Part shown: one piece after another, positions 1-64,000 of the stretch
Numbering within the stretch: position 1 is the stretch's first letter
Layout: the number at the start of each line of letters is the position of its first letter
Assembly: GCA_048938855.1 (NCBI GenBank)
Contig: JBHLLT010000002.1
Coordinates: forward strand, 256,001 to 320,000
DNA from: Promethearchaeota archaeon
GTDB lineage: Archaea; Asgardarchaeota; Lokiarchaeia; Sigyniarchaeales; SOKP01
Length of the DNA: 64,000 bases
Reading direction: 5' to 3'
The notes under the pieces: model-generated
Told to the model about the DNA's origin: nothing
Seen by the model: only the letters and a program-made list of their open reading frames with translations
The model's database searches: none
Program-made: the position numbers and the translations under genes

Positions 1-1
1 A

Positions 2-487
2 ATTAGCACAATTAGCTCAATTTTTACAAAGGATAGGGAAGATGGAGCATTGGCAGGATTCTATGGCAGTTCTTTAGCATTAGCTTTATGGTTATTTATT
101 CCATTTATTTTATCCTACTTTCTTAACTTTATTACAGTATTATTCTTAATTCCTGATTTTTTACTCAATTTATTAATGATTATACTACATTTTGCATTAA
201 CGATTTTGATGATATTTATATTATACAAACAAAAACTTCGTATACTCCTATACGTTTTAATCATTCTGATTTTAATCGGATATGTTTTTCCCATTACAAT
301 GAGTATATTAGTAGAGTTTGGATATATGATCGATTTGGAAGGAATAATGCAAATCCTTTTAGATTTTTTATTAAATTTTGTTGGAATAATTATTATATCT
401 ACAATTAGTGGTTTAATTGGAGGATGGTTTGGAATGAAATTGTTGAAAAAATACCAATCCGAAAATATAAATGTTCAACAAAAATAA
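2..487 (+). CDS. Integral membrane protein, 5'-truncated by the window edge
   Basis: Frame is open from position 2 (att agc aca att...) through the TTG at 50 to TAA at 487; several hydrophobic helices. Confidence 0.7.
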   Translation: MSTISSIFTKDREDGALAGFYGSSLALALWLFIPFILSYFLNFITVLFLIPDFLLNLLMIILHFALTILMIFILYKQKLRILLYVLIILILIGYVFPITMSILVEFGYMIDLEGIMQILLDFLLNFVGIIIISTISGLIGGWFGMKLLKKYQSENINVQQK

Positions 488-494
488 TAATCTG

Positions 495-599
495 TGGGCC
501 TGGCAGGATTCGAACCTGCGACATCCCAGTCCGAAGCCGGGCACCTAAGACTTTCTTCGGTGAAACCGAAAAAACCTATCCAGACTAGATTACAGGCCC
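495..599 (-). tRNA. tRNA-Arg(TCG) with a 30-nt intron in the D-arm (intron 546-575)
   Basis: Minus strand: acceptor GGGCCTG/CAGGCCC, anticodon arm CCCGG-CTTCGGA-CTGGG, T-arm GCAGG-TTCGAAT-CCTGC. Removing 575..546 restores ATCT-AGTCTGGATA-GGGT. CCA not encoded. Confidence 0.93.
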
Positions 600-733
600 T
601 AAAATTAAAGGAAAAAACTTGTAGGTTTAATTAGTTTCATTCATTATTTCTAAAAAATATTTTTATTTAACTATAATAAAAGCACAAATCTATTTGTGAG
701 TTCGTATAAAAAAGTAAATGAAGCTAAATTATT

Positions 734-1183
734 TCACTTTTTAAACCCATTGTTTAGATAAACTAGGAACATCCGAAATAATTTTGTAAATCTTAATCCT
801 TGAGAGAGATCTCCATCAACTTTGATTAAACCTTTCATATACGCATCAGAACCATATATCTCTCGTCTTAGAATCTTGATAAATATATCCTTAGTGTATT
901 TTACTGTAAATGATGCTCCTCTATTAATTCCTTTTTGATAAATTATTGAATTATTCGAGATGTTTAACCAAAAATTAAAATTCAAGTCAGAAACTATGAT
1001 TTGGTAAATATCATTATATTCTTCAATTTCTTCTCGTAAATCTTGGGTGTTTTTGAATTTATCTACTGCGAACTTAATGAATTTATCTAAAACCAAAATT
1101 AATTCATCATTATGGCTTTCTAAATTAGCAAGGACTGAATTGAGCCTTTTTGAATTAAGCATTGTATATATACTTGCCACCAA
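734..1183 (-). CDS. SCP2 sterol/lipid-binding domain protein
   Basis: C-terminal SCP2 signature AYMKGLIKVDGDL preceded by beta strands. Confidence 0.8.
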   Translation of the reverse strand: MVASIYTMLNSKRLNSVLANLESHNDELILVLDKFIKFAVDKFKNTQDLREEIEEYNDIYQIIVSDLNFNFWLNISNNSIIYQKGINRGASFTVKYTKDIFIKILRREIYGSDAYMKGLIKVDGDLSQGLRFTKLFRMFLVYLNNGFKK

Positions 1184-1372
1184 TTCAAATGTTTAATATA
1201 TTTATACCTAAATATACCTTATAATCTACAACGCTTTTAAGCCATATAAATGTTTCTGTTCTGTGTTTTCATCTGAGTTCCTTATCTAAAATGTCTCAGA
1301 ATAAAATTTTTAAGCTTGTTTTTATTTCATTTTTTATAGAATTTTTTTTTCTAACACTAATAATCTTATAAT

Positions 1373-1480
1373 GCCCACATAGTGTAGCCCGGTCTAGCAT
1401 TCGGGACTGTCACTCCTGCGACTATGAGTGACAACACGTTGCTTATCGTGAAGCGGGTTCAAATCCCGCTGTGGGCGCCA
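1373..1480 (+). tRNA. tRNA-Asp(GTC) with a 30-nt intron between variable loop and T-stem (intron 1423-1452), CCA encoded
   Basis: Acceptor GCCCACA/TGTGGGC-G-CCA, anticodon arm CGGGA-CTGTCAC-TCCTG, T-arm GCGGG-TTCAAAT-CCCGC; the insert forms hairpin ATGAGTGAC/GTTGCTTAT. Confidence 0.93.
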
Positions 1481-1794
1481 CCATAAATCCAATCAGTAGA
1501 TTTATTTTAGTTAGTGGCTTTAAAAATTCTCAAAATTTTGTAGATTTTCAATTTTAAGTGAAGAAAAAATACAATTTAAAAAACAAAGTTAGGAAGATTT
1601 TTAAAAAAATGAGAAGTCAATTAAACTTCTTGAAATCTCTTTTTAATTTTGAAATTTTGACCTTTTTTAAGAAGCGACACAAATAAAACCTTTTTATATC
1701 ATTATAACCTTTTAATATTGTTATTTATAGAATATTTTCTAAAATAATTTTCATAATAAAAGAGGAAAATTATACAAAAAGGTTGAAAATTAAA

Positions 1795-2229
1795 ATGGTT
1801 GACGAATCATTATTGAAGGACATAAAAGCTGCTCAAGATGCTGGTGCATCTGCTGCTTCAGCTGAAGACGTAATGAGAATGTACGAATTTATTAAGCAAA
1901 TCTCGAAAGAGAATGAAGATCTCAAAGAAGAATTAGAGGACATGGATATTGCCATAAGTATGATAATTACTGACACAGATAAGAAGTATTGGCTTACAGT
2001 TAAGGAAGGAGATTTGGATTTTGGAGAAGGTGATGTAGATAATCCTTCATTTACAATGTCTAGTACATTGGAGGTTGGTGCAGGAATCCTCATGGGAGAA
2101 GTAGATGCAACTTCAGCATATATGGCCGGAGATATAACTGTAGAAGGAAATCTTCAGGATGCTATGGCCTTCCAAGAGATTGTAGAGCTTGCTTTAGAAG
2201 CTTATGAAGATCTCGCAGAAGATCTATAA
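1795..2229 (+). CDS. SCP2 sterol/lipid-binding domain protein (acidic)
   Basis: Motif GEVDATSAYMAGDITVEGNL; ATG at 1795 preferred over TTG at 1783. Confidence 0.85.
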   Translation: MVDESLLKDIKAAQDAGASAASAEDVMRMYEFIKQISKENEDLKEELEDMDIAISMIITDTDKKYWLTVKEGDLDFGEGDVDNPSFTMSSTLEVGAGILMGEVDATSAYMAGDITVEGNLQDAMAFQEIVELALEAYEDLAEDL

Positions 2230-2240
2230 AATTACTAACA

Positions 2241-2278
2241 ATCCATTGAACTTTCAATGAATCTTTTCTTTTTTTTTT
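2241..2278 (+). terminator. Hairpin plus long T-tract after the SCP2 gene
   Basis: CATTGA-ACTT-TCAATG followed by TTTTCTTTTTTTTTT. Confidence 0.55.
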
Positions 2279-2517
2279 ATTACTAATTTTAGATTTATTT
2301 TCTTAAATCGTATTTCTTTTATTCTATTTTATTCAATAGGTGACAATCGCATCAATTTGATAGTTGAAATAACACCAAAGAGTATATTATTCTCATATTA
2401 GTGTACCTTAAAACAACAGTTTAAAAAATTTAATTAGGAATTGCATAAAATTAAATCTAAGTAATTATATTAATTGAATGATAAAAAGCGACAAAATTTG
2501 GTATCAGGTGTCTGAAT

Positions 2518-3141
2518 ATAAAATTAGTTTTAGAAAGACTATATGAAAGCACAGATAACCTTGTAAATCAGCAGTTTTATAAAGATGGGAGAGATATCAT
2601 AATTGGAAGAACTCCAGAAATTTCTCTAAAAATAAGCAATTCAGGGCAAATTATAAGGAAATTTAAAAATTTATTCAATGAAAATTTAGAATTATTTCTG
2701 GAGGGTAAATATTTAGAGTTTCTTCGTCTTTTTAAAAGAATCAAGGGTTTAGATGAAAATTATATAAAAGAAATATACCAAGATCTCCAGCTTAAATTTG
2801 AAAACTTAAAGGGTGCAGATCACATTAATACCGTCATTTTGTACTCTCTTTTATTGAATTCACTTATTTCAAGTATAAGAGATCTGAACTTTGAAGAGTC
2901 AATTAAAGAACTTAAGAGACGTATATTAAAAAAGTTAAAGATCTCTGAAAACACGATTCAAGGCGAACTAGACAAATTATTTATGAGAAATGATAAAAAT
3001 ATATCAATCCTATATAATCTCTCATATCTAGACACACTGGCAGAGTCTTTTAATTATCATAAAGTTGCCCATATATGTAAGATTCAAAAAAGTAAATTTA
3101 TAAATCGAATAGTGAAACTTATCTCTTCATCAAGGGATTAG
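2518..3141 (+). CDS. Hypothetical protein of about 207 aa; start uncertain (ATA at 2518, or ATG 2478 with a 1-nt frameshift)
   Basis: The frame of the 2839..3141 ORF is stop-free from 2485 and reads as normal protein (KLVLERLYESTDNLVNQQFYKDGRDIIIGRTPE...). Confidence 0.6.
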   Translation: MKLVLERLYESTDNLVNQQFYKDGRDIIIGRTPEISLKISNSGQIIRKFKNLFNENLELFLEGKYLEFLRLFKRIKGLDENYIKEIYQDLQLKFENLKGADHINTVILYSLLLNSLISSIRDLNFEESIKELKRRILKKLKISENTIQGELDKLFMRNDKNISILYNLSYLDTLAESFNYHKVAHICKIQKSKFINRIVKLISSSRD

Positions 3142-3895
3142 ATCCAAGTAACTCTTCAAATAATATGTGTGCAAGAGTTTTAATAGCTTTTTTTCTTAAA
3201 CTCTTATCAAATAAACGTAGGCGATCTGAAAATTCAATCTGAATTGTTTGGCTCTTTAAGAATCGAGAAGCTCCATATTGTGTTGTTATATATCCTCCAG
3301 TTAACACATATTCTTTCCTTCTGGGATGCCCCGGCGCAACTGGTATACCTAATTGAAGCATACTATTGATAATATTCCCCCTAATGTTTTTATCCCAATC
3401 TCTCTTTTTAACGGGTTTGGAAAAAAGGGATTCTAAATTATTTGTGCCTAAAATTATATCCACATCTCGAAATCCCTGAGGTCGATCGGCACTTTCAAAT
3501 CCGTGTATATCAATGAGTAAAGAGCGATTATATATCTTTAAATTTCTAAGAATCAATTCTTCAATTTTATAATGATAAAATCTATAAATTTCCCTTGCTA
3601 AAAATGAGTTTTGGTTAAATGCTTCATACTCTATTCGATTTAAATCAATTTTACTTCGTCGTACTCTAGAAATAATATTAAAAGGTGACTTGAATCCCTC
3701 ATTACTATTTTCAAATTCGATAGAAATTTGTTTAATTAAGTTTTTAGTTAAATCTATAGTTCCTCTATCAATTCCTAAGACACCTACAGTCCTCTGGGGG
3801 ATAGAATCACATTTTAATTGCCCACCATGAGGAACAGATAAAATAAGTGGTATGTTACCCGCTTCATATTCTATATACTTATTTAATTCGTACAT
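3119..3895 (-). CDS. N-formylglutamate amidohydrolase family protein
   Basis: Motifs ILSVPHGG, DLNR, LLIDIHG, GGYIT, IQIE. Confidence 0.8.
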   Translation of the reverse strand: MYELNKYIEYEAGNIPLILSVPHGGQLKCDSIPQRTVGVLGIDRGTIDLTKNLIKQISIEFENSNEGFKSPFNIISRVRRSKIDLNRIEYEAFNQNSFLAREIYRFYHYKIEELILRNLKIYNRSLLIDIHGFESADRPQGFRDVDIILGTNNLESLFSKPVKKRDWDKNIRGNIINSMLQLGIPVAPGHPRRKEYVLTGGYITTQYGASRFLKSQTIQIEFSDRLRLFDKSLRKKAIKTLAHILFEELLGSNPLMKR

Positions 3896-3920
3896 TTCTT
3901 CTTAAATAATAAAAAAAAGA

Positions 3921-4385
3921 TTAAATTATTGGAGAATTTTGAAAAGTTAAATATCGAAGTATAATAAAAACACTAATCCACACACCAAATCCGATTATCC
4001 CAAATGTGTAATAAGCAAATGCACTTCTCTCCTTTTCAAATGTAAGATAGGCAAACAACCATGTTCCAAGACCCCCTACACCACATAAAAGAATATCAGA
4101 TGTCATATTCATCCAACTATCTGGGCGGTTTTCAAATTTCCAACCTAATGGAAGAAATAACACGTTTTCAATGATTTCCCAAATAATAGCACATACAATA
4201 GTAAGGATAAAAACAAATAATAATGAGAAGATTGGAACTTTCCCTTTTTTTTTTGGAATGGTATAAAACAGCGACCAAAAAAGGAATAATCCTATTCCAA
4301 AACATATATGCCCTATCGAATAAAAATCAAAAACCGAAATCCCTACTTCATCAGTCGTTGTTGCAAACCATAAATTGAGTAACAT
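3921..4385 (-). CDS. Membrane protein, hypothetical
   Basis: 4 TM segments with DFYSIGH, WEIIEN and SD motifs typical of small membrane metal-site families. Confidence 0.65.
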   Translation of the reverse strand: MLLNLWFATTTDEVGISVFDFYSIGHICFGIGLFLFWSLFYTIPKKKGKVPIFSLLFVFILTIVCAIIWEIIENVLFLPLGWKFENRPDSWMNMTSDILLCGVGGLGTWLFAYLTFEKERSAFAYYTFGIIGFGVWISVFIILRYLTFQNSPII

Positions 4386-4526
4386 GTTTCTAACTCCTTA
4401 TGAGATTTTAAGTAATAAATCACGTAATACTAATATAAGTTTAAGTATTATACTCCACTGGAAACTCTTTTTAGAAAAATTATAAGAACTGTAGATATTT
4501 AGAATTTATTTGAGATATTTAATAGG

Positions 4527-5825
4527 ATGATAAATTTGCCTAAAGATGTTGCTTTTGTTGTATATTATCATAAAAATAATATATATAGTATTAATGCAAT
4601 AATCGGGGCATTAGAAACAGATGAATTTTTTGATAATTTTAAAATTTACCTTATTCCAAAAAAACAAGATCTAATTAGAGGTTTAGAAAAGATCATTAAA
4701 AACCACGATTTAGTCATAATCGGATTTTCTTTTTTCACTTCTCAATTATGGGAAATTTATCATTTAATTTCTGAATTAAAACATAAATATGGGAATCGTA
4801 TCATTTATATAGCAGGAGGTCCGCATGCTACTGGTGATCCCTTAGGAGTACTTAAACTAGGATTTGATTATGTTGTTGCAGGTGAGGGTGAAGAAACAAT
4901 TATTCAATTATTAAAGCATCTTGTTTTAAACTCTGATTATAAAAGCATAAAAGGAATTGCTTTTTACGATGAGGATAATGAATATTTTTTTACAGGAAAA
5001 AGAGATCCTATTGATTTGGATGATTATCCTCCATTTCCTTTAAAAATTCGAAGATTTGGAGCAATTGAAATAACAAGGGGTTGTCCATATGTCTGTTATT
5101 TTTGTCAGACCCCATATATTTCTGGTACAAAACCACGACATAGAAGTATTGAATCAATATGTAAATATGTACAAGTAATGTATAATTATTATGGAGATTT
5201 GACAGATGTAAGATTTGTCACCCCAAATGCTTTTTCTTATGGCTCTCTTGACGGAAAAGTGTTAAATCTTACTATCCTTGAAGAATTATTAATAAAAATA
5301 AGGGAGATTATAGGAAAAAAAAGTCGTATATTTCTGGGGACATTTCCATCGGAAGTGAGACCTGAACACGTAACTCCTGAAACATTAAGTTTAATTTTAA
5401 AATATGCTAATAACGATAATATAACAATTGGCGCACAATCAGGTAGTCAAAGAATCTTAGATTTATGTCATAGAGATCATTCAATTGAAGATATATTTAA
5501 TGCTGTTGAATTAACATTAGAAAATAATTTAAAAGTAAATGTAGACTTTATTTTCGGTTTACCTGGAGAAGGAGAAGAAGATGTAAAACTCACAATTTCT
5601 ATGATGAGAAAATTGTCTAGAAATGGTGTTCGAATGCATGCCCATTCCTTTATTCCTTTACCTCAGACTCCATTCGCTAAGGCCCCTGTTAGTAAAATAA
5701 AAGATTTGTATAAGTATGAAATTACAAAATTAATCTCCCAAGGATTTGCATTTGGGGAGTGGAAGAAACAAGAAAAAATTGCTATTAAGATTGCAAAATA
5801 CATGAAATCAATGAAATTGGATTAA
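4527..5825 (+). CDS. B12-binding domain / radical SAM protein (TIGR04013, MJ1487-like)
   Basis: GGPHAT..GEGE cobalamin-binding domain; EITRGCPYVCYFCQT CxxxCxxC; GTFPSEVRPE. Confidence 0.85.
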   Translation: MINLPKDVAFVVYYHKNNIYSINAIIGALETDEFFDNFKIYLIPKKQDLIRGLEKIIKNHDLVIIGFSFFTSQLWEIYHLISELKHKYGNRIIYIAGGPHATGDPLGVLKLGFDYVVAGEGEETIIQLLKHLVLNSDYKSIKGIAFYDEDNEYFFTGKRDPIDLDDYPPFPLKIRRFGAIEITRGCPYVCYFCQTPYISGTKPRHRSIESICKYVQVMYNYYGDLTDVRFVTPNAFSYGSLDGKVLNLTILEELLIKIREIIGKKSRIFLGTFPSEVRPEHVTPETLSLILKYANNDNITIGAQSGSQRILDLCHRDHSIEDIFNAVELTLENNLKVNVDFIFGLPGEGEEDVKLTISMMRKLSRNGVRMHAHSFIPLPQTPFAKAPVSKIKDLYKYEITKLISQGFAFGEWKKQEKIAIKIAKYMKSMKLD

Positions 5826-5828
5826 AGT

Positions 5829-6692
5829 TTATTTTTTATTTAACCTAATAATTTCATTTGTAATCTCTAGAAAACCTTCTTTCCTTAGCTGATTCAATGC
5901 ACCTATAATCGTTTTATAATCTATATTGCCAAGTTGTGTTTGAATATTCTTTAGATCCATCTTTCCTTTGTTAATCAATAGATCTAGAATTTTTCCTCTA
6001 ACTTCTCTTGTAGATCCTTTAAATGGTGCTTGTTTTCTATAATGTGTGCTTTTTTTATTCAGATCTGGATGAGTTTTTTTAAGCATAACACCATAATCCA
6101 TTAGTGCATAGTACCAATCTCGAGGGTTAGAACTGTCAAGAGTCTTTTTAACGATCGGCAAAATTTCTTTATCATTAATCTTATTTCTATTTGGGAAGAA
6201 AAAGTAAATATAAACTCTTCTTATATTAGTTTCAATAAAAGCAGCAGGCTTATTAAAAGCAAATGTAATAATTGATGAAGCTGTATTATATCCTATCTGA
6301 GGGAAGGATTTTAAAATGTCTATTGATTCTGGAAGTTTTCCATTAAAATCCTTAATGATTGTATCCGCTATTTTTTTTAATGCTATAGCTCTTCTATTAT
6401 ATCCTAATCCTTTCCATTCTTTAAGAATATCTTCAAGCGGGGATTTAGATAGAGATGAGAAACTTGGAAACTTTTTTGTAAATTTTAAAAATTTTTCAGT
6501 TACTTGCCCTGTTTGAGTTTGTTGGAGCATGATTTCTGATACAAGAACATTGTATGGAGTAATATTTTCTCTAAAGGGAAATTTTCTCTTATGATTTTTG
6601 TAATAATTATAAATAAATTTTTGAAATAGCTGTACCACTTCAGGATTTACACCACTTTTTTTAAAGCGCTTATGAAAGTCATTAATAAACAA
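5829..6692 (-). CDS. mutY: HhH-GPD DNA glycosylase, MutY-like (no Fe-S motif)
   Basis: VSEIMLQQTQ, WKGLGYNRRA, HhH FPQIGYNTA, IETNIRR, ALMDYG. Confidence 0.8.
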   Translation of the reverse strand: MFINDFHKRFKKSGVNPEVVQLFQKFIYNYYKNHKRKFPFRENITPYNVLVSEIMLQQTQTGQVTEKFLKFTKKFPSFSSLSKSPLEDILKEWKGLGYNRRAIALKKIADTIIKDFNGKLPESIDILKSFPQIGYNTASSIITFAFNKPAAFIETNIRRVYIYFFFPNRNKINDKEILPIVKKTLDSSNPRDWYYALMDYGVMLKKTHPDLNKKSTHYRKQAPFKGSTREVRGKILDLLINKGKMDLKNIQTQLGNIDYKTIIGALNQLRKEGFLEITNEIIRLNKK

Positions 6693-6809
6693 GTCTTCAC
6701 TAATTTTTAAACACAGAGAAATTATTAATTATACAGTATTTAGGAATAACCGATTCTTAAAATTATATTTATGGATTTTAAAATATAACTCTTGCTTTGA
6801 CCTACTTAG

Positions 6810-8717
6810 TTAAGAAAGATCGAATGCAAATATTGTAATTCCACTTTCGATTCTTTTTAATTTTAGCATGTATCCTGAACTATTAATAATATGAAGCATT
6901 GGAGTATTTTCGAGTAGAATTGATCCCGTAAATGTCTTATAATTAAGCTCTTTACCAATCTGTACTAAATATTTTAATAAAAATTTGGTTATACCTAATC
7001 CCCTCCAATCTTTATGAACAACAAATGCTAGTTCGGCTATAGATGGCTGGACTGTCTTAAAAAACGCACCTAGTGCAACAATTTTATCTTCTCCATTTTC
7101 ACTGTATTCTCCTACCAAAATCATATCTGTTGAGTAATCAATATTGACCATCGGTTGGATTTTTGTATGTCGAAAATCCTTAATTGGAGTAAAGAATCTC
7201 AAATATCTGTCTTGTTCATCTAATGAATAATGAAGTTCTTGAATCATTCTTTCATCAGTTGGTTTCACAGGGCGAACTTTTATCTTCTTTCCCTTTTGGA
7301 GTTTTAAAGAAGATTCATATTTTTCAGGATAGACACTTATCCTTCCATCTATAGATATTGGTAATTTTTGATCTGAATACACATATTTCCACTTTTTTGC
7401 ATGTTCTAACAGCTCTTCACGGAAGTCTGGATGTGCAATATTAATCATTTCAAGTACTCTTTCTCGAATATTTTTTCCATATAGATATGCGATTCCCCAT
7501 TCAGTTACAATATAATGGATATCTCCTCTAGTTATTACCACACCAGATCCGGGCTGGAGGAAAGGTACTATTCTAGAAACTATTGTTCCATCTTGTAAAG
7601 TTGCTGTAGATGGCAGTGTCATAATCGGCTTTCCTTCAATGGCTCTCCCCGCTCCTCTAACAAAATCAACTTGTCCACCAATACCACTATAAAATTGGTG
7701 CCCTAAGGAATCAGAATTTACTTGTCCTGTTAAATCAACACTTAAGGCTGCATTTATTGCAACTTGTTTTTTATTTTGGCTAATAATGTAAGGATCATTT
7801 GTATAATCACATGGATGAAATTCTACCATAGGATTATCATTAACAAAGTCGTATAACCTTTTAGATCCCATTACAAAAGAACAAATGATTTTATCTTTGT
7901 GAATAGACTTTTTCTTACATGTGATTACCCCCTCCTCAACAAGATCGACTATTCCATCAGAAAACACTTCACTATGAACGCCTAAGTCTCTTTTTCCCAC
8001 TAATTCTTTTGTAACTGCATTTGGAATTTGGCCAATTCCCATTTGGATTGTTGATTCATCTTCAATTAAAGAAGCTACAAATTTAGCTATTTTAGTAGAA
8101 ATCTCATCAAGTTCACCATAGGTGAATTCAATAATATCATGATTGCTTAAGATATAAGCATTGATATCATCCAAATGAATAAAGGAATCACCTAATGTAC
8201 GTGGCATATTTGGATTTATTTCTGCTACTACATATTCAGCAGACTCAGCAATTGGTTTAACTATGTCTACATTAATTCCATAACTACAAAACCCATATCG
8301 ATCTGGTGGACTCACTTGAATAAGGGCAGTGTCTAAATGTATTTTTCCAGATTTAAATAAATTTGGTATCTCTGAAAGGAGCATTGGAGTGTAATCTGCT
8401 TGACCGGTTTCCACATATTTCCGTAGTGATTTTCCAATAAAGAATGCATTATGTCTGAATAGATCTTCTATTCCGCCAGCAGTTTCATAATAATCTAAAT
8501 CACTAAGGCTCAGAAAATGTAGTATCTCAACATCAGGAAGTTTAATTCCAAGCTCGATTAACTTCTTAGTAAGATCAACGGGTTCTGAACAGCCAGAATC
8601 AATAAAAATGCGATTCCCTGGTTTTATATACTTTAATATAGCTTGATCTATAGACACTTGTTTTTTTTCATATCCTGCTAATAAACTTGAGATATCGTGA
8701 TTGGTGGTGTTTGGCAT
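6810..8717 (-). CDS. Acetyl-CoA hydrolase/CoA-transferase family fused to C-terminal GNAT domain
   Basis: QMGIGQIP, HSEVFSDG, GIGGQVDFVRGA, VTEWG; C-terminal AELAFVVHKDWRGLGI. Confidence 0.9.
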   Translation of the reverse strand: MPNTTNHDISSLLAGYEKKQVSIDQAILKYIKPGNRIFIDSGCSEPVDLTKKLIELGIKLPDVEILHFLSLSDLDYYETAGGIEDLFRHNAFFIGKSLRKYVETGQADYTPMLLSEIPNLFKSGKIHLDTALIQVSPPDRYGFCSYGINVDIVKPIAESAEYVVAEINPNMPRTLGDSFIHLDDINAYILSNHDIIEFTYGELDEISTKIAKFVASLIEDESTIQMGIGQIPNAVTKELVGKRDLGVHSEVFSDGIVDLVEEGVITCKKKSIHKDKIICSFVMGSKRLYDFVNDNPMVEFHPCDYTNDPYIISQNKKQVAINAALSVDLTGQVNSDSLGHQFYSGIGGQVDFVRGAGRAIEGKPIMTLPSTATLQDGTIVSRIVPFLQPGSGVVITRGDIHYIVTEWGIAYLYGKNIRERVLEMINIAHPDFREELLEHAKKWKYVYSDQKLPISIDGRISVYPEKYESSLKLQKGKKIKVRPVKPTDERMIQELHYSLDEQDRYLRFFTPIKDFRHTKIQPMVNIDYSTDMILVGEYSENGEDKIVALGAFFKTVQPSIAELAFVVHKDWRGLGITKFLLKYLVQIGKELNYKTFTGSILLENTPMLHIINSSGYMLKLKRIESGITIFAFDLS

Positions 8718-9016
8718 CTAGATTATTTAATTTTTATGGGATTTTAAATGTAATTATAAGATATACTAATTAATATAGGCTCTAAAATTCTATAACATTT
8801 TAATTTTTTCTACCGCGTTGTTACACCTGCGTTTATCTTATTATTATACCATCTTCTTGTAAAAACATGTTAATTTCTTAATTTTCTCTTTTTAGAATGG
8901 CTATTCTATGATAGATAATCAATCATTTACTTTTTTAAAGTAAAATAATCAATAATAAATATTTGATTTCCTTCTAGAACTTATATTTTTATTAAAATCA
9001 ATTCCTAGAATTACCT

Positions 9017-9355
9017 ATGGCAAAAGATAAAGTCGACATTGAAGATCTAGAAGCGTTTATTAGTGGTTTAAAGCATTCTTTTGACACTTTACAAGAGATT
9101 GATCCAAATCAATCAAAAGGATTCCAAGCACAATTAGCAAAAGCAATATCAGATCTAAGATTAAAACGGGCTGCTCAAATTGAACCACTGCCAAAACAAA
9201 TTGGGCAATTATCTAAGGAAGATCTTAAGAATTTAATGCTAAAGGAGTTAGAATCTTTACAAAATGATTTAGAAACTTTTGAGTATAATTGGAGAAAAAA
9301 GTTTGAATTAGTAAAAAAGATTGCTCATGTGCGAGAGCAGGTAAATAATATGTAA
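9017..9355 (+). CDS. Hypothetical helical/coiled-coil protein
   Basis: 112-aa ORF with typical composition, co-oriented with tatD. Confidence 0.7.
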   Translation: MAKDKVDIEDLEAFISGLKHSFDTLQEIDPNQSKGFQAQLAKAISDLRLKRAAQIEPLPKQIGQLSKEDLKNLMLKELESLQNDLETFEYNWRKKFELVKKIAHVREQVNNM

Positions 9356-9402
9356 CTTTTTTCTTCCAACTATTTTTTACATGAAATTATAAGGTTTTAA
9401 GT

Positions 9403-10158
9403 ATGTTAATAGATATCCATTGTCATGCAAATCTTTATCTAGTTCTCGAAGAAATTGTAAATGAAGCAAAAAAAGCTGGAGTAGAAAAAATTATTTCTGT
9501 CGGGATGAGTTTTACAAGTTTGAAAAGAATATTAGAATTATCTGAAAGGTTTGAAATAATTTATCCTGCATTGGGGATCCATCCTGAGGAAGTAAGCATG
9601 AATAAAGAAATTAAAAACCAACTTGAGTCAGTAATAGATCTTATAAAAAAAAATGATGATAAAATTTGTGCTATAGGTGAAATTGGTTTAGATCATCATT
9701 TTGTTAAAGAAAAGGGATTGTATCCTCTTCAAAAAGAAATTTTTGAGGTAATGCTTGGTTTAGCTCAGGACCTAAATTTACCTGTAAATTTGCATACCAA
9801 AGGTGCAGAAAAATTAGTTTTTGAGATGCTTCCCTCTTATACTATTCCCAGCGTCAATATACATTGGTATTCTGGACCTGAAGAATTCCTAAATATAGGA
9901 ATAGATCGAGGTTACTACTTCTCAATTACACCCGCTATTAGTTATTCCCCTGCCGTGAAAAATACAGTTTTAAAAGTCGATAAAGAGTTTCTCCTCCTCG
10001 AAAGTGATGGTCCAGTAAAATATTCTGGAATCATTGGAACTCCTGCAATGATAAAAGATGTGTTAAGTTCGATTTCTAAATTAAAGGAAATTGATTCTAA
10101 AGAATTAGAAATGCAAATAGAGAGTAATACTAAAAAGATTTTTCCTAAGCTATTTTAA
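9403..10158 (+). CDS. tatD: TatD family nuclease
   Basis: DIHCH, GIHP, IGEIGLD, HWYSG, LLESDGP. Confidence 0.92.
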   Translation: MLIDIHCHANLYLVLEEIVNEAKKAGVEKIISVGMSFTSLKRILELSERFEIIYPALGIHPEEVSMNKEIKNQLESVIDLIKKNDDKICAIGEIGLDHHFVKEKGLYPLQKEIFEVMLGLAQDLNLPVNLHTKGAEKLVFEMLPSYTIPSVNIHWYSGPEEFLNIGIDRGYYFSITPAISYSPAVKNTVLKVDKEFLLLESDGPVKYSGIIGTPAMIKDVLSSISKLKEIDSKELEMQIESNTKKIFPKLF

Positions 10159-10177
10159 GCAATAATGAAGTAATTAT

Positions 10178-11182
10178 TTACTCTCTTTCCATAAAATTAA
10201 TAATTTCTTCAGGAAGTTCTTTTTTATTTTTCATACGGTTTAACATATCTTTTACTTCAGAGATAGAGTTTCCATAAATATGTAATGAGTTACTAAAATC
10301 TAAATAATGACCAATTTGGACGCCAAGTTGATCTGCAACGTATTTTTGAATTCTAATCATTCCATTTACATTAGCTTCCCAAGCTCTGAATAAATCTCTA
10401 CTTCTCCAAGTTGTTTGCATTATTAACTTATCCTCTTTAATACGCATATAAATCCTTTGTAAGCAAGGAGGATCTATATGAAAAGGATCAACTAATGGTC
10501 TCCATGTAATTGCTTGAGCTCTACGACTGTATGGTTTTTCTTGTAACTTTTCAATAATGTAATTGATTTGATTGATTCTCGGAAATTCAAAAAGACCCAT
10601 TGGAATTTCTTCCAAACCAATTTGTTCTGAAATTTCCTTATCTAAGTCTAATTCAAAACCACTCTTCAAATTCCAGATATTAGAATCACCTATACTTTTC
10701 ACTTTTTCAGCTTTTATTAATTTCTGATGTTTTTTCACAACTTCTTTATCAATAGTTTTGAGATCATAATTTTTATGAATTGTATCTTCAATAGAGTAAG
10801 GAGCATAATTATAAATTCTGTCATGATAAGAGTAGGGAAAGCTTACATCAGAGTCACTTAACAAATTATCGTTTATCCCCTCCATAATTTCTTCAATATA
10901 TCCACTCTGGATAGAGCCTATCAAGTAAGTGTCAGCCAAACATCCATAAACCTCATATGAATTACCAAATTTCGATCGAATTTTCATGATCTTATTGTTA
11001 CGCATAATAGGATTGCTCAAAGGTTCTGTGATTTCTATTAAAACAGTAGCATCTTTTGAAGGTGGGTCTTCTGGTCTATCATATTCAGTTTTTATATCAT
11101 CACCTAAGAATAAAACCTTTCCAACAGCAGAAAGCCAGGCATCTCCAATATTATTTTTAGAAATAAAAAAAACTTTAGCCAT
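10178..11182 (-). CDS. thyA: Archaeal-type thymidylate synthase family protein with an internal insertion
   Basis: YSYHDR, SRRAQAITW, PPCLQ, WRSRD, NSLHIY. Confidence 0.85.
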   Translation of the reverse strand: MAKVFFISKNNIGDAWLSAVGKVLFLGDDIKTEYDRPEDPPSKDATVLIEITEPLSNPIMRNNKIMKIRSKFGNSYEVYGCLADTYLIGSIQSGYIEEIMEGINDNLLSDSDVSFPYSYHDRIYNYAPYSIEDTIHKNYDLKTIDKEVVKKHQKLIKAEKVKSIGDSNIWNLKSGFELDLDKEISEQIGLEEIPMGLFEFPRINQINYIIEKLQEKPYSRRAQAITWRPLVDPFHIDPPCLQRIYMRIKEDKLIMQTTWRSRDLFRAWEANVNGMIRIQKYVADQLGVQIGHYLDFSNSLHIYGNSISEVKDMLNRMKNKKELPEEIINFMERE

Positions 11183-11243
11183 TTTTAAACAACTATAGAT
11201 ATAATTCAGTTTAGAATGATATTGATATTTAATAATTAAATTA

Positions 11244-11280
11244 TTAGAATTTTATTATTACAAATTTAATAAAATTCTAA
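11244..11280. promoter_or_regulatory. Perfect 14-bp inverted repeat in a divergent promoter region
   Basis: TTAGAATTTTATTA-N9-TAATAAAATTCTAA. Confidence 0.5.
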
Positions 11281-11401
11281 AGAGTATAATAAATTATCAT
11301 TTAAGCTTTATACAAATATTTAAAAAAACCAAATTTTCATTATTTTATTAAGAAGAATATATTTTTTAAATCAAAGTATTGTAAAAAAGAGTGAAAGAAT
11401 T

Positions 11402-11572
11402 ATGGGTGGATTCGGCAAGAAACTCAAGAAGGGCTTCGCAAAAGTTGCTGGGGGGATTGTGGAAGATGTTACGGGATCAGAGGCAGCGGGAAAAGGTGTG
11501 AAAAAGGCTGTTAAAAAAGGCAGTGTAAAAAAAGGTGTCAAGAAAGCAATTGAAGAAGCACAAGATGATTAA
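11402..11572 (+). CDS. Small Lys/Gly-rich protein (56 aa), absent from the ORF track
   Basis: MGGFGKKLKKGFAKVAGGIVEDVTGSEAAGKGVKKAVKKGSVKKGVKKAIEEAQDD; GC-richer island in AT-rich spacer, followed by a T-tract. Confidence 0.8.
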   Translation: MGGFGKKLKKGFAKVAGGIVEDVTGSEAAGKGVKKAVKKGSVKKGVKKAIEEAQDD

Positions 11573-11690
11573 AACCAAATTATTATTTAAAAACTTCTTT
11601 ATTCTTTTTATTTTTTATTAACATCAAATTTTTAATCATATAATACTTTTAAAATCATAATTCAATTCAATAGAAGGGTTTAATAAAAAA

Positions 11691-11981
11691 TTGAAGTTAA
11701 ATCTTGAATTTTCTCCACCATTTAATGAGGTAACTAAAAATATTAATGTAAGTTTTGAATTTGATAATGAATTGACTTTAAATAAATTAATAGAATTTTT
11801 TGGACAGAAGTTTGGAGACAAATTTTTAGATTTAGTTTGGGAAAATGGAGAGAAAGGAAAATTTAACAAACTTCTTTCAATTATTATTAATGGGAGAAGT
11901 TATCGGCATGATAATTTTTTGGAAACTAAGTTAAAAGATGGAGACCAAGTTGTCTTTATTTACATATATTTTGGTGGATAA
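11691..11981 (+). CDS. MoaD/ThiS/SAMP ubiquitin-like protein
   Basis: Beta-grasp pattern IIINGR...LKDGDQV and C-terminal GG. Confidence 0.85.
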   Translation: MKLNLEFSPPFNEVTKNINVSFEFDNELTLNKLIEFFGQKFGDKFLDLVWENGEKGKFNKLLSIIINGRSYRHDNFLETKLKDGDQVVFIYIYFGG

Positions 11982-12004
11982 AATTATCAAAAAGAATTAA
12001 TTTT

Positions 12005-13036
12005 TTAAAGTAAATATATTATCCACATAGCAATTCCTGTTAACAGAGGATTTAGAATATTATCAGAGATATTCTTGATATAAGCATCTATAAGCATAAA
12101 CACAATTGTTGCTGCAAAACTCATAAATATAATTCTTTCAATAGTTACTGGCATCCAAGGATAATAGAAAATCAAAATCAGGAATACTATTATAAATGTT
12201 GATAAACCTCCTGCAACAAGACCTTCCACAGTTTTTTTAGAATTAGTCCTGAGATGATGCTTACCAAATTTTTTTCCTATAATGCAAGCTACGCCATCTG
12301 AACCAGTAGTAATTAGGGCAACAGCAATAAATATAGGAAAGGGGGCAAAAATAAATGGTGAAAACGATAAAACTAGTGGTGTAGAAGCTATAAATGTATG
12401 TAATTCGCTCTGTTTCATATCTGAATACCACTTCCTTGCCCAGTTAGGCAGCATATAATATTTACTCAACCGAGTAAGGTCTGCTACTTGAAACATGAAG
12501 ACAAAGCCATAACCAATAGTAATTATTAACCAATATGAAAAACTATAATTATCTAAACCCCAATCAGTTAAAACTCCTAGATCATTCAGTATAATACCCA
12601 AAGTCCAGAAGATAAAAATCACTAGGAAGGTGAATAAATGTAGAAATTTTCTTCCTAATTCACTTTTTATGTCATCTACCCAATTCTTGTTAAATTCTTC
12701 ACAAAATTTATCATAATCTCTTTCTGCCATAATTTCAGGGTTTTTTTTTGAAATAATTGCATTATATATTAATACAAACGACCAAACAACCATTTCAATT
12801 ATAAAAAAAATAGAAGTCGTAGTCCATAAGAAATTTAAAGAATTTTGACTTAAACTAGGAGAATGAGATTGATACATGAAAGGAAACAAGATACCTGCTA
12901 TTAGAAATAGTAATGCAATCAAAATTTCATTTGTAAAAATGTGATTCTCTATCTTTATTTTTATATTTTTCAGCGTATAAATTAATGTTAAAACTGAATA
13001 TCCGATTAAAATTAGGATGGGAGCTATAAAGAACAT
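12005..13036 (-). CDS. Dolichol/phytol kinase-like CTP-dependent membrane kinase
   Basis: ELGRKFLH, SDGVACIIGKKFGK, KKTVEG, SDNILNP. Confidence 0.8.
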   Translation of the reverse strand: MFFIAPILILIGYSVLTLIYTLKNIKIKIENHIFTNEILIALLFLIAGILFPFMYQSHSPSLSQNSLNFLWTTTSIFFIIEMVVWSFVLIYNAIISKKNPEIMAERDYDKFCEEFNKNWVDDIKSELGRKFLHLFTFLVIFIFWTLGIILNDLGVLTDWGLDNYSFSYWLIITIGYGFVFMFQVADLTRLSKYYMLPNWARKWYSDMKQSELHTFIASTPLVLSFSPFIFAPFPIFIAVALITTGSDGVACIIGKKFGKHHLRTNSKKTVEGLVAGGLSTFIIVFLILIFYYPWMPVTIERIIFMSFAATIVFMLIDAYIKNISDNILNPLLTGIAMWIIYLL

Positions 13037-13040
13037 TGTT

Positions 13041-14144
13041 TCAAATCCAAAATATTATGATTGTATAATAATCTAAATTAAAAAAGAACCGTACAATTAG
13101 ATATATAAGACTAAAACTTATCGGTATTAATAAATTATCTGATATCTTAAATGGTTTAGCTGTGAAAATATCAATTAATAAAAATACCACAGTAAAAATT
13201 AACGACCAATAAAAACCAACAAATAAAAATCCAATAACTAATGTAATTAGTGTACCTGCAATCGTACCTTCCCAGGTCTTTTTTTGATTCCATTTAATAC
13301 GACTTTTTCCAAATCTTATCCCAATTTGACTCGTCATTAAATCACTAATTGAAGCAGTACCTAATATCATAAAATAAACCATAGGAGGACAGACGAAAGC
13401 AGCAAACATCTGCCCAATTGAGAAATATAAATATGTTCCATAATTTTGTTTCTCATATTCAGAAAGATAAATTTTGGTGAAAAATGTAAATGGAAAAGAA
13501 AATCTTTTGGATTTACGGGCAAATTCATTTGATAACATAAACATACTCATAATATAGAAAAAGAAAAATAGGATATAATAAAACCACCCTAATGAAAAAA
13601 GTACATTTTTAATTGAATATGGTTCGCTCCAAATTCTCAAATATAATAAAATCATATTATTCTCTTCTGGAATCATTCCTGTTGAGGATCCAGAAAATAT
13701 ATTAGCAATAACTAACCCGATATACCACACAAATAGAAGACCTAAAAATATTAAAACATGATTTATTTTCCTAAGAGTATCTTTCTTAGCTTTACTCCAG
13801 TTTTTTCTTTTTTCCTGTAATTTATTACTTAACTCTCCAAATACTCTTTGAAAATCCCCTTTTGTCAATTTTATAACTCCTGTGGAAATTAATACTAGAA
13901 TTCCCACAAGTAACATAGGAACTCCCAACATTAGCAACCATAGTGGAATGAAAAATGGTTGAAGAGATAGATCTAAATTCATAATTATTAGAAATAATAA
14001 TATATGGAAAAAAACGCATAATAATGATGTAAATCCAAATAAGTTATTCAAATAGTCTGGTTTATACGAAAAATGAATGTATAAATAAAGAATAAATGAA
14101 TAAGATAGGATTAATAAATATAAACAGACAGCAAAGAGCAACAT
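13041..14144 (-). CDS. Dolichol/phytol kinase-like CTP-dependent membrane kinase (paralog)
   Basis: DTLRKINH, SDLMTSQIGIRFGK, KKTWEG, SDNLLIP. Confidence 0.8.
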   Translation of the reverse strand: MLLFAVCLYLLILSYSFILYLYIHFSYKPDYLNNLFGFTSLLCVFFHILLFLIIMNLDLSLQPFFIPLWLLMLGVPMLLVGILVLISTGVIKLTKGDFQRVFGELSNKLQEKRKNWSKAKKDTLRKINHVLIFLGLLFVWYIGLVIANIFSGSSTGMIPEENNMILLYLRIWSEPYSIKNVLFSLGWFYYILFFFFYIMSMFMLSNEFARKSKRFSFPFTFFTKIYLSEYEKQNYGTYLYFSIGQMFAAFVCPPMVYFMILGTASISDLMTSQIGIRFGKSRIKWNQKKTWEGTIAGTLITLVIGFLFVGFYWSLIFTVVFLLIDIFTAKPFKISDNLLIPISFSLIYLIVRFFFNLDYYTIIIFWI

Positions 14145-14294
14145 TATTCTTAGTACTTATGTTTTGTTTATTATATATTTGTACTTTGAAATTAATTAAA
14201 TTTTTAATTTAGAAATTAATTGGATAAAAAAATTTACAAAAAAAATACTCTTATAGTAATTTAGTCTTCAATTGTAAAAAATCTGGAATAACAA

Positions 14295-14903
14295 ATGAAA
14301 AAAATCATTTTAGCCTCAAAATCAAATGATCGAAGTGAAATCCTTAAACGAGCGGGGATTCCATTTGAAGTATTTGTAACTCACGTGGAGGAACAGAAGT
14401 ATAAAAAAAAATATTCAAACCCTATAATACTCGTAAAAAAACTCGCAAAAGCGAAAGCAAATTTTGCAAGAAAAGAAGTTTCAAAGAAGAAACTTGACGC
14501 AATAATTATTGCTGCTGATACAATAGTTGTCCTTGATGGTGAAGTTATTGGTAAACCACAAAGTGAGGAAGAAGCATTTAAAATGTTAAAAAAGTTAATC
14601 GGACGGAATCATGAATTAATAACTGGAATAGCTATAACAGAAACAAATAACTCAAAGATAATTATTGATTCTGATGTTACTTATGTTCAATTTCTTAAAC
14701 TTTCTGACCAAGAAATTAGATCTTATATGAAGTTTAATGAATGGAGAGGACGAGCTGGAGCATACTCAATAAGAGATAAAGCAAGTTTGTTTATAGAGAA
14801 GATTGAAGGATCTTCGTCCAATGTAATTGGCTTTCCTATGCATAAATTGTTTGAAATATTAAAAGAAGATTTTAAACTAAATCTTTTGCAGTTAAAGCGA
14901 TAA
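14295..14903 (+). CDS. maf: Maf family nucleoside triphosphate pyrophosphatase
   Basis: IILASKS..R, AADTIV, GKP, RAGAYSI, NVIGFP. Confidence 0.92.
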   Translation: MKKIILASKSNDRSEILKRAGIPFEVFVTHVEEQKYKKKYSNPIILVKKLAKAKANFARKEVSKKKLDAIIIAADTIVVLDGEVIGKPQSEEEAFKMLKKLIGRNHELITGIAITETNNSKIIIDSDVTYVQFLKLSDQEIRSYMKFNEWRGRAGAYSIRDKASLFIEKIEGSSSNVIGFPMHKLFEILKEDFKLNLLQLKR

Positions 14904-14932
14904 TAATAATAATCCTAAAGAGAAATTTCAGT

Positions 14933-15103
14933 TTAGATCTCTGAATATTTCTTCCACAACTTTAAATCTTCATAAAATTTTAAGATTCTTTCAAATTTGG
15001 AAATTAAATCGTTATAATAATCAAGATCTGCATACTTTTTTGTTGAAATTTCTTTTGCGAGATCAATACTATTTTTGTACCTTATGATTTTTTCTTCAAT
15101 CAC
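14933..15103 (-). CDS. Small hypothetical protein (56 aa), absent from the ORF track
   Basis: GTG start; MIEEKIIRYKNSIDLAKEISTKKYADLDYYNDLISKFERILKFYEDLKLWKKYSEI; fills the gap downstream of the DUF1028 gene. Confidence 0.6.
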   Translation of the reverse strand: MIEEKIIRYKNSIDLAKEISTKKYADLDYYNDLISKFERILKFYEDLKLWKKYSEI

Positions 15104-15180
15104 ATTTCTTTCTCAAACGTGATCCTATTTAAAACACAAAGATATCACCATAATATTAAATTAAAAAAAATTTGGTTATG

Positions 15181-16125
15181 CTACCGTAGGGATAATATTT
15201 TTTTCAAATCATTCTTATTTACATTTAGTAATTCTGAATGAGGAAGCCTTTCTGTAAGTGACCGCCAATTATTATCTTTTTTAAATATTTTTTTAAATAA
15301 TTTTAACGCTTCTTCCAACTTGTTTTGGTTAGCTAATGAAACTGCTGTCCAGTAAGTCATTTCAAGATTTTCTGGAAACATATTTTGTGCAGCATCATAT
15401 TCTTTAAGCGCTTTTGCCATATCGCCTTTTTCTATAGCGAGATCTCCATTATTCATATGTTCATATGCCCTAAATATAGTTAATAATCTGTTTAATTCTT
15501 TCAATGGATCAATATGATCCTCTACTCGGAGATCAATAATTGGATCCTCCCATTTATTTTCAGTAGGGTTACCAGCAACTATTAATAACGCAGCAGATTG
15601 CTTACCTCTTATATCTCCTCCGACAGACTCAGCTGCATCTAAGCATTTAATAATTCGCTCTGGCAATGGTAAAATTTTAAATTTTTCAAAAGCCTCCGCC
15701 ATCGCTGCCCATACTTTTTCAGAAAACATCATATTTGCTTGAACGGAAACATTATCACCAATTTTATGACCGGCATGCTTAATACATTTTGATCCCGTAT
15801 GAGTAGCCACACGACCTTGATAATCTAGTATTGCTAATTGTCTTACTTCTCTTCCTTCATCATCAGAAAGTAGTATATCTATTGCTTCTTGTGGTGATTT
15901 GCCCTGCTTTAACAGATCAAGCCCTCTTAAACCAAAAGATTTGTTAACTAATGATTGCGTTGCTACAACTCCTACTCCTGCTTCTCCCCATGAAACAACA
16001 CTCCCAACTGAAAACCAATGACTTTGGACACCAACCCCCATTTCTCCCGTCTTAGGATCTCTAGCAACTATAGAATAGGTATGTGTGAAAATGTTCTTTT
16101 TAGATTGATTACTCTTAAAAATCAT
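15181..16125 (-). CDS. DUF1028 (Ntn-hydrolase-like) protein with C-terminal TPR
   Basis: TYSIVARDP, GVVATQ, GGDIRGKQSAAL, DLRVEDH; TPR-like helices at C-terminus. Confidence 0.88.
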   Translation of the reverse strand: MIFKSNQSKKNIFTHTYSIVARDPKTGEMGVGVQSHWFSVGSVVSWGEAGVGVVATQSLVNKSFGLRGLDLLKQGKSPQEAIDILLSDDEGREVRQLAILDYQGRVATHTGSKCIKHAGHKIGDNVSVQANMMFSEKVWAAMAEAFEKFKILPLPERIIKCLDAAESVGGDIRGKQSAALLIVAGNPTENKWEDPIIDLRVEDHIDPLKELNRLLTIFRAYEHMNNGDLAIEKGDMAKALKEYDAAQNMFPENLEMTYWTAVSLANQNKLEEALKLFKKIFKKDNNWRSLTERLPHSELLNVNKNDLKKILSLR

Positions 16126-16246
16126 AATTATTAGATTGGTTATATCGTAAATAAAGTTTTATTATTTATTTAGAAGGGAAAACATTAAATTCTTGTATAA
16201 TTTAGAAAATTAATAAAAATCAATATTTCAAATGAGATGATACAAA

Positions 16247-16576
16247 GTGACTAAGAAATATAAAAATGAAAATTTAATGAAATTTCTAACTGTTGTCGGG
16301 GGTTTAGTAGCTTTAGCCAGTCAAATATTTGCAATTGCTGGAATTCAATGGATAATTCCACATTATGTAGGATTCTATGATCTTATTTATGCTATTATCG
16401 GAATTGTTATTTCAGTTATCACAATTTATACTGCTATTAAACCTAATAATCCCTTTCCATTTCATTGGTTATTTCTATTTGTTTTAGGAATACTCCTTGT
16501 GATTTTTGCTGGGGGAATAATAGCTTGCGTACTTTTAGTTATTGCCGCTCTTATTGGATTAATTGAAGTATTATAG
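16247..16576 (+). CDS. Small membrane protein
   Basis: 3-4 hydrophobic helices. Confidence 0.7.
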   Translation: MTKKYKNENLMKFLTVVGGLVALASQIFAIAGIQWIIPHYVGFYDLIYAIIGIVISVITIYTAIKPNNPFPFHWLFLFVLGILLVIFAGGIIACVLLVIAALIGLIEVL

Positions 16577-16641
16577 TAAAGATTTATAAAATTGTTTCTG
16601 GAAATAATTTAAAATCCTTTCTTTTTATTATATTTTAATGA

Positions 16642-17514
16642 TTAAATATTTACGCGTTGTAAAAAGTAATTCACAATTTCACTCGCGAGATTCTTATCAG
16701 TAACCCTTTGTAAGCCAGTAAATCCTGGAATCGAATTAACTTCTAGCACCATATATCCTTTTTCTGACTCAATTATATCTACTCCAGCAATTTCAGTACC
16801 AGTTATTTTTGCTGAATTAATTGCTAGATTCTCCAATTCTTTTGTTATTTCTATGGATTTAGCTTCTGCTCCAGCAGAAATATTAGTTTTCCAGTTATCA
16901 CTTATTCTATACATTCCAGCAATTGCATTTTCTCCCAAAACAAGAATTCTTATGTCTCGATTGTAATGTTCAATAAACTCTTGTAAATAAAATACTTGGT
17001 TTAGTTTCCCTAGAGAATATATTACATTTTCCGCAAAAGCCTTATCATTCAGTCGCACTATTCCGACTCCTTTTGAACCATATAGAGGTTTTAGCACACA
17101 ATCCCCGCCTAACTCATCAAAGGCATCTAATGCTTTATATGGATCCTCACAAATTATTGTTTTAGGTGTAGGAATATTGTAATTCTCTAAAAAAACTGAT
17201 GTTAGAAACTTATCACTCGCGATCTCTAAGGATTCTCTTGAGTTGATTAATTTAACATTAAATTCCTCTATAGCACGTAAAATATCAAGCCTAAAGAATA
17301 TTTTTTGGGTAACTCCTGCTCCAAAACCTCTTACCAGTGCTGCTTTAGGCTTTATAGATTCAAATTGCTTGTAAAAGCTACGTTGGAGTCCAACATCTAC
17401 CATAATAGATGAGGGAACAAAGTATTGGACATTATATCCAAGTTTTTTAAACTCCGCAGAGAGAAGCTGCACTTCGGGGTCGTCCGAATTTGGAGTTATA
17501 ATCATTGATTTCAT
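16642..17514 (-). CDS. RimK-family ATP-grasp ligase (alpha-L-glutamate ligase type)
   Basis: SDKF, VLKPLYGSKGVG, QEFI, WKTN, GVDI, LEVNSIPG. Confidence 0.9.
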   Translation of the reverse strand: MKSMIITPNSDDPEVQLLSAEFKKLGYNVQYFVPSSIMVDVGLQRSFYKQFESIKPKAALVRGFGAGVTQKIFFRLDILRAIEEFNVKLINSRESLEIASDKFLTSVFLENYNIPTPKTIICEDPYKALDAFDELGGDCVLKPLYGSKGVGIVRLNDKAFAENVIYSLGKLNQVFYLQEFIEHYNRDIRILVLGENAIAGMYRISDNWKTNISAGAEAKSIEITKELENLAINSAKITGTEIAGVDIIESEKGYMVLEVNSIPGFTGLQRVTDKNLASEIVNYFLQRVNI

Positions 17515-17595
17515 TTCAATTTCACTTTAAAATAAATTACTTAATTAATTTATAGCACTAATTTTTAAATAAATTTAAGTTCTTAAAAAACATAT

Positions 17596-18225
17596 ATGAA
17601 ATCAATGGATCCTAAAGACACTGAAAAAGAAATTGAGAAACTATCAAGTATGCTAAGTAAGATTCAGAATATATATTATAAAAAGAAAGAAGATCTTGAA
17701 GAATTAAAATTAGAAATAGATGAATTAAGGGATGTATTAAATGTATTAAATACTCTTGTTTCAGGGAAATCATTTCAAAGCGCAGATGAGATTTATTCAA
17801 AAGTACTGGCTAAAAAAACAGATCTACAAACTGATGATGAATATTTCGTTGAAGAAATTTCAAGAGAAAAGGTTGAGGGTACGAACATTAAAAGAAAAAT
17901 TTTTTCTAAAAATAAGGATAATGATGAGGAGTTATTATGCGTTTTAAATTTCTATGATTTTAATAGAGTTGAAATTAAATTTATTGATCCAGAGAAGAGA
18001 ACAGTTAAAGAAACTTCCGAAGATTTTATTCAAATCTTTTTAAAAGGAGCCTTGATCAAAATAAAGGAAAATAATCCTCAGTTAAGTGTAGATTATGATT
18101 ATTTTAGAAAGACTGGATTTATTGAAAAAATGTCTATTAAAGGCTTAAAATCAATTAAAGATTATGATATTATCACCTCAAAAATGAGAGAGCTTTTAGC
18201 TAAAGAAATAAGTTTGAATAGCTAA
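17596..18225 (+). CDS. Hypothetical protein with N-terminal coiled coil
   Basis: 209-aa ORF; heptad pattern in first 55 aa. Confidence 0.75.
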   Translation: MKSMDPKDTEKEIEKLSSMLSKIQNIYYKKKEDLEELKLEIDELRDVLNVLNTLVSGKSFQSADEIYSKVLAKKTDLQTDDEYFVEEISREKVEGTNIKRKIFSKNKDNDEELLCVLNFYDFNRVEIKFIDPEKRTVKETSEDFIQIFLKGALIKIKENNPQLSVDYDYFRKTGFIEKMSIKGLKSIKDYDIITSKMRELLAKEISLNS

Positions 18226-18400
18226 AATATATTATTACGTTTTTGAATTATATAAATTGAGAAAAACTCAATTAAGCTGACACTTTTTATATACAAAATA
18301 TTATATTGAGATAATATATTGTTTAATTAAAATACAAAAAATTAATTATTCAGCAACTTTTTTTTAATTTAACCAATTTACCATAAGGAAAATATTAACT

Positions 18401-19213
18401 ATGGCAAAAAAAAAATTGTTATTACCCATGCCAGTGGTGCATTCTAGATTTCATGATGAGAAATTAGAGAGTGTCTTAATTAGAAAGTCATTAGATTTTT
18501 TAACTGGTGAAAAAGCTGATGCACCTTCATTCTTATTTCTTTCGGGAGCTTTTTTTGATGTAAAATCATTTGCGTATTCTGGATTAAGGGCTTGGAAAGG
18601 TGCGGTAAAACCCTCAGAAGATGATGGAGGAAGGAGACCAGTACTGGAAGCCACATTTGCTTCATTATCTGTGTATTTAAGCTCATTATTAGCATTACAA
18701 TCAGATTTTTACTTCGCATATGATGAAATAAAAGAGATCTTGCTTGAAAAAAAAAGGGAAGATCTCTGGACCATTGTCTCAGAAAAGTTACCTTTCATTT
18801 CCATACCTCCAAAAGAAATGTATGGAACTCAAGTATCACCAATTTCCCCATATTTCATAATTAAACAAGATGAAGAGTTGACATTAGGGGAGATTTATCC
18901 ATCTGCTTATTTAACTCAAGTTATAAGAAATATTAAAACAAGATTTTTCATCTTTTTCCAATATCAAGGATATTCTGCTTTTGGATTTTTCAATGCTCTC
19001 CCTGATTTATCAAAATTTGGATTTGATGAGCATGTGAATGATTTTACTGATGAACCTACAGCAGAGAATTTAATTAAATATTCAAAAAATGCAAAAAATG
19101 TAAAAGAAATACTAGTTGCATTAATTCATGCGCACAATAATGCTTTACTTGAACAGTTTCTAATACCAGATTATGAACTACTCTTGAATAAACTATTGGA
19201 GGGTGAAGGATAA
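18401..19213 (+). CDS. Hypothetical protein, operonic with small GTPase
   Basis: 270-aa ORF ending 2 nt before the GTPase start; GGAGGGTGA SD-like sequence in its 3' end. Confidence 0.8.
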   Translation: MAKKKLLLPMPVVHSRFHDEKLESVLIRKSLDFLTGEKADAPSFLFLSGAFFDVKSFAYSGLRAWKGAVKPSEDDGGRRPVLEATFASLSVYLSSLLALQSDFYFAYDEIKEILLEKKREDLWTIVSEKLPFISIPPKEMYGTQVSPISPYFIIKQDEELTLGEIYPSAYLTQVIRNIKTRFFIFFQYQGYSAFGFFNALPDLSKFGFDEHVNDFTDEPTAENLIKYSKNAKNVKEILVALIHAHNNALLEQFLIPDYELLLNKLLEGEG

Positions 19214-19215
19214 AA

Positions 19216-19851
19216 ATGGTAAATATTGGACTTTTAGGTGATGTGAGCGTTGGTAAAACCAGCATCCTCCGATTATTCGTTCGCTACTTAAAAAAAGGTG
19301 ATATTGAGAAGGTAAAAGGTGGTATAAAATGTTCTGTTGTTAAAGCTGATTTTTCTGGCGAAGCAACCGTTCCTGGTGGTGATAAAGAAGATGCACTTAA
19401 TGAAAAGGAAACAAAGACAATTCATCCTAACCGGATTGTATTTAGAGAGGATGAAACAAACAAAGCACATACAATTTTTGCCCCAGGAGGTGATAGGGCG
19501 AGGGCTGTAGTGAAAATGGGAATAATAACAATATCACGTATAGCTACACAAATTATAGCTGTGTTTTCACTTGACAGAGATCTTAAACCACAGTTTGAAT
19601 TTTTCAATGATGTACGATTTTTCCCCGATAAAATTTATGTGTGTATAAACAAAATTGACTTAGTAGAAGGAAATAAAGAGAAAAAACTTGAAACTGTTAA
19701 AAAACAAATTATTGACTTTTTTGACAAGCGAAAAATAGCAATTAATGATACATTTATTACTTGTGGTGAAACCGTGGAAGGATTTGAAGATATTGAAACT
19801 TATAATAACCGAGTTGCAGAAATGATTTTAGAAATCACTACTAAACATTGA
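19216..19851 (+). CDS. Atypical small Ras-superfamily GTPase (MglA-like G3)
   Basis: G1 GDVSVGKT, G4 NKID, G5 TCG; G3 position reads FAPGG. Confidence 0.85.
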   Translation: MVNIGLLGDVSVGKTSILRLFVRYLKKGDIEKVKGGIKCSVVKADFSGEATVPGGDKEDALNEKETKTIHPNRIVFREDETNKAHTIFAPGGDRARAVVKMGIITISRIATQIIAVFSLDRDLKPQFEFFNDVRFFPDKIYVCINKIDLVEGNKEKKLETVKKQIIDFFDKRKIAINDTFITCGETVEGFEDIETYNNRVAEMILEITTKH

Positions 19852-19873
19852 AACTTTTTACATTCTTTTGATT

Positions 19874-20386
19874 TTACTTTTTTAATTCTAATGCAAGTTT
19901 TAAAAATACCTTTTCTAAATCTAAAAGGTACCCAATTAATGGAGTTAGAGTTACTTTATTTAGATGCTTGTCATAGTTAACAAATCCCAAGTTTTCTAAT
20001 TCCTTAATATCCTCAATAATTCCCTCTTTCTTTCTAATTTCTTTTATCTTTTGAATTGTGGTTTCTCCAGAATTAGTAAAACAATTAATCAGAGCACAAT
20101 ATAAAGTTGCAGCTAATCTAGGATTCCCTTCAAATGGATTCGCTGAGATTATTTCAGTTATTCCACTTTCAAAAGAAATATACCAACGAGAATTAAGGGG
20201 ATTAAATCTGACTTGAAGACCTAATGTCTTTAAATAATTAGCTAAATTACTTATAATCCTTTGGAAATATATTGATTTATTCTTATCTTTTACATTCAAA
20301 GCTTTTAGAATCTCCTCTTGGGTTGCTCCCATTTCAAATTTGTTTTTTTTGCTTAATAAATGCATCAAAATTGTCAATTCATTCAT
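19874..20386 (-). CDS. KITE-like tandem winged-helix protein (ScpB/Nse1/Nse3-like)
   Basis: Two WH-like units (ISNLANYLKTLGLQV; IKELENLGFV...VTLTP), size and position after SMC and kleisin. Confidence 0.7.
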   Translation of the reverse strand: MNELTILMHLLSKKNKFEMGATQEEILKALNVKDKNKSIYFQRIISNLANYLKTLGLQVRFNPLNSRWYISFESGITEIISANPFEGNPRLAATLYCALINCFTNSGETTIQKIKEIRKKEGIIEDIKELENLGFVNYDKHLNKVTLTPLIGYLLDLEKVFLKLALELKK

Positions 20387-20402
20387 AATTTTTTCCCCTC
20401 TT

Positions 20403-21050
20403 CTATAAATACAAAAAATTTGTTTCTTTTTGATATTTAATTTTACCTAATTGGAGTAGATGTAAAAGAAATACGAAATTCTCATAGATCTCTAATTGTT
20501 TAACATAATCAATAAATAATTCATCATAAGAGCATGGTAATTTATTTTTTATTTCTTTAAAGAATGCCATCATCTTTTCAGTGAATTTTTTATCTGGGAT
20601 TTCTAGTAAAAAATTTTCTTTTACTTCTACTCTGTTAATTGGCTTAATTTTTATGGGTATGATTTTACCATTGATTAACCTATTCTTGGAATATTCAAGA
20701 AACTTCAATGATAAAGCTTCAATATTGAATGGCTTTATCCAACAATCACTAAATAATTCATAAATATTAGAGTCTTTTGGATTTTTTTTTAAAAATGTTA
20801 GAAATTTATCCTTATTATCCAAATAACTAAGTAATGCTTTTAATTCCTCAAATTTTTGAATCAATAGTTGGAAAGCCCTCTGATATGTTGTAGAATATTT
20901 ATTGATATTATAAATGTTAAGAGAATCCTTCATCGATTCAAAAAGAGAAACTAATTCAACATCTAACAGCGAAATTTCTCCCGAAAGAACACTGTTTTTA
21001 ATATTTTCAATTTTTTTGTTTATTTCTTTGGAGAAATCCTTATATTCCAT
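20403..21050 (-). CDS. Kleisin (ScpA-like) protein
   Basis: N-terminal SLLDVEL helix region and C-terminal WH motif FVFLLHLLQLGKI; directly downstream of SMC. Confidence 0.72.
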   Translation of the reverse strand: MEYKDFSKEINKKIENIKNSVLSGEISLLDVELVSLFESMKDSLNIYNINKYSTTYQRAFQLLIQKFEELKALLSYLDNKDKFLTFLKKNPKDSNIYELFSDCWIKPFNIEALSLKFLEYSKNRLINGKIIPIKIKPINRVEVKENFLLEIPDKKFTEKMMAFFKEIKNKLPCSYDELFIDYVKQLEIYENFVFLLHLLQLGKIKYQKETNFLYL

Positions 21051-21064
21051 GATTTTTTAATCTC

Positions 21065-24000
21065 TCATTTCTTTTTTACTATTTTAGGCTTGAAAACTGA
21101 GGAAATTTCATTTTTTCCTACTCTAGCAATTCCTATTAACTTTTCAGCTAATAAAAATAACGAATTAGATGATTTTGGTAAAAACATAAATAATTGTATT
21201 GGATTTTGTTCTAATGTTGCTTTTATTAGTTGATAAACCACTTCAGAATTTTTTTCATCTAAAAACATGCCTGGTTCATCAAATAAACAGAGGGGAGAAG
21301 GTTTAATTTCTTGTAGAGATAAGATTAAACATATGGAAATTAAAGATACTTGTCCACCACTAAGAGCTGTAAATGATTTTAACTGGTCTTTTGAGGTAGC
21401 TGCTTTAATATCAACACCAAGATCTTCAATTTCACCGATTAATTCAAGTGAACAGTAAGATTTGATTTGGGAATCCTCAAATTTCTGATTTACACTATTT
21501 TGGAGTTTTTCTAGCAAAACCCTAAACTTATTATAATAAGTTTTTTCCATTTTTTTTTCAGTTTTAGTTGCCGCTTTAATATCATTTTCCAAATCTTTCT
21601 GATTGTTTGAAATCTCCTTAAGTGAAGATAAAATTTGATCCCTTTCAATTAATAGTGAGTTATCAACATCTAAATATTTAATCAGTTGTTTATCTATTCT
21701 GGAAATATCTGATATAATATCCTCTATTGAACGGATTTTTAGTATTTCCTCTGAAATTAGAGGACTTATTTCAGAATTAATTCGGTTTAAATCATTATTC
21801 TTGATCTCAAGATCTTGATTATATTTATTTAGTTTAATATTTTCTTGTTCATAGTTTAGTGTTATTTGAATATTTTTTCGCTCTAGATCACTCTTCTTGT
21901 TTTGTAGGATTAATATATCTCTTTTTACATCTGAAATTTCGTGTTCTGTAGTTTTAAGCTCTTCTTCAGTATTTTCTAATAGCCGAAAAATATTAAATGC
22001 ATTTTTATCCGCTTTCTGAAAAGCATCTCGCTTTATATCATATTCTTTCTGTATAGAATCCAAATTATATTTATGTTCATTCAATTTATCTCTAATTTCC
22101 TTTAAAATAACAGAGTTTTCATTTAATTTTAAATCCCATTTTTTCTTTTCTTCATTTAGGATGGCTAATTCATCAGGAATTTCTTTAATTCTATCATTCC
22201 ACTTAAGAAATTCTGGATCTGTTTGAGATTTTAGAACTGCAATTTCTTTCTCTAATTCAAATAATTCAGTTTTGAGATCATTATTTATTTTTTCTAAGTT
22301 ATGAATTTGGTCATATAAATGATTTTTTTTCGATGTAATTCTTTGTTTCTGATTAAAGTTATAAAGAAGATCATTGAAAGAGTCTTTTTTCTTAAATAAT
22401 TCTTTTTGGTTTGAATCTAATTTACCTTGATCGACTTTTAAGTCTATAATTTTTTCATTCAAAGTCTTAATTTCAGATTCTAAAACTTTTGATTGCTCTT
22501 TTTGAGTACCAGCACTTAGTAACCCTTTCAATCTTTTTAAATATGGTGTTTCAAATACATATTTGTATGAAATTATTTGTTCTCCCTTTAATGTAACACA
22601 TTTTCCTTTAAAGTTTAGTTTACGATATAAATCTCTTCCTGATCGATAATCAGTTACAACAAGGCAATTTTTAATCTTAGAATAAATAACCTTCTTGATA
22701 TCAAGATCATTATCAATAATCTTTATTAAGTCTGCTAAATACCCAAGAACTCCATCTGCAGAAACTTTATTCATCGGAATAATATTTACATTTTTAGAGA
22801 GATAAATGTTGCAGTACGCTCCATATTTCTCTTTTATTTTTTTAAGTAAGTTTAATGTATCCCAATCTTCAGCAACATAACTATATAATAATTTCTCACC
22901 GAGGACGGATTCAATCGCATAACTTAGACTATCATCATATTTTAAATAATCAATTATAGGACCTTTAACTTTAAGCCCTCTTTTCTTAATTTCCTCTTTT
23001 AGGATAGAAATGTTTGGAGGAAGAATAATACGGCGTTCTTTAAGTGAAGCTTGAAGTATTTTTAATTTATTTAGTTTTTTAGCCTTTAAGACCTCTAATT
23101 GATTTATTTCGGAATCTAAATCATAAATTTTTAATGAAATTCTCTTAAGATCTTTATCAAGCTGGATCAAAAGATTTTTAGTCGGATTTTCTAAGAACCA
23201 CCTATTCTTTTCTAATTCGTGTTCAATATCTTTAAAGCTTTGAAATAATTGATTAATCTCATCATTGTATACTGCGATTATTCTTTCATTTTCTTGGATA
23301 TTGCTTATTCCTTCTTGCTTCTCATGATTAATTCGATTGTATTTGTCGAAGAGGTCTTTATTAGCCTTAATTTTTTTTATCAATTGGTTTTGTTCAGTTA
23401 TTAATTTATCAATGTTTAAACCTGTGTTTTTACTTTCTTTTCTTATAGATGTTAAATCTTTACTAATTTTTTCATCTTGTTTTTCAAAATTTTCTTTTAC
23501 TTTTTTGATCTCATTGATTTTTGCTGACAAAGCATCTAATTCTTGTTTTGCCGCGATTTTCTCGTTCTGCCAATTTTGAATTTTTAGTGTTAACTCTTGT
23601 TTCTTGTAACTCAATTCACCTAATCTTTTAGATAAATCATGAATTGTTGATTCTTGTTTTGAGATTTTTTTAGAGTATGCATTTATTTCTCGTTCAGAAA
23701 ATTCCTTTTTCTTCTTGATTCCCTCTAGTACTAATTTAATATTATTAATAATTTCTTTAACACTAGTAATTTCCTTTTCTAACTTATCCTTATTTGCCCA
23801 TAAGAGTTCATCGTTGTATTTGTTTTTAATTTCTACTAACTCATTTTTTTTTTTAAGGCGTTCTAGTTTTGGATTTAACAGATCTAAACTAAAATTTAAA
23901 GTATTTCTTCTACTTTTTAGAGATTGAAGATCTTTACTCAAATTTTGAACATTGGACTTTTGTTCTAGAATTTCTTCTCGTAATTTTTTTAAACCAATAC

Positions 24001-24529
24001 CCTCTTCCAGGAAAGAACATAACTCTGAAGGTTTTAAATTTTTAATCGCATCAATTTTTCCTTGGCTAACAAAAGCAAATTGATTATCTGGGTTCAAATT
24101 TAAAGCTGAAATTAATTGCTGAGTATCTTGAACAGAAAGCTTTTTAAAATCTTGATCTTCTCCCCTTTGAACGTTATAATATGGAGATTGCCCTCGAATG
24201 ACATATCTTCTTAATTTTATAATTTCTTCTCCATTTTGAATGTGAATTTCGACCATAGCATGGTCTTGCCCATTTCTTATGAAATCGGACCATTTTTTAT
24301 AACGCTCATCTCTTTCATTACTGCCTAATGCAAATTTTATTGCTTGAAATACTGATGTTTTCCCACTCCAATTCGGTCCAACTATAATTACAAATTTAGA
24401 TTTACCAAAATTGACTTCATCTTTCTGGAAAGATAAAAAGTTCTCTAATATAACTTTTGTAATAAAAATCTCTCTATTTTCCTCTAATACTTTATTCTCT
24501 TCTTCTAAAGAATGTGTTATATTAGCCAA
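21065..24529 (-). CDS. SMC protein, Smc5/6-related type
   Basis: Walker A GPNWSGKT, Q-loop FVSQG, coiled coils, hinge GPIIDYLK..AIESVLG / CVTLKGE, signature LSGGQ, Walker B LFDE, H-loop position QLFMFLPK. Confidence 0.88.
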   Translation of the reverse strand: MANITHSLEEENKVLEENREIFITKVILENFLSFQKDEVNFGKSKFVIIVGPNWSGKTSVFQAIKFALGSNERDERYKKWSDFIRNGQDHAMVEIHIQNGEEIIKLRRYVIRGQSPYYNVQRGEDQDFKKLSVQDTQQLISALNLNPDNQFAFVSQGKIDAIKNLKPSELCSFLEEGIGLKKLREEILEQKSNVQNLSKDLQSLKSRRNTLNFSLDLLNPKLERLKKKNELVEIKNKYNDELLWANKDKLEKEITSVKEIINNIKLVLEGIKKKKEFSEREINAYSKKISKQESTIHDLSKRLGELSYKKQELTLKIQNWQNEKIAAKQELDALSAKINEIKKVKENFEKQDEKISKDLTSIRKESKNTGLNIDKLITEQNQLIKKIKANKDLFDKYNRINHEKQEGISNIQENERIIAVYNDEINQLFQSFKDIEHELEKNRWFLENPTKNLLIQLDKDLKRISLKIYDLDSEINQLEVLKAKKLNKLKILQASLKERRIILPPNISILKEEIKKRGLKVKGPIIDYLKYDDSLSYAIESVLGEKLLYSYVAEDWDTLNLLKKIKEKYGAYCNIYLSKNVNIIPMNKVSADGVLGYLADLIKIIDNDLDIKKVIYSKIKNCLVVTDYRSGRDLYRKLNFKGKCVTLKGEQIISYKYVFETPYLKRLKGLLSAGTQKEQSKVLESEIKTLNEKIIDLKVDQGKLDSNQKELFKKKDSFNDLLYNFNQKQRITSKKNHLYDQIHNLEKINNDLKTELFELEKEIAVLKSQTDPEFLKWNDRIKEIPDELAILNEEKKKWDLKLNENSVILKEIRDKLNEHKYNLDSIQKEYDIKRDAFQKADKNAFNIFRLLENTEEELKTTEHEISDVKRDILILQNKKSDLERKNIQITLNYEQENIKLNKYNQDLEIKNNDLNRINSEISPLISEEILKIRSIEDIISDISRIDKQLIKYLDVDNSLLIERDQILSSLKEISNNQKDLENDIKAATKTEKKMEKTYYNKFRVLLEKLQNSVNQKFEDSQIKSYCSLELIGEIEDLGVDIKAATSKDQLKSFTALSGGQVSLISICLILSLQEIKPSPLCLFDEPGMFLDEKNSEVVYQLIKATLEQNPIQLFMFLPKSSNSLFLLAEKLIGIARVGKNEISSVFKPKIVKKK

Positions 24530-24548
24530 AATTTTTCATCTGTCAGTA

Positions 24549-25799
24549 TTATTTACCAAAAGCTTGCTTTATTAAGTCTATTCTCTTTTTCGCTTTCTCT
24601 AAATTCATCTGCGCTTGATTTGGAGAATCATTTAAAATAAAGGGGTGTTGTGACAATAATTTTAAATCATTCTCTTCCAATTGCTCCTTCTTATTTAACT
24701 TATCAATGATAATTGTGAGTTCAGTATAATTTTTTGATACAGCATCTTCATAAAGTTGATTTAGCATAAAATCTGAGATTCTGGATTCACGAATTCCTTC
24801 AATCACGCTACTTATATCTTTTGGTGTTTCATTTGTATGTGTCTCCTTCTCATAATCAATCTTTTGGTTTTGCATTATATCATCCTTCATTTGCACTTTT
24901 GAATTTCCTTGTCTTAGAATCTTTTGAGGGATTGGGATATACTCACCTGATTCAATTAAATCAATTAATATATCTGTTATTTCATTACTCGTCTCATTTA
25001 ATTCAGAGTTTAAAAAATGTTTAAATATTCCAACTTTTAATAGCTGTTTGATATCGTTAACTTCCCAATATTCAGTATAATTTAATATATCATTTACATC
25101 AAAAACTATCTTTGGATTAATTTCTAAATAATCTTTTAAAACGGTTTCCCGTTGTATTCTACTTAGCAAAGGAATTTTTATAAAAAGATCAAACATCTCA
25201 TATAAATTACTTGATATCTCATTAATATCTTCCATATCGTAATTTACCCACACTAAAATGATATTAGATTTAATGTAATTAAAATTGTTTCCCTCATTTT
25301 GCCAGACATTCAAAGGAACTTCCAATAAATTTTTATCATCAAATACCTCCTTAAATTTTAAGTCCTGGTTAATCAATAATAATTTTTTTTCTTCAATTTT
25401 ATCGGGATCTCGATTGCTTGGCCCCATATCCTCTTCTTCTTCATTAGATTTATTTAAAACTTTAAAAATTGAAATTAGACTATTTATAAATTTATTTGGG
25501 TTGTTATTAATTCCTATTTCATTAAATTCTATCAAATCTAAGTAATAATTCTTAGCTATTAATCGTATGTAATCTAAAATATCTGTCCCAGGACTAGCGT
25601 TAATCAAGACTGTTCCCTTTGGTTCTAAGTAACCATTCAAAACAGTATCATCATAATTGGTTAACATTACTTTAAGATAATTCATTATATCATTGTATTT
25701 CTCCCGATAGAAAATATTTTCTTTGTTAATCTTAATTTCTGAAGGTTTAATAATCTCAAAATACTTTGAGAATTCCGGAATGTCATTTAAATCTTTCAT
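24549..25799 (-). CDS. Degenerate (probably inactive) AAA+ domain protein
   Basis: PKGTVLINASPGTDIL aligns by eye with AAA Walker A region; LLLINQD at Walker B; FDLFIKIPLL..RETVL and lid TEYWEVNDIKQL. Confidence 0.7.
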   Translation of the reverse strand: MKDLNDIPEFSKYFEIIKPSEIKINKENIFYREKYNDIMNYLKVMLTNYDDTVLNGYLEPKGTVLINASPGTDILDYIRLIAKNYYLDLIEFNEIGINNNPNKFINSLISIFKVLNKSNEEEEDMGPSNRDPDKIEEKKLLLINQDLKFKEVFDDKNLLEVPLNVWQNEGNNFNYIKSNIILVWVNYDMEDINEISSNLYEMFDLFIKIPLLSRIQRETVLKDYLEINPKIVFDVNDILNYTEYWEVNDIKQLLKVGIFKHFLNSELNETSNEITDILIDLIESGEYIPIPQKILRQGNSKVQMKDDIMQNQKIDYEKETHTNETPKDISSVIEGIRESRISDFMLNQLYEDAVSKNYTELTIIIDKLNKKEQLEENDLKLLSQHPFILNDSPNQAQMNLEKAKKRIDLIKQAFGK

Positions 25800-25990
25800 T
25801 GAAAAATTTCCTTTATAATCATGCTATTTTTATAAACATTATTTACATGGGAATGAGGTATATTTATATTTAGCGGGTGTCATATATAGATCTCCGACAT
25901 AAATCGTAAAGTTTATAAAAGCGTATTTTCTAAAAGAAAATCAAAAATAAATTATAAATTTCAACCATGTTTAGCTAAATATCAAATAAA

Positions 25991-26440
25991 CTAAATTTTA
26001 TCTAGAATAAATGAGGGTAACCGACCTTCATCAACCAGAATTTTTACTAAATTAGGCATACTATTCCATTGTTGAATAGCTAGATCAAATTCTTCTTCGG
26101 TAATGTCTTTAAATCGGCCTACTCCATATGTCAGCATGCTAATAGAAGATCCCAAAAGATTTTTTAATTTATTACATGGGAATTCATTGCATTGAGCGCA
26201 ACTTTCAAATCCTTTTTCCCGAGCACAAGGACGAACTTGACAATTCTTATCAGCTATTTTATTTCCTTTACTTTTACATCCATCACAAGCAACATTTTCC
26301 GCAGTATACATTTCATGGCCCAAATACTTCCTCCATGCGTTAACCAGTTTTTCTCGTAGTTTGATATCATCTGATCGAGCAGCACATAAATAGCAGTTAT
26401 ACCCACAATATCCAATCATTTTTTCTTTATCTTCACTCAT
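25991..26440 (-). CDS. DUF3795 Cys-rich protein
   Basis: YCGYNCYLC, CDGC, CQVRPC, CAQCNEFPC. Confidence 0.85.
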   Translation of the reverse strand: MSEDKEKMIGYCGYNCYLCAARSDDIKLREKLVNAWRKYLGHEMYTAENVACDGCKSKGNKIADKNCQVRPCAREKGFESCAQCNEFPCNKLKNLLGSSISMLTYGVGRFKDITEEEFDLAIQQWNSMPNLVKILVDEGRLPSFILDKI

Positions 26441-26573
26441 AAGATTAACACCTTAGAGGTAGCAATTAATATTTTTTTTAATATATTTTCAAAATTACTA
26501 GAATATGTATGCATATTATGTCAAATTGAGATATTAAAGCTATTAAACTGTAAGACTTAACTTTGAGAGAATT

Positions 26574-26960
26574 TTATATTAATTCTTTAAGTAATAAATT
26601 TAAATATACTTCTAATTGCGTCTTAATAAGATCATAATGAGTGAATTTCCCTTTTTTCCAACCCCTTATTATACCCGCATCTTCAAGTATTTTTAAATGG
26701 TGCGAAATAGATGGTTGCGACTCATCTAATGCTGCTTCTAATTCACAGACACATCTATCTTTTTCTTTTAGGATATTGAGGATAATCATTCGTTTCTTAT
26801 TTGATAAAGCATTCAAAAACTCAATCAAACTATTAATCCTTGATTCTTGAAATAAATTATCTCCTAATTTTCTTAGTTGTGTAAAATGAAGATCTACATT
26901 TTCTACATCTTCACATTTAATTAACTTATCCTTAATTTCAGTTTCATGTTCAATATCCAT
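26574..26960 (-). CDS. arsR: ArsR/SmtB family metalloregulator
   Basis: RCVCEL As(III)-binding motif, SQPSISHHLKIL; divergent from acr3; ATG at 26960 preferred to TTG 26987. Confidence 0.88.
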   Translation of the reverse strand: MDIEHETEIKDKLIKCEDVENVDLHFTQLRKLGDNLFQESRINSLIEFLNALSNKKRMIILNILKEKDRCVCELEAALDESQPSISHHLKILEDAGIIRGWKKGKFTHYDLIKTQLEVYLNLLLKELI

Positions 26961-27020
26961 TATAATCACTTTTCCTCTATTTTTCAAATATTATAAAGAA
27001 AGACAAATTTATAACAATTA

Positions 27021-27048
27021 ATTCAAATCAATAAATTTTTATTTGAAT
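27021..27048. promoter_or_regulatory. Candidate ArsR operator (inverted repeat)
   Basis: ATTCAAAT-N12-ATTTGAAT between divergent arsR and acr3. Confidence 0.5.
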
Positions 27049-27110
27049 AAAAATTTTATTATCTCAGAATCATTAAGATCAATAAATAATATAAATTAGT
27101 TGAGAAAGAA

Positions 27111-28193
27111 ATGAGTGAGGAAGAAAGTAGCACAATGATTGTAAAGGAAACAGAAGAAAATTTAACAGAAACAGAAGAAAAAGCTAAGGAACTTGGATTC
27201 TTTGAGAAATTTCTTACATTATGGGTTGGTCTATGCATTTTAATTGGAATTCTTCTTTCAATATATATCCCAGGTATAGGGCAAGTGTTTAATTCTTTTA
27301 CTATAGGCCAGATTTCAATACCGATAGGTATTTGCTTATTTTTAATGATGTACCCCGCTATGCTAAATTTACAGGTTTCAGAATTGAAAAAATTAGGTAG
27401 AAATCCGAAACCAATAATTCTGACGATTATATCTAATTGGTTAGTTGCTCCATTTGTTGGTTTACTTATGGCTCGTATATTCTTACAAGGAAGTGAACAA
27501 TTAATAGTCGCTGTAATATTATTAAGTTCAAGTCCATGCACTGCCATGGTTTTAGTCTGGGGATGGATGGCAAAAGGAAATCAAGAACAAAACGTGGTAA
27601 ATACAAGCTTAAATACAATCACAATAATATTTGGTTATGCTCCTATGGTTACGTTATTGACAGGTATTCAGAACATTCCAATTAATTGGATTCTTTTATT
27701 AGCATCAAGTTTCATATTTATTGGATTACCAATGTTGCTTGGAATACTAAGTAAAAGACTATTAGTATCAACTAAAGGTGAAGATTGGTTTAAAAATAAA
27801 TACCGACCTATCGTAGGAAAAGTATCAATCATCGCTCTCCTAACAACTCTGGTAGTACTTTTCTCAATGAATGGTGAGGTTCTAATCCAAAATCCAGATT
27901 TACTGTTATTGGTATCAGTTCCACTATTAGTCGGGTTTGTAATCGTAGTTGGATATAATATTTTGATAACTAAGCTTGCTAAATTGAAATATAAAGAAGC
28001 AGTCATTACAGTTATCATTGGTTCCTCCAGCCATTTCGAAATTGCTATTGCTACTGCCATTGCAATATATGGAATAGGTTCTATCGCGGCTTTAGGAACA
28101 ACAATGGGCCTTTTTTGGGAAGTTCCTGTAATGCTTTCAATTGTTTACTTGGGAAGATTCCTAAGAAAACGGGGATTTTGGAAATCAGAATAA
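27111..28193 (+). CDS. acr3: Acr3 arsenite efflux transporter
   Basis: FEKFLTLWV, MMYP, PCTAMVLVW, HFEIAIATA, EVPVM. Confidence 0.93.
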   Translation: MSEEESSTMIVKETEENLTETEEKAKELGFFEKFLTLWVGLCILIGILLSIYIPGIGQVFNSFTIGQISIPIGICLFLMMYPAMLNLQVSELKKLGRNPKPIILTIISNWLVAPFVGLLMARIFLQGSEQLIVAVILLSSSPCTAMVLVWGWMAKGNQEQNVVNTSLNTITIIFGYAPMVTLLTGIQNIPINWILLLASSFIFIGLPMLLGILSKRLLVSTKGEDWFKNKYRPIVGKVSIIALLTTLVVLFSMNGEVLIQNPDLLLLVSVPLLVGFVIVVGYNILITKLAKLKYKEAVITVIIGSSSHFEIAIATAIAIYGIGSIAALGTTMGLFWEVPVMLSIVYLGRFLRKRGFWKSE

Positions 28194-28263
28194 ATAAAAG
28201 TATCCAAAAAATATATTGGTCAGAAGAAATATTATAATTAAAAAAAAGAAGATGTTTAATAAA

Positions 28264-28443
28264 ATGTCCGAGAAAGATATTGATAAAACCGTTGAAAAAA
28301 TCATGAAAGAGCTGCGTGCATCCCCAGATTATCAAGGATATGCTTGTAGTGCTAATTCTAATTCGAATTCCTCCCATGAGGAACTATGCGACTCAGAGAA
28401 TCCTAAACATTGTGGAATAAATTCACATTGTGAACAAAAATAA
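28264..28443 (+). CDS. Small Cys-containing protein (59 aa)
   Basis: MSEKDID...YACS...ELCDSENPKHCGINSHCEQK; start uncertain (28216, 28252 or 28264). Confidence 0.6.
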   Translation: MSEKDIDKTVEKIMKELRASPDYQGYACSANSNSNSSHEELCDSENPKHCGINSHCEQK

Positions 28444-28488
28444 ATTGTTAATGAAAATAATTAAATAATTATTAGAGTTGTTTTTGAG

Positions 28489-28770
28489 ATGGAAATGGAA
28501 GAAAAGAATGGGAAATTAAAAGTAGATATTTATGTTCCTTTAGATGCATGTGCTTGTGAATGGGATAAATTTATGAATAGAGTCTTCATGGAACTTACTC
28601 CATATATAAAACACATAGATTACGATACTAAAAACTTAAACAGTGATCAAGCAAGACAACTGAATCTAAGGAGTAAATCCATTGTTATTGATGGAGAAAA
28701 AATATTTACTTCTGCTTTCACGCTCAAGAAAGAATTACCTAGACTCCTTAAAGCAAAGGGTCTAATTTAA
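28489..28770 (+). CDS. Small thioredoxin-fold-like protein with CxC motif
   Basis: VDIYVPLDACAC, later SIVIDGE; resembles ArsD/thioredoxin-like small proteins. Confidence 0.65.
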   Translation: MEMEEKNGKLKVDIYVPLDACACEWDKFMNRVFMELTPYIKHIDYDTKNLNSDQARQLNLRSKSIVIDGEKIFTSAFTLKKELPRLLKAKGLI

Positions 28771-28802
28771 AGTATTAATTTATATTTTTTATTTTATAAG
28801 GG

Positions 28803-29159
28803 GTGATAATTAATATTAAAAAAGTAAAATTAACAATTTTTGCTCCAGATCCTGAAAAAAAATTATCAAATGGGCTTGAAAACAATATAGTTATAAATGA
28901 TAATGGAACAATCATTGATGCATTAACCACTTTGGATAAAAAGACTTATAATGATCCCAACTCTTCTATTTTTCCAATTTATAAAGGTTTAATTCACAGC
29001 TACCTTCAATTAATTTGGGATGCGGAGGATAATGCCATTTACGATGATTGCGCTGTCAATGCTTATGGCCCAAATAAAGAATTCATGCCTTTACGTGAGG
29101 ATATCAATTTTAACTTATATCCTAATAGTGAAATTACAATAGTTGTCCACGCTGATTGA
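28803..29159 (+). CDS. Beta-grasp-like hypothetical protein; possible selenoprotein extending to 29279
   Basis: TIIDAL helix and NLYPNSEITIV terminal strand resemble MoaD/ThiS fold; ends TGA-TGA with frame open for 38 more codons. Confidence 0.65.
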   Translation: MIINIKKVKLTIFAPDPEKKLSNGLENNIVINDNGTIIDALTTLDKKTYNDPNSSIFPIYKGLIHSYLQLIWDAEDNAIYDDCAVNAYGPNKEFMPLREDINFNLYPNSEITIVVHAD

Positions 29160-29530
29160 TGAGCTGATGTAATGAAAGAACGACCAGATTATGGAAAATT
29201 TAAGAGAGTAATAATGAAAACGTACGGAAAAAACCATGAATTATTTGCCCATTATTTTGAATTTCAGAGAAATTATTAAGAAATTGGATGATGCCTTTCA
29301 AAAAAAGCTAGTGAAAGGTTAACAATAGGATTGCTTCCTATAAGAAATAAATATATTTGACTCATTACCCAAGTGTTATAGGACTTTATTAATTCCAAAT
29401 AAAAATTTTAAAATAAATAATTAAGAAGCATTAAAAAGATTAAATTACTTCCAAATTTGTCTTAGATAAAAATAAATGTAAGGACTTTCTATAGAATCAT
29501 AAGGATAAAATAAAGTTCTATCACATAATT

Positions 29531-30745
29531 ATGGAATCAATTCCTAGAGATACTAAAAAAGAAAGAGATACTAAAAATGAAGAACATTTAGTTGTCTACA
29601 CTAAACATCTTGAAAAAAGGCTTCGAAATCTTGAAAGTGAAATAAGTTTATTAGAAACTGAAAGGAGAAACTTGGAACAAGAATTAAATGTTCTGCGAAA
29701 TGATTTTGATCAAATTAGAAAGCCCGCCTTAATGCATGCCACCGTAATCGATGTCTTAGATGATAGAAATGAAAGAATAATTGTAAATAGTTCTTCTGGA
29801 CCTAGTTTTGTAGTAAACGTAAGTAATAACCTAAAATACGAAAAATTTACTCCGGGTTTGAGTGTAGCCTTGAATCAAAATACATTAAAAATAGTGGAAA
29901 TACTTCCAACAAATCTAGATCCCTTTGTTAAAGGAATGGAATTGAGTGATTCAATTCCAGATATTTCTTATGATGATATTGGTGGTTTGGAAGAACAAAT
30001 TCAAGAAGTTAAGGAAACGGTTGAAATACCACTAAAAAATCCAAATTTGTTTAGTAAAATAGGTATTGACCCTCCTAAAGGGGTATTATTCCATGGACCC
30101 CCTGGTACAGGTAAAACTTTATTAGCTAAAGCAGTTGCTCATGAAACAAATGCAACATTTATTAGGGTTATTAGTTCGGAACTAGTGCAAAAATTCATTG
30201 GAGAAGGTGCCCGTTATGTTAGAGAAATTTTTAATTTAGCGAGACAAAAAGCTCCAACAATATTATTTATTGATGAATTAGACGCAATTGCAGCTGAAAG
30301 AATGGACGATGCTACTTCTGGTGATAGAGAAGTTCAACGAACTCTAATGCAATTGATGGCGGAATTAGATGGATTTGATAATAGAGGCGACGTTAAATTT
30401 ATTGGTGCCACCAATAGAGCAGATATATTAGATCCTGCTTTATTAAGACCTGGACGTTTTGATAGAATAGTTGAATTTCCCATTCCAAATGAAAAGGCTA
30501 GAAAAGCAATCTTTGAAATTCATATGAAATCATTAAATATTCAGGATGATGTAAACTTGAACGTTCTAGTTGAAATCACTGGTGAAGCTACTGGTGCAGA
30601 TATTAAAGCCATTTGTACTGAAGCTGGAATGTTTGCTATCAGAAGAGATGCTGATATTATATCAAAAGAAGATTTTACTAATGCGATACAAAAAGTTATG
30701 AAGATAGAAAAAGGTAGATCATCAATACCAGAATTTTTTGTATAA
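29531..30745 (+). CDS. pan: Proteasome-activating nucleotidase
   Basis: Coiled coil + OB, GPPGTGKT, ELVQKFIGEGAR, FIDELD, DREVQRT, LLRPGRFDR. Confidence 0.95.
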   Translation: MESIPRDTKKERDTKNEEHLVVYTKHLEKRLRNLESEISLLETERRNLEQELNVLRNDFDQIRKPALMHATVIDVLDDRNERIIVNSSSGPSFVVNVSNNLKYEKFTPGLSVALNQNTLKIVEILPTNLDPFVKGMELSDSIPDISYDDIGGLEEQIQEVKETVEIPLKNPNLFSKIGIDPPKGVLFHGPPGTGKTLLAKAVAHETNATFIRVISSELVQKFIGEGARYVREIFNLARQKAPTILFIDELDAIAAERMDDATSGDREVQRTLMQLMAELDGFDNRGDVKFIGATNRADILDPALLRPGRFDRIVEFPIPNEKARKAIFEIHMKSLNIQDDVNLNVLVEITGEATGADIKAICTEAGMFAIRRDADIISKEDFTNAIQKVMKIEKGRSSIPEFFV

Positions 30746-30845
30746 AAATTACTCTCAAACATCTTAAATCCAAAGTAACATATTAAATTAAAGTGTTTTT
30801 AAGAGATTAATTCAAAATTTCTCAAATTTTAAAAAAATTAATCTT

Positions 30846-31439
30846 ATGTTGGATGATAAAACTTTTACTTTAATTAGAGACTTTGCTATAAGGAATTCAG
30901 AAAAAGATGATATCCATGGATTTTCCCATGTTGAGAGAGTTTATGATTTATGTCTTAAATTTGGTAAGATTTTAAAAGCAAATTTAAAAATACTACAAAT
31001 TGCGGCTCTTCTTCATGATATTGGTAGAATACATGAAAACTCTACAATTAAAAATAAAGAAAATCATGCCGAATTATCTGCTAAAATTGCTAATGAGTTT
31101 TTAATTTCACTTGATGTTTCACTTTCTCAAGAAGAGAGCAGGCATATAATCCATTGTATCAGATCGCATTCTTTCTCAAATAAATCAAATCCTCAAACTC
31201 TCGAAGCAAAAATATTATCCGATGTTGATAAGTTAGATGCTCTTGGTGCAATTGGCTTGTACAGAACTATTGGATTTACAGTAAAAAAAGATGGTGGGCT
31301 AGATCAAGTAATCGAGCATTTAGAGAATAAAATAATGAAGCTAAAAAATCAATTGCAATTAGATATTTCTAAAGATATGGCTCAAGAACGTGAAAAAATT
31401 ATATATGATTTTTATCAAAAAATATTGAAGCAAAAATAA
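30846..31439 (+). CDS. HD domain phosphohydrolase
   Basis: HGFSHVERV, LLHDIG, SDVDKLDALGAIG. Confidence 0.9.
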   Translation: MLDDKTFTLIRDFAIRNSEKDDIHGFSHVERVYDLCLKFGKILKANLKILQIAALLHDIGRIHENSTIKNKENHAELSAKIANEFLISLDVSLSQEESRHIIHCIRSHSFSNKSNPQTLEAKILSDVDKLDALGAIGLYRTIGFTVKKDGGLDQVIEHLENKIMKLKNQLQLDISKDMAQEREKIIYDFYQKILKQK

Positions 31440-31543
31440 ATTTGAAATGAATTGTTAATAAATGTTTATGAACCATTAGCAATTAATGGATTTAATTCTG
31501 AGACAATATGTGATTGCATCATCACAAACACATAGAAAAAACA

Positions 31544-31951
31544 TTATTTTAAGGATGATATTTGCTTATATTGATCTTCTGAGACCTTATTTTTTACTAC
31601 TTCAAAAAGCTCTAGAAGTACATTATCGGGAGCTGCCGCCATAATATATTTCAAAGGACCAAAATCCTTTATCTTTTTAATGAATTGAAACCCTTTATCT
31701 TTCATATGTATTACTAGAGCTTCTAAATTATCAGTCTCAATACCCAAATGATGAATAGCACCCCTTCCTTGGTCTTTAGGAGCTTGATCATAAAAATTAA
31801 TTTTCGAACTTCCAATTGAAATCATTACATTTCTAGCTCCTGCCATTTTTAAATCAAATAATATTTCAGCCCCAAACATATCCTGATAAAATTTAATGCT
31901 AGTATCAAGGTTTGAAGCAAATAAATGCGCATGATGGAGTGTTGTTTTCAT
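31544..31951 (-). CDS. VOC (glyoxalase/bleomycin resistance) family protein
   Basis: LHHAHL..SIKFY, IHHLGI, PDNVLLELFE. Confidence 0.9.
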   Translation of the reverse strand: MKTTLHHAHLFASNLDTSIKFYQDMFGAEILFDLKMAGARNVMISIGSSKINFYDQAPKDQGRGAIHHLGIETDNLEALVIHMKDKGFQFIKKIKDFGPLKYIMAAAPDNVLLELFEVVKNKVSEDQYKQISSLK

Positions 31952-32019
31952 AAATTTTCCCTCTCAAACTTGTGAAATTAATGATATAAATACAAATGCA
32001 AGAAATTTAAAAAGTTATT

Positions 32020-33054
32020 TTAATATCGTTTCATTTTTTTTGGATATGCTTGAAAAGGAGTACGTGGTTCTTCAGAAATCCATTCTACATCTTTGTTTAT
32101 CTTGGAGAGTGATCTTAATAAATCAAAAGTTAACCAACGTGTAACTTGAGGGTGTTTTAAATAGTCCCATAACCCATATTTTCCTTGTTCAGATTTTATA
32201 AATGTAATAAGTTCATAAATCCTTTCATCATCAGTACTAACTCCGACTCTCCAACATAGATTTAATATGTGAGCAATATCAAATTTTGCCATAAAAGTTA
32301 TTCGTCCGATAGAACTTTCTAACCCAATAAGACGCGCAATCATAAAACCAAGATCAATTCTTATTTTAGATGTTGTCCCAAGTATGAGATCTAGAGCTCG
32401 TTTTGCCTCATTACTTTGACAACGCTTGGGATGATAAACAAAACAGCTAAGAACAGCTGTTGTACTTGATCGACAACCCCACCTTGAATGTGCAAGACGA
32501 CGATAACCTGCTATTCCTCCATAATTTCCTGCAGATATCCCTACAGGCCATGCGCCATCATCTAAGCGCTGCTCCAATAACCATTCAAATGCATTCTCAG
32601 TTCTATCATCCTTAGAATATCCACACATAACCAATCCTAAGAGTGGAATAGCGGTTTGAATAGGCATGATTTGGTATCCAATTTCTTCATCAGTTAACTC
32701 TTTCTTACCAGGCATTGGCCAAGAGCCATCTTCTTGCTGTTTTGAGAAAATAAATTCTGCTGCATTTTGCACCAATAAATAAGAAGAATCAAATCCGAGG
32801 TAACCAAGTCTTTGTAAAGCCATAGACGTTAATTGAATATTATCTTCATAAGTTATTTGAGTATTACCAAGAGAATCCCATGCTCCATTAGGTTTTTGAA
32901 GCTCGGATAAATTCTTTACAAGTTGATCTGATTCTCTAATTTCTGATAATTCTTGAACTTCTTCATCGTTCTTTTTAAGATTTAACAATTCAGTTAGAAC
33001 TAAATACCTTAAACAAGGTGAAGGATCAGTTAATAATAGTGGAATCCATGTCAC
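32020..33054 (-). CDS. Prenyltransferase/squalene cyclase QW-repeat alpha-barrel protein
   Basis: QKPNGAW, QQEDGSW, QRLDDGAW, QGKYGLW; no DxDD; start overlaps the upstream stop (GTGA). Confidence 0.8.
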   Translation of the reverse strand: MTWIPLLLTDPSPCLRYLVLTELLNLKKNDEEVQELSEIRESDQLVKNLSELQKPNGAWDSLGNTQITYEDNIQLTSMALQRLGYLGFDSSYLLVQNAAEFIFSKQQEDGSWPMPGKKELTDEEIGYQIMPIQTAIPLLGLVMCGYSKDDRTENAFEWLLEQRLDDGAWPVGISAGNYGGIAGYRRLAHSRWGCRSSTTAVLSCFVYHPKRCQSNEAKRALDLILGTTSKIRIDLGFMIARLIGLESSIGRITFMAKFDIAHILNLCWRVGVSTDDERIYELITFIKSEQGKYGLWDYLKHPQVTRWLTFDLLRSLSKINKDVEWISEEPRTPFQAYPKKMKRY

Positions 33055-36000
33055 ATTTCTCCCTCCAAAACTTTTTTAATATATGGTGCTATTGGTGTAT
33101 TTCGTTTCGCTATTTCTTCAGGAGGCCCTTTTGAAATAACCCGACCTCCTTTTGGTCCTGCACCAGGCCCTAGCTCTATAATCCAATCACATGATGCCAA
33201 GACATGAGGATGATGCTCAATAACTAATACTGTATGACCATTGTCAACCAAAAGTTGAAGAACATTAATTAAATTAGATATATCTTCTAAATGCTGACCA
33301 ATAGTTGGTTCATCTAAGATGTACAAGGTTTTTTTAATGGAGCTCTTAGATAATTCTTTTACTATCTTAAGTCTTTGAGCTTCACCACCAGAAAGTGTTC
33401 GGGCAGGTTGATTAAATCGCAAATATCCTAAACCTACTTTTTTAGCATAATCTAATTTTAATGAGATTGTCTTGAATTCTCTAAAAACATCATATGCTTC
33501 TTCTATTGTTAAATTATTTACTTGAGGTAAGGATACATCTTTAAAGTAAACTTGCCAAGCTTCAGCTTGATAACCCGATCCCTTGCAAATCTCACATGTT
33601 TCAATGATATCAGGAAGAAATCTCATATCAATTTTAATATAACCACGTCCCTTACAGATAGAGCATCTTTTAGCTAACTTCTTATAATCTAAACCTAGAT
33701 TTATAGCATCTTCAGTTCCTGCAAAGAGTTGTGTAATTAAACGATCTAATCCTAAAAATTTTAAAGGACTTCCTATCTTTTTTTTTGTTTGATCTATAAT
33801 TATAGTTTTAGACATTGCATTTTCAATTTTTTCGTATTTCCCAGGATCAACAGGTTCACGAGATACCGAGGTAGTATGCTTTATAGGAACTAATGCTCTA
33901 CCCAGTGTATCAATAATTAGTGTACTTTTTCCTGAACCTGAAACACCACATAGTCCTACCAATAAGCCATGAGGGATTTCAATTAGATCTCCTTTCAAAT
34001 TATTTTCTGTAGCACCATAGATTTTTAGCCATCTTTTTGGTTTTCGAGCTTTTCTAGATAATTTAAATTTCTTTTTTCCATTTAACCAATTTCCAGTTAT
34101 AGTATTAGATTTCTTTATTTCTTCTATAGTGCCTTTTGCTACTATTTTACCCCCATTTATTCCCGCTCCAGGGCCCATATCAATAATATAATCAGCTAAT
34201 TCCATAAACAATGGATCATGCTCAATAATGATAATATTATTACCCATATCACGTAATTTCATTAATATATCTAATAATGCTTGAAGTTCAGATGGATGTA
34301 AACCTCTTGAGGGTTCATCAAGTAAAACTGTTAATGATGATAATTCACTACCTAATAGTCCGGCCAATCGAATTCTTTGAGCCTCTCCAGCAGAAAGGCT
34401 TTCAGCAACACGATTTAAATTTATATATCCTAATCCTGTTTTAATTAAAAACTCCAATCGAACTAATATGATCTTTAGACTATTTTTTACAAACTGAGGA
34501 ACGTCATCCTCCATCCTAATATCCTTCAATAATGCATAGAGTTCATTTAGTGGTAGTTCACTCATTTGAAATATATTATATCCACCTATAGAAATCGCTA
34601 AATATTGATGACGCAATTTTGTTCCATTACATTGATCGCATATTTTTTTATCTGTATAAGTACCTCCCACATCCCAATCTCTTAACCAATGTTCATAAAA
34701 GCCTTGATATACAATTGTTCTTCTCGTAACTTGTCCCTTTTTATTCTCAAATTCTACATGCAATGGATTTTTATCTCCAAATAAAAATGCTTTTTGTGCT
34801 TCTTCTGTCATATTATTCCAAGCTGTAGAAAAAGGATCAAAAGAATAACGAGCGGCTAATGCTTGAACTATATAATAACCACCATTATGTGGTTTACATA
34901 GAAAACCTTTTGGAAAAAATCCTGGAGAATACATAGCGCCACTGCATAAAGGTTTTTCAGGATAAATTATTAGTTTTTTAGGATTGGGTACTTGAAATGA
35001 GCCTACTCCATGACATTTAAGGCAAGCTGCAGAATAATTGGTAGAAATGAAATGTCTTGGTTTCGCAAGAGGCGATTCAAAATTGCAATTGCTACAATAC
35101 CACCTTTCTTTCCGCTCCATAATCTGGTTACATTTAGGACAAAACTTATCTCCCATATAAGAAAATATATTGGCTAAATGAAGGGTCATATCAGTGATTC
35201 GTCCTATATTATTTCGAACGTTGAAAAACCACCCTTGGATAATTTTTTCTGGGATAATTAATGCGGTAATACCTAAACCTTGAATATTTTCTACTAATGC
35301 TTCAGTGCTTTCTTTTGTACTTTGTCTCTCATACATTGATAATGTTTCTAAATATCTACGTCTAGCTTCTGTTTCAAGAGTATCTATAATCAAACTTGAT
35401 TTACCTGAGCCAGAGACTCCTGTAATTACGATAAATTTATTCTTTGGTATTTTAACACTCACATTCTTTAAGTTATGGATATGAGCGTTTTGAATAATTA
35501 TACTTTCTGAACTTTTAGGCTTTATTCTTTCTTTTTTAGTAGAAGGAAAAAATTTCTCTTCAGATTTTAAAGCTTGAGCTGTAAGAGATTCGTCTATATT
35601 TATAAATTCATTTAAAGGACCTTGATACATTATATTTCCGCCATTAGGTCCTGACCCTGGACCAAGATCTACAACCCAATCAGCAGCTTTAATTATATCT
35701 ATATTATGTTCTATTATAACAATGGTCGCTCCAGCTTGAATCAATTTATTTAAGATTATTAATAAACCGGCCAAATCTTGAGGGTGTAATCCTGTCGAAG
35801 GCTCATCAAGTATAATTAATTGATCTTTCAGAGAATTCTTACCAAGATATTTGGTTAGTTTAATTCGTTGAGCTTCGCCCCCCGATAATGTTGGAGAGGG
35901 TTGGCCCAAAGAAAGATATCCTAATCCGATCTCATTAAGTGTGTTTAACATATGCTTTACAGAATTAAGATCTCCAACAGATAATCTCGTTTCAGTTTCA

Positions 36001-37922
36001 AATATTTTTCCAATATCTGAAATTGGAAGATCATAGAATTCAGCAATAGAAAGGTTTTTATCTCCAAATTTAACCTTTTCAGCAAGTATCTCTTCAGAAA
36101 ATCTTTGACCATTACAATCTGGACAAATAATCCAATTAGATGGTAAAAATCTCATTTTGATCTCAAGAGCACCCATTCCATTACACGTGGGACATTGTCC
36201 TTCTGGTGTATTGAATGAATAATAGGTAGGTTTAAATCTAGTAGCTTTACCAAACAATTTTCTGATATTATCAGCAAGCTTAGTATAAGTAGCAGGATTT
36301 GATCTGGGATTTTTCCCTATAGGTCCTTGATCTACTATAATGGACTTCACATTTGGATTATTAATTTTATCACAACCTATAGGTTTTTTCTGTTTTAGTG
36401 TAGCAAATAATACTTCTTCTAGTAATGTACTCTTACCTGAGCCAGATACGCCTGTAATAACAGTTAAATGGTTTAAAGGAATTTTAACGTTAATATTTTT
36501 CAAGTTATGCATGTGGGCATTTTCAATTGTTATAAATGATTGAGGCGCAGTTCTATGTTTAGGTATTTTCACTTTTTCTCTTAGACTAAAGAATTTACCT
36601 GTAGGCGTATCTGCTTTCCATAACTCCGCGGGGTTTCCTGTAAAAATAATTCTACCTCCCTCGTTTCCTGCACCCGGGCCAATATCAATAGCAAAATCTG
36701 CATGCATAGCAGCTTGACGGTCATGTTCAATATAAATTACTGGACCAACAAAGTTCTGAAGTACAGGTAATAATCTTGCAACATCAGCGGGATGTTGACC
36801 TATTGTGGGTTCATCAAGTATGTGAGTAATATCTTCTAATTCACTCAGTAAAGCAATAGCGAGCTGGACTCTTTGAGATTCACCTCTTGATAAAGTTGGA
36901 GACACTCGATCTAGTGTTAAGTAATCCAACCCTACCGAATTTAATGCTATTAGACGTCTCTTTATTTCATGTAATATTCTAATTGTAATAGGTAATTCTT
37001 CATTTGAAAAATAAGCGATTAATTCACCTACAGATTTCTTGAGTATTTCAGGAAATAACAATCCCTCCCAAGTAACATTAGATGCAATTGGATAATACCC
37101 TGTTTCATTACAAATCTTACACCCCTTTCCATTACAATGTGGGCAATTCTTATTAAAATACTTAGGTTCTAGCTCCCCAAACCAAGTACCACATTCAACA
37201 CATGCAGGTATCCGAGAGATGAGAGAATTTATCGGCTTACCTTCAATTATTAATGAATTCGCATTTAAAGAAGAAGCATATTGAACAATAGCTCTAATCT
37301 CATCAATATTACTATCTTTATTTACTTGTCCAATTTGAATTTGAATATCATGTGATTCTTTTGAATTTAATTCCTTCGATAATGATTTTCCATCGACAGT
37401 TATGGCTTCAGGGCCAAACTCTTTTTTTAAAAGCTTAATCAAGGTTCGATGACTCCCTTGTACTTTTTTCATCAATAAAGCAGATATTTTCAATGGCTCT
37501 TTTTTCTTTAAAGCATCTAATTTAGCAACAATTTCATCTTCTTTTAAGAAAGTAAGCTTATTCCCGCAAATATGACATTTTCTTTCACCAAATCTAGAAT
37601 ACAAGATTTTCAATAGAGGAATAAGACCAACCGCAGATGCTAAAATGGAATTAGGGTTTCGGTTTAATACATTCTGACTAAGTGCTACTGTAGGTCCTAA
37701 ACCTGAGATGGAATTAATTTTAGCAGGATTCAATTTCAGATCATCTTTGCTGACTGAAAATGCTTCTAAAAATCTACGTCGCGCTTCCTTGTATAATGTG
37801 TCAAAAATAAGAGAAGTTTTTCCTGATCCAGAAACTCCCGTAACTACTGTGAGTCCATCCTTTATATCTACATCGATGTTTTTTAAATTATTTTCCTGTG
37901 CTCCACGAATTTTAATTTGCAT
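33051..37922 (-). CDS. uvrA: Tandem-duplicated UvrA-like ABC ATPase (four NBDs)
   Basis: Four GVSGSGK Walker A motifs, signatures LSRGE/LSGGE/LSAGE/LSGGE, four LDEP, multiple CxxC zinc modules. Confidence 0.9.
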   Translation of the reverse strand: MQIKIRGAQENNLKNIDVDIKDGLTVVTGVSGSGKTSLIFDTLYKEARRRFLEAFSVSKDDLKLNPAKINSISGLGPTVALSQNVLNRNPNSILASAVGLIPLLKILYSRFGERKCHICGNKLTFLKEDEIVAKLDALKKKEPLKISALLMKKVQGSHRTLIKLLKKEFGPEAITVDGKSLSKELNSKESHDIQIQIGQVNKDSNIDEIRAIVQYASSLNANSLIIEGKPINSLISRIPACVECGTWFGELEPKYFNKNCPHCNGKGCKICNETGYYPIASNVTWEGLLFPEILKKSVGELIAYFSNEELPITIRILHEIKRRLIALNSVGLDYLTLDRVSPTLSRGESQRVQLAIALLSELEDITHILDEPTIGQHPADVARLLPVLQNFVGPVIYIEHDRQAAMHADFAIDIGPGAGNEGGRIIFTGNPAELWKADTPTGKFFSLREKVKIPKHRTAPQSFITIENAHMHNLKNINVKIPLNHLTVITGVSGSGKSTLLEEVLFATLKQKKPIGCDKINNPNVKSIIVDQGPIGKNPRSNPATYTKLADNIRKLFGKATRFKPTYYSFNTPEGQCPTCNGMGALEIKMRFLPSNWIICPDCNGQRFSEEILAEKVKFGDKNLSIAEFYDLPISDIGKIFETETRLSVGDLNSVKHMLNTLNEIGLGYLSLGQPSPTLSGGEAQRIKLTKYLGKNSLKDQLIILDEPSTGLHPQDLAGLLIILNKLIQAGATIVIIEHNIDIIKAADWVVDLGPGSGPNGGNIMYQGPLNEFINIDESLTAQALKSEEKFFPSTKKERIKPKSSESIIIQNAHIHNLKNVSVKIPKNKFIVITGVSGSGKSSLIIDTLETEARRRYLETLSMYERQSTKESTEALVENIQGLGITALIIPEKIIQGWFFNVRNNIGRITDMTLHLANIFSYMGDKFCPKCNQIMERKERWYCSNCNFESPLAKPRHFISTNYSAACLKCHGVGSFQVPNPKKLIIYPEKPLCSGAMYSPGFFPKGFLCKPHNGGYYIVQALAARYSFDPFSTAWNNMTEEAQKAFLFGDKNPLHVEFENKKGQVTRRTIVYQGFYEHWLRDWDVGGTYTDKKICDQCNGTKLRHQYLAISIGGYNIFQMSELPLNELYALLKDIRMEDDVPQFVKNSLKIILVRLEFLIKTGLGYINLNRVAESLSAGEAQRIRLAGLLGSELSSLTVLLDEPSRGLHPSELQALLDILMKLRDMGNNIIIIEHDPLFMELADYIIDMGPGAGINGGKIVAKGTIEEIKKSNTITGNWLNGKKKFKLSRKARKPKRWLKIYGATENNLKGDLIEIPHGLLVGLCGVSGSGKSTLIIDTLGRALVPIKHTTSVSREPVDPGKYEKIENAMSKTIIIDQTKKKIGSPLKFLGLDRLITQLFAGTEDAINLGLDYKKLAKRCSICKGRGYIKIDMRFLPDIIETCEICKGSGYQAEAWQVYFKDVSLPQVNNLTIEEAYDVFREFKTISLKLDYAKKVGLGYLRFNQPARTLSGGEAQRLKIVKELSKSSIKKTLYILDEPTIGQHLEDISNLINVLQLLVDNGHTVLVIEHHPHVLASCDWIIELGPGAGPKGGRVISKGPPEEIAKRNTPIAPYIKKVLEGEM

Positions 37923-37934
37923 ATTTTAACAATA

Positions 37935-40442
37935 CTATTTAATTAAGTATGGGCCCGTATTGGATCCTTTATTTAACATTATTTCTTCAGGATTACCATA
38001 TGCAATTATTTTTCCTCCTTTAGGACCACCCTCAGGACCCAATTCGATGATATAATCACAATATGATAAAATTTCAGGATCATGTTCAATAATTAGAACT
38101 GAATTTCCCTCTTGAACCAATTTTTCTAGTAGCTCTATTAGTTTTATTGCATCATAAAATGACAGACCAACTGTAGGTTCATCTAAAATGTAAAGAACTT
38201 TGCCTTTTCTAATTTTACCTAATTCTTTAGCTAATTTTATTCGTTGGGCTTCCCCTCCACTTAAAGTAGGAGCAGGTTGTCCAAGTTCGATATAACCCAT
38301 TCCAATTTCATCTAAAATTTTTAATACTTTCGAGATATTTTCTTGTGTTTTAAATAATTCTTTAGCTTCGTTAACAGTCATCCCTAGCACATCAGATATT
38401 GATTTCCCTTTATATTTAACTTCTAAAATTTCTGGTTTATATCTTAATCCTTTACATTCTTTACAAGGTATTTCAAAGCTGGTGAGGAATGATACTTGCA
38501 GGTCTTGAACGCCTTGACCTTTACAAGCTGGACAACGACCTCGGTCTGAATTGTAAGAAAAATGTCCAGCAGTAAACTTTCGTTTTTTAGCTTCTACAGT
38601 CTTGGCAAATAAATTTCTAATTTTATCCCATATTCCTATAAATGAACTTGGAGTAGAAGTTCGAACTCGAGATATAGGTTTTTGATTGACAACAATGACA
38701 CCGCTAATTTTTTCCCAACCTTCCACTCGTCCAGAATAATCCAAAAAATCCTCATTATTTTCTTCTTCTTCTTCACCGTTTTCTTCCTTCTTCTCCTTCT
38801 GTATTTTTGTTCCTCTTTTAAAGAACGGTTTTACTAAAGGTACTAATGTATCTAAAACGAGAGAACTTTTACCAGAACCAGAAACTCCAGCAATACCCAC
38901 CATTAGACCTAAAGGAAATTTAACACTTACATCTTTTAAATTGTTAGTATTTGCATTTTTTAGAATTAGATATTTTGTGTTCTCATCTATATCCCTTCTT
39001 GATTCTGTAGATTTTTTCGGTAATTGAATGCTTCCTGCAAGAAATTGGCCTGTATAAGATTTTTTAGTTTTGACAATTCCTTCTAAAGTACCTTGATATA
39101 CGATTTCTCCACCATCTATTCCTGCCCCTGGGCCGATATCAATTATTTCATCAGCAATATCAATAAACCTCTTATCATGTTCAACAACAATAATAGTATT
39201 TCCTAAATCTTTTAATTGTTTCAAAATTTCAATTAACGAATCCTTTTCACGTTCATGCAAACTCATACTAGGTTCGTCTAAAATATAAATTAAAGAATCA
39301 AGCCCACCATCTAGATGAGTCATTAGTGATAATCTTTGAAGCTCACCACCACTTAGTGTTGGTAATGTTCTGTGTAAATGCAAGTAATTTAATCCAACAT
39401 TAACCATTCGTTTTAGGCTTTGCAAAATACTTTTCCTAATCGATTTTCCCTGAGGATTTTTAACATCTTGATTAGTAAGGTTTTCTAGAAATAAAATTAA
39501 ATCATCAACTGGCATCATTGCTAATTCTCCTATATGTTTTCCTCCAATTTTTATTTCACGAGCTTGCTCATTAATTTTATATCCATTACACTCCTCACAT
39601 TTCTTTTTTGTCATAAAATTATTATGAATCTTGTGCCTCCTATAAGCACTCTTACTTTCTGTTAAAGCTCTTTTTATATGAGGAATCACACCCTCAAAGA
39701 CACGTTCTAACTCACCAGTAAAAGTCTTAGATTCCCATTGAAATCTGAGTTTCTTCCCACTGCCATATAGAAATACCTGCTTTACTTCATCTGGCAAATC
39801 CTTAAAGGGCGTATTTATGTCAAAATTGTAAAATTTAGGTAATTGTTCTACAAATCTAATTTGATCTGCAAAAACAGCAGAACCTGCTTTTGTAATTTGT
39901 ATAAGATTTTTATTGTAGTCTTGAACAATCATTTCTTCAGTAAGGAGCATTTTATAACCTCTTCCTTTACATTCTAAACACATCCCCGAAGGTTCATTAA
40001 AAGAAAAATGCTTGATTTGCTTACGTTCTACCACCATTCCACAAATATCGCACTCTAAAGTGCTTTGATTTACAGGTTCCTTACAAATTGGACAGATTAA
40101 GATTCCTTCGGTAACATATAGCATCCGTAATAAACCATATATTCCTGTTTTAGTTCCCACAGTTGATCGCGGATTAAAAACACGAGTTGTTCTTTGCTCA
40201 ACTGCAACAGTTGGGCTTAATCCATCAATCAAATCGAAAGGTTTTTCATCATCAAATTTAGGTGGAAAACCAATTGATTGAAGATATCTATTCATACCCT
40301 CATCAAAGATAATATCAAAAGCTAAACTTGACTTTCCTGATCCAGAAACTCCTGTTATAAGAATTAATTTCCCTTTGGGAATATCTACATTGATATTCTT
40401 TAAATTATGTATTCTAGCCCCTCTAACTTTTATAACATCCAT
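37935..40442 (-). CDS. uvrA: UvrA-like ABC ATPase, class II/DrrC type (no UvrB-binding domain)
   Basis: Two NBDs; NPRSTVGT; CPIC is followed after only about 10 aa by CDIC and FSFN. Confidence 0.9.
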   Translation of the reverse strand: MDVIKVRGARIHNLKNINVDIPKGKLILITGVSGSGKSSLAFDIIFDEGMNRYLQSIGFPPKFDDEKPFDLIDGLSPTVAVEQRTTRVFNPRSTVGTKTGIYGLLRMLYVTEGILICPICKEPVNQSTLECDICGMVVERKQIKHFSFNEPSGMCLECKGRGYKMLLTEEMIVQDYNKNLIQITKAGSAVFADQIRFVEQLPKFYNFDINTPFKDLPDEVKQVFLYGSGKKLRFQWESKTFTGELERVFEGVIPHIKRALTESKSAYRRHKIHNNFMTKKKCEECNGYKINEQAREIKIGGKHIGELAMMPVDDLILFLENLTNQDVKNPQGKSIRKSILQSLKRMVNVGLNYLHLHRTLPTLSGGELQRLSLMTHLDGGLDSLIYILDEPSMSLHEREKDSLIEILKQLKDLGNTIIVVEHDKRFIDIADEIIDIGPGAGIDGGEIVYQGTLEGIVKTKKSYTGQFLAGSIQLPKKSTESRRDIDENTKYLILKNANTNNLKDVSVKFPLGLMVGIAGVSGSGKSSLVLDTLVPLVKPFFKRGTKIQKEKKEENGEEEEENNEDFLDYSGRVEGWEKISGVIVVNQKPISRVRTSTPSSFIGIWDKIRNLFAKTVEAKKRKFTAGHFSYNSDRGRCPACKGQGVQDLQVSFLTSFEIPCKECKGLRYKPEILEVKYKGKSISDVLGMTVNEAKELFKTQENISKVLKILDEIGMGYIELGQPAPTLSGGEAQRIKLAKELGKIRKGKVLYILDEPTVGLSFYDAIKLIELLEKLVQEGNSVLIIEHDPEILSYCDYIIELGPEGGPKGGKIIAYGNPEEIMLNKGSNTGPYLIK

Positions 40443-40455
40443 TATGAGACTCCTC

Positions 40456-41127
40456 CTATTTTATTTTTTGTAAAATATAAGTTGTACATTCAAATCCAGT
40501 TGGATTTTTCTTTAACATTTCTATTTCATTTATAAATTGTTTGATTTGTTTAATCTTATCAATATTATCATACTTCTTACGTAAAACATTGATCCTTTTT
40601 TCTAATGGGGCATAATATTCATTCCACCAGCATTGGTAAGCCCATGGTATTTGATTCATTAGTTTAAAACCAAAATTTGGGAAGTGTTTAAGTTTCCTAT
40701 TTGCCCAGTCATTAGCTTCTCCCGAAATCAAATAACCATCTATTTTAAGTAGCCTATTACATTCAATTAAAGCCCTCTTGAGATCAAGAAGATGTATAAC
40801 CCCCATATCCCATATAATATCGAACATTTCATCTTCAAACTTTGTATCATATACAGAGCGATTAAAAATTTTAATTCTATCTGAAAGACCTTTTTGGTTA
40901 ATCTTATTCTCTAACTTATTTAACGCAACCTGGTCAATATCAATCCCGGTTATTTTTCCATTAGTTAATCTGGCTAATTCTAGGGTAGGTAAACCAGTAC
41001 CGCATCCAATGTCCAGAATGCGAGGATTATCTAGTTTTGGGATGATTTCAAATACTTTTTTGGTATATCTAAGAAAAACGGCTCGAAGACCTTCAGCATC
41101 TAATTCTTGTAATATTTCTACTTCCAT
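40456..41127 (-). CDS. Class I SAM-dependent methyltransferase
   Basis: ILDIGCGTG, GIDID, FDIIW. Confidence 0.9.
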   Translation of the reverse strand: MEVEILQELDAEGLRAVFLRYTKKVFEIIPKLDNPRILDIGCGTGLPTLELARLTNGKITGIDIDQVALNKLENKINQKGLSDRIKIFNRSVYDTKFEDEMFDIIWDMGVIHLLDLKRALIECNRLLKIDGYLISGEANDWANRKLKHFPNFGFKLMNQIPWAYQCWWNEYYAPLEKRINVLRKKYDNIDKIKQIKQFINEIEMLKKNPTGFECTTYILQKIK

Positions 41128-41155
41128 TTATAATTCAAACCTCCATTAAAATTTC

Positions 41156-41584
41156 CTATTTTATATTTGGATTGATTATATTACCACAATCAATGCATTC
41201 CGAATCGTGAACACAAATTTCACCGCCACATTCTGGGCAAGTATACAGTTTAACTTGCTCTTGAAGCCAATTATCAACCCCTATAGCTTCAATTCTTCTC
41301 AAATTATCGATCAGATTTACAGAATACCGTTCTTGATATGTATGATCAAGCTTTTCTAATTTATCACACGGAAATGTATCACACTCATAACAAAATTCTA
41401 ACTTGTTTTTTAATAGTGCTGGACAATCTCGTCTTATGAAGGCACATTTCTTATTCCTAATTCTACACCCTTCACAACCTTGTGTATAACCTCTTTTGGC
41501 TAATAAACCTTTTTTTCTTAATATATACTGCCGACAGGTTCCACAGTATAGGCCACACGGTGCAGCTAAACTTTTATCTACCAT
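41156..41584 (-). CDS. DUF3795 Cys-rich protein
   Basis: PCGLYCGTC, CEGC, CYECDTFPC, C-terminal CPECGG..CIDC. Confidence 0.85.
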   Translation of the reverse strand: MVDKSLAAPCGLYCGTCRQYILRKKGLLAKRGYTQGCEGCRIRNKKCAFIRRDCPALLKNKLEFCYECDTFPCDKLEKLDHTYQERYSVNLIDNLRRIEAIGVDNWLQEQVKLYTCPECGGEICVHDSECIDCGNIINPNIK

Positions 41585-41594
41585 TTTTTACAAC

Positions 41595-42731
41595 CTAATT
41601 TTTGATTTTTGATAATTTTTTAAATGCTTCCTCTTCTAGGGTAAGAATATTAAGCACAATATTATGCAGCTCCCCAAAATCCACATGATTTAAACAATCA
41701 TTTTTATATTCATCACCCGCATTTTTCAACATTTCTGCAATATGAGTCCAACTTTGAGCAGATTTACTAATTAATGGAATACATTCTTCGAGTATGCTAA
41801 ATTCAATTGAATTCCATGCTCTAGGACCATTTTTTAATTCAGGATGTACTAATAATTCCTCTAAGAAATCTTTATACAGCTTTCGGAATGAACCACCTCC
41901 CGTTCCCCATGTTTCTATGTATCCATGTGTAAGCTCAAACATCAATCGCGCTAGAGAAATTTCTTTTCCTTTAGAGTTTGTAATAGTTTTATTTAACTTT
42001 TCTTCCCATTTGAACAAAGAATATGCAAATTGTTTTAACCCTTGAATACCATTAGTGTTCATCGAGGGGCGCAACATGTTACTTACTACTTTTTGAATTG
42101 CTAACTTAACGCCTGCAGCTAAGGGGGGATGTTTTCCATTCGGTCTACGTGTCATAGAGAATTGAACATTTGCAGGGTGCATAAATTTAGGACCATAGGT
42201 CGAACTCCTCGCATTCTTAAGTATATCAATACGAACCTCTTGAAAACCTTCAAACTCAGTATCACCAATGAATGCGGATCCCTTCTCATCATTATATCCT
42301 CCCAGAACTACTGTATGCCCTCCAAAATGAGCCTTATCCATATTCTCATCGAAACCTTCATAAGGCATATAAGCAATATCCACTCTTAATAATAATGGAA
42401 TATCTTGATCTACCATGTTTTTAGACTCCTCCCAGGCTTTATCTGCACTCGTGAAGGCTTGTTTTCTTAATGTAATACCTAACAATCGGCATGCCAAACT
42501 ATTTGGTTCAATAGTTCCTTGCTTACCTCCTAAGAAGAATGGGATATCAGATTCAGGTATAAAGGAAGTCTGACCCGAAGTATCATAAAATCCAAATCCC
42601 ATCGTCGCATCTAAACCAAAAGCCATAGGTTCAGACATCGGAAATCCATAATACTCGAATAAATCCCGCATTGATGAGGATTCACAATGATGGCCTATGC
42701 GATGAATAAAATCTTTAACCATGTGTTTCAT
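41595..42731 (-). CDS. BtrH-N / DUF4872 family protein (papain-like Cys-His fold)
   Basis: HCESS, SEPMAFG, HFGGHTVVLGGY, GTGGGSFRKLY. Confidence 0.8.
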   Translation of the reverse strand: MKHMVKDFIHRIGHHCESSSMRDLFEYYGFPMSEPMAFGLDATMGFGFYDTSGQTSFIPESDIPFFLGGKQGTIEPNSLACRLLGITLRKQAFTSADKAWEESKNMVDQDIPLLLRVDIAYMPYEGFDENMDKAHFGGHTVVLGGYNDEKGSAFIGDTEFEGFQEVRIDILKNARSSTYGPKFMHPANVQFSMTRRPNGKHPPLAAGVKLAIQKVVSNMLRPSMNTNGIQGLKQFAYSLFKWEEKLNKTITNSKGKEISLARLMFELTHGYIETWGTGGGSFRKLYKDFLEELLVHPELKNGPRAWNSIEFSILEECIPLISKSAQSWTHIAEMLKNAGDEYKNDCLNHVDFGELHNIVLNILTLEEEAFKKLSKIKN

Positions 42732-42749
42732 TTCATAATTACCTCATTT

Positions 42750-43358
42750 TTAATTATAATCGTCAGGACCAATATTTCCCTCAACTTTTTTCACTTCATT
42801 CAATACCATTTCAAAGAATTCCTCATCAGTTTCTAGAATCTTAATTGGATGTATGAAAAGTCCTGTTACATTAATTGACATGCCTGAAAAATTCGATAAC
42901 ATATCATCTAACATATTTTTCAATTCACTTCTATGTGTTTTTATAACTTTTAATGCATGAGAAAAAGCTTCAATTTGCTCTTCAAGACTGAGAATTGGAA
43001 ACATTGAAAAAGCAACATAAAAATCCTCATCCATTTTCCCAACATAATTATATAAAACATCATAAACCTTCTTTTTTAATACATCATAACCAAATTTAGT
43101 TATTATATAATTTTTTCTTGTCCTATTATCGATTTCTTCTTCAAAACTCTCTACTAGATCATCATTTTCTAATCTATCTAAGGTTCTGTATATAGTGGAG
43201 AAGGAAAAATCCACACCGATATTTGTCCAATCTCTCATTCCTCGTTCTTCAATTCTTTTGTTAATATCATAAGCATGGCATCCTCCTTCATGCATTTTTT
43301 CATTAATTAATCCCAAAATAACAAATGCTCGATGTTTTAAAGTATAATTTTCAGCCAT
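42750..43358 (-). CDS. PadR family transcriptional regulator
   Basis: ILGLI..HAYDI, STIYRTLDRLE, RKNYIITKFG. Confidence 0.9.
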   Translation of the reverse strand: MAENYTLKHRAFVILGLINEKMHEGGCHAYDINKRIEERGMRDWTNIGVDFSFSTIYRTLDRLENDDLVESFEEEIDNRTRKNYIITKFGYDVLKKKVYDVLYNYVGKMDEDFYVAFSMFPILSLEEQIEAFSHALKVIKTHRSELKNMLDDMLSNFSGMSINVTGLFIHPIKILETDEEFFEMVLNEVKKVEGNIGPDDYN

Positions 43359-43384
43359 GGTAATTCATTATTATTTGCATTTTT

Positions 43385-43460
43385 TAAAAAATGACAATAT
43401 AAGAACAAATATGTAAACACCATATTTAAATATTTGCAAAAAATAAAAAATGACAATATA
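43385..43460. promoter_or_regulatory. Two exact 17-bp direct repeats flanking a TATA-like element upstream of padR
   Basis: TAAAAAATGACAATATA at 43385-43401 and 43444-43460, TATTTAAATA between them. Confidence 0.6.
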
Positions 43461-43520
43461 TAAAAAATTTCGAAAATCGAGAGATTAAGTAGATTTATCT
43501 TTTTTTGTTCATTTTATCAA

Positions 43521-43880
43521 ATGAAGGTTAAAATAAGTGAGAAATTTATGGATATGAAAGAAATTCTAAAACTATGCAAATTAACTGAGGAAGAAATAAC
43601 AGAATATTTACAATTAACTAAAAATGTTGACCATAAAGAGGATCATTCAAGAGCATACAGAACAATGATGAATCAAACGCGGAGGGGACTATTAAAATTC
43701 ATAGGAACTAATATAAGAACATTTGAAGAGATTGAAAATAATTTTGAGGAAGAATCTGATACTTTAATTTATCACTTATCAATGTTAGAACAGTTGTATT
43801 ATGTTATGAATACAAAAACGGGATGGAAAGCAACCCCAAGAGGCATTGGATTTCTGAATAATGCTATAATGGGAGATTAA
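43521..43880 (+). CDS. Small winged-helix (ArsR-like) protein
   Basis: NQTRRGLLKFI, LIYHLSMLEQ, ATPRG. Confidence 0.75.
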   Translation: MKVKISEKFMDMKEILKLCKLTEEEITEYLQLTKNVDHKEDHSRAYRTMMNQTRRGLLKFIGTNIRTFEEIENNFEEESDTLIYHLSMLEQLYYVMNTKTGWKATPRGIGFLNNAIMGD

Positions 43881-44048
43881 AATTGTAAAAGTAAATATTT
43901 CAAATTAAAATTTAATACTTACTTAATATATAATCTTAAAAATAAAATTATTTCAAATTAACTAAATGGCACAATTATCTCTTAATCTCATCCTCTGTCA
44001 TTGGCCTTGATAAATCTCATTTTTTGATATTTATGATCTTCCGAAATA

Positions 44049-45191
44049 TCATATGTTTATATGAATGACTTTTGCTGGAGGAAAACCGTTAAAATGGGTC
44101 GCAGAAGCATTAGTATAAGCCCCAACATTTTCAGAATACAGTAGATCTTCAACATCTAAATCGGGTAACCATTCATTGAGTGAAATTTTATCTAGTGCAT
44201 CACATGTTGGGCCTACAACTGCAGATTCTTTAAGTACACCTTCCTTAAATGCTTTGAAATGATATTGAATATGGTCGAAAATTGTACCTGAAAAAGTATT
44301 ATATACACCATCGTTAACATAATAATATGTTTTATCATTTCTAATTGCTTTACCATTAATTTCAACTATTGCTACAGCACCAGTTGCAACGAAGAAACGT
44401 CCTGGCTCTGCTATTATTTTCATATTGGAGGAATTAAAATATTGTGAAATTTTATTGTTAATTATTTCAGCTAAGGATTCAAAAGATGGAACATTTTCAT
44501 CATAAGGGGCGGGAAATCCTCCACCTATATCTAAAAAAGTTAATTTTTGATCTATCTCTTTTGCCTGTTCAAAAATGTTATAAGCAATTTGAAATGCTTG
44601 GTTATAATTATCAAGATTACTACATTGACTACCAACATGAAAACTTAATCCTTCAACGTCAAATCCTGCCTTTTTAGCATACTTTATTAAGTCTATACAA
44701 ATCTTAGGGTTTGCCCCAAACTTAGTAGAGAGTTCCACAACTGAACCAGTGTTAGGAACATCAACTCTTAATATTAAACGGTTATTTTTGCAATATTTAG
44801 CAATCTTATCAATTTCTATATAGTTATCAAAAGTCATCCGGATAGAATATTCATTAAGTTTTTTTAATGAGTCAATTCTCTTTACAGGATTAGCATAAAT
44901 TACCTTTTCATTGATAAAAGCTTTTTTATCCTCATGATTTCCTTTAATAGTATCATATACAATCATAAGTTCTTCCCAAGAAGCAACATCAAATCCAGCA
45001 CCTTCTTTATAGAGAGTTTCTACTATTTTTAACTCAGGATTAGCTTTAATCGCATAAAATGGTTTTACACGAGAAAGATATTTACAGAATTTGTGATAGT
45101 TTGATCTTATTAAATTATGATCGATAACAATCAAAGGAGTACCATTTTTATTTACCATATCTAACAAAGTTGATTTATCAATCATTTTCAT
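44049..45191 (-). CDS. Fold-type III PLP ornithine/lysine decarboxylase
   Basis: FYAIKAN, FDVAS, KFG, FHVGSQ, LDIGGG, EPGRF, GPTCDALD, GAYT. Confidence 0.9.
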   Translation of the reverse strand: MKMIDKSTLLDMVNKNGTPLIVIDHNLIRSNYHKFCKYLSRVKPFYAIKANPELKIVETLYKEGAGFDVASWEELMIVYDTIKGNHEDKKAFINEKVIYANPVKRIDSLKKLNEYSIRMTFDNYIEIDKIAKYCKNNRLILRVDVPNTGSVVELSTKFGANPKICIDLIKYAKKAGFDVEGLSFHVGSQCSNLDNYNQAFQIAYNIFEQAKEIDQKLTFLDIGGGFPAPYDENVPSFESLAEIINNKISQYFNSSNMKIIAEPGRFFVATGAVAIVEINGKAIRNDKTYYYVNDGVYNTFSGTIFDHIQYHFKAFKEGVLKESAVVGPTCDALDKISLNEWLPDLDVEDLLYSENVGAYTNASATHFNGFPPAKVIHINI

Positions 45192-45481
45192 TTAATTTTG
45201 ATTTTTAATGAATTTAATATGGCATAGTTAAAATCTTTTTTATACAAATACGTCTGAATCCAAGTAAGTAAACATCTAAAAATCTAGAGAAGCATTATAT
45301 TTAAAGAAGCATCTTTTTCATAGTTCTTTTAACATTCCTTGGTAACAAACCTTCAGCCATTTAATCTATTTTTATAAATAATCTAAAAATAAGAGTGTAT
45401 GAGAGAAAAATTTTCTCAACTTCCTCGATAATATGTATTATAGGAACGAATTTGAGTCCACAAATCAGTATTCTGTATTCA

Positions 45482-46255
45482 CTATCCACGGAATCTTCTT
45501 TCTAACGTTTTAGTATGCAATATGATAGCTAAAAATAAAAAACCAAAACCGAAAACTATCAAGATACCAACATCAAATAGTACTCCTAATGGTCCAAATA
45601 CACTAGTACTTCCCAAACCAATATTTATAATATCAATGAAATATGTTAATGGAGATATGAAAACTATTGGTGATAAAGTTATTGGCATGAATAAGGGACT
45701 TATAAACACTAATGGAAATTTAATGAGAACTGTAAATACCATTGTGTTCCCAGGGGTATCTGTGGAAGGAACTGACAATATAAGACTAAAGCACGCGAAA
45801 GCTAAACCAGCGATTACCATACCAGTTATAACATAGAAAAGATTTATTGTTAATTCCGCTGACAGAAAAATCATCCCAATTATTAATGGAATTGATGAAA
45901 ATATAATTCCATAAATAAAAGTACTCCAAACACTCCCGATTAATATCGTCTTTATCGATATAGGGCATGTTACTAATCTTTCGAATGTTCTCCTCATTGT
46001 CTCCCAAGGAAATACTATAGGTCCAATTGAAGTTGATGTTAAAAATGTGATCATTGCCATTAGACCAGAAATTAAATAGATTGGTTGTACACTCCTCCCC
46101 AGAGTCAGAGCTATGAAAAGTATTATTGGAAAAAGAATTCCTTGAATTAAAACAGGAGGTTTATTGTAATAGATTTTTAAGTCTTTTTTTGTAATTACAA
46201 ATGATCTCTTTAACTGAATGATAAAAGTGCTCATCTTGTTACGTTCTAAAATCAT
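45482..46255 (-). CDS. ABC-2 type exporter permease
   Basis: Six TM helices, TFERL, SPLTY; start probably 46255 or 46234 rather than 46282. Confidence 0.85.
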   Translation of the reverse strand: MILERNKMSTFIIQLKRSFVITKKDLKIYYNKPPVLIQGILFPIILFIALTLGRSVQPIYLISGLMAMITFLTSTSIGPIVFPWETMRRTFERLVTCPISIKTILIGSVWSTFIYGIIFSSIPLIIGMIFLSAELTINLFYVITGMVIAGLAFACFSLILSVPSTDTPGNTMVFTVLIKFPLVFISPLFMPITLSPIVFISPLTYFIDIINIGLGSTSVFGPLGVLFDVGILIVFGFGFLFLAIILHTKTLERRFRG

Positions 46256-46256
46256 C

Positions 46257-47249
46257 TCACTCAATTTTAACACCTCTCTCAATAATTTTTAAAAATGCTT
46301 CCTCTAATTTAGGTTCATGAGTACTAAGATGTTTTATCTTTATATTTTTGGATTTAATATAATCAATTAATTCGAAGATGGAATTATGGATATCTTCGAC
46401 GATAATATGTACACCTTCTTGAGTCTTTTGAACCTCGCTAACACTATGGAGATTTTTGATTTCTCCTAAATTTACTCCATTTTCAAAATTTAAATCTATT
46501 GCTTGATAATCCTGTGTTATTTTCCTTATATTTTCTGGCGTGTCTAGACTAATTATCCTTCCATGATTGATTATTGCAATTCTATCACATAATTCATTAG
46601 CAACTTCCATATCATGCGTCGTCAAAAAGATTGTCATCCCGTTTTCGTTGTATTCTTTTATCAATTGTTTTATTATCTTTGCAGATTGAACATCAAGACC
46701 AGATGTAGGTTCATCAAGGAAGAGTATTTTTGGATTAGTCATCAAAGCCATACACAATAGCAATCGCTGTTTCATCCCTTTTGAGTATTTTTTTGCTTTA
46801 AGAGTTCGTTTCTCATACAAATCAAATTGTTTCAGTAAACTCTCTGCCTTTATAATCCGTTCTTTTTTAGGTATACCATAAATTTCTCCAATAAACATTA
46901 AATTATCCCATCCTGAAAAGGAAATGTATACATTTGCCATTTCAGGTACATTTCCAGTAACTTGTTTGACAGTGATTTGACTTTTCCATGCATTTAAACC
47001 AAAAATTTTTATTTCTCCTTGAGTTGGTTTTAAAACGCCAGTCATCATCCGAATTGTAGTAGTTTTACCGGCACCATTTGGCCCCAAAAATCCAAATATT
47101 TCTCCCTCTTTCACTTCAAAGCTAATATTATCGACAGCCCGGATGATACTTATTTTCATTTGAGGACCATTTGGCCCCAATTTTCCATGCTTTGCCCTTC
47201 TAGGCGGTTCAAAATGCTTAGATAAATTACTTACAACAATAGCACTCAA
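46257..47249 (-). CDS. ABC exporter ATP-binding subunit
   Basis: GPNGAGKTT, YSKGMKQR, FLDEPTSGLD, TTHDM. Confidence 0.92.
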   Translation of the reverse strand: MSAIVVSNLSKHFEPPRRAKHGKLGPNGPQMKISIIRAVDNISFEVKEGEIFGFLGPNGAGKTTTIRMMTGVLKPTQGEIKIFGLNAWKSQITVKQVTGNVPEMANVYISFSGWDNLMFIGEIYGIPKKERIIKAESLLKQFDLYEKRTLKAKKYSKGMKQRLLLCMALMTNPKILFLDEPTSGLDVQSAKIIKQLIKEYNENGMTIFLTTHDMEVANELCDRIAIINHGRIISLDTPENIRKITQDYQAIDLNFENGVNLGEIKNLHSVSEVQKTQEGVHIIVEDIHNSIFELIDYIKSKNIKIKHLSTHEPKLEEAFLKIIERGVKIE

Positions 47250-47271
47250 TATAGCACCTCTTTAAAAAAAA

Positions 47272-47430
47272 TTATTTATCTTCTTCTTCTACTTGAATGT
47301 GCTTTAATAACTCATTAATCGGTTGATCCCCATGACACTTGATTATTTGGTTTAAAGTACATCCTAGGGGATGTTTTTCTTTTATTTCCGGTTTATCGCA
47401 AGCACATTCTTCTGTTTCTTTAATTTTCAT
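47272..47430 (-). CDS. Small Cys/His metal-binding peptide (52 aa), absent from the ORF track
   Basis: MKIKETEECACDKPEIKEKHPLGCTLNQIIKCHGDQPINELLKHIQVEEEDK; GAGGA upstream; first gene of the ABC operon. Confidence 0.78.
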   Translation of the reverse strand: MKIKETEECACDKPEIKEKHPLGCTLNQIIKCHGDQPINELLKHIQVEEEDK

Positions 47431-47537
47431 TTTATATTTTCCTCATCATTTTAACTTTAATTTTAATTAGTTAAGTGACAGATTAAACTAATCAAACCCA
47501 ATATTTAAATCTTTTTTTTTTTTAATTTTTATTAGAT

Positions 47538-47885
47538 ATGACAAAAGAAATAGATCTTGAAAATATTGGTACTTACATAAAAGCTTTGCATTGTCAAATT
47601 CGATGGGTTATAATAGATATTTTAAGAGATGGGCCAAAATCTTCAGATGAACTTTATACTCATCTCAAAAGTGTAAGTGAGAATTTAAATGGTAATAACC
47701 AGTGCCATGGATTGTGTGGTAAAGGAGATTTTAAGGATTTAAAAAAACCATCATTGTACTATCATCTTAGAGAGTTAGAAAGTGTTGATATAATTACGGC
47801 AGATTATAGACCTAGCGAGAGTAAAAGAGCTCCAGAAAAAGTATGGAAGCTAAACATGGAAAAACTAACAATAAATTTGAAATAA
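47538..47885 (+). CDS. ArsR-like winged-helix regulator with CHGLC insertion
   Basis: ALHCQIRWVII, SLYYHLRELE, EKVWKL. Confidence 0.8.
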   Translation: MTKEIDLENIGTYIKALHCQIRWVIIDILRDGPKSSDELYTHLKSVSENLNGNNQCHGLCGKGDFKDLKKPSLYYHLRELESVDIITADYRPSESKRAPEKVWKLNMEKLTINLK

Positions 47886-48060
47886 TCTTAATCTTATAAC
47901 ATTTCAGTATTAAATATCGTATCAACCATTTCTATAATTATTTTATTTATCTTCCGGCATCAAATTAAAAATTTTATCCTTTTTTTTAAGGTCATCTTTT
48001 AGAAGTAAATGTTATTAACGATTTTGTATTAAGTTCTTTAGCGATTTTGGAGTTTTAGTT

Positions 48061-49485
48061 ATGAGTGATAATACTGAAGAGATATTAACATTAATTGCTG
48101 AAAAAGCAAAGTTAGCTGAAGGTTCTGAAGGTGTACGCTCTATTCTATTAACCATGTATCGCTTTCCTTCCTTAAAAAATAAAAAAGTATCCCAAAAAAC
48201 AGGGATTGCAGTCCCTTCCCTAGCAGCAGTTAGAGGTGAATTAGTTAAAGCAGGAATTATTGAAAAAAAGAATTTTCTTGGAGAATTAGGGAGAGATTGG
48301 ATAAAAAAACGCCTCAAATTACAATTTAATTATGATCCTCTTCCTGAAAGTTTCAATAGCATAATAAAAGAAGTACCAGAAGAATTCACATACTTGAATT
48401 CTATTAAAGATTTGCTTAATAACCGACCAGATCCAGAATTTTCACTTGATCAATCTCATGCAGATTTCTCAACTATCGTAAAGAAAGTTCTCTATTTATT
48501 GAAAAAAGGAGAGATCGAGGGAAGAAAAATAATATTCCTTGGAGATGATGATGTAATATCCTTAGCTTTAGGGTTAACAAAACTAGCTGATCAAATAACT
48601 GTAGTAGATATTGATAATCGCGTTTTAGATTTTATCTATCAATCAGCACAGGACCGCAATTTAAAGAATTTTGAAGTAATAAACCACGATTTAAGAAAAT
48701 CATGCCCAAAAACAATAATGAATAAATTTGACGTAGTTATCATGGATCCGCCTTATACTATCGAAGGTTTGAGATTATTTTTAAAAAGAGCAAGGCAAAT
48801 TATAAAGTCAAATTTAAAAATCAATGATAAAATATACCCTATTGTTGGAAAAAAGTGCCTTCTTAGTTTTGGAAATAAACCACCAGTACAAATGCAAAAA
48901 TTGCAATTAGCAATATTGGATCATGGATTTATAATTAACGAGATGCTACCTGATTTTAATCATTACGAAGGTGCTAGTATAATCGGGAAATTCAGTCATC
49001 TTTACTTCTTACAATCTGTAATAAATCCAAACGATAAATACAATCTTAACTTTTTTTCACAACCTATATACACTTCTGAAGTAAAATTAATACCTGATTA
49101 TTCATTTCGACCAGTTGGATTTCATTTTGTTGGTGAAATGCATTTTAAAAATCAAGATTATTTATTAGAAAATGAAGTAATCCATAAGATTTTTATAGAC
49201 TCCCTTATAAATGCCGATTTAACAATTCTCGATGTTTATCATCATAATTATCATCCATATGGATATAGTGCTATTGCTATATTGAAAACTAGTCATGCAG
49301 CAATTCATACATGGCCTGAGCATGGATATATTAGTATTGATATCTTTATTTGTGAAGGATATGAAAAAGGCTTAAGTGTAATTAAATTTTTGAAAGATAA
49401 GTTAATTCCATTAGAATCTGAATTTTACTATGCTGAACGCGGAAAAAAAGGTATAATAGAATATAAAATACTTGAATTAAAATGA
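48061..49485 (+). CDS. bpsA: Branched-chain polyamine synthase BpsA-like protein fused to S-adenosylmethionine decarboxylase domain
   Basis: RP...DQ, FLGDDDVIS, VVDID, MDPPYT; C-terminal KTSHAAIHTWPEHGYISIDIFIC. Confidence 0.85.
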   Translation: MSDNTEEILTLIAEKAKLAEGSEGVRSILLTMYRFPSLKNKKVSQKTGIAVPSLAAVRGELVKAGIIEKKNFLGELGRDWIKKRLKLQFNYDPLPESFNSIIKEVPEEFTYLNSIKDLLNNRPDPEFSLDQSHADFSTIVKKVLYLLKKGEIEGRKIIFLGDDDVISLALGLTKLADQITVVDIDNRVLDFIYQSAQDRNLKNFEVINHDLRKSCPKTIMNKFDVVIMDPPYTIEGLRLFLKRARQIIKSNLKINDKIYPIVGKKCLLSFGNKPPVQMQKLQLAILDHGFIINEMLPDFNHYEGASIIGKFSHLYFLQSVINPNDKYNLNFFSQPIYTSEVKLIPDYSFRPVGFHFVGEMHFKNQDYLLENEVIHKIFIDSLINADLTILDVYHHNYHPYGYSAIAILKTSHAAIHTWPEHGYISIDIFICEGYEKGLSVIKFLKDKLIPLESEFYYAERGKKGIIEYKILELK

Positions 49486-49543
49486 ATTAAATCTTAAATC
49501 ATCAATTATTTGACTTTATTATAATTAAAAACTTTCAGAAAGA

Positions 49544-49930
49544 ATGGTTATAAATATGGATAAAAAAATAGTTTTTATTAGATTTATTTATTGGTATGGT
49601 GCTCTTTTGGATTTCTTAGTCTTTCTTGATATGATTATATCAATTATCTTTGAATTTTCCCTAACTATACCAAATGTGAGTACAGAAATTTCATATAAAT
49701 ACCAAACTGGTACTGGAGCATTTTTAATGCTCGGATGGACTTTTCTCTTAATTTGGGCGGACCGTAAACCTATAGAACGTAAAGATATATTACTTCTGAC
49801 AGCAATTCCCGTAGTTCTTGGGATAATGGTGATAAATATGCTTTATACTCCACTCTGGTTTCTTTCTGTTATTACACTAATTATCTTCCTAATCGCGTAT
49901 TGGATTGCTAAATCTGTAGATAAAGCTTAA
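49544..49930 (+). CDS. Small membrane protein
   Basis: 4 TM; MLGWTFLLIWADRKPIERK. Confidence 0.7.
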   Translation: MVINMDKKIVFIRFIYWYGALLDFLVFLDMIISIIFEFSLTIPNVSTEISYKYQTGTGAFLMLGWTFLLIWADRKPIERKDILLLTAIPVVLGIMVINMLYTPLWFLSVITLIIFLIAYWIAKSVDKA

Positions 49931-50140
49931 ATAAACACATGTGTATAACACTTAAGCTAGCTAAGAAAAATCCAAACAAAAAATGCTTTAAAATAATCTA
50001 GTTAAAGATAATATAAAAAAAGCTGATTACTATAGTATACTATTCTACTTTAAAAATATTGAATTAAATTTATATAAGACGGTTGTGTCTTAATGTTTAA
50101 CCTTTAATTTATCTAGAAAAATCAAAAGGTTGAATTAAAA

Positions 50141-50575
50141 ATGACTGAAGAAAAAAAAAAAGATTCAAATGAATTATTGAACTTCTTGATGATAATTATT
50201 GGTGGTCTTTTTATATTCAAAGCCATTACTGACTTCTTAGCTTGGGCTAATGTTATACCCCTCCCATCATGGTTGACTCTAGGAGACGAAGCATTATCTA
50301 TGTTTGGAGGACAAGGTATAATTTCAATACTTTTAGGTTTCTGGTGTCTTGTATCAGGTATAGGTATGTTCAGAGAAGAAGAGTATGCAATGGGAATAGG
50401 ACTGGTTGTTCTAAGTATCATGGCAGCAGTAGGAATTACTGCTATTGTAGGTTGGATAACAAGTCCTGGTTCATTCGATGCAGCATATTGGCCAAATTAT
50501 GTTACAATTGCAGCAACAGCGATAGGAGTATTAGGTTTTATCTGGTTACTCTTTACATACAAGAGATATGATTAA
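50141..50575 (+). CDS. Small membrane protein
   Basis: 4 TM helices. Confidence 0.75.
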   Translation: MTEEKKKDSNELLNFLMIIIGGLFIFKAITDFLAWANVIPLPSWLTLGDEALSMFGGQGIISILLGFWCLVSGIGMFREEEYAMGIGLVVLSIMAAVGITAIVGWITSPGSFDAAYWPNYVTIAATAIGVLGFIWLLFTYKRYD

Positions 50576-50717
50576 ATAGAGTAGTCTTTTATAAATCTAA
50601 AATTAAATCTTTTTTTTTAATTATTTCTAATAAAATAGATATTTAGATTAAAATGAAAAAACATAATTAGATTTAAAAATTAAACAGTTAATTGATTTTC
50701 ATTAGTAATAAGTATAA

Positions 50718-51389
50718 GTGAATATTTTGAAATTATCCCAGTTTCTTAAGAAAATTGATTGGTTAAAAACTGATCATCCTTATGGAAGTGCTTGCATAAG
50801 GATAAGCATTGAGATTACTATTTACATTGATCCTGTCAATTTATCAGAAGAAAATATGTTAAAAAAGGCTGATCTTATCCTATTAACTCATTCACATGAT
50901 GATCACTTTTCTGTTGAAACTTTAGAGAAGATTGTAAAACCAACAACAATTATTGTCTGTCCTTCTGATTGTGAAAAATCTCTCATCCAAGAACAATATG
51001 AATTCAATATTTATGTGGTAAGTCCCGGAGAAAATATTACATTGAACCATACCAAAATAAATGCAATTCCAGCATACTCAACTGTTGTGCATCCAAATTC
51101 TGAAGGGTGGTTAGGATATGTTATTGAAATTAATGATTTTCGATTATACCTTTCAGGAGATTCAGCTTATATTCCAGAGATGAATAATTTAAAAAATATT
51201 GACATTGCTTTTTTCAATATAAGAGAACCATATCAGATGAGTCCAAAGGAAGTAATTCAAGCTATAAAAGCATTTAAACCAAATATTGCAATACCTATAC
51301 ATTGGATAGAGGAAGAGAAAGAAAACATAGACTATATTATAGAACATTCTCCAAAATCCACAGAAATATTAATTCTTAAAACTAAATAA
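50718..51389 (+). CDS. Metallo-beta-lactamase fold hydrolase
   Basis: YIDP, THSHDDH, SGD, IPIHW. Confidence 0.9.
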   Translation: MNILKLSQFLKKIDWLKTDHPYGSACIRISIEITIYIDPVNLSEENMLKKADLILLTHSHDDHFSVETLEKIVKPTTIIVCPSDCEKSLIQEQYEFNIYVVSPGENITLNHTKINAIPAYSTVVHPNSEGWLGYVIEINDFRLYLSGDSAYIPEMNNLKNIDIAFFNIREPYQMSPKEVIQAIKAFKPNIAIPIHWIEEEKENIDYIIEHSPKSTEILILKTK

Positions 51390-51407
51390 AATTTTACCTA
51401 TTCTAAA

Positions 51408-53039
51408 ATGAAAGATTTATTTCTTGGATTAGATTGCTCGACTCAGAGTCTAACAGGTTTAATTATTGATTTCAAGTCCAGAAAAGTAATTTATCGAGAT
51501 GTGGTAAATTTTGATGAAGAATTACCTCATTATCGAACACTAAATGGAGTAATTTATTTGGATAATAATAATACCATTCATTCATATCCACTTATGTGGA
51601 TAGAAGCATTAGAATTGTTATTTACTAAATTTTGTAATGATGATATTCCACTATTTGAAATTAAGTCATTTTCAGGATCTGCACAACAACATGGTACAGT
51701 TTATTTAAACGCTAAGTTTGAATCCGTTCTTCTCAATTTAGATATAAAAAAATCTCTTGTCTCCCAATTAAAGCCTACGTTATCCGAGTTAACAAGTCCT
51801 ATTTGGATGGATTCTAGCACTTCTAAACAATGTGAAGAAATACGTGATAAATTGGGTGGTTTAAAATCATCAGTCTCATTATTAGGTTCAGATATCGTAG
51901 AACGTTTCTCTGGGCCACAAATAAGAAAGTTTTTTCAAGAAAATCTTCAAAAATATAATCATACTACTATTATTCATCTAGTAAGCTCTTTCTTAGCTTC
52001 AATATTATTAGGAAAAAATGCACCTATTGATCATGGAGATGGAGCAGGAATGAATTTAATGAATATTATGACAAAAGAATGGGATGATCGTGCTTTAGAA
52101 GCAACTGCTCCTAGCTTGAAAAATAAATTACCTTCTCTCTCTTTCTCTCAAGCTATTATCGGAAATATTTCCACATACTTTGTAAAAAAATATGGCTTTA
52201 ATCCGGATACAAATCTTATAGTATGGTCTGGTGATAACCCTAGTAGTCTTATCGGGGTTGGATTAATTAAGAAAGGCATGGCTACAATAAGTTTAGGTAC
52301 AAGTGATACTTATTTCAGCTATTTACAAAATTTACATCTTGACTATAATGGAGAAGGTCATGTTTTTGGAGCACCAACAGGGGATTATATGAGCTTGATT
52401 TGCTTTAAAAATGGTTCTTTAGCTAGGGAAAAGGTCAAAAATAAATTCAAATTGAATTGGGAAAGCTTTACTAAAATTTTGAATAAAACACCTCCGGGAA
52501 ATAATGGAAAAATAATGTTACCATATTTTTTTCCTGAGATTGTTCCTAAAGTATTAAAACCCAAAGTATATCGATTCGGTTTTGATGAAAAAGATATATA
52601 TGGTAATATAAGGGGGATTATTGAAGCTCAATTTTTAGCTATGAGACTCCATTCAAAGTGGATCGGTGAAAAGCCTACAGAAATTTATACTACGGGAGGT
52701 GCTTCTGTAAATGAAGAAATTCTCCAAGTACTAGCAAATATATTTAATGCAAAGGTCCGTATGTTTGAAAATACTGATTCAGCGGCTTTAGGTGCTGCTC
52801 TCAGAGCAATAAAAACATATTATGATACTAAAAATGAAAAAAAAAGTTGGAATGAAATAATTGAGAAATTCATCAATTTTCAAAATAGTATCATTATAGA
52901 ACCAAATACTAAATGTATTGAATTATATGATGATATGATTAATCTCTATGATAAATATGAAAGATTTATACTCCAAAATGGAGAAAATCCTGAATCTGCT
53001 CGCTTGCAGTTTATTAAAAGATATTATAAACTGTTCTAA
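51408..53039 (+). CDS. xylB: FGGY kinase, eukaryote-type xylulokinase-like
   Basis: LGLDCSTQS, SGSAQQHG, PIWMDSST, ERFSGPQI, SGDNP, ISLGTSDT, KNGSLARE. Confidence 0.85.
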   Translation: MKDLFLGLDCSTQSLTGLIIDFKSRKVIYRDVVNFDEELPHYRTLNGVIYLDNNNTIHSYPLMWIEALELLFTKFCNDDIPLFEIKSFSGSAQQHGTVYLNAKFESVLLNLDIKKSLVSQLKPTLSELTSPIWMDSSTSKQCEEIRDKLGGLKSSVSLLGSDIVERFSGPQIRKFFQENLQKYNHTTIIHLVSSFLASILLGKNAPIDHGDGAGMNLMNIMTKEWDDRALEATAPSLKNKLPSLSFSQAIIGNISTYFVKKYGFNPDTNLIVWSGDNPSSLIGVGLIKKGMATISLGTSDTYFSYLQNLHLDYNGEGHVFGAPTGDYMSLICFKNGSLAREKVKNKFKLNWESFTKILNKTPPGNNGKIMLPYFFPEIVPKVLKPKVYRFGFDEKDIYGNIRGIIEAQFLAMRLHSKWIGEKPTEIYTTGGASVNEEILQVLANIFNAKVRMFENTDSAALGAALRAIKTYYDTKNEKKSWNEIIEKFINFQNSIIIEPNTKCIELYDDMINLYDKYERFILQNGENPESARLQFIKRYYKLF

Positions 53040-53166
53040 TAAATATTTTTGTCAAAAACTAAATTTATAATACATCTTAATAGGAGATTATAATTAAAAT
53101 ATAATCGAATCAATAATAAATCACTATTAATTATCCTCAACAATCATTTTATAAATTGAAAAAACC

Positions 53167-53661
53167 ATGGCAATTAAGACTGGCGATATAATAAAAGTAG
53201 AGTATATAGGTACTTTTGATGATGGTACAGTATTTGACAGTACCGAGTTAAACGACGGGATTCCCCTAAAATTTGAGGTTGGTGCGGGGCAAATAATTCC
53301 GGGATTTGAAAAATCCGTTATTGGCAAATCTGTTGGGGAAGAATATGATATCAGATTAGAGCCTTCTGAAGCATATGGTGATTATAAGGAAGGAATGACT
53401 CAATCTATTTCAAAAGATCAATTTCCTATAGAACAAGAACCAGAACCAGGATTAATGATTTTATTACTTGGTCCTCAAGGTCAACCAGTTCCCGCAACAA
53501 TAAAAGAAGTTAATGATGATATAGTCACTATAGATTTAAATCATCCTATGGCTGGGAAAGTTTTAAACTTTAATATAAAAATTAAAGAAACAGGTTGTGA
53601 ACCTGATCCTCCACTTGTTTGTGGTTGTGGAGATGATCACCACCATAATCACGAGCACTAA
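53167..53661 (+). CDS. slyD: FKBP-type peptidyl-prolyl isomerase, SlyD-like with Cys/His tail
   Basis: DGTVFDS, IIPGFE, AYG, DLNHPMAGK, tail CGCGDDHHHNHEH. Confidence 0.92.
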   Translation: MAIKTGDIIKVEYIGTFDDGTVFDSTELNDGIPLKFEVGAGQIIPGFEKSVIGKSVGEEYDIRLEPSEAYGDYKEGMTQSISKDQFPIEQEPEPGLMILLLGPQGQPVPATIKEVNDDIVTIDLNHPMAGKVLNFNIKIKETGCEPDPPLVCGCGDDHHHNHEH

Positions 53662-53870
53662 TATCTCGATTTATTGAATAAGTGTAATTTTCCCTCTATA
53701 ATATCAAATTCTTTTTCTTTTCATATTTATTGTAAATAGAATTAGATTAATTGAGAAGGATTTTTTAAAATTTTGTAATAAAAGAACATAAAAACGCTTT
53801 CTCAATAAATTAAAATTTTAAACCTCATTTTAGAAAACATTATATAACTTTAGATTAATGAGTTACCAAG

Positions 53871-55292
53871 ATGGCTAAGGGGACCAAAACAAATTCAGTA
53901 AGATCCTATAACAGCATCTTTTGGCCTCTTTATATACTAAATGGGCTTCAAAGTATAGCATACGGCGCGATGATAATACTTGTTGTTCCTCTGGCTCTTA
54001 TTATTTGGCCTAATGATCCAGCAGATATACATGCATTGGAAATGGGAATATTATATACAACTTTATCTTGGAGTGGCTCTATTGCAGGTTTAATTTTTGG
54101 AAGACTTATTGATAAATACTCTCGAAAAAAAATTATTATTATTATTTCTCTATTCAGAGGATCTTCAATGTTTCTTTTAGGATTTGCTGTCTATGGTGGC
54201 GAAGATAGCACTTGGTGGTATTTTTTTACTCTCATTGCTATTTTTGGTTTTTTTGCTGGAGGTTCATGGCCCGCTATAAATTCTTTATCTAATGACATTG
54301 TCCCAAAGGATCACCGGTCTCGTTTTTTTGGTGTTTATCAGATTGTACTTAATACAACAAATATAATAGGTTGGCTAATAGCTGCAATCCTCGTACAATT
54401 TGGTTTTTGGAGGATCTTTTTCTGGGGTATAGGAGTTTATATTCTACTTGCAGGATTAATTTTTGCTATTATTAATGAAGAGCCAAAAAGAGGAGCTCAA
54501 CAAGAAGAACTATATCAAATCCTTCAAGATAATTCAATTGAATATGATTTTCAAATTAATAAAGAAATGATGCGAAAAACCATGCTCAGTAAAACTAATA
54601 TTGTAGCACTAGTTGAAGGTATATTTACTTGTATTCTAATGAGCAGTCTTAATTTCTTAATTTTAAATTATGTTCAAAATCCACCCATTAATTTAGCACC
54701 TCTTTCAATTGGAGTTTTTATGGTTTTTTTTGGCTTAACAGGAGGATTAGTTGGACAAATTGTACTATCAAGAATAAGTGACAAGATAGCTATTAAAGAT
54801 CCTGTAAAACGATTACCCATTATTGTTATTGCAATAATAGGGGGATTAATCACTTTCGCTCTTTTCTTTTTTCTCCCATGGACGCCATTAACTCCAGAAT
54901 TAGGTATGAATATTATATACCTTATGACAATACCAACTATTTGGATTATGGGAGCACTATTTTTTATTTCAAGAAGTATTTTTTCTCTTTATATCGTAAA
55001 CCAAAGTCCTGTAATTCAACAAATTAATTTACCTGAGGCTCAGGGGCAAATAGTATCTTGGAATCAATTTTTAGAACAATTTGGTAGAGGAATTGGGCCA
55101 CTTTTATGTGGAGTTTTACTATTTTTCACAAGCACTAATTATCAAATTACAGTTTTATTAGTATGCTTATGTATTGTTCCAGGTGCAATCCTATGGATGG
55201 TTGCAATAAGATGGTTTCCAGCTGACAGAATGAACATAAAATCTATTTTGACAGAAAGAGCAGAAATTCTAAACTCTAGAAAAGAGTATTAA
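53871..55292 (+). CDS. MFS transporter
   Basis: 12 TM pattern; motif A GRLIDKYSRK. Confidence 0.9.
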   Translation: MAKGTKTNSVRSYNSIFWPLYILNGLQSIAYGAMIILVVPLALIIWPNDPADIHALEMGILYTTLSWSGSIAGLIFGRLIDKYSRKKIIIIISLFRGSSMFLLGFAVYGGEDSTWWYFFTLIAIFGFFAGGSWPAINSLSNDIVPKDHRSRFFGVYQIVLNTTNIIGWLIAAILVQFGFWRIFFWGIGVYILLAGLIFAIINEEPKRGAQQEELYQILQDNSIEYDFQINKEMMRKTMLSKTNIVALVEGIFTCILMSSLNFLILNYVQNPPINLAPLSIGVFMVFFGLTGGLVGQIVLSRISDKIAIKDPVKRLPIIVIAIIGGLITFALFFFLPWTPLTPELGMNIIYLMTIPTIWIMGALFFISRSIFSLYIVNQSPVIQQINLPEAQGQIVSWNQFLEQFGRGIGPLLCGVLLFFTSTNYQITVLLVCLCIVPGAILWMVAIRWFPADRMNIKSILTERAEILNSRKEY

Positions 55293-55464
55293 AATCTAAA
55301 AGACTTATATTTTAACGAAGGGAGAGTTAATTTTTCATGTATATATTTCTATTGAGTTTATAGTTAAGTACAAGCAAAGCCTTAAAAATATTAAAATAAA
55401 ATTAATCATAATAGATTTTTAATCAATATATATAATTTAAAATTACAAATAAATTGAATTTCCA

Positions 55465-56256
55465 ATGTTTGAATTTATAATCAGTTTCGCAATTTTTGGG
55501 GTTTTATTAATTTGGTGTTTATTATGGAGATCTAAGGAAAATGGAAGAGTGGAGGGAGAACCTCTGGGCATGCCACGAGGGACAGTTAGGGCTTTGATTA
55601 CTATTATGCTTGTAGCATTTCCTTTTGGATATATATTATCAAGAAGAGATATCGATGGGTTGGTAGTGAATGTCATTTTTATTGCGGTTGCTTTCTATTT
55701 TGAAGCTAGAACAAGTGAACGAGAAAAATTACAGCAAATTGTAGGTGAACTAAAGAGTACCGATTTAGTTATAAGAGATGTGAAGAAGGAGAAAAAACCA
55801 TTATATTTACCAAAATATTCAGTAAGAATTCTTCTAACCGTATTGCTAATTACTTTCCTCACGATTAATTGGTATGGAGGTAATATAGTTACATTTGAAG
55901 TTACAAACACACTACTCGATTTAATGATTATTGTAGCTTTTTTTTATGTAGGAGTAATTTTCAGATCCATTTTTAAAGCGAGAGAAAGGAAGAGAATTAA
56001 AGAAGAAATTGCAGAGATGGACGCATCGCTCAGTGAAGCTCAAATCATTGAAAAATTGATGTTAGAACCCAGTTGGTGGATGCGAATAGGGAAAAATGTC
56101 CTTTCAATTATAATGCTGATTGTGGTTGTTGTAGCATTAACTTGCTACTCAATTGATTTTAATTATACAATAATAACCCTTGTTGGTACAAATGATATAA
56201 CAGTTGTTGGAATCTTATTGCTGCTTATCAACGCGTATTACGGTTTCAGAGATTAA
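55465..56256 (+). CDS. Membrane protein with internal repeats
   Basis: PLGMPRGTVRAL...AFYF repeated as PLYLPKYSVRIL...AFFY. Confidence 0.75.
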   Translation: MFEFIISFAIFGVLLIWCLLWRSKENGRVEGEPLGMPRGTVRALITIMLVAFPFGYILSRRDIDGLVVNVIFIAVAFYFEARTSEREKLQQIVGELKSTDLVIRDVKKEKKPLYLPKYSVRILLTVLLITFLTINWYGGNIVTFEVTNTLLDLMIIVAFFYVGVIFRSIFKARERKRIKEEIAEMDASLSEAQIIEKLMLEPSWWMRIGKNVLSIIMLIVVVVALTCYSIDFNYTIITLVGTNDITVVGILLLLINAYYGFRD

Positions 56257-56392
56257 ACATAATATTTTTTTATCTATTTTACTCATTTTTTTATAAATAA
56301 TACAATACAACTGGGATGTAAAGTTATAAATATCTTTATCTGGGAAAAAAATAATAATTACTATCAATTAAATTATATTAAGGTGAAATAAA

Positions 56393-57514
56393 ATGGAAAA
56401 GAATTCTGAAGATAAGTATTTTGAAATTTATAGGGAATTGCAAGTACACCTTGATAAAATGCCAATTGGGTTCCCTCAGGCAGAATCTGGTTCGGATATA
56501 AGATTATTAAGACTTCTCTTTACTCCTGAAGAAGCAAAAATAGCTACATATTTAAAATTTGGCTGGTATAGGGATCTTGAGCCGTTAGATAAAATTTATA
56601 AACGAATTAAGCATACTGGGATTCCTTTAATAGAATTAGAAACACAATTAGATAATATGGTAAAAAAAGGTTCAATTACATATAAAAAAGAAGGGAATAA
56701 GAAATTTTATGGTAATACTACACTAATAATAGGAATGTATGAAAATCAAGTGGATAAACTTACAACAGACTTTTTAGATGCATTTCATAAATATTTAAAT
56801 GAAATTTGGGAAGAAAAAGCTAATCCAACACATTATAATCAAATCCGTATTATACCTGTTGATATTGATGTGATTCCAGAGAATTTTATTGCCCCTTTTG
56901 ATAATGTAAGAAAATCTATAGAAGAAAGTCAAGGTCCGTTTGTTAAAATTAATTGTATTTGTCGTCAAGAAATGGAATTCGGAGGGGAACCATGTAAAAT
57001 GACTAAGCATAAAGATAATTGCCTAGGAATTGGAGATATTGCTAAATCCGCTATTGATCTAAACTGGGGAACACAAATTAGTAAAGAAGAAGCTATTCAA
57101 TTACTGCGCCAAAATCAAGAAGAGGGTCTGATTTTTCGACCGAATAATGCTCAAACTTTTGATTTTATATGCAGTTGTTGCTACTGTTGTGATGGAGGTA
57201 TCGGTAACCTGTTACGCTTACCAGATCCATACAATTATGCAATTTCAAATTATTATGCTGAAATAGATCCCGATTTATGTACTGGATGCGGAACGTGTAT
57301 AGATCGCTGTCAAATGAAAGCTATTACTCAATTAAACAACGTCTCCTCAATTGAAAAAATTAGATGCATAGGTTGTGGTAATTGTATTGCCAAATGCCCT
57401 TCTGAAGCTATTATGCTCCGAAAAAAAGAAAAGCAATATATTCCTCCTCAAACAATGGAAGAACTTTACGAAAAAATTCTTGAGGAAAGGATTAGATTAA
57501 AAGAACAAGGATAA
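56393..57514 (+). CDS. 4Fe-4S dicluster domain protein
   Basis: CICR, CSCCYCC, CTGCGTCIDRC, CIGCGNCIAKCP. Confidence 0.88.
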   Translation: MEKNSEDKYFEIYRELQVHLDKMPIGFPQAESGSDIRLLRLLFTPEEAKIATYLKFGWYRDLEPLDKIYKRIKHTGIPLIELETQLDNMVKKGSITYKKEGNKKFYGNTTLIIGMYENQVDKLTTDFLDAFHKYLNEIWEEKANPTHYNQIRIIPVDIDVIPENFIAPFDNVRKSIEESQGPFVKINCICRQEMEFGGEPCKMTKHKDNCLGIGDIAKSAIDLNWGTQISKEEAIQLLRQNQEEGLIFRPNNAQTFDFICSCCYCCDGGIGNLLRLPDPYNYAISNYYAEIDPDLCTGCGTCIDRCQMKAITQLNNVSSIEKIRCIGCGNCIAKCPSEAIMLRKKEKQYIPPQTMEELYEKILEERIRLKEQG

Positions 57515-57521
57515 ACCAAGA

Positions 57522-58328
57522 TTACTGTTTAGAGCTTATTGCTTTTCGGATAAACGGTCGTAAACTCTTTCCTTTTTCCCAATACCATTTAAATATTTCT
57601 TTTGTCCATTTTATAAAACTTTCATGATTATCTATTAAGCACTGACTATAATCAATTTCACCATCTTTACTTAAGAAAAGTATGGCACCTTTATCTGAAA
57701 CTATTATCGAGATTTTAATTTCATCAAGAATTCTAATATTTTCTAACATTTCCTGGAAAAAGATTTTTGGATCTTTAAACAATTTGGACCAACCATCCGG
57801 AATATTATAAGATTTTAATAAATTGCTGTCTACGAGAGCTTTTATCTTGAGTGGTTGATCTCTCATTTTCTTCTCAACTTCCTTTAATAAAGATTTTTGA
57901 TATTGATCTGTTATCGCATAAAGAAATCTTTCGGAATTTTTCACAAGGTTTTCAAAAATTTCCATATTTTCCATAGTTTTATTGCCAAATTCAACGTTTT
58001 TAAGTTTTCCTAATTGAAATATGAGATGGACAGGAATAGAGGTAATTTCATGACTATTGAAAAAATTTCTATGAATTAATGAAACTTCAAAAATATCCAT
58101 CATCCTTATGAAGATTTTACCGATATTTGTTATATGATATTTATTGTTTACATCTTTAGTGACAAGATCCTTCTCACTTAGTCTTCTTAAATGACGAGAG
58201 ATTTCTGATCCTGGGATTTCTAACTCCTTTTGAAGGTCTGTGTGTCTTTTCCCATCATAATATAGACATTTGAGGACCTTAAACCTTTCTTTATGGGAAA
58301 ATTCGAATAATAAATCATATAAATCCAA
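57522..58328 (-). CDS. Archaeal wHTH regulator with DUF1724-like C-terminal domain
   Basis: ERFKVL..EISRHLRRL, YHITNIG; C-terminal FIKWTKEIFKWYW; divergent from lipid catabolic operon. Confidence 0.8.
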   Translation of the reverse strand: MDLYDLLFEFSHKERFKVLKCLYYDGKRHTDLQKELEIPGSEISRHLRRLSEKDLVTKDVNNKYHITNIGKIFIRMMDIFEVSLIHRNFFNSHEITSIPVHLIFQLGKLKNVEFGNKTMENMEIFENLVKNSERFLYAITDQYQKSLLKEVEKKMRDQPLKIKALVDSNLLKSYNIPDGWSKLFKDPKIFFQEMLENIRILDEIKISIIVSDKGAILFLSKDGEIDYSQCLIDNHESFIKWTKEIFKWYWEKGKSLRPFIRKAISSKQ

Positions 58329-58588
58329 ATTTACTCAACTTGATTATTTTTGGTTCTCTATAATATCAAAAGAATTCTCAAATAAAAATTTAAATTGATT
58401 TAAATAATTTAGAAAAAATTAAACTTAATTTAAAAATCTTTAAAATAGTTATAGGGTTCATTTTTTAATTTTCTCTGGATAATAGAATCAAAGAATATAT
58501 TTAAAAAAGATAAATATTCATAATTCAAATGAAATCTAATTTAAATAAAAATTTAAGACATTAGAATAAAGAAAATTGGAGAATAAAT

Positions 58589-58888
58589 ATGTATGAAGAA
58601 TTAGAGTTAAGAGCGTTAAAATTGTTAGCAAAAAATTACGAATATAACCAAGCATTACATATGGAAGCTGATTTGATGGCAGGATTACTTGGTGTAAAGA
58701 AGAAAGACATCCAACCAGTACTTAGAGCTTTAAGTGATGCAAAACTGGCAAATCTCTATGTAGAAGGTGAAAAAATCAAATTGGCAAAAATTTCATGGCA
58801 AGGATTAAATGAAATTGGTGATGTCGACTTAAAATTCGGTATGGGAAAAGATGCATACGATAATTATAATGCGGAGGGGTACCGATAG
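58589..58888 (+). CDS. Small hypothetical protein, winged-helix-like
   Basis: 99 aa; MAGLLGV..DIQPVLRAL..AKISWQG; GGAG SD. Confidence 0.7.
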   Translation: MYEELELRALKLLAKNYEYNQALHMEADLMAGLLGVKKKDIQPVLRALSDAKLANLYVEGEKIKLAKISWQGLNEIGDVDLKFGMGKDAYDNYNAEGYR

Positions 58889-60136
58889 ATGCCTTTTGAT
58901 TATATGCCTTGGTGGGATAAGGAAACTAAGCAATTTGCTGATGAAGTCGAGAATTTCTGTGACACTGAATTAGTGCCACGAACCACTAAACTCCTTGAAC
59001 AAAATAAAGATCCGATGGAAATTCAATGGAGTGCATCAAAACTTTGTGTAGAAAAAGGATTTCATCCTTTAATGGTGTTAGCAGAGGAGGAATATGGTGG
59101 AAGAGATAAAGGATATGCAGGATACACTATTTTGAATGAAGAAATAGGACGATCTAACTTGAACATAAATCCTTTATTAACAAGTGTTTTTGGGGCAGGA
59201 CCAGTGCATTTATTTGGAACAGAAGCACAAAAAAAGAAACTTTTAGAGCCTATAGTGAAGGGAGAAAAATGGGCTTCTATAACTGTAACAGAACCTGATG
59301 TGGGTAATGATGCTGCTGGTGTTCAACTCCATGCTGAAGAAGATGGAGATGAATGGGTTTTGAATGGTTGGAAACGCTTTATTACTTTAGGAGCGATTTC
59401 TGATTATCACATGCTTTATGCAAACACCGATCCTGAAATGAAAAGAATATACAGACATCTTACTGCATTTCTTGTCCCTACTGATATTCCTGGAATAACA
59501 ATAGAAAAGATAAATGATTTAATTGGAGATGTTGAAATGGCCAATTCTGTGATAAGGTATCGAGATGTTCGGGTTCCAAAACAAAATATGATATTAGATC
59601 CAGGAGATGGTTGGACAGTAATGACAAGCGCACTCAATATAGAACGATTAGGAATTGCTAGTGTGGTAGGATCATCAAAAAACTTGATAGAGACAGCACG
59701 GGCTTATGGTCGGAGAAGAGTTCAATTTGGAAGTCCTATTTCACGATATAACGCTGTTCAATTAAGAATGGCCAATATCAGCATGAAAATGCATCTAATT
59801 AGGGTTTATATCTATTATCTAGCACATTTGCTTGATACAGGTGAGGCCGATATGTTTACTTTTGCATTAAAATCATCTACTGCTAAGATTTTTGGAACTC
59901 AATCTTTAACAGAGATGGCTTTGGACGCACTCTATATTGTAGGTGGTGACGGCTATCTTCAAGAAACTGGCATTGGAGGCATATTAAAAAATGCTGCTTT
60001 AATGCAAATTGCTGGGGGTTCAAATGATATTCTCAAATTATTCATTGGTAGACAAGAATTTAAACAAGATGTAGATGAACGTATGTTAACTCCCTCAGTA
60101 CGAGGTCCAACAAAAGAAGAAGTTGACAAATTGTAA
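58889..60136 (+). CDS. Acyl-CoA dehydrogenase
   Basis: EEYGG, VTEPDVGND, LNGWKRFIT, RVQFG, GGDG; C-terminal IAGGSN has no Glu, so base probably from LNIERL. Confidence 0.92.
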   Translation: MPFDYMPWWDKETKQFADEVENFCDTELVPRTTKLLEQNKDPMEIQWSASKLCVEKGFHPLMVLAEEEYGGRDKGYAGYTILNEEIGRSNLNINPLLTSVFGAGPVHLFGTEAQKKKLLEPIVKGEKWASITVTEPDVGNDAAGVQLHAEEDGDEWVLNGWKRFITLGAISDYHMLYANTDPEMKRIYRHLTAFLVPTDIPGITIEKINDLIGDVEMANSVIRYRDVRVPKQNMILDPGDGWTVMTSALNIERLGIASVVGSSKNLIETARAYGRRRVQFGSPISRYNAVQLRMANISMKMHLIRVYIYYLAHLLDTGEADMFTFALKSSTAKIFGTQSLTEMALDALYIVGGDGYLQETGIGGILKNAALMQIAGGSNDILKLFIGRQEFKQDVDERMLTPSVRGPTKEEVDKL

Positions 60137-60158
60137 AAAAATTAGGAGGTATATATAA

Positions 60159-60959
60159 ATGGCTAAGTATAAAGAAGTAAAATTTGAAGTAAAGGAAGAG
60201 ATTGGAATAATTACTATAGACAGACCAGAAAGAAGAAACACATTATCTAGAGATGTTTGGGCAAGTATTGGACAAGTTTTATCAGATACTTGGGATGATA
60301 TAAATGTGAGAGTGATTATTCTTACAGGAAACGATGAAGAATATAAAGGTGGGCGTGCCTTTTCAGCAGGACTTGATATTAAAGAAATGTCCACTACAGG
60401 ATTTAAGAATCTTGGAGATTTTCTTGGAATCTTGCTTGATCCTTGTGAATTAATGGCACGATATCCAAAACCTATAATCGCAGCGATAAATGGTTATGCA
60501 TATGCAGGAGGACTTGAACTTACATTATGGTGTGATTGTGCAATTGCTGCTGATGATGCAAAAATGGGTTTCTGGGAGAATAGAAGAGGTTTAGCAAGTG
60601 GTGTTGCATTCTTATTGCTACCTGAATTAATTGGAATGCGTTATACTAAAGAATTATTACTAACTGGTAAAATTATAAACGCTGAGGAAGCCTATAGAAT
60701 AGGTTTAGTAAACCGAGTTGTCCCTCACAATGACTTAATGAACACTACGATGGAAATGGCATCAGAAATGAAAAAAGTTGCCCCAATAAGCCATAAATGG
60801 ACAAAAAAATGGTTCCAACAAGGATATCATTATACACGAACTAGAGCGATTGGGAGTTTATGGGAACCATTCCAAGAATTATTTCATAGTGAAGATGTTA
60901 TAGAAGGATTTACCGCTTTCATGGAGGGAAATAGAGAACCAAAATGGAAGGGAAAATAA
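60159..60959 (+). CDS. Enoyl-CoA hydratase/isomerase family
   Basis: AFSAGLD, INGYAYAGGLE, GLVNRVV. Confidence 0.92.
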   Translation: MAKYKEVKFEVKEEIGIITIDRPERRNTLSRDVWASIGQVLSDTWDDINVRVIILTGNDEEYKGGRAFSAGLDIKEMSTTGFKNLGDFLGILLDPCELMARYPKPIIAAINGYAYAGGLELTLWCDCAIAADDAKMGFWENRRGLASGVAFLLLPELIGMRYTKELLLTGKIINAEEAYRIGLVNRVVPHNDLMNTTMEMASEMKKVAPISHKWTKKWFQQGYHYTRTRAIGSLWEPFQELFHSEDVIEGFTAFMEGNREPKWKGK

Positions 60960-61000
60960 TTATTTTTTTTATTTAAAATTATAAATTAAGAGGTTATAAT

Positions 61001-61330
61001 ATGGCAAATCAAGAATTAGTTGAAGGAATTAAAAAAATGGTAAGTAAATTGGACGACCCTTCTTATGCTGAAAGATTCCAGAATTTTGATAGAAAATTAC
61101 AGTTTAACTTTACCGACACAGATAACTATTATCTCGTTTTTAAGGATGCTAAATGTGAAATTTTTGACGGGGAAGTCGAAGAACCAGATATAACTATTAC
61201 GACTACAAGCGATGTAATCATTGATATAATGGACGGAGAACTAAGCCCTACAAAAGCTTTTATGGGTGGTAAACTTAAAGCAAAAGGTCCAATGAAAGAC
61301 ATGCTAAAAATGCAAATGTTAATGAAATAA
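61001..61330 (+). CDS. SCP2 sterol/lipid-binding protein
   Basis: PDITI, GELSPTKAFMGGKLKAKG. Confidence 0.9.
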   Translation: MANQELVEGIKKMVSKLDDPSYAERFQNFDRKLQFNFTDTDNYYLVFKDAKCEIFDGEVEEPDITITTTSDVIIDIMDGELSPTKAFMGGKLKAKGPMKDMLKMQMLMK

Positions 61331-61407
61331 TTTATTCAAATTTTAAATTTTTTTTAATATGTTTTTGAATAGTATAAGAAAAACAACAAGATTTGATGAG
61401 ACATAAA

Positions 61408-62226
61408 ATGGAATTTAAATATCTCTTATTTGAAATAAAAAATAATGTTGCTATTATTACATTCAATAGAGAATATAAATTGAATGCTATAAATGGCAAG
61501 ATGTTTGATGAAATTTATGAAGCTTTAGAGGAAGCTTCAAACAATAAGGATATCCGTGCTATAATTATAACAGGAAACGGCCGTGCTTTTTCAACGGGAG
61601 GAGACTTTGATCAAGCAAGCCAGGGGATGGCAGGAGATGTAGATAATGTGGAAAACGGAGGAAAAATGCAATCTGGGGAATTAGAAATTGATCTTTCTCA
61701 AAAAAGAACAGTATTAAAGCTACAGAAAACACCTAAACCTATCATTGCTGCTATAAATGGTTTAGCATTAGGAGGCGGATTAAATATTGCCTTAAATTGT
61801 GATTTAATTTATGCGGCTGATAATGCTGAGCTTGGTACTTTCTTTATGAAGAGAGCTATTATTCCGGAAATGTCTTCCACATATCTCCTGCCTAGAATAA
61901 TAGGGATACACAAAGCAAAAGAATTAATCTTTTTTGGTGATAAATTTAGTGCTCAGGAGGCTTTTAAAATGGGGCTCATTAATGGAGTATTTCCTGCCGA
62001 TGAATTCATGAATAAAGTAATGAACATTGCTGAAAAGTTAGCAAAGGGACCAACTTATTCAATAGGGTTAGCAAAACTTGCGATTAATGAAATACTTGAG
62101 GATAAAACAATACAAGCACTTGAGAAGGAAGCTGATGCTTTATTTAAAGCATTTGATTCAGAAGATTTTACTGAAGGTTTATTAGCTTTTTTTGAAAAAA
62201 GAGATCCTAAATTTTTAGGACGATAA
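61408..62226 (+). CDS. Enoyl-CoA hydratase/isomerase family
   Basis: AFSTGGD, INGLALGGG, EKRDPKF; start at 61396 or 61408. Confidence 0.92.
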   Translation: MEFKYLLFEIKNNVAIITFNREYKLNAINGKMFDEIYEALEEASNNKDIRAIIITGNGRAFSTGGDFDQASQGMAGDVDNVENGGKMQSGELEIDLSQKRTVLKLQKTPKPIIAAINGLALGGGLNIALNCDLIYAADNAELGTFFMKRAIIPEMSSTYLLPRIIGIHKAKELIFFGDKFSAQEAFKMGLINGVFPADEFMNKVMNIAEKLAKGPTYSIGLAKLAINEILEDKTIQALEKEADALFKAFDSEDFTEGLLAFFEKRDPKFLGR

Positions 62227-62248
62227 TTAAAAAATTTGTGAATAATCC

Positions 62249-62677
62249 ATGGATGAGAGTAAAGCTAAAAGAATATTAAAGATAATATCCTTAATCGGAG
62301 GGATATATGAGATTATTTTTGGGATTATAATGATATTTTTTATTGTACCACTATTAAACTTGATAGGAGCAAGTATTATCCAATTGGACTATCCAATTTT
62401 TGCTCATACTGGAGGACTATTGGCCATAATATTGGGTTTAATTTTATCTTTTTCATCTTTTAATGTTGAAAAATATACGTTAAATATCATATTAATTATT
62501 TTATTGCGTTTTTTAATACAAATTGTCATCATTTATAATATAATAATGCTCCCTGAGATTTCACTAGCTTTACTATTATTTGGTTTAATAGATTTGATTT
62601 TTGCAATTATCACAATATATTTATTGAAAATATCAAATCTTTCATTTAATATATTTAAAGCAGTACATCAACAATGA
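62249..62677 (+). CDS. Membrane protein
   Basis: 4 TM; ATGA overlap with next gene. Confidence 0.7.
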   Translation: MDESKAKRILKIISLIGGIYEIIFGIIMIFFIVPLLNLIGASIIQLDYPIFAHTGGLLAIILGLILSFSSFNVEKYTLNIILIILLRFLIQIVIIYNIIMLPEISLALLLFGLIDLIFAIITIYLLKISNLSFNIFKAVHQQ

Positions 62678-63402
62678 GGTTAATCAAAATGATCCAATCA
62701 AACAAAATTATTCTTAATGTGTTAGCAGAAAATCGTAATATTCTAATGGAACATGAAAGTAAAGATCTAATTTCTATTTATGATATTCCAGTTGGAGAAT
62801 ACAAGCTAGTTAAGACAAAAAGTGAAGCAATAGAATTTGCGAATAAAATTGGATATCCTGTTGTAGCTAAATTAATGAGTCCGCATATCTTCCATAAAAC
62901 AGATGCTAAAGTAATTAAATTAGATATAAGATCGGATGATGAATTGATCAATGCTTATGAAGAAATTCTTACAAATGGTAAATCTTTCAAACCAAACGCA
63001 AGTATTACTGGCGTGAATATTCAAAAAATGGTAAAAGGCGGTGTTGCAGAAATTATTATAGGTGCTGTTCGGGACAAGAATTTCGGACCAGTTCTAATGT
63101 TTGGTTTTGGAGGAATTTTTGTTGAAATTTTTAAAGATGTATCATATAGAATATGTCCAATTAATAAAGAAGAAGCAGAAAGAATGATTCGAAGTATAAA
63201 GGCATTTCCCTTATTGAATGGATATCGTGGACAAAAAAAAGGAGATATCGATCAACTTACTGATGTTATGCTGAAATGCTGTACTCTCTTATCAGAAAAT
63301 CCACAAATTTGTGAATTTGATTTGAATCCTGTTATTGTATTTGAAACAGGTAAGGGAATAATGGTTGTAGATGCTCGAATTATTTTAAAGGAGGAAGATT
63401 AA
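62674..63402 (+). CDS. acdB: ADP-forming acyl-CoA synthetase beta subunit
   Basis: GYPVVAK, HKTD, FGPVLMFGFGGIFVE, DLNP, VDARI. Confidence 0.92.
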   Translation: MRLIKMIQSNKIILNVLAENRNILMEHESKDLISIYDIPVGEYKLVKTKSEAIEFANKIGYPVVAKLMSPHIFHKTDAKVIKLDIRSDDELINAYEEILTNGKSFKPNASITGVNIQKMVKGGVAEIIIGAVRDKNFGPVLMFGFGGIFVEIFKDVSYRICPINKEEAERMIRSIKAFPLLNGYRGQKKGDIDQLTDVMLKCCTLLSENPQICEFDLNPVIVFETGKGIMVVDARIILKEED

Positions 63403-63403
63403 A

Positions 63404-64000
63404 ATTTCAAAATTAAAAGATTTTGATGGCTTTTTTAATCCAAAGACAGTCGCTTTTTATGGTGCTTCAAATGTGATGCAAAAATTTGGTAGCATCCATC
63501 TCACTAATTTATTATCTGCTGGATTTCAAGGAAAAGTTATTCCAATACATCCAAAAGCGGAGGAGATCTTAGGATTTAAAGCTTATAAAAATATAAAAGA
63601 TGTTCCAGAAAAAGTTGATTTAGTTGTAATGGCAATTAATCCTAAATTAATTAATCAATTCTTAGAAGAATGTGGCCAGAAAGGGGTAACACATGTGATA
63701 ATTTTATCAGGAGGGTTTTTAGAGGTAGGAAATAAAGAAGCACAAGATAAAATGAAGAATATCGCTGAAAAATATAATATTAAAATTATGGGTCCAAATT
63801 GTTCGGGTGAGGTAGTTACTCCTTCTATAAATATAACTCATGTACCCTGGCCTCCAAGAAAGGGGGGAGTTTCAATCGTTTCTCAATCCGGAACTTACGC
63901 AGTTCAACCTCTAATTGCCATAAGCTCAAAGATTGGATTAGGAATCTCAAAAATAATTTCTGTAGGAAATGAAGTGAATACTGATTTAGTAGATTATTTA
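63404..64000 (+). CDS. acdA: ADP-forming acyl-CoA synthetase alpha subunit (CoA-binding domain), 3'-truncated; apparent ATT start
   Basis: Translates as ISKLKDFDGFFNPKTVAFYGAS...PIHPK...VDLVV...SGGFLEVG...IMGPNCSG...VSQSG...SVGNE; open to window end. Confidence 0.88.
   Translation, partial: MSKLKDFDGFFNPKTVAFYGASNVMQKFGSIHLTNLLSAGFQGKVIPIHPKAEEILGFKAYKNIKDVPEKVDLVVMAINPKLINQFLEECGQKGVTHVIILSGGFLEVGNKEAQDKMKNIAEKYNIKIMGPNCSGEVVTPSINITHVPWPPRKGGVSIVSQSGTYAVQPLIAISSKIGLGISKIISVGNEVNTDLVDYL

Follow-up and report, generated by a model that had tools for sequence, protein, structure and literature searches.

UvrA has two known roles, one as the initial component of UvrABC repair and the other as a drug-resistance ATPase acting by itself, the latter role being represented by the class II self-resistance proteins Ecm16, DrrC, MtrX, and TrsM, alongside which stands UvrA2 of D. 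radiodurans. Ecm16 and DrrC provide ATP-dependent, UvrBC-independent resistance to intercalators (PMC9328131, PMC10413001), and UvrA-like genes serve as markers of DNA-intercalator biosynthetic gene clusters (BGCs) in actinobacteria (PMC10413001). Two further described groups bear on the locus analyzed here: the CtaG/BtrH-type enzymes, whose characterized members are biosynthetic transacylases with carrier-protein donors (PMC12865890), and the MADS defense system, in which MAD3 is a P-loop NTPase pairing with a Toprim-like nuclease, related to OLD nucleases (PMC13662399).

The window, i.e., the whole stretch of 64,000 nucleotides that was analyzed, contains an eight-gene operon on the minus strand (Table 1). 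The initial annotation had described a PadR-led run of eight ORFs at 31544-43358; these were recovered at exactly the same positions, the gaps of 18, 10, 28, 13, 12, −4, and 68 nt were identical when recomputed from the ORF coordinates, and the domain assignments of all eight genes were confirmed by Pfam and NCBIfam. The intergenic gaps leave no space for an additional small ORF. A gene-neighborhood comparison revealed that the gene order is not unique to this locus. The arrangement is far beyond chance, given that the same order is repeated in more than 20 Asgard MAG loci and that the gene for the toroid protein lies next after the double UvrA gene, adjacent and co-directional, in all 75 loci having upstream DNA.

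Table 1. Features of the operon and its putative operator (positions within the window)
Feature	Coordinates	Strand	Description or basis
padR	42750-43358	−	202-aa PadR-family winged-helix regulator, long subfamily; PF03551
BtrH_N + DUF4872 protein, 378 aa	41595-42731	−	Pfam, both domains above cut-offs
DUF3795 protein, 142 aa	41156-41584	−	PF12675
Class I SAM-dependent methyltransferase, 223 aa	40456-41127	−	PF08241 + PF13649
U835 (835-aa UvrA)	37935-40442	−	TIGR00630 positions 2-130 + 252-923
Double UvrA, 1623 aa	33051-37922	−	two UvrA protomers, dN + dC
dN (N half of double UvrA, aa 1-806)	35505-37922	−	alignment, PF17760, ATPase motifs
dC (C half of double UvrA, aa 807-1623)	33051-35504	−	alignment, ATPase motifs
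Toroid protein (QW-type), 344 aa	32020-33054	−	PF13243
VOC/glyoxalase-fold protein, 135 aa	31544-31951	−	PF00903
Putative PadR operator, two palindrome copies	43372-43458	−	pattern search upstream of padR

Rather than the single indivisible system that had been proposed, the operon unites two separable modules, each also found separately, and the sequences suggest that each combines an unusual UvrA ATPase with its own non-UvrB partner, both uncharacterized. Module A consists of the tandem (double) UvrA and a translationally coupled alpha/alpha-toroid protein. Module B consists of padR, a BtrH/CtaG-type Cys-His-Asp enzyme, and U835, with the DUF3795 and methyltransferase genes being optional (the former is present in loci L122-L124 and L128 and absent in L125-L127). 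The VOC gene is an Asgard-specific 3′ add-on: 14 Asgard loci carry it downstream in the same orientation, and none of the non-Asgard loci does. Module B is specific to Asgard archaea and occurs by itself at seven loci, and the double-UvrA/toroid pair of Module A is hosted by Asgard archaea, Bathyarchaeia, Chloroflexota, Aminicenantes, KSB1, Zixibacteria, and a Gammaproteobacterium. Among 400 Asgard genomes, the toroid gene is present in 104 and U835 in 89, and the distribution of both is patchy and accessory. Neighbor clustering outside Asgard detected no third recurrent gene beside the pair; the sole shared cluster comprised generic ABC ATPases at variable positions and was discarded as a candidate. 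As to the direction of transfer between archaea and bacteria, including the suggested acquisition from anaerobic bacteria, the UvrA tree gives no answer.

The three UvrA protomers of the operon are extra paralogs, as other contigs of the source genome carry uvrC and a canonical housekeeping uvrA-uvrB pair; the reported absence of uvrB and uvrC from the window was likewise borne out, these genes being located on contigs C34 and C22. Neither of the two outcomes that the initial annotation had named as refuting its proposal, the only UvrA genes of the genome serving ordinary nucleotide excision repair or a unique gene order lacking co-transcription, applies here. None of dN, dC, and U835 has the canonical class I layout, in which the UvrB-binding and insertion domains occur in one protomer. 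dN keeps a UvrB-binding-type domain (PF17760, ~aa 120-240, above the Pfam cut-off) and has no insertion domain, dC keeps the insertion domain and has no UvrB-binding domain, and the alignment thus displays a reciprocal domain loss. Both halves retain two intact ATPase sites, and the full set of four is preserved in 22 of 22 double UvrAs. The double UvrA is more than a pair of class II units, as dC has the class II layout but dN does not. In the UvrA tree, the dN and dC clades are sisters (support 95). A stand-alone dN-like UvrA in an Aminicenantes genome (L121) was set aside, having no toroid gene nearby and being closer to canonical UvrA.

Like the canonical UvrA2-UvrB2 sensor, the double UvrA has the same ABC-ATPase, zinc-module, and DNA-binding architecture, with PF17760 retained in dN, and its tandem layout mimics the head-to-head dimer of canonical UvrA. 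Unlike in the canonical protein, the protomers are covalently joined and each is missing a different accessory domain, giving an asymmetric pseudo-dimer, and the obligate neighbor is an alpha/alpha toroid, in a pair that persists where no uvrB was found. The double length recalls the Chlamydia-type duplicated UvrA (NCBIfam PRK00635, a 1809-position model), although the match of 873 bits is far under the cut-off of 3054 bits for that family.

These features bear on the possibility that the operon supplies accessory sensors for ordinary nucleotide excision repair (NER), with the double UvrA loading the UvrB of the host onto special lesions and the remaining genes being incidental. The PF17760 match of dN, the score of the double UvrA above the NCBIfam UvrA equivalog cut-off, and the presence of uvrB and uvrC in the source genome and most hosts are all in line with such a role. 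However, uvrB was not found in 6 of 6 Bathyarchaeia hosts that keep the pair (MAGs, possibly incomplete); one of these (G002/L054) has a double UvrA gene that aligns through the PF17760 region. Canonical uvrA was likewise not found in two of the six, where MAG incompleteness is again possible, and the Bathyarchaeia genomes in which no uvrA/uvrB turned up yielded no UvrA system other than Module A. Moreover, U835 and dC have no UvrB-binding domain, and the strict linkage to the toroid and the BtrH-like enzyme would be left unexplained. We consider a purely accessory role in NER quite improbable, and where the host has UvrB, as most hosts do, hand-off to UvrB may occur.

The toroid protein is a single (alpha/alpha)6 barrel with QW-type repeats (PF13243, 45.6 bits against a cut-off of 26.1; structure model pLDDT 84.8), and its GTG start overlaps the stop of the double UvrA gene (GTGA), a 4-nt overlap present in every double-UvrA context examined. 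Its repeats and fold are those of the QW-repeat alpha/alpha-toroid superfamily and are shared with terpene cyclase/prenyltransferase toroids and thioester (TED) domains, from which it differs in being a single 344-aa barrel with no thioester motif and no DxDD motif, the hallmark of class II terpene cyclases, in either its sequence or its conserved columns. The family is compact, with ~70 representatives reaching E 1e-30 or better before the matches drop off to generic cyclases, and its profile matches squalene-hopene cyclase at E 4e-20. A VIA fold search likewise returned squalene-hopene cyclase (Z 15), then terpene cyclases and thioester domains; these are fold-level matches (TM ≤0.47, Z ≤15 among many toroids), too general to indicate a function. 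Mean column identity is 63% over 50 sequences, and a basic loop, GYRRxAHSRWGCRSxT (residues 183-198), is conserved. Charged residues (R, D, H, C) predominate among the conserved positions, which is unlike a hydrophobic ligand cavity. Within the double UvrA, conservation is lowest in the PF17760-type domain (0.48 versus 0.67-0.78), whereas the toroid is very conserved, a combination that fits poorly with a tight domain-toroid interface. An apparent UvrA-toroid fusion (P0125) was rejected as Rosetta-stone evidence because the double UvrA is split into several ORFs there, probably through an indel artifact; a second apparent fusion (P0124) lies on a 2.8-kb fragment.

U835 has no UvrB-binding domain. 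Its insertion domain is retained, both of its ABC ATPase sites are intact, and it has six CxxC motifs. Its designation as class II is upheld by architecture, as the TIGR00630 match skips the UvrB-binding region and the alignment shows a gap there, but a close relationship to DrrC/Ecm16 is not, as phmmer scores are higher for class I structures (676 bits) than for UvrA2 (2vf7, 511 bits) and Ecm16 (7sh1, 451 bits). In the UvrA tree, which contains neither DrrC nor Ecm16, U835 forms its own clade (support 100) on a long stem and is weakly sister (SH-aLRT 80) to a group of class II UvrAs of Streptomyces, Latilactobacillus, and Haladaptatus plasmids. Identity is at least 75% for each of the best 120 homologs, every named one being Asgard-labeled, and U835 appears to be an Asgard-specific, highly conserved lineage. 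In common with the class II self-resistance UvrAs and UvrA2, U835 and dC combine the missing UvrB-binding domain with retained insertion domain, ATPase sites, and zinc modules, and, as with the self-resistance proteins, they are extra copies besides the housekeeping UvrA. Unlike those proteins, U835 lies outside any BGC and is constantly paired with the BtrH-like enzyme. No description of this pairing was found in the literature searched, and searches on class III, tandem, or Asgard UvrA found nothing relevant.

The BtrH-like protein is predicted to be a papain-like Cys-His-Asp enzyme of the CtaG/CcbD/AziU3/BtrH fold (model pLDDT 89), with C16 and H139 invariant and D157 nearly invariant across 19 sequences. 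The best Foldseek matches of the model were AziU3/U2, CtaG, and CcbD (E 1e-9 to 1e-7, model-normalized TM 0.53-0.61). Its triad and bipartite fold, consisting of a papain-like N domain and a helical C domain, are those of the CtaG/BtrH transacylases, including AsbE; it is set apart from CtaG, BtrH, AsbE, CcbD, and AziU3/U2 by an identity of only ~12-16%, by the lack of a carrier protein or biosynthetic context, and by its linkage to UvrA. The gene adjoins the U835 ortholog in 7 of 7 module-B-only loci, and the two form the constant core of Module B. Of the remaining proteins, the DUF3795 protein is Cys-rich (CGLYCGTC, CEGC, CYECDTFPC, and a C-terminal CPEC...CIDC ribbon), the methyltransferase is of a small-molecule/UbiE-like type with all NCBIfam matches under their cut-offs, and the VOC protein has His and Glu at positions typical of metal ligands. 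Literature searches on DUF3795 or DUF4872 found nothing relevant.

At only one of the loci examined (L016), an HNH nuclease domain, whose motif was read directly, is fused to a BtrH-like protein. This fusion, together with the intact papain-like triad, would suit an alternative excision or DNA-protein-crosslink repair of endogenous damage, in which UvrA paralogs would locate bulky lesions or trapped proteins, with the papain-like enzyme trimming the protein or peptide adduct, the toroid replacing UvrB in lesion processing, and nuclease activity coming from elsewhere or, in some variants, from the fused HNH domain. Repair is also consistent with Module A being the only UvrA system in the Bathyarchaeia without detected uvrA/uvrB, and a precedent exists in a P. 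gingivalis UvrA-paralog operon tied to stress resistance (PMC3747172). Nevertheless, the HNH fusion was seen at a single examined locus, the conserved core has no nuclease, a patchy distribution is unusual in a core repair pathway, and the PadR-type repressor, the VOC protein, and the methyltransferase of small-molecule type better suit a xenobiotic response. Such repair is unlikely, although it is the strongest of the four alternatives weighed here.

The fold of the BtrH-like protein raises the further possibility, already put forward in the initial annotation, of a cryptic biosynthetic or tailoring cluster with self-resistance, where BtrH/CtaG-type transacylases, the methyltransferase, the terpene-cyclase-like toroid, and the VOC protein would make or modify a DNA-binding metabolite from which the producer would be protected by the UvrAs. 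The nearest folds, AziU3/U2 (azinomycin), CtaG, and CcbD, are biosynthetic (PMC12865890), UvrA-like genes mark intercalator BGCs of actinobacteria (PMC10413001), and polyamine-synthesis genes lie near the operon. Against this, genes for a scaffold-forming enzyme, a carrier protein, or a precursor were not found in the operon or within ~10 kb, no carrier-protein family was detected among the operon proteins or flanking genes, and the gaps are too short for a small ORF. The conserved cores comprise only a UvrA and one partner, and the toroid is devoid of the DxDD of class II cyclases. A biosynthetic role is, in our estimation, the least probable of the explanations and highly doubtful.

Defense against viruses or plasmids was also considered, with UvrA-like ATPases sensing foreign or modified DNA, the methyltransferase marking self, and the Cys enzyme or toroid acting as effector. 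The patchy, accessory distribution, the HNH fusion in one relative, and PADLOC matches to the MADS components mad3, mad8, and mad2 are compatible with this idea. However, the housekeeping UvrA matches mad3 (2e-81) and mad8 (2e-36) equally well, so the MADS matches are generic and were discarded after this control. The mad2 match of the methyltransferase is partial (profile positions 281-398 of 492), and PADLOC found no mad6 or mad7 in the operon, whereas the published MADS model has mad6-8 as mandatory. MAD3 is furthermore described as the partner of a Toprim-like nuclease (PMC13662399), the methyltransferase matches small-molecule families and not DNA methyltransferases, and five operon proteins (toroid, BtrH-like, DUF3795, PadR, and VOC) had no PADLOC match. 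Neighbor clustering revealed no recurrent defense genes, the flanking chromosomal context (HD, SBF-ArsR-DUF3795, and SMC) is common to relatives, and an Asgard defensome paper makes no mention of UvrA. A defense function is very improbable.

The proposal of a PadR-led operon is supported by the position of padR as the first gene (PF03551, 38.8 bits against a cut-off of 27) and by two palindromic-site copies preceding it, a winged-helix protein with a palindrome upstream of its own operon being the pattern of the PadR family. padR orthologs also head the cluster in L016, L017, L122-L125, and L128. The putative operator consists of two copies of TATTTGCA-N12-TGACAATA, an imperfect 28-bp palindrome, at 43372-43399 and 43431-43458, 59 bp apart, with an A/T-rich TATA-like stretch between them; the proximal copy stops 14 nt ahead of the padR ATG. 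The pattern occurs in the 64-kb window only at these two positions, and since 23 of 100 shuffles gave at least two matches, the count by itself is weak. No exact match of the pattern was found in other loci, and padR of L016 and L017 is preceded by different palindromes at a distance of ~22 nt. A DrrA-like ABC-2 exporter is encoded 2 kb upstream of the operon. The neighborhood in one relative is of a detoxification type (DinB, nitroreductase, beta-lactamase, and an ABC-2 exporter).

Our preferred reading, held tentatively and at somewhat less than an even chance, is that the operon is an inducible, UvrB-independent system clearing DNA-bound toxins or adducts. Counted in its favor are the extra UvrA paralogs with intact ATPase sites, the linkage of double UvrA and toroid, and the Bathyarchaeia in which uvrB was not detected; the class II architecture of U835 with the Ecm16/DrrC precedent; the intact triad and CtaG/AziU3/CcbD fold of the BtrH-like protein; padR with its duplicated upstream palindrome, together with the patchy accessory distribution; and the detoxification-type neighborhood in a relative along with the nearby DrrA-like exporter. 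Counting against it are the distance of U835 from DrrC/Ecm16, as seen in the class I-favoring PDB scores and the support of 80, and the use of carrier-protein donors by characterized CtaG/BtrH-type enzymes, none being encoded in the operon. The low conservation of the PF17760-type domain next to a very conserved toroid, the charged conserved residues of the latter, and a possible hand-off to UvrB in hosts that have it also speak against this reading. We know of no toxin for sediment archaea of this kind.

With regard to activities, substrates, physical UvrA-partner contacts, and regulation, we infer a PadR-controlled fusion of two DNA-surveillance modules, each independent of UvrB, that would protect the chromosome, most likely against DNA-binding or DNA-alkylating small molecules. 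The tandem UvrA would fold into an intramolecular pseudo-dimer with four working ATPase sites, one UvrB-binding-type domain in its N half, and one insertion domain in its C half, and the toroid would be its dedicated partner in place of UvrB, to which the ATPase would pass whatever it detects on DNA for capture or processing, or which would check the site. U835 may act like DrrC/Ecm16 through ATP-driven recognition and clearing of ligand-distorted DNA, with the papain-like enzyme as a partner that would hydrolyze or transacylate the released compound or adduct. The methyltransferase, DUF3795 protein, and VOC protein would serve as optional modifiers, and PadR would hold the operon off until inducer binding. 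The stripping of ligands combined with hydrolysis, methylation, and sequestration that had been envisaged earlier remains conceivable at this same conditional level. It is rather unlikely, though less so than any of the alternatives above, that the tandem UvrA and toroid constitute an undescribed, ancient, UvrB-independent DNA-surveillance machine of archaea and bacteria in which the toroid takes a post-recognition step, e.g., ligand capture or the opening of an alkylating warhead or adduct.

If true, the tandem UvrA-toroid pair and the BtrH-paired class II UvrA would define a wider class of UvrA with a dedicated non-UvrB effector. To the known roles of UvrA, the operon adds two lineages, each accompanied by a fixed non-UvrB partner. 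One of these pairs occurs in both archaea and bacteria and is retained in archaeal genomes where no UvrB or canonical UvrA was found. Should the partners act on the lesions or ligands detected by UvrA, recognition would be linked to resolution by a new route, and the covalent asymmetric pseudo-dimer could become a natural tool to separate the roles of the UvrB-binding and insertion domains. Such findings would also point to as yet undescribed genotoxic chemistry in the anoxic sediments where Asgard archaea live.

As claimed by the initial annotation, the eight minus-strand open reading frames match the ORF coordinates of the window exactly, the intergenic gaps (18, 10, 28, 13, 12, -4 and 68 nt) were recovered when recomputed from these coordinates, and the domain calls were borne out by Pfam and NCBIfam. 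Earlier described as one multi-layer drug-defence operon, it is a fusion of two modules with a VOC gene at its end: Module B (padR, a BtrH-like gene, optional DUF3795 and methyltransferase genes, and the 835-aa UvrA, U835) and Module A (a double UvrA and a toroid protein). The source genome (3.95 Mb, G+C about 30%) also carries a canonical UvrA (959-aa open frame) that adjoins uvrB on contig C34, while contig C22 holds uvrC, so the operon UvrAs are extra copies and not the only UvrA genes. The nearest relatives of the window proteins all carry Promethearchaeota or other Asgard labels. G+C across window 32000-42000 is 0.32-0.34, slightly above the flanks (0.26-0.30). We infer co-transcription from gene spacing alone; no intergenic terminator-like site was predicted within the operon. 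The sequence upstream of padR holds TATTTGCA-N12-TGACAATA twice, at a spacing of 59 bp; each copy is an imperfect 28-bp palindrome, and the proximal one ends 14 nt before the ATG. The count of this putative operator pattern is not significant alone (at least 2 matches in 23/100 shuffles), and relatives carry different palindromes at the equivalent place.

Features of the operon, its flanks and related loci (operon domains from Pfam/NCBIfam; locations without a prefix are window positions)
Feature	Location	Strand	Details
padR		minus	PadR, PF03551
BtrH-like	41595-42731	minus	BtrH_N + DUF4872
DUF3795 protein		minus	DUF3795
Methyltransferase (MT)		minus	class I SAM methyltransferase
U835	37935-40442	minus	835-aa UvrA
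Double UvrA	33051-37922	minus	1623 aa
Toroid	32020-33054	minus	QW-repeat, PF13243
VOC protein		minus	VOC
SBF transporter, ArsR (HTH_5), second DUF3795 paralog, unannotated 416-aa ORF, SMC	25991-28193
ABC-2 type exporter pair	45482-47249	minus	same strand as padR, 2 kb upstream of it
Orn/Arg decarboxylase, BpsA-AdoMetDC fusion	44049-45191 and 48061-49485		polyamine genes beside operon
BpsA-AdoMetDC fusion, Loki relative	L022:7261-8703
HNH-BtrH-like fusion	L016:3733-5160
Annotated UvrA-toroid fusion P0125	L104:5963-11870
Stand-alone UvrA, Aminicenantes (G004:C537)	L121:6456-8948		830 aa
Canonical-type UvrA genes, Thorarchaeota-labelled genome	G003:C4:104920-112552; G003:C5:71951-74713
Second toroid subfamily	L122:5866-6882; L123:7218-8210; L028:890-1885; L086:11187-12077; L076:1234-2124
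U835 locus without Module A, 1			padR-BtrH-(toroid-like)-DUF3795-BtrH2-MT-U835
U835 locus without Module A, 2			padR-BtrH-(toroid-like)-MT-DUF3795-U835
U835 locus without Module A, 3			padR-BtrH-DUF3795-U835
U835 locus without Module A, 4			padR-BtrH-U835
U835 locus without Module A, 5			BtrH-U835-BtrH2
U835 locus without Module A, 6			BtrH-U835
U835 locus without Module A, 7			padR-BtrH-DUF3795-MT-U835

Alignment of the three operon protomers with the housekeeping UvrA revealed the insertion domain, and no UvrB-binding domain, in U835 and in dC (aa 807-1623), the C half of the double UvrA. The N half (dN, aa 1-806) shows the reverse: an insert (about aa 120-240) is retained and the insertion domain is wholly missing. 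The dN insert corresponds to the UvrA interaction (UvrB-binding) domain PF17760, which scored above the Pfam cut-off in 5/6 double UvrAs tested, including three from non-Asgard-type loci, one of them a Chloroflexi MAG. Each protomer retains six CxxC motifs, Walker A, LSxGE, Walker B and the H-loop are intact at all six ABC sites of the window, and all four ATPase sites are intact in 22/22 double UvrAs from archaea and bacteria. In a maximum-likelihood tree of 66 UvrA units (IQ-TREE, LG+G4, SH-aLRT), dN and dC each formed a clade (support 100) and fell together on one side of a branch with support 95; the double UvrA therefore stems from an ancient internal duplication, with reciprocal domain loss afterwards, that predates its spread through archaea and bacteria. 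Both halves show the Loki-type sequences as monophyletic, and Thor, Bathyarchaeia and bacterial sequences interleave; transfers therefore took place. A stand-alone UvrA from Aminicenantes has a dN-like layout, with the UvrB-binding region and no insertion domain; it is nearer canonical UvrA and has no toroid in its surroundings. The Thorarchaeota-labelled genome holds three full-length canonical-type UvrA genes besides its double UvrA, two of them in tandem directly after uvrB.

Class II UvrAs, Ecm16 and DrrC among them, are the closest relatives to have been characterised, and they give ATP-requiring protection from intercalators without UvrBC (PMC9328131). The likening of U835 to DrrC/Ecm16 held for its architecture. 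In the tree it forms a separate clade (support 100, stem 0.84) and is weakly sister (80) to class II UvrAs carried on Streptomyces, Latilactobacillus and Haladaptatus plasmids, and its phmmer scores favour class I structures (676 bits, versus 511 for D. radiodurans UvrA2 and 451 for Ecm16). U835 is class II in architecture and at best a tentative member of the DrrC/Ecm16 clade. A role in defence is very unlikely; PADLOC matches of the operon to the defence system MADS were rejected as generic because the housekeeping UvrA gives the same scores. Since the models PDLC04135 (mad3) and PDLC04140 (mad8) match any UvrA, the housekeeping one included (E 1e-36 to 1e-116), UvrA genes could be miscalled as MADS components.

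Module A is tightly linked, with the toroid gene directly 3' of the double UvrA and overlapping it by 4 nt in all contexts read from double UvrAs (Asgard, Chloroflexi and unnamed metagenome contigs). A toroid-first search gave 80 loci from named MAGs, spanning archaea (Promethearchaeota, Hermod-, Hod- and Thor-labelled archaea, Bathyarchaeia) and bacteria (Anaerolineae/Chloroflexia, Aminicenantes, Zixibacteria, KSB1, one Gammaproteobacterium), and the toroid directly followed a same-strand double UvrA in 75/75 loci with upstream DNA, the remaining five ending at a contig edge. No recurrent third gene was found beside Module A among non-Asgard loci. An annotated 1289-aa UvrA-toroid fusion was discarded as a probable assembly indel artefact, the double UvrA there being split into several ORFs. 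An accessory role in NER, where the PF17760 domain of dN comes into consideration, is quite unlikely: uvrB was not found in 6/6 Bathyarchaeia genomes with the double UvrA-toroid pair (all MAGs of unstated completeness; in one record a stretch of N interrupts the gene), two of these genomes have the double UvrA as their sole UvrA-family match, and in one (G002/L054) it aligns through the PF17760-type domain region.

The toroid is modelled as a single (alpha/alpha)6 toroid (pLDDT 84.8), and its family is compact (63% mean column identity over 50 sequences; about 70 representatives at E <= 1e-30 among 1.84 billion proteins before a drop to generic cyclases). Its profile matches squalene-hopene cyclase QW repeats (E 4e-20), and the predicted fold resembles both terpene cyclases and thioester domains; the toroid has no DxDD motif and carries a conserved, basic loop, GYRRxAHSRWGCRSxT, of low model confidence. 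A second subfamily (about 26% identity, hhalign probability 97.9%) lacks this loop and occurs within Module B in some Asgard loci and directly 3' of the main toroid gene in two Anaerolineae loci.

Across 400 Asgard species genomes, the distributions of U835 (89 genomes, 81 in the window's own family) and the toroid (104 genomes) differ: the window's genus has 28 genomes with both, 9 with U835 only and 1 with the toroid only, genus g12 has U835 in 28/42 and the toroid in 6/42, and family f19 has the toroid in 16/19 and U835 in 0/19. The best 120 U835 homologs listed share at least 75% identity with it, and all those with a name are Asgard-labelled. From the gene orders of the seven loci without Module A, the constant core is therefore the BtrH-like gene plus U835, usually with padR. 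In the BtrH-like protein, C16 and H139 are invariant and D157 nearly so, and its model (pLDDT 89) best matches AziU3/U2, CtaG and CcbD. A BtrH-like protein with an N-terminal HNH nuclease domain (~100 aa, its HNH and CxxC motifs visible in the sequence itself) was seen in L016 only, among loci examined. Biosynthesis with self-resistance is highly improbable. In actinobacteria, UvrA-like genes serve as markers of intercalator BGCs, the BtrH-family relative AsbE takes part in petrobactin biosynthesis, and characterised enzymes of this fold are carrier-protein-dependent transacylases (PMC10413001; PMC12865890; PMC12865890); however, no carrier protein, on which CtaG-type transacylases depend, is encoded at the window operon, and its neighbours on either side are housekeeping and transport genes, with no biosynthetic core among them.

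These flank genes include PAN, an HD protein, SBF-ArsR-DUF3795, SMC, Orn/Arg decarboxylase, a BpsA-AdoMetDC fusion and a DrrA-like ABC-2 exporter, whose ATPase has a DrrA1-3_C domain and is thus DrrAB-like. Downstream synteny (HD, SBF-ArsR, SMC) is common to relatives, which speaks for vertical descent in this lineage and against an island that moved recently. The SBF-ArsR-DUF3795-416-aa ORF-SMC order is kept in L016 and partly in L022; in this Loki relative the module also has an ABC_tran/ABC-2 pair close by, and the BpsA-AdoMetDC fusion gene seen in the window is its immediate neighbour. No description of this system was found in the literature searched. A pathway repairing endogenous damage or crosslinks is unlikely. 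An inducible response to compounds that bind or alkylate DNA is favoured by the padR gene at the head of the operon, by a methyltransferase of small-molecule type, by the VOC protein and by neighbourhoods of detoxification type. We tentatively put it at somewhat under an even chance that the operon provides such a response, in which U835 and the double UvrA would each be served by a dedicated processing partner of its own.
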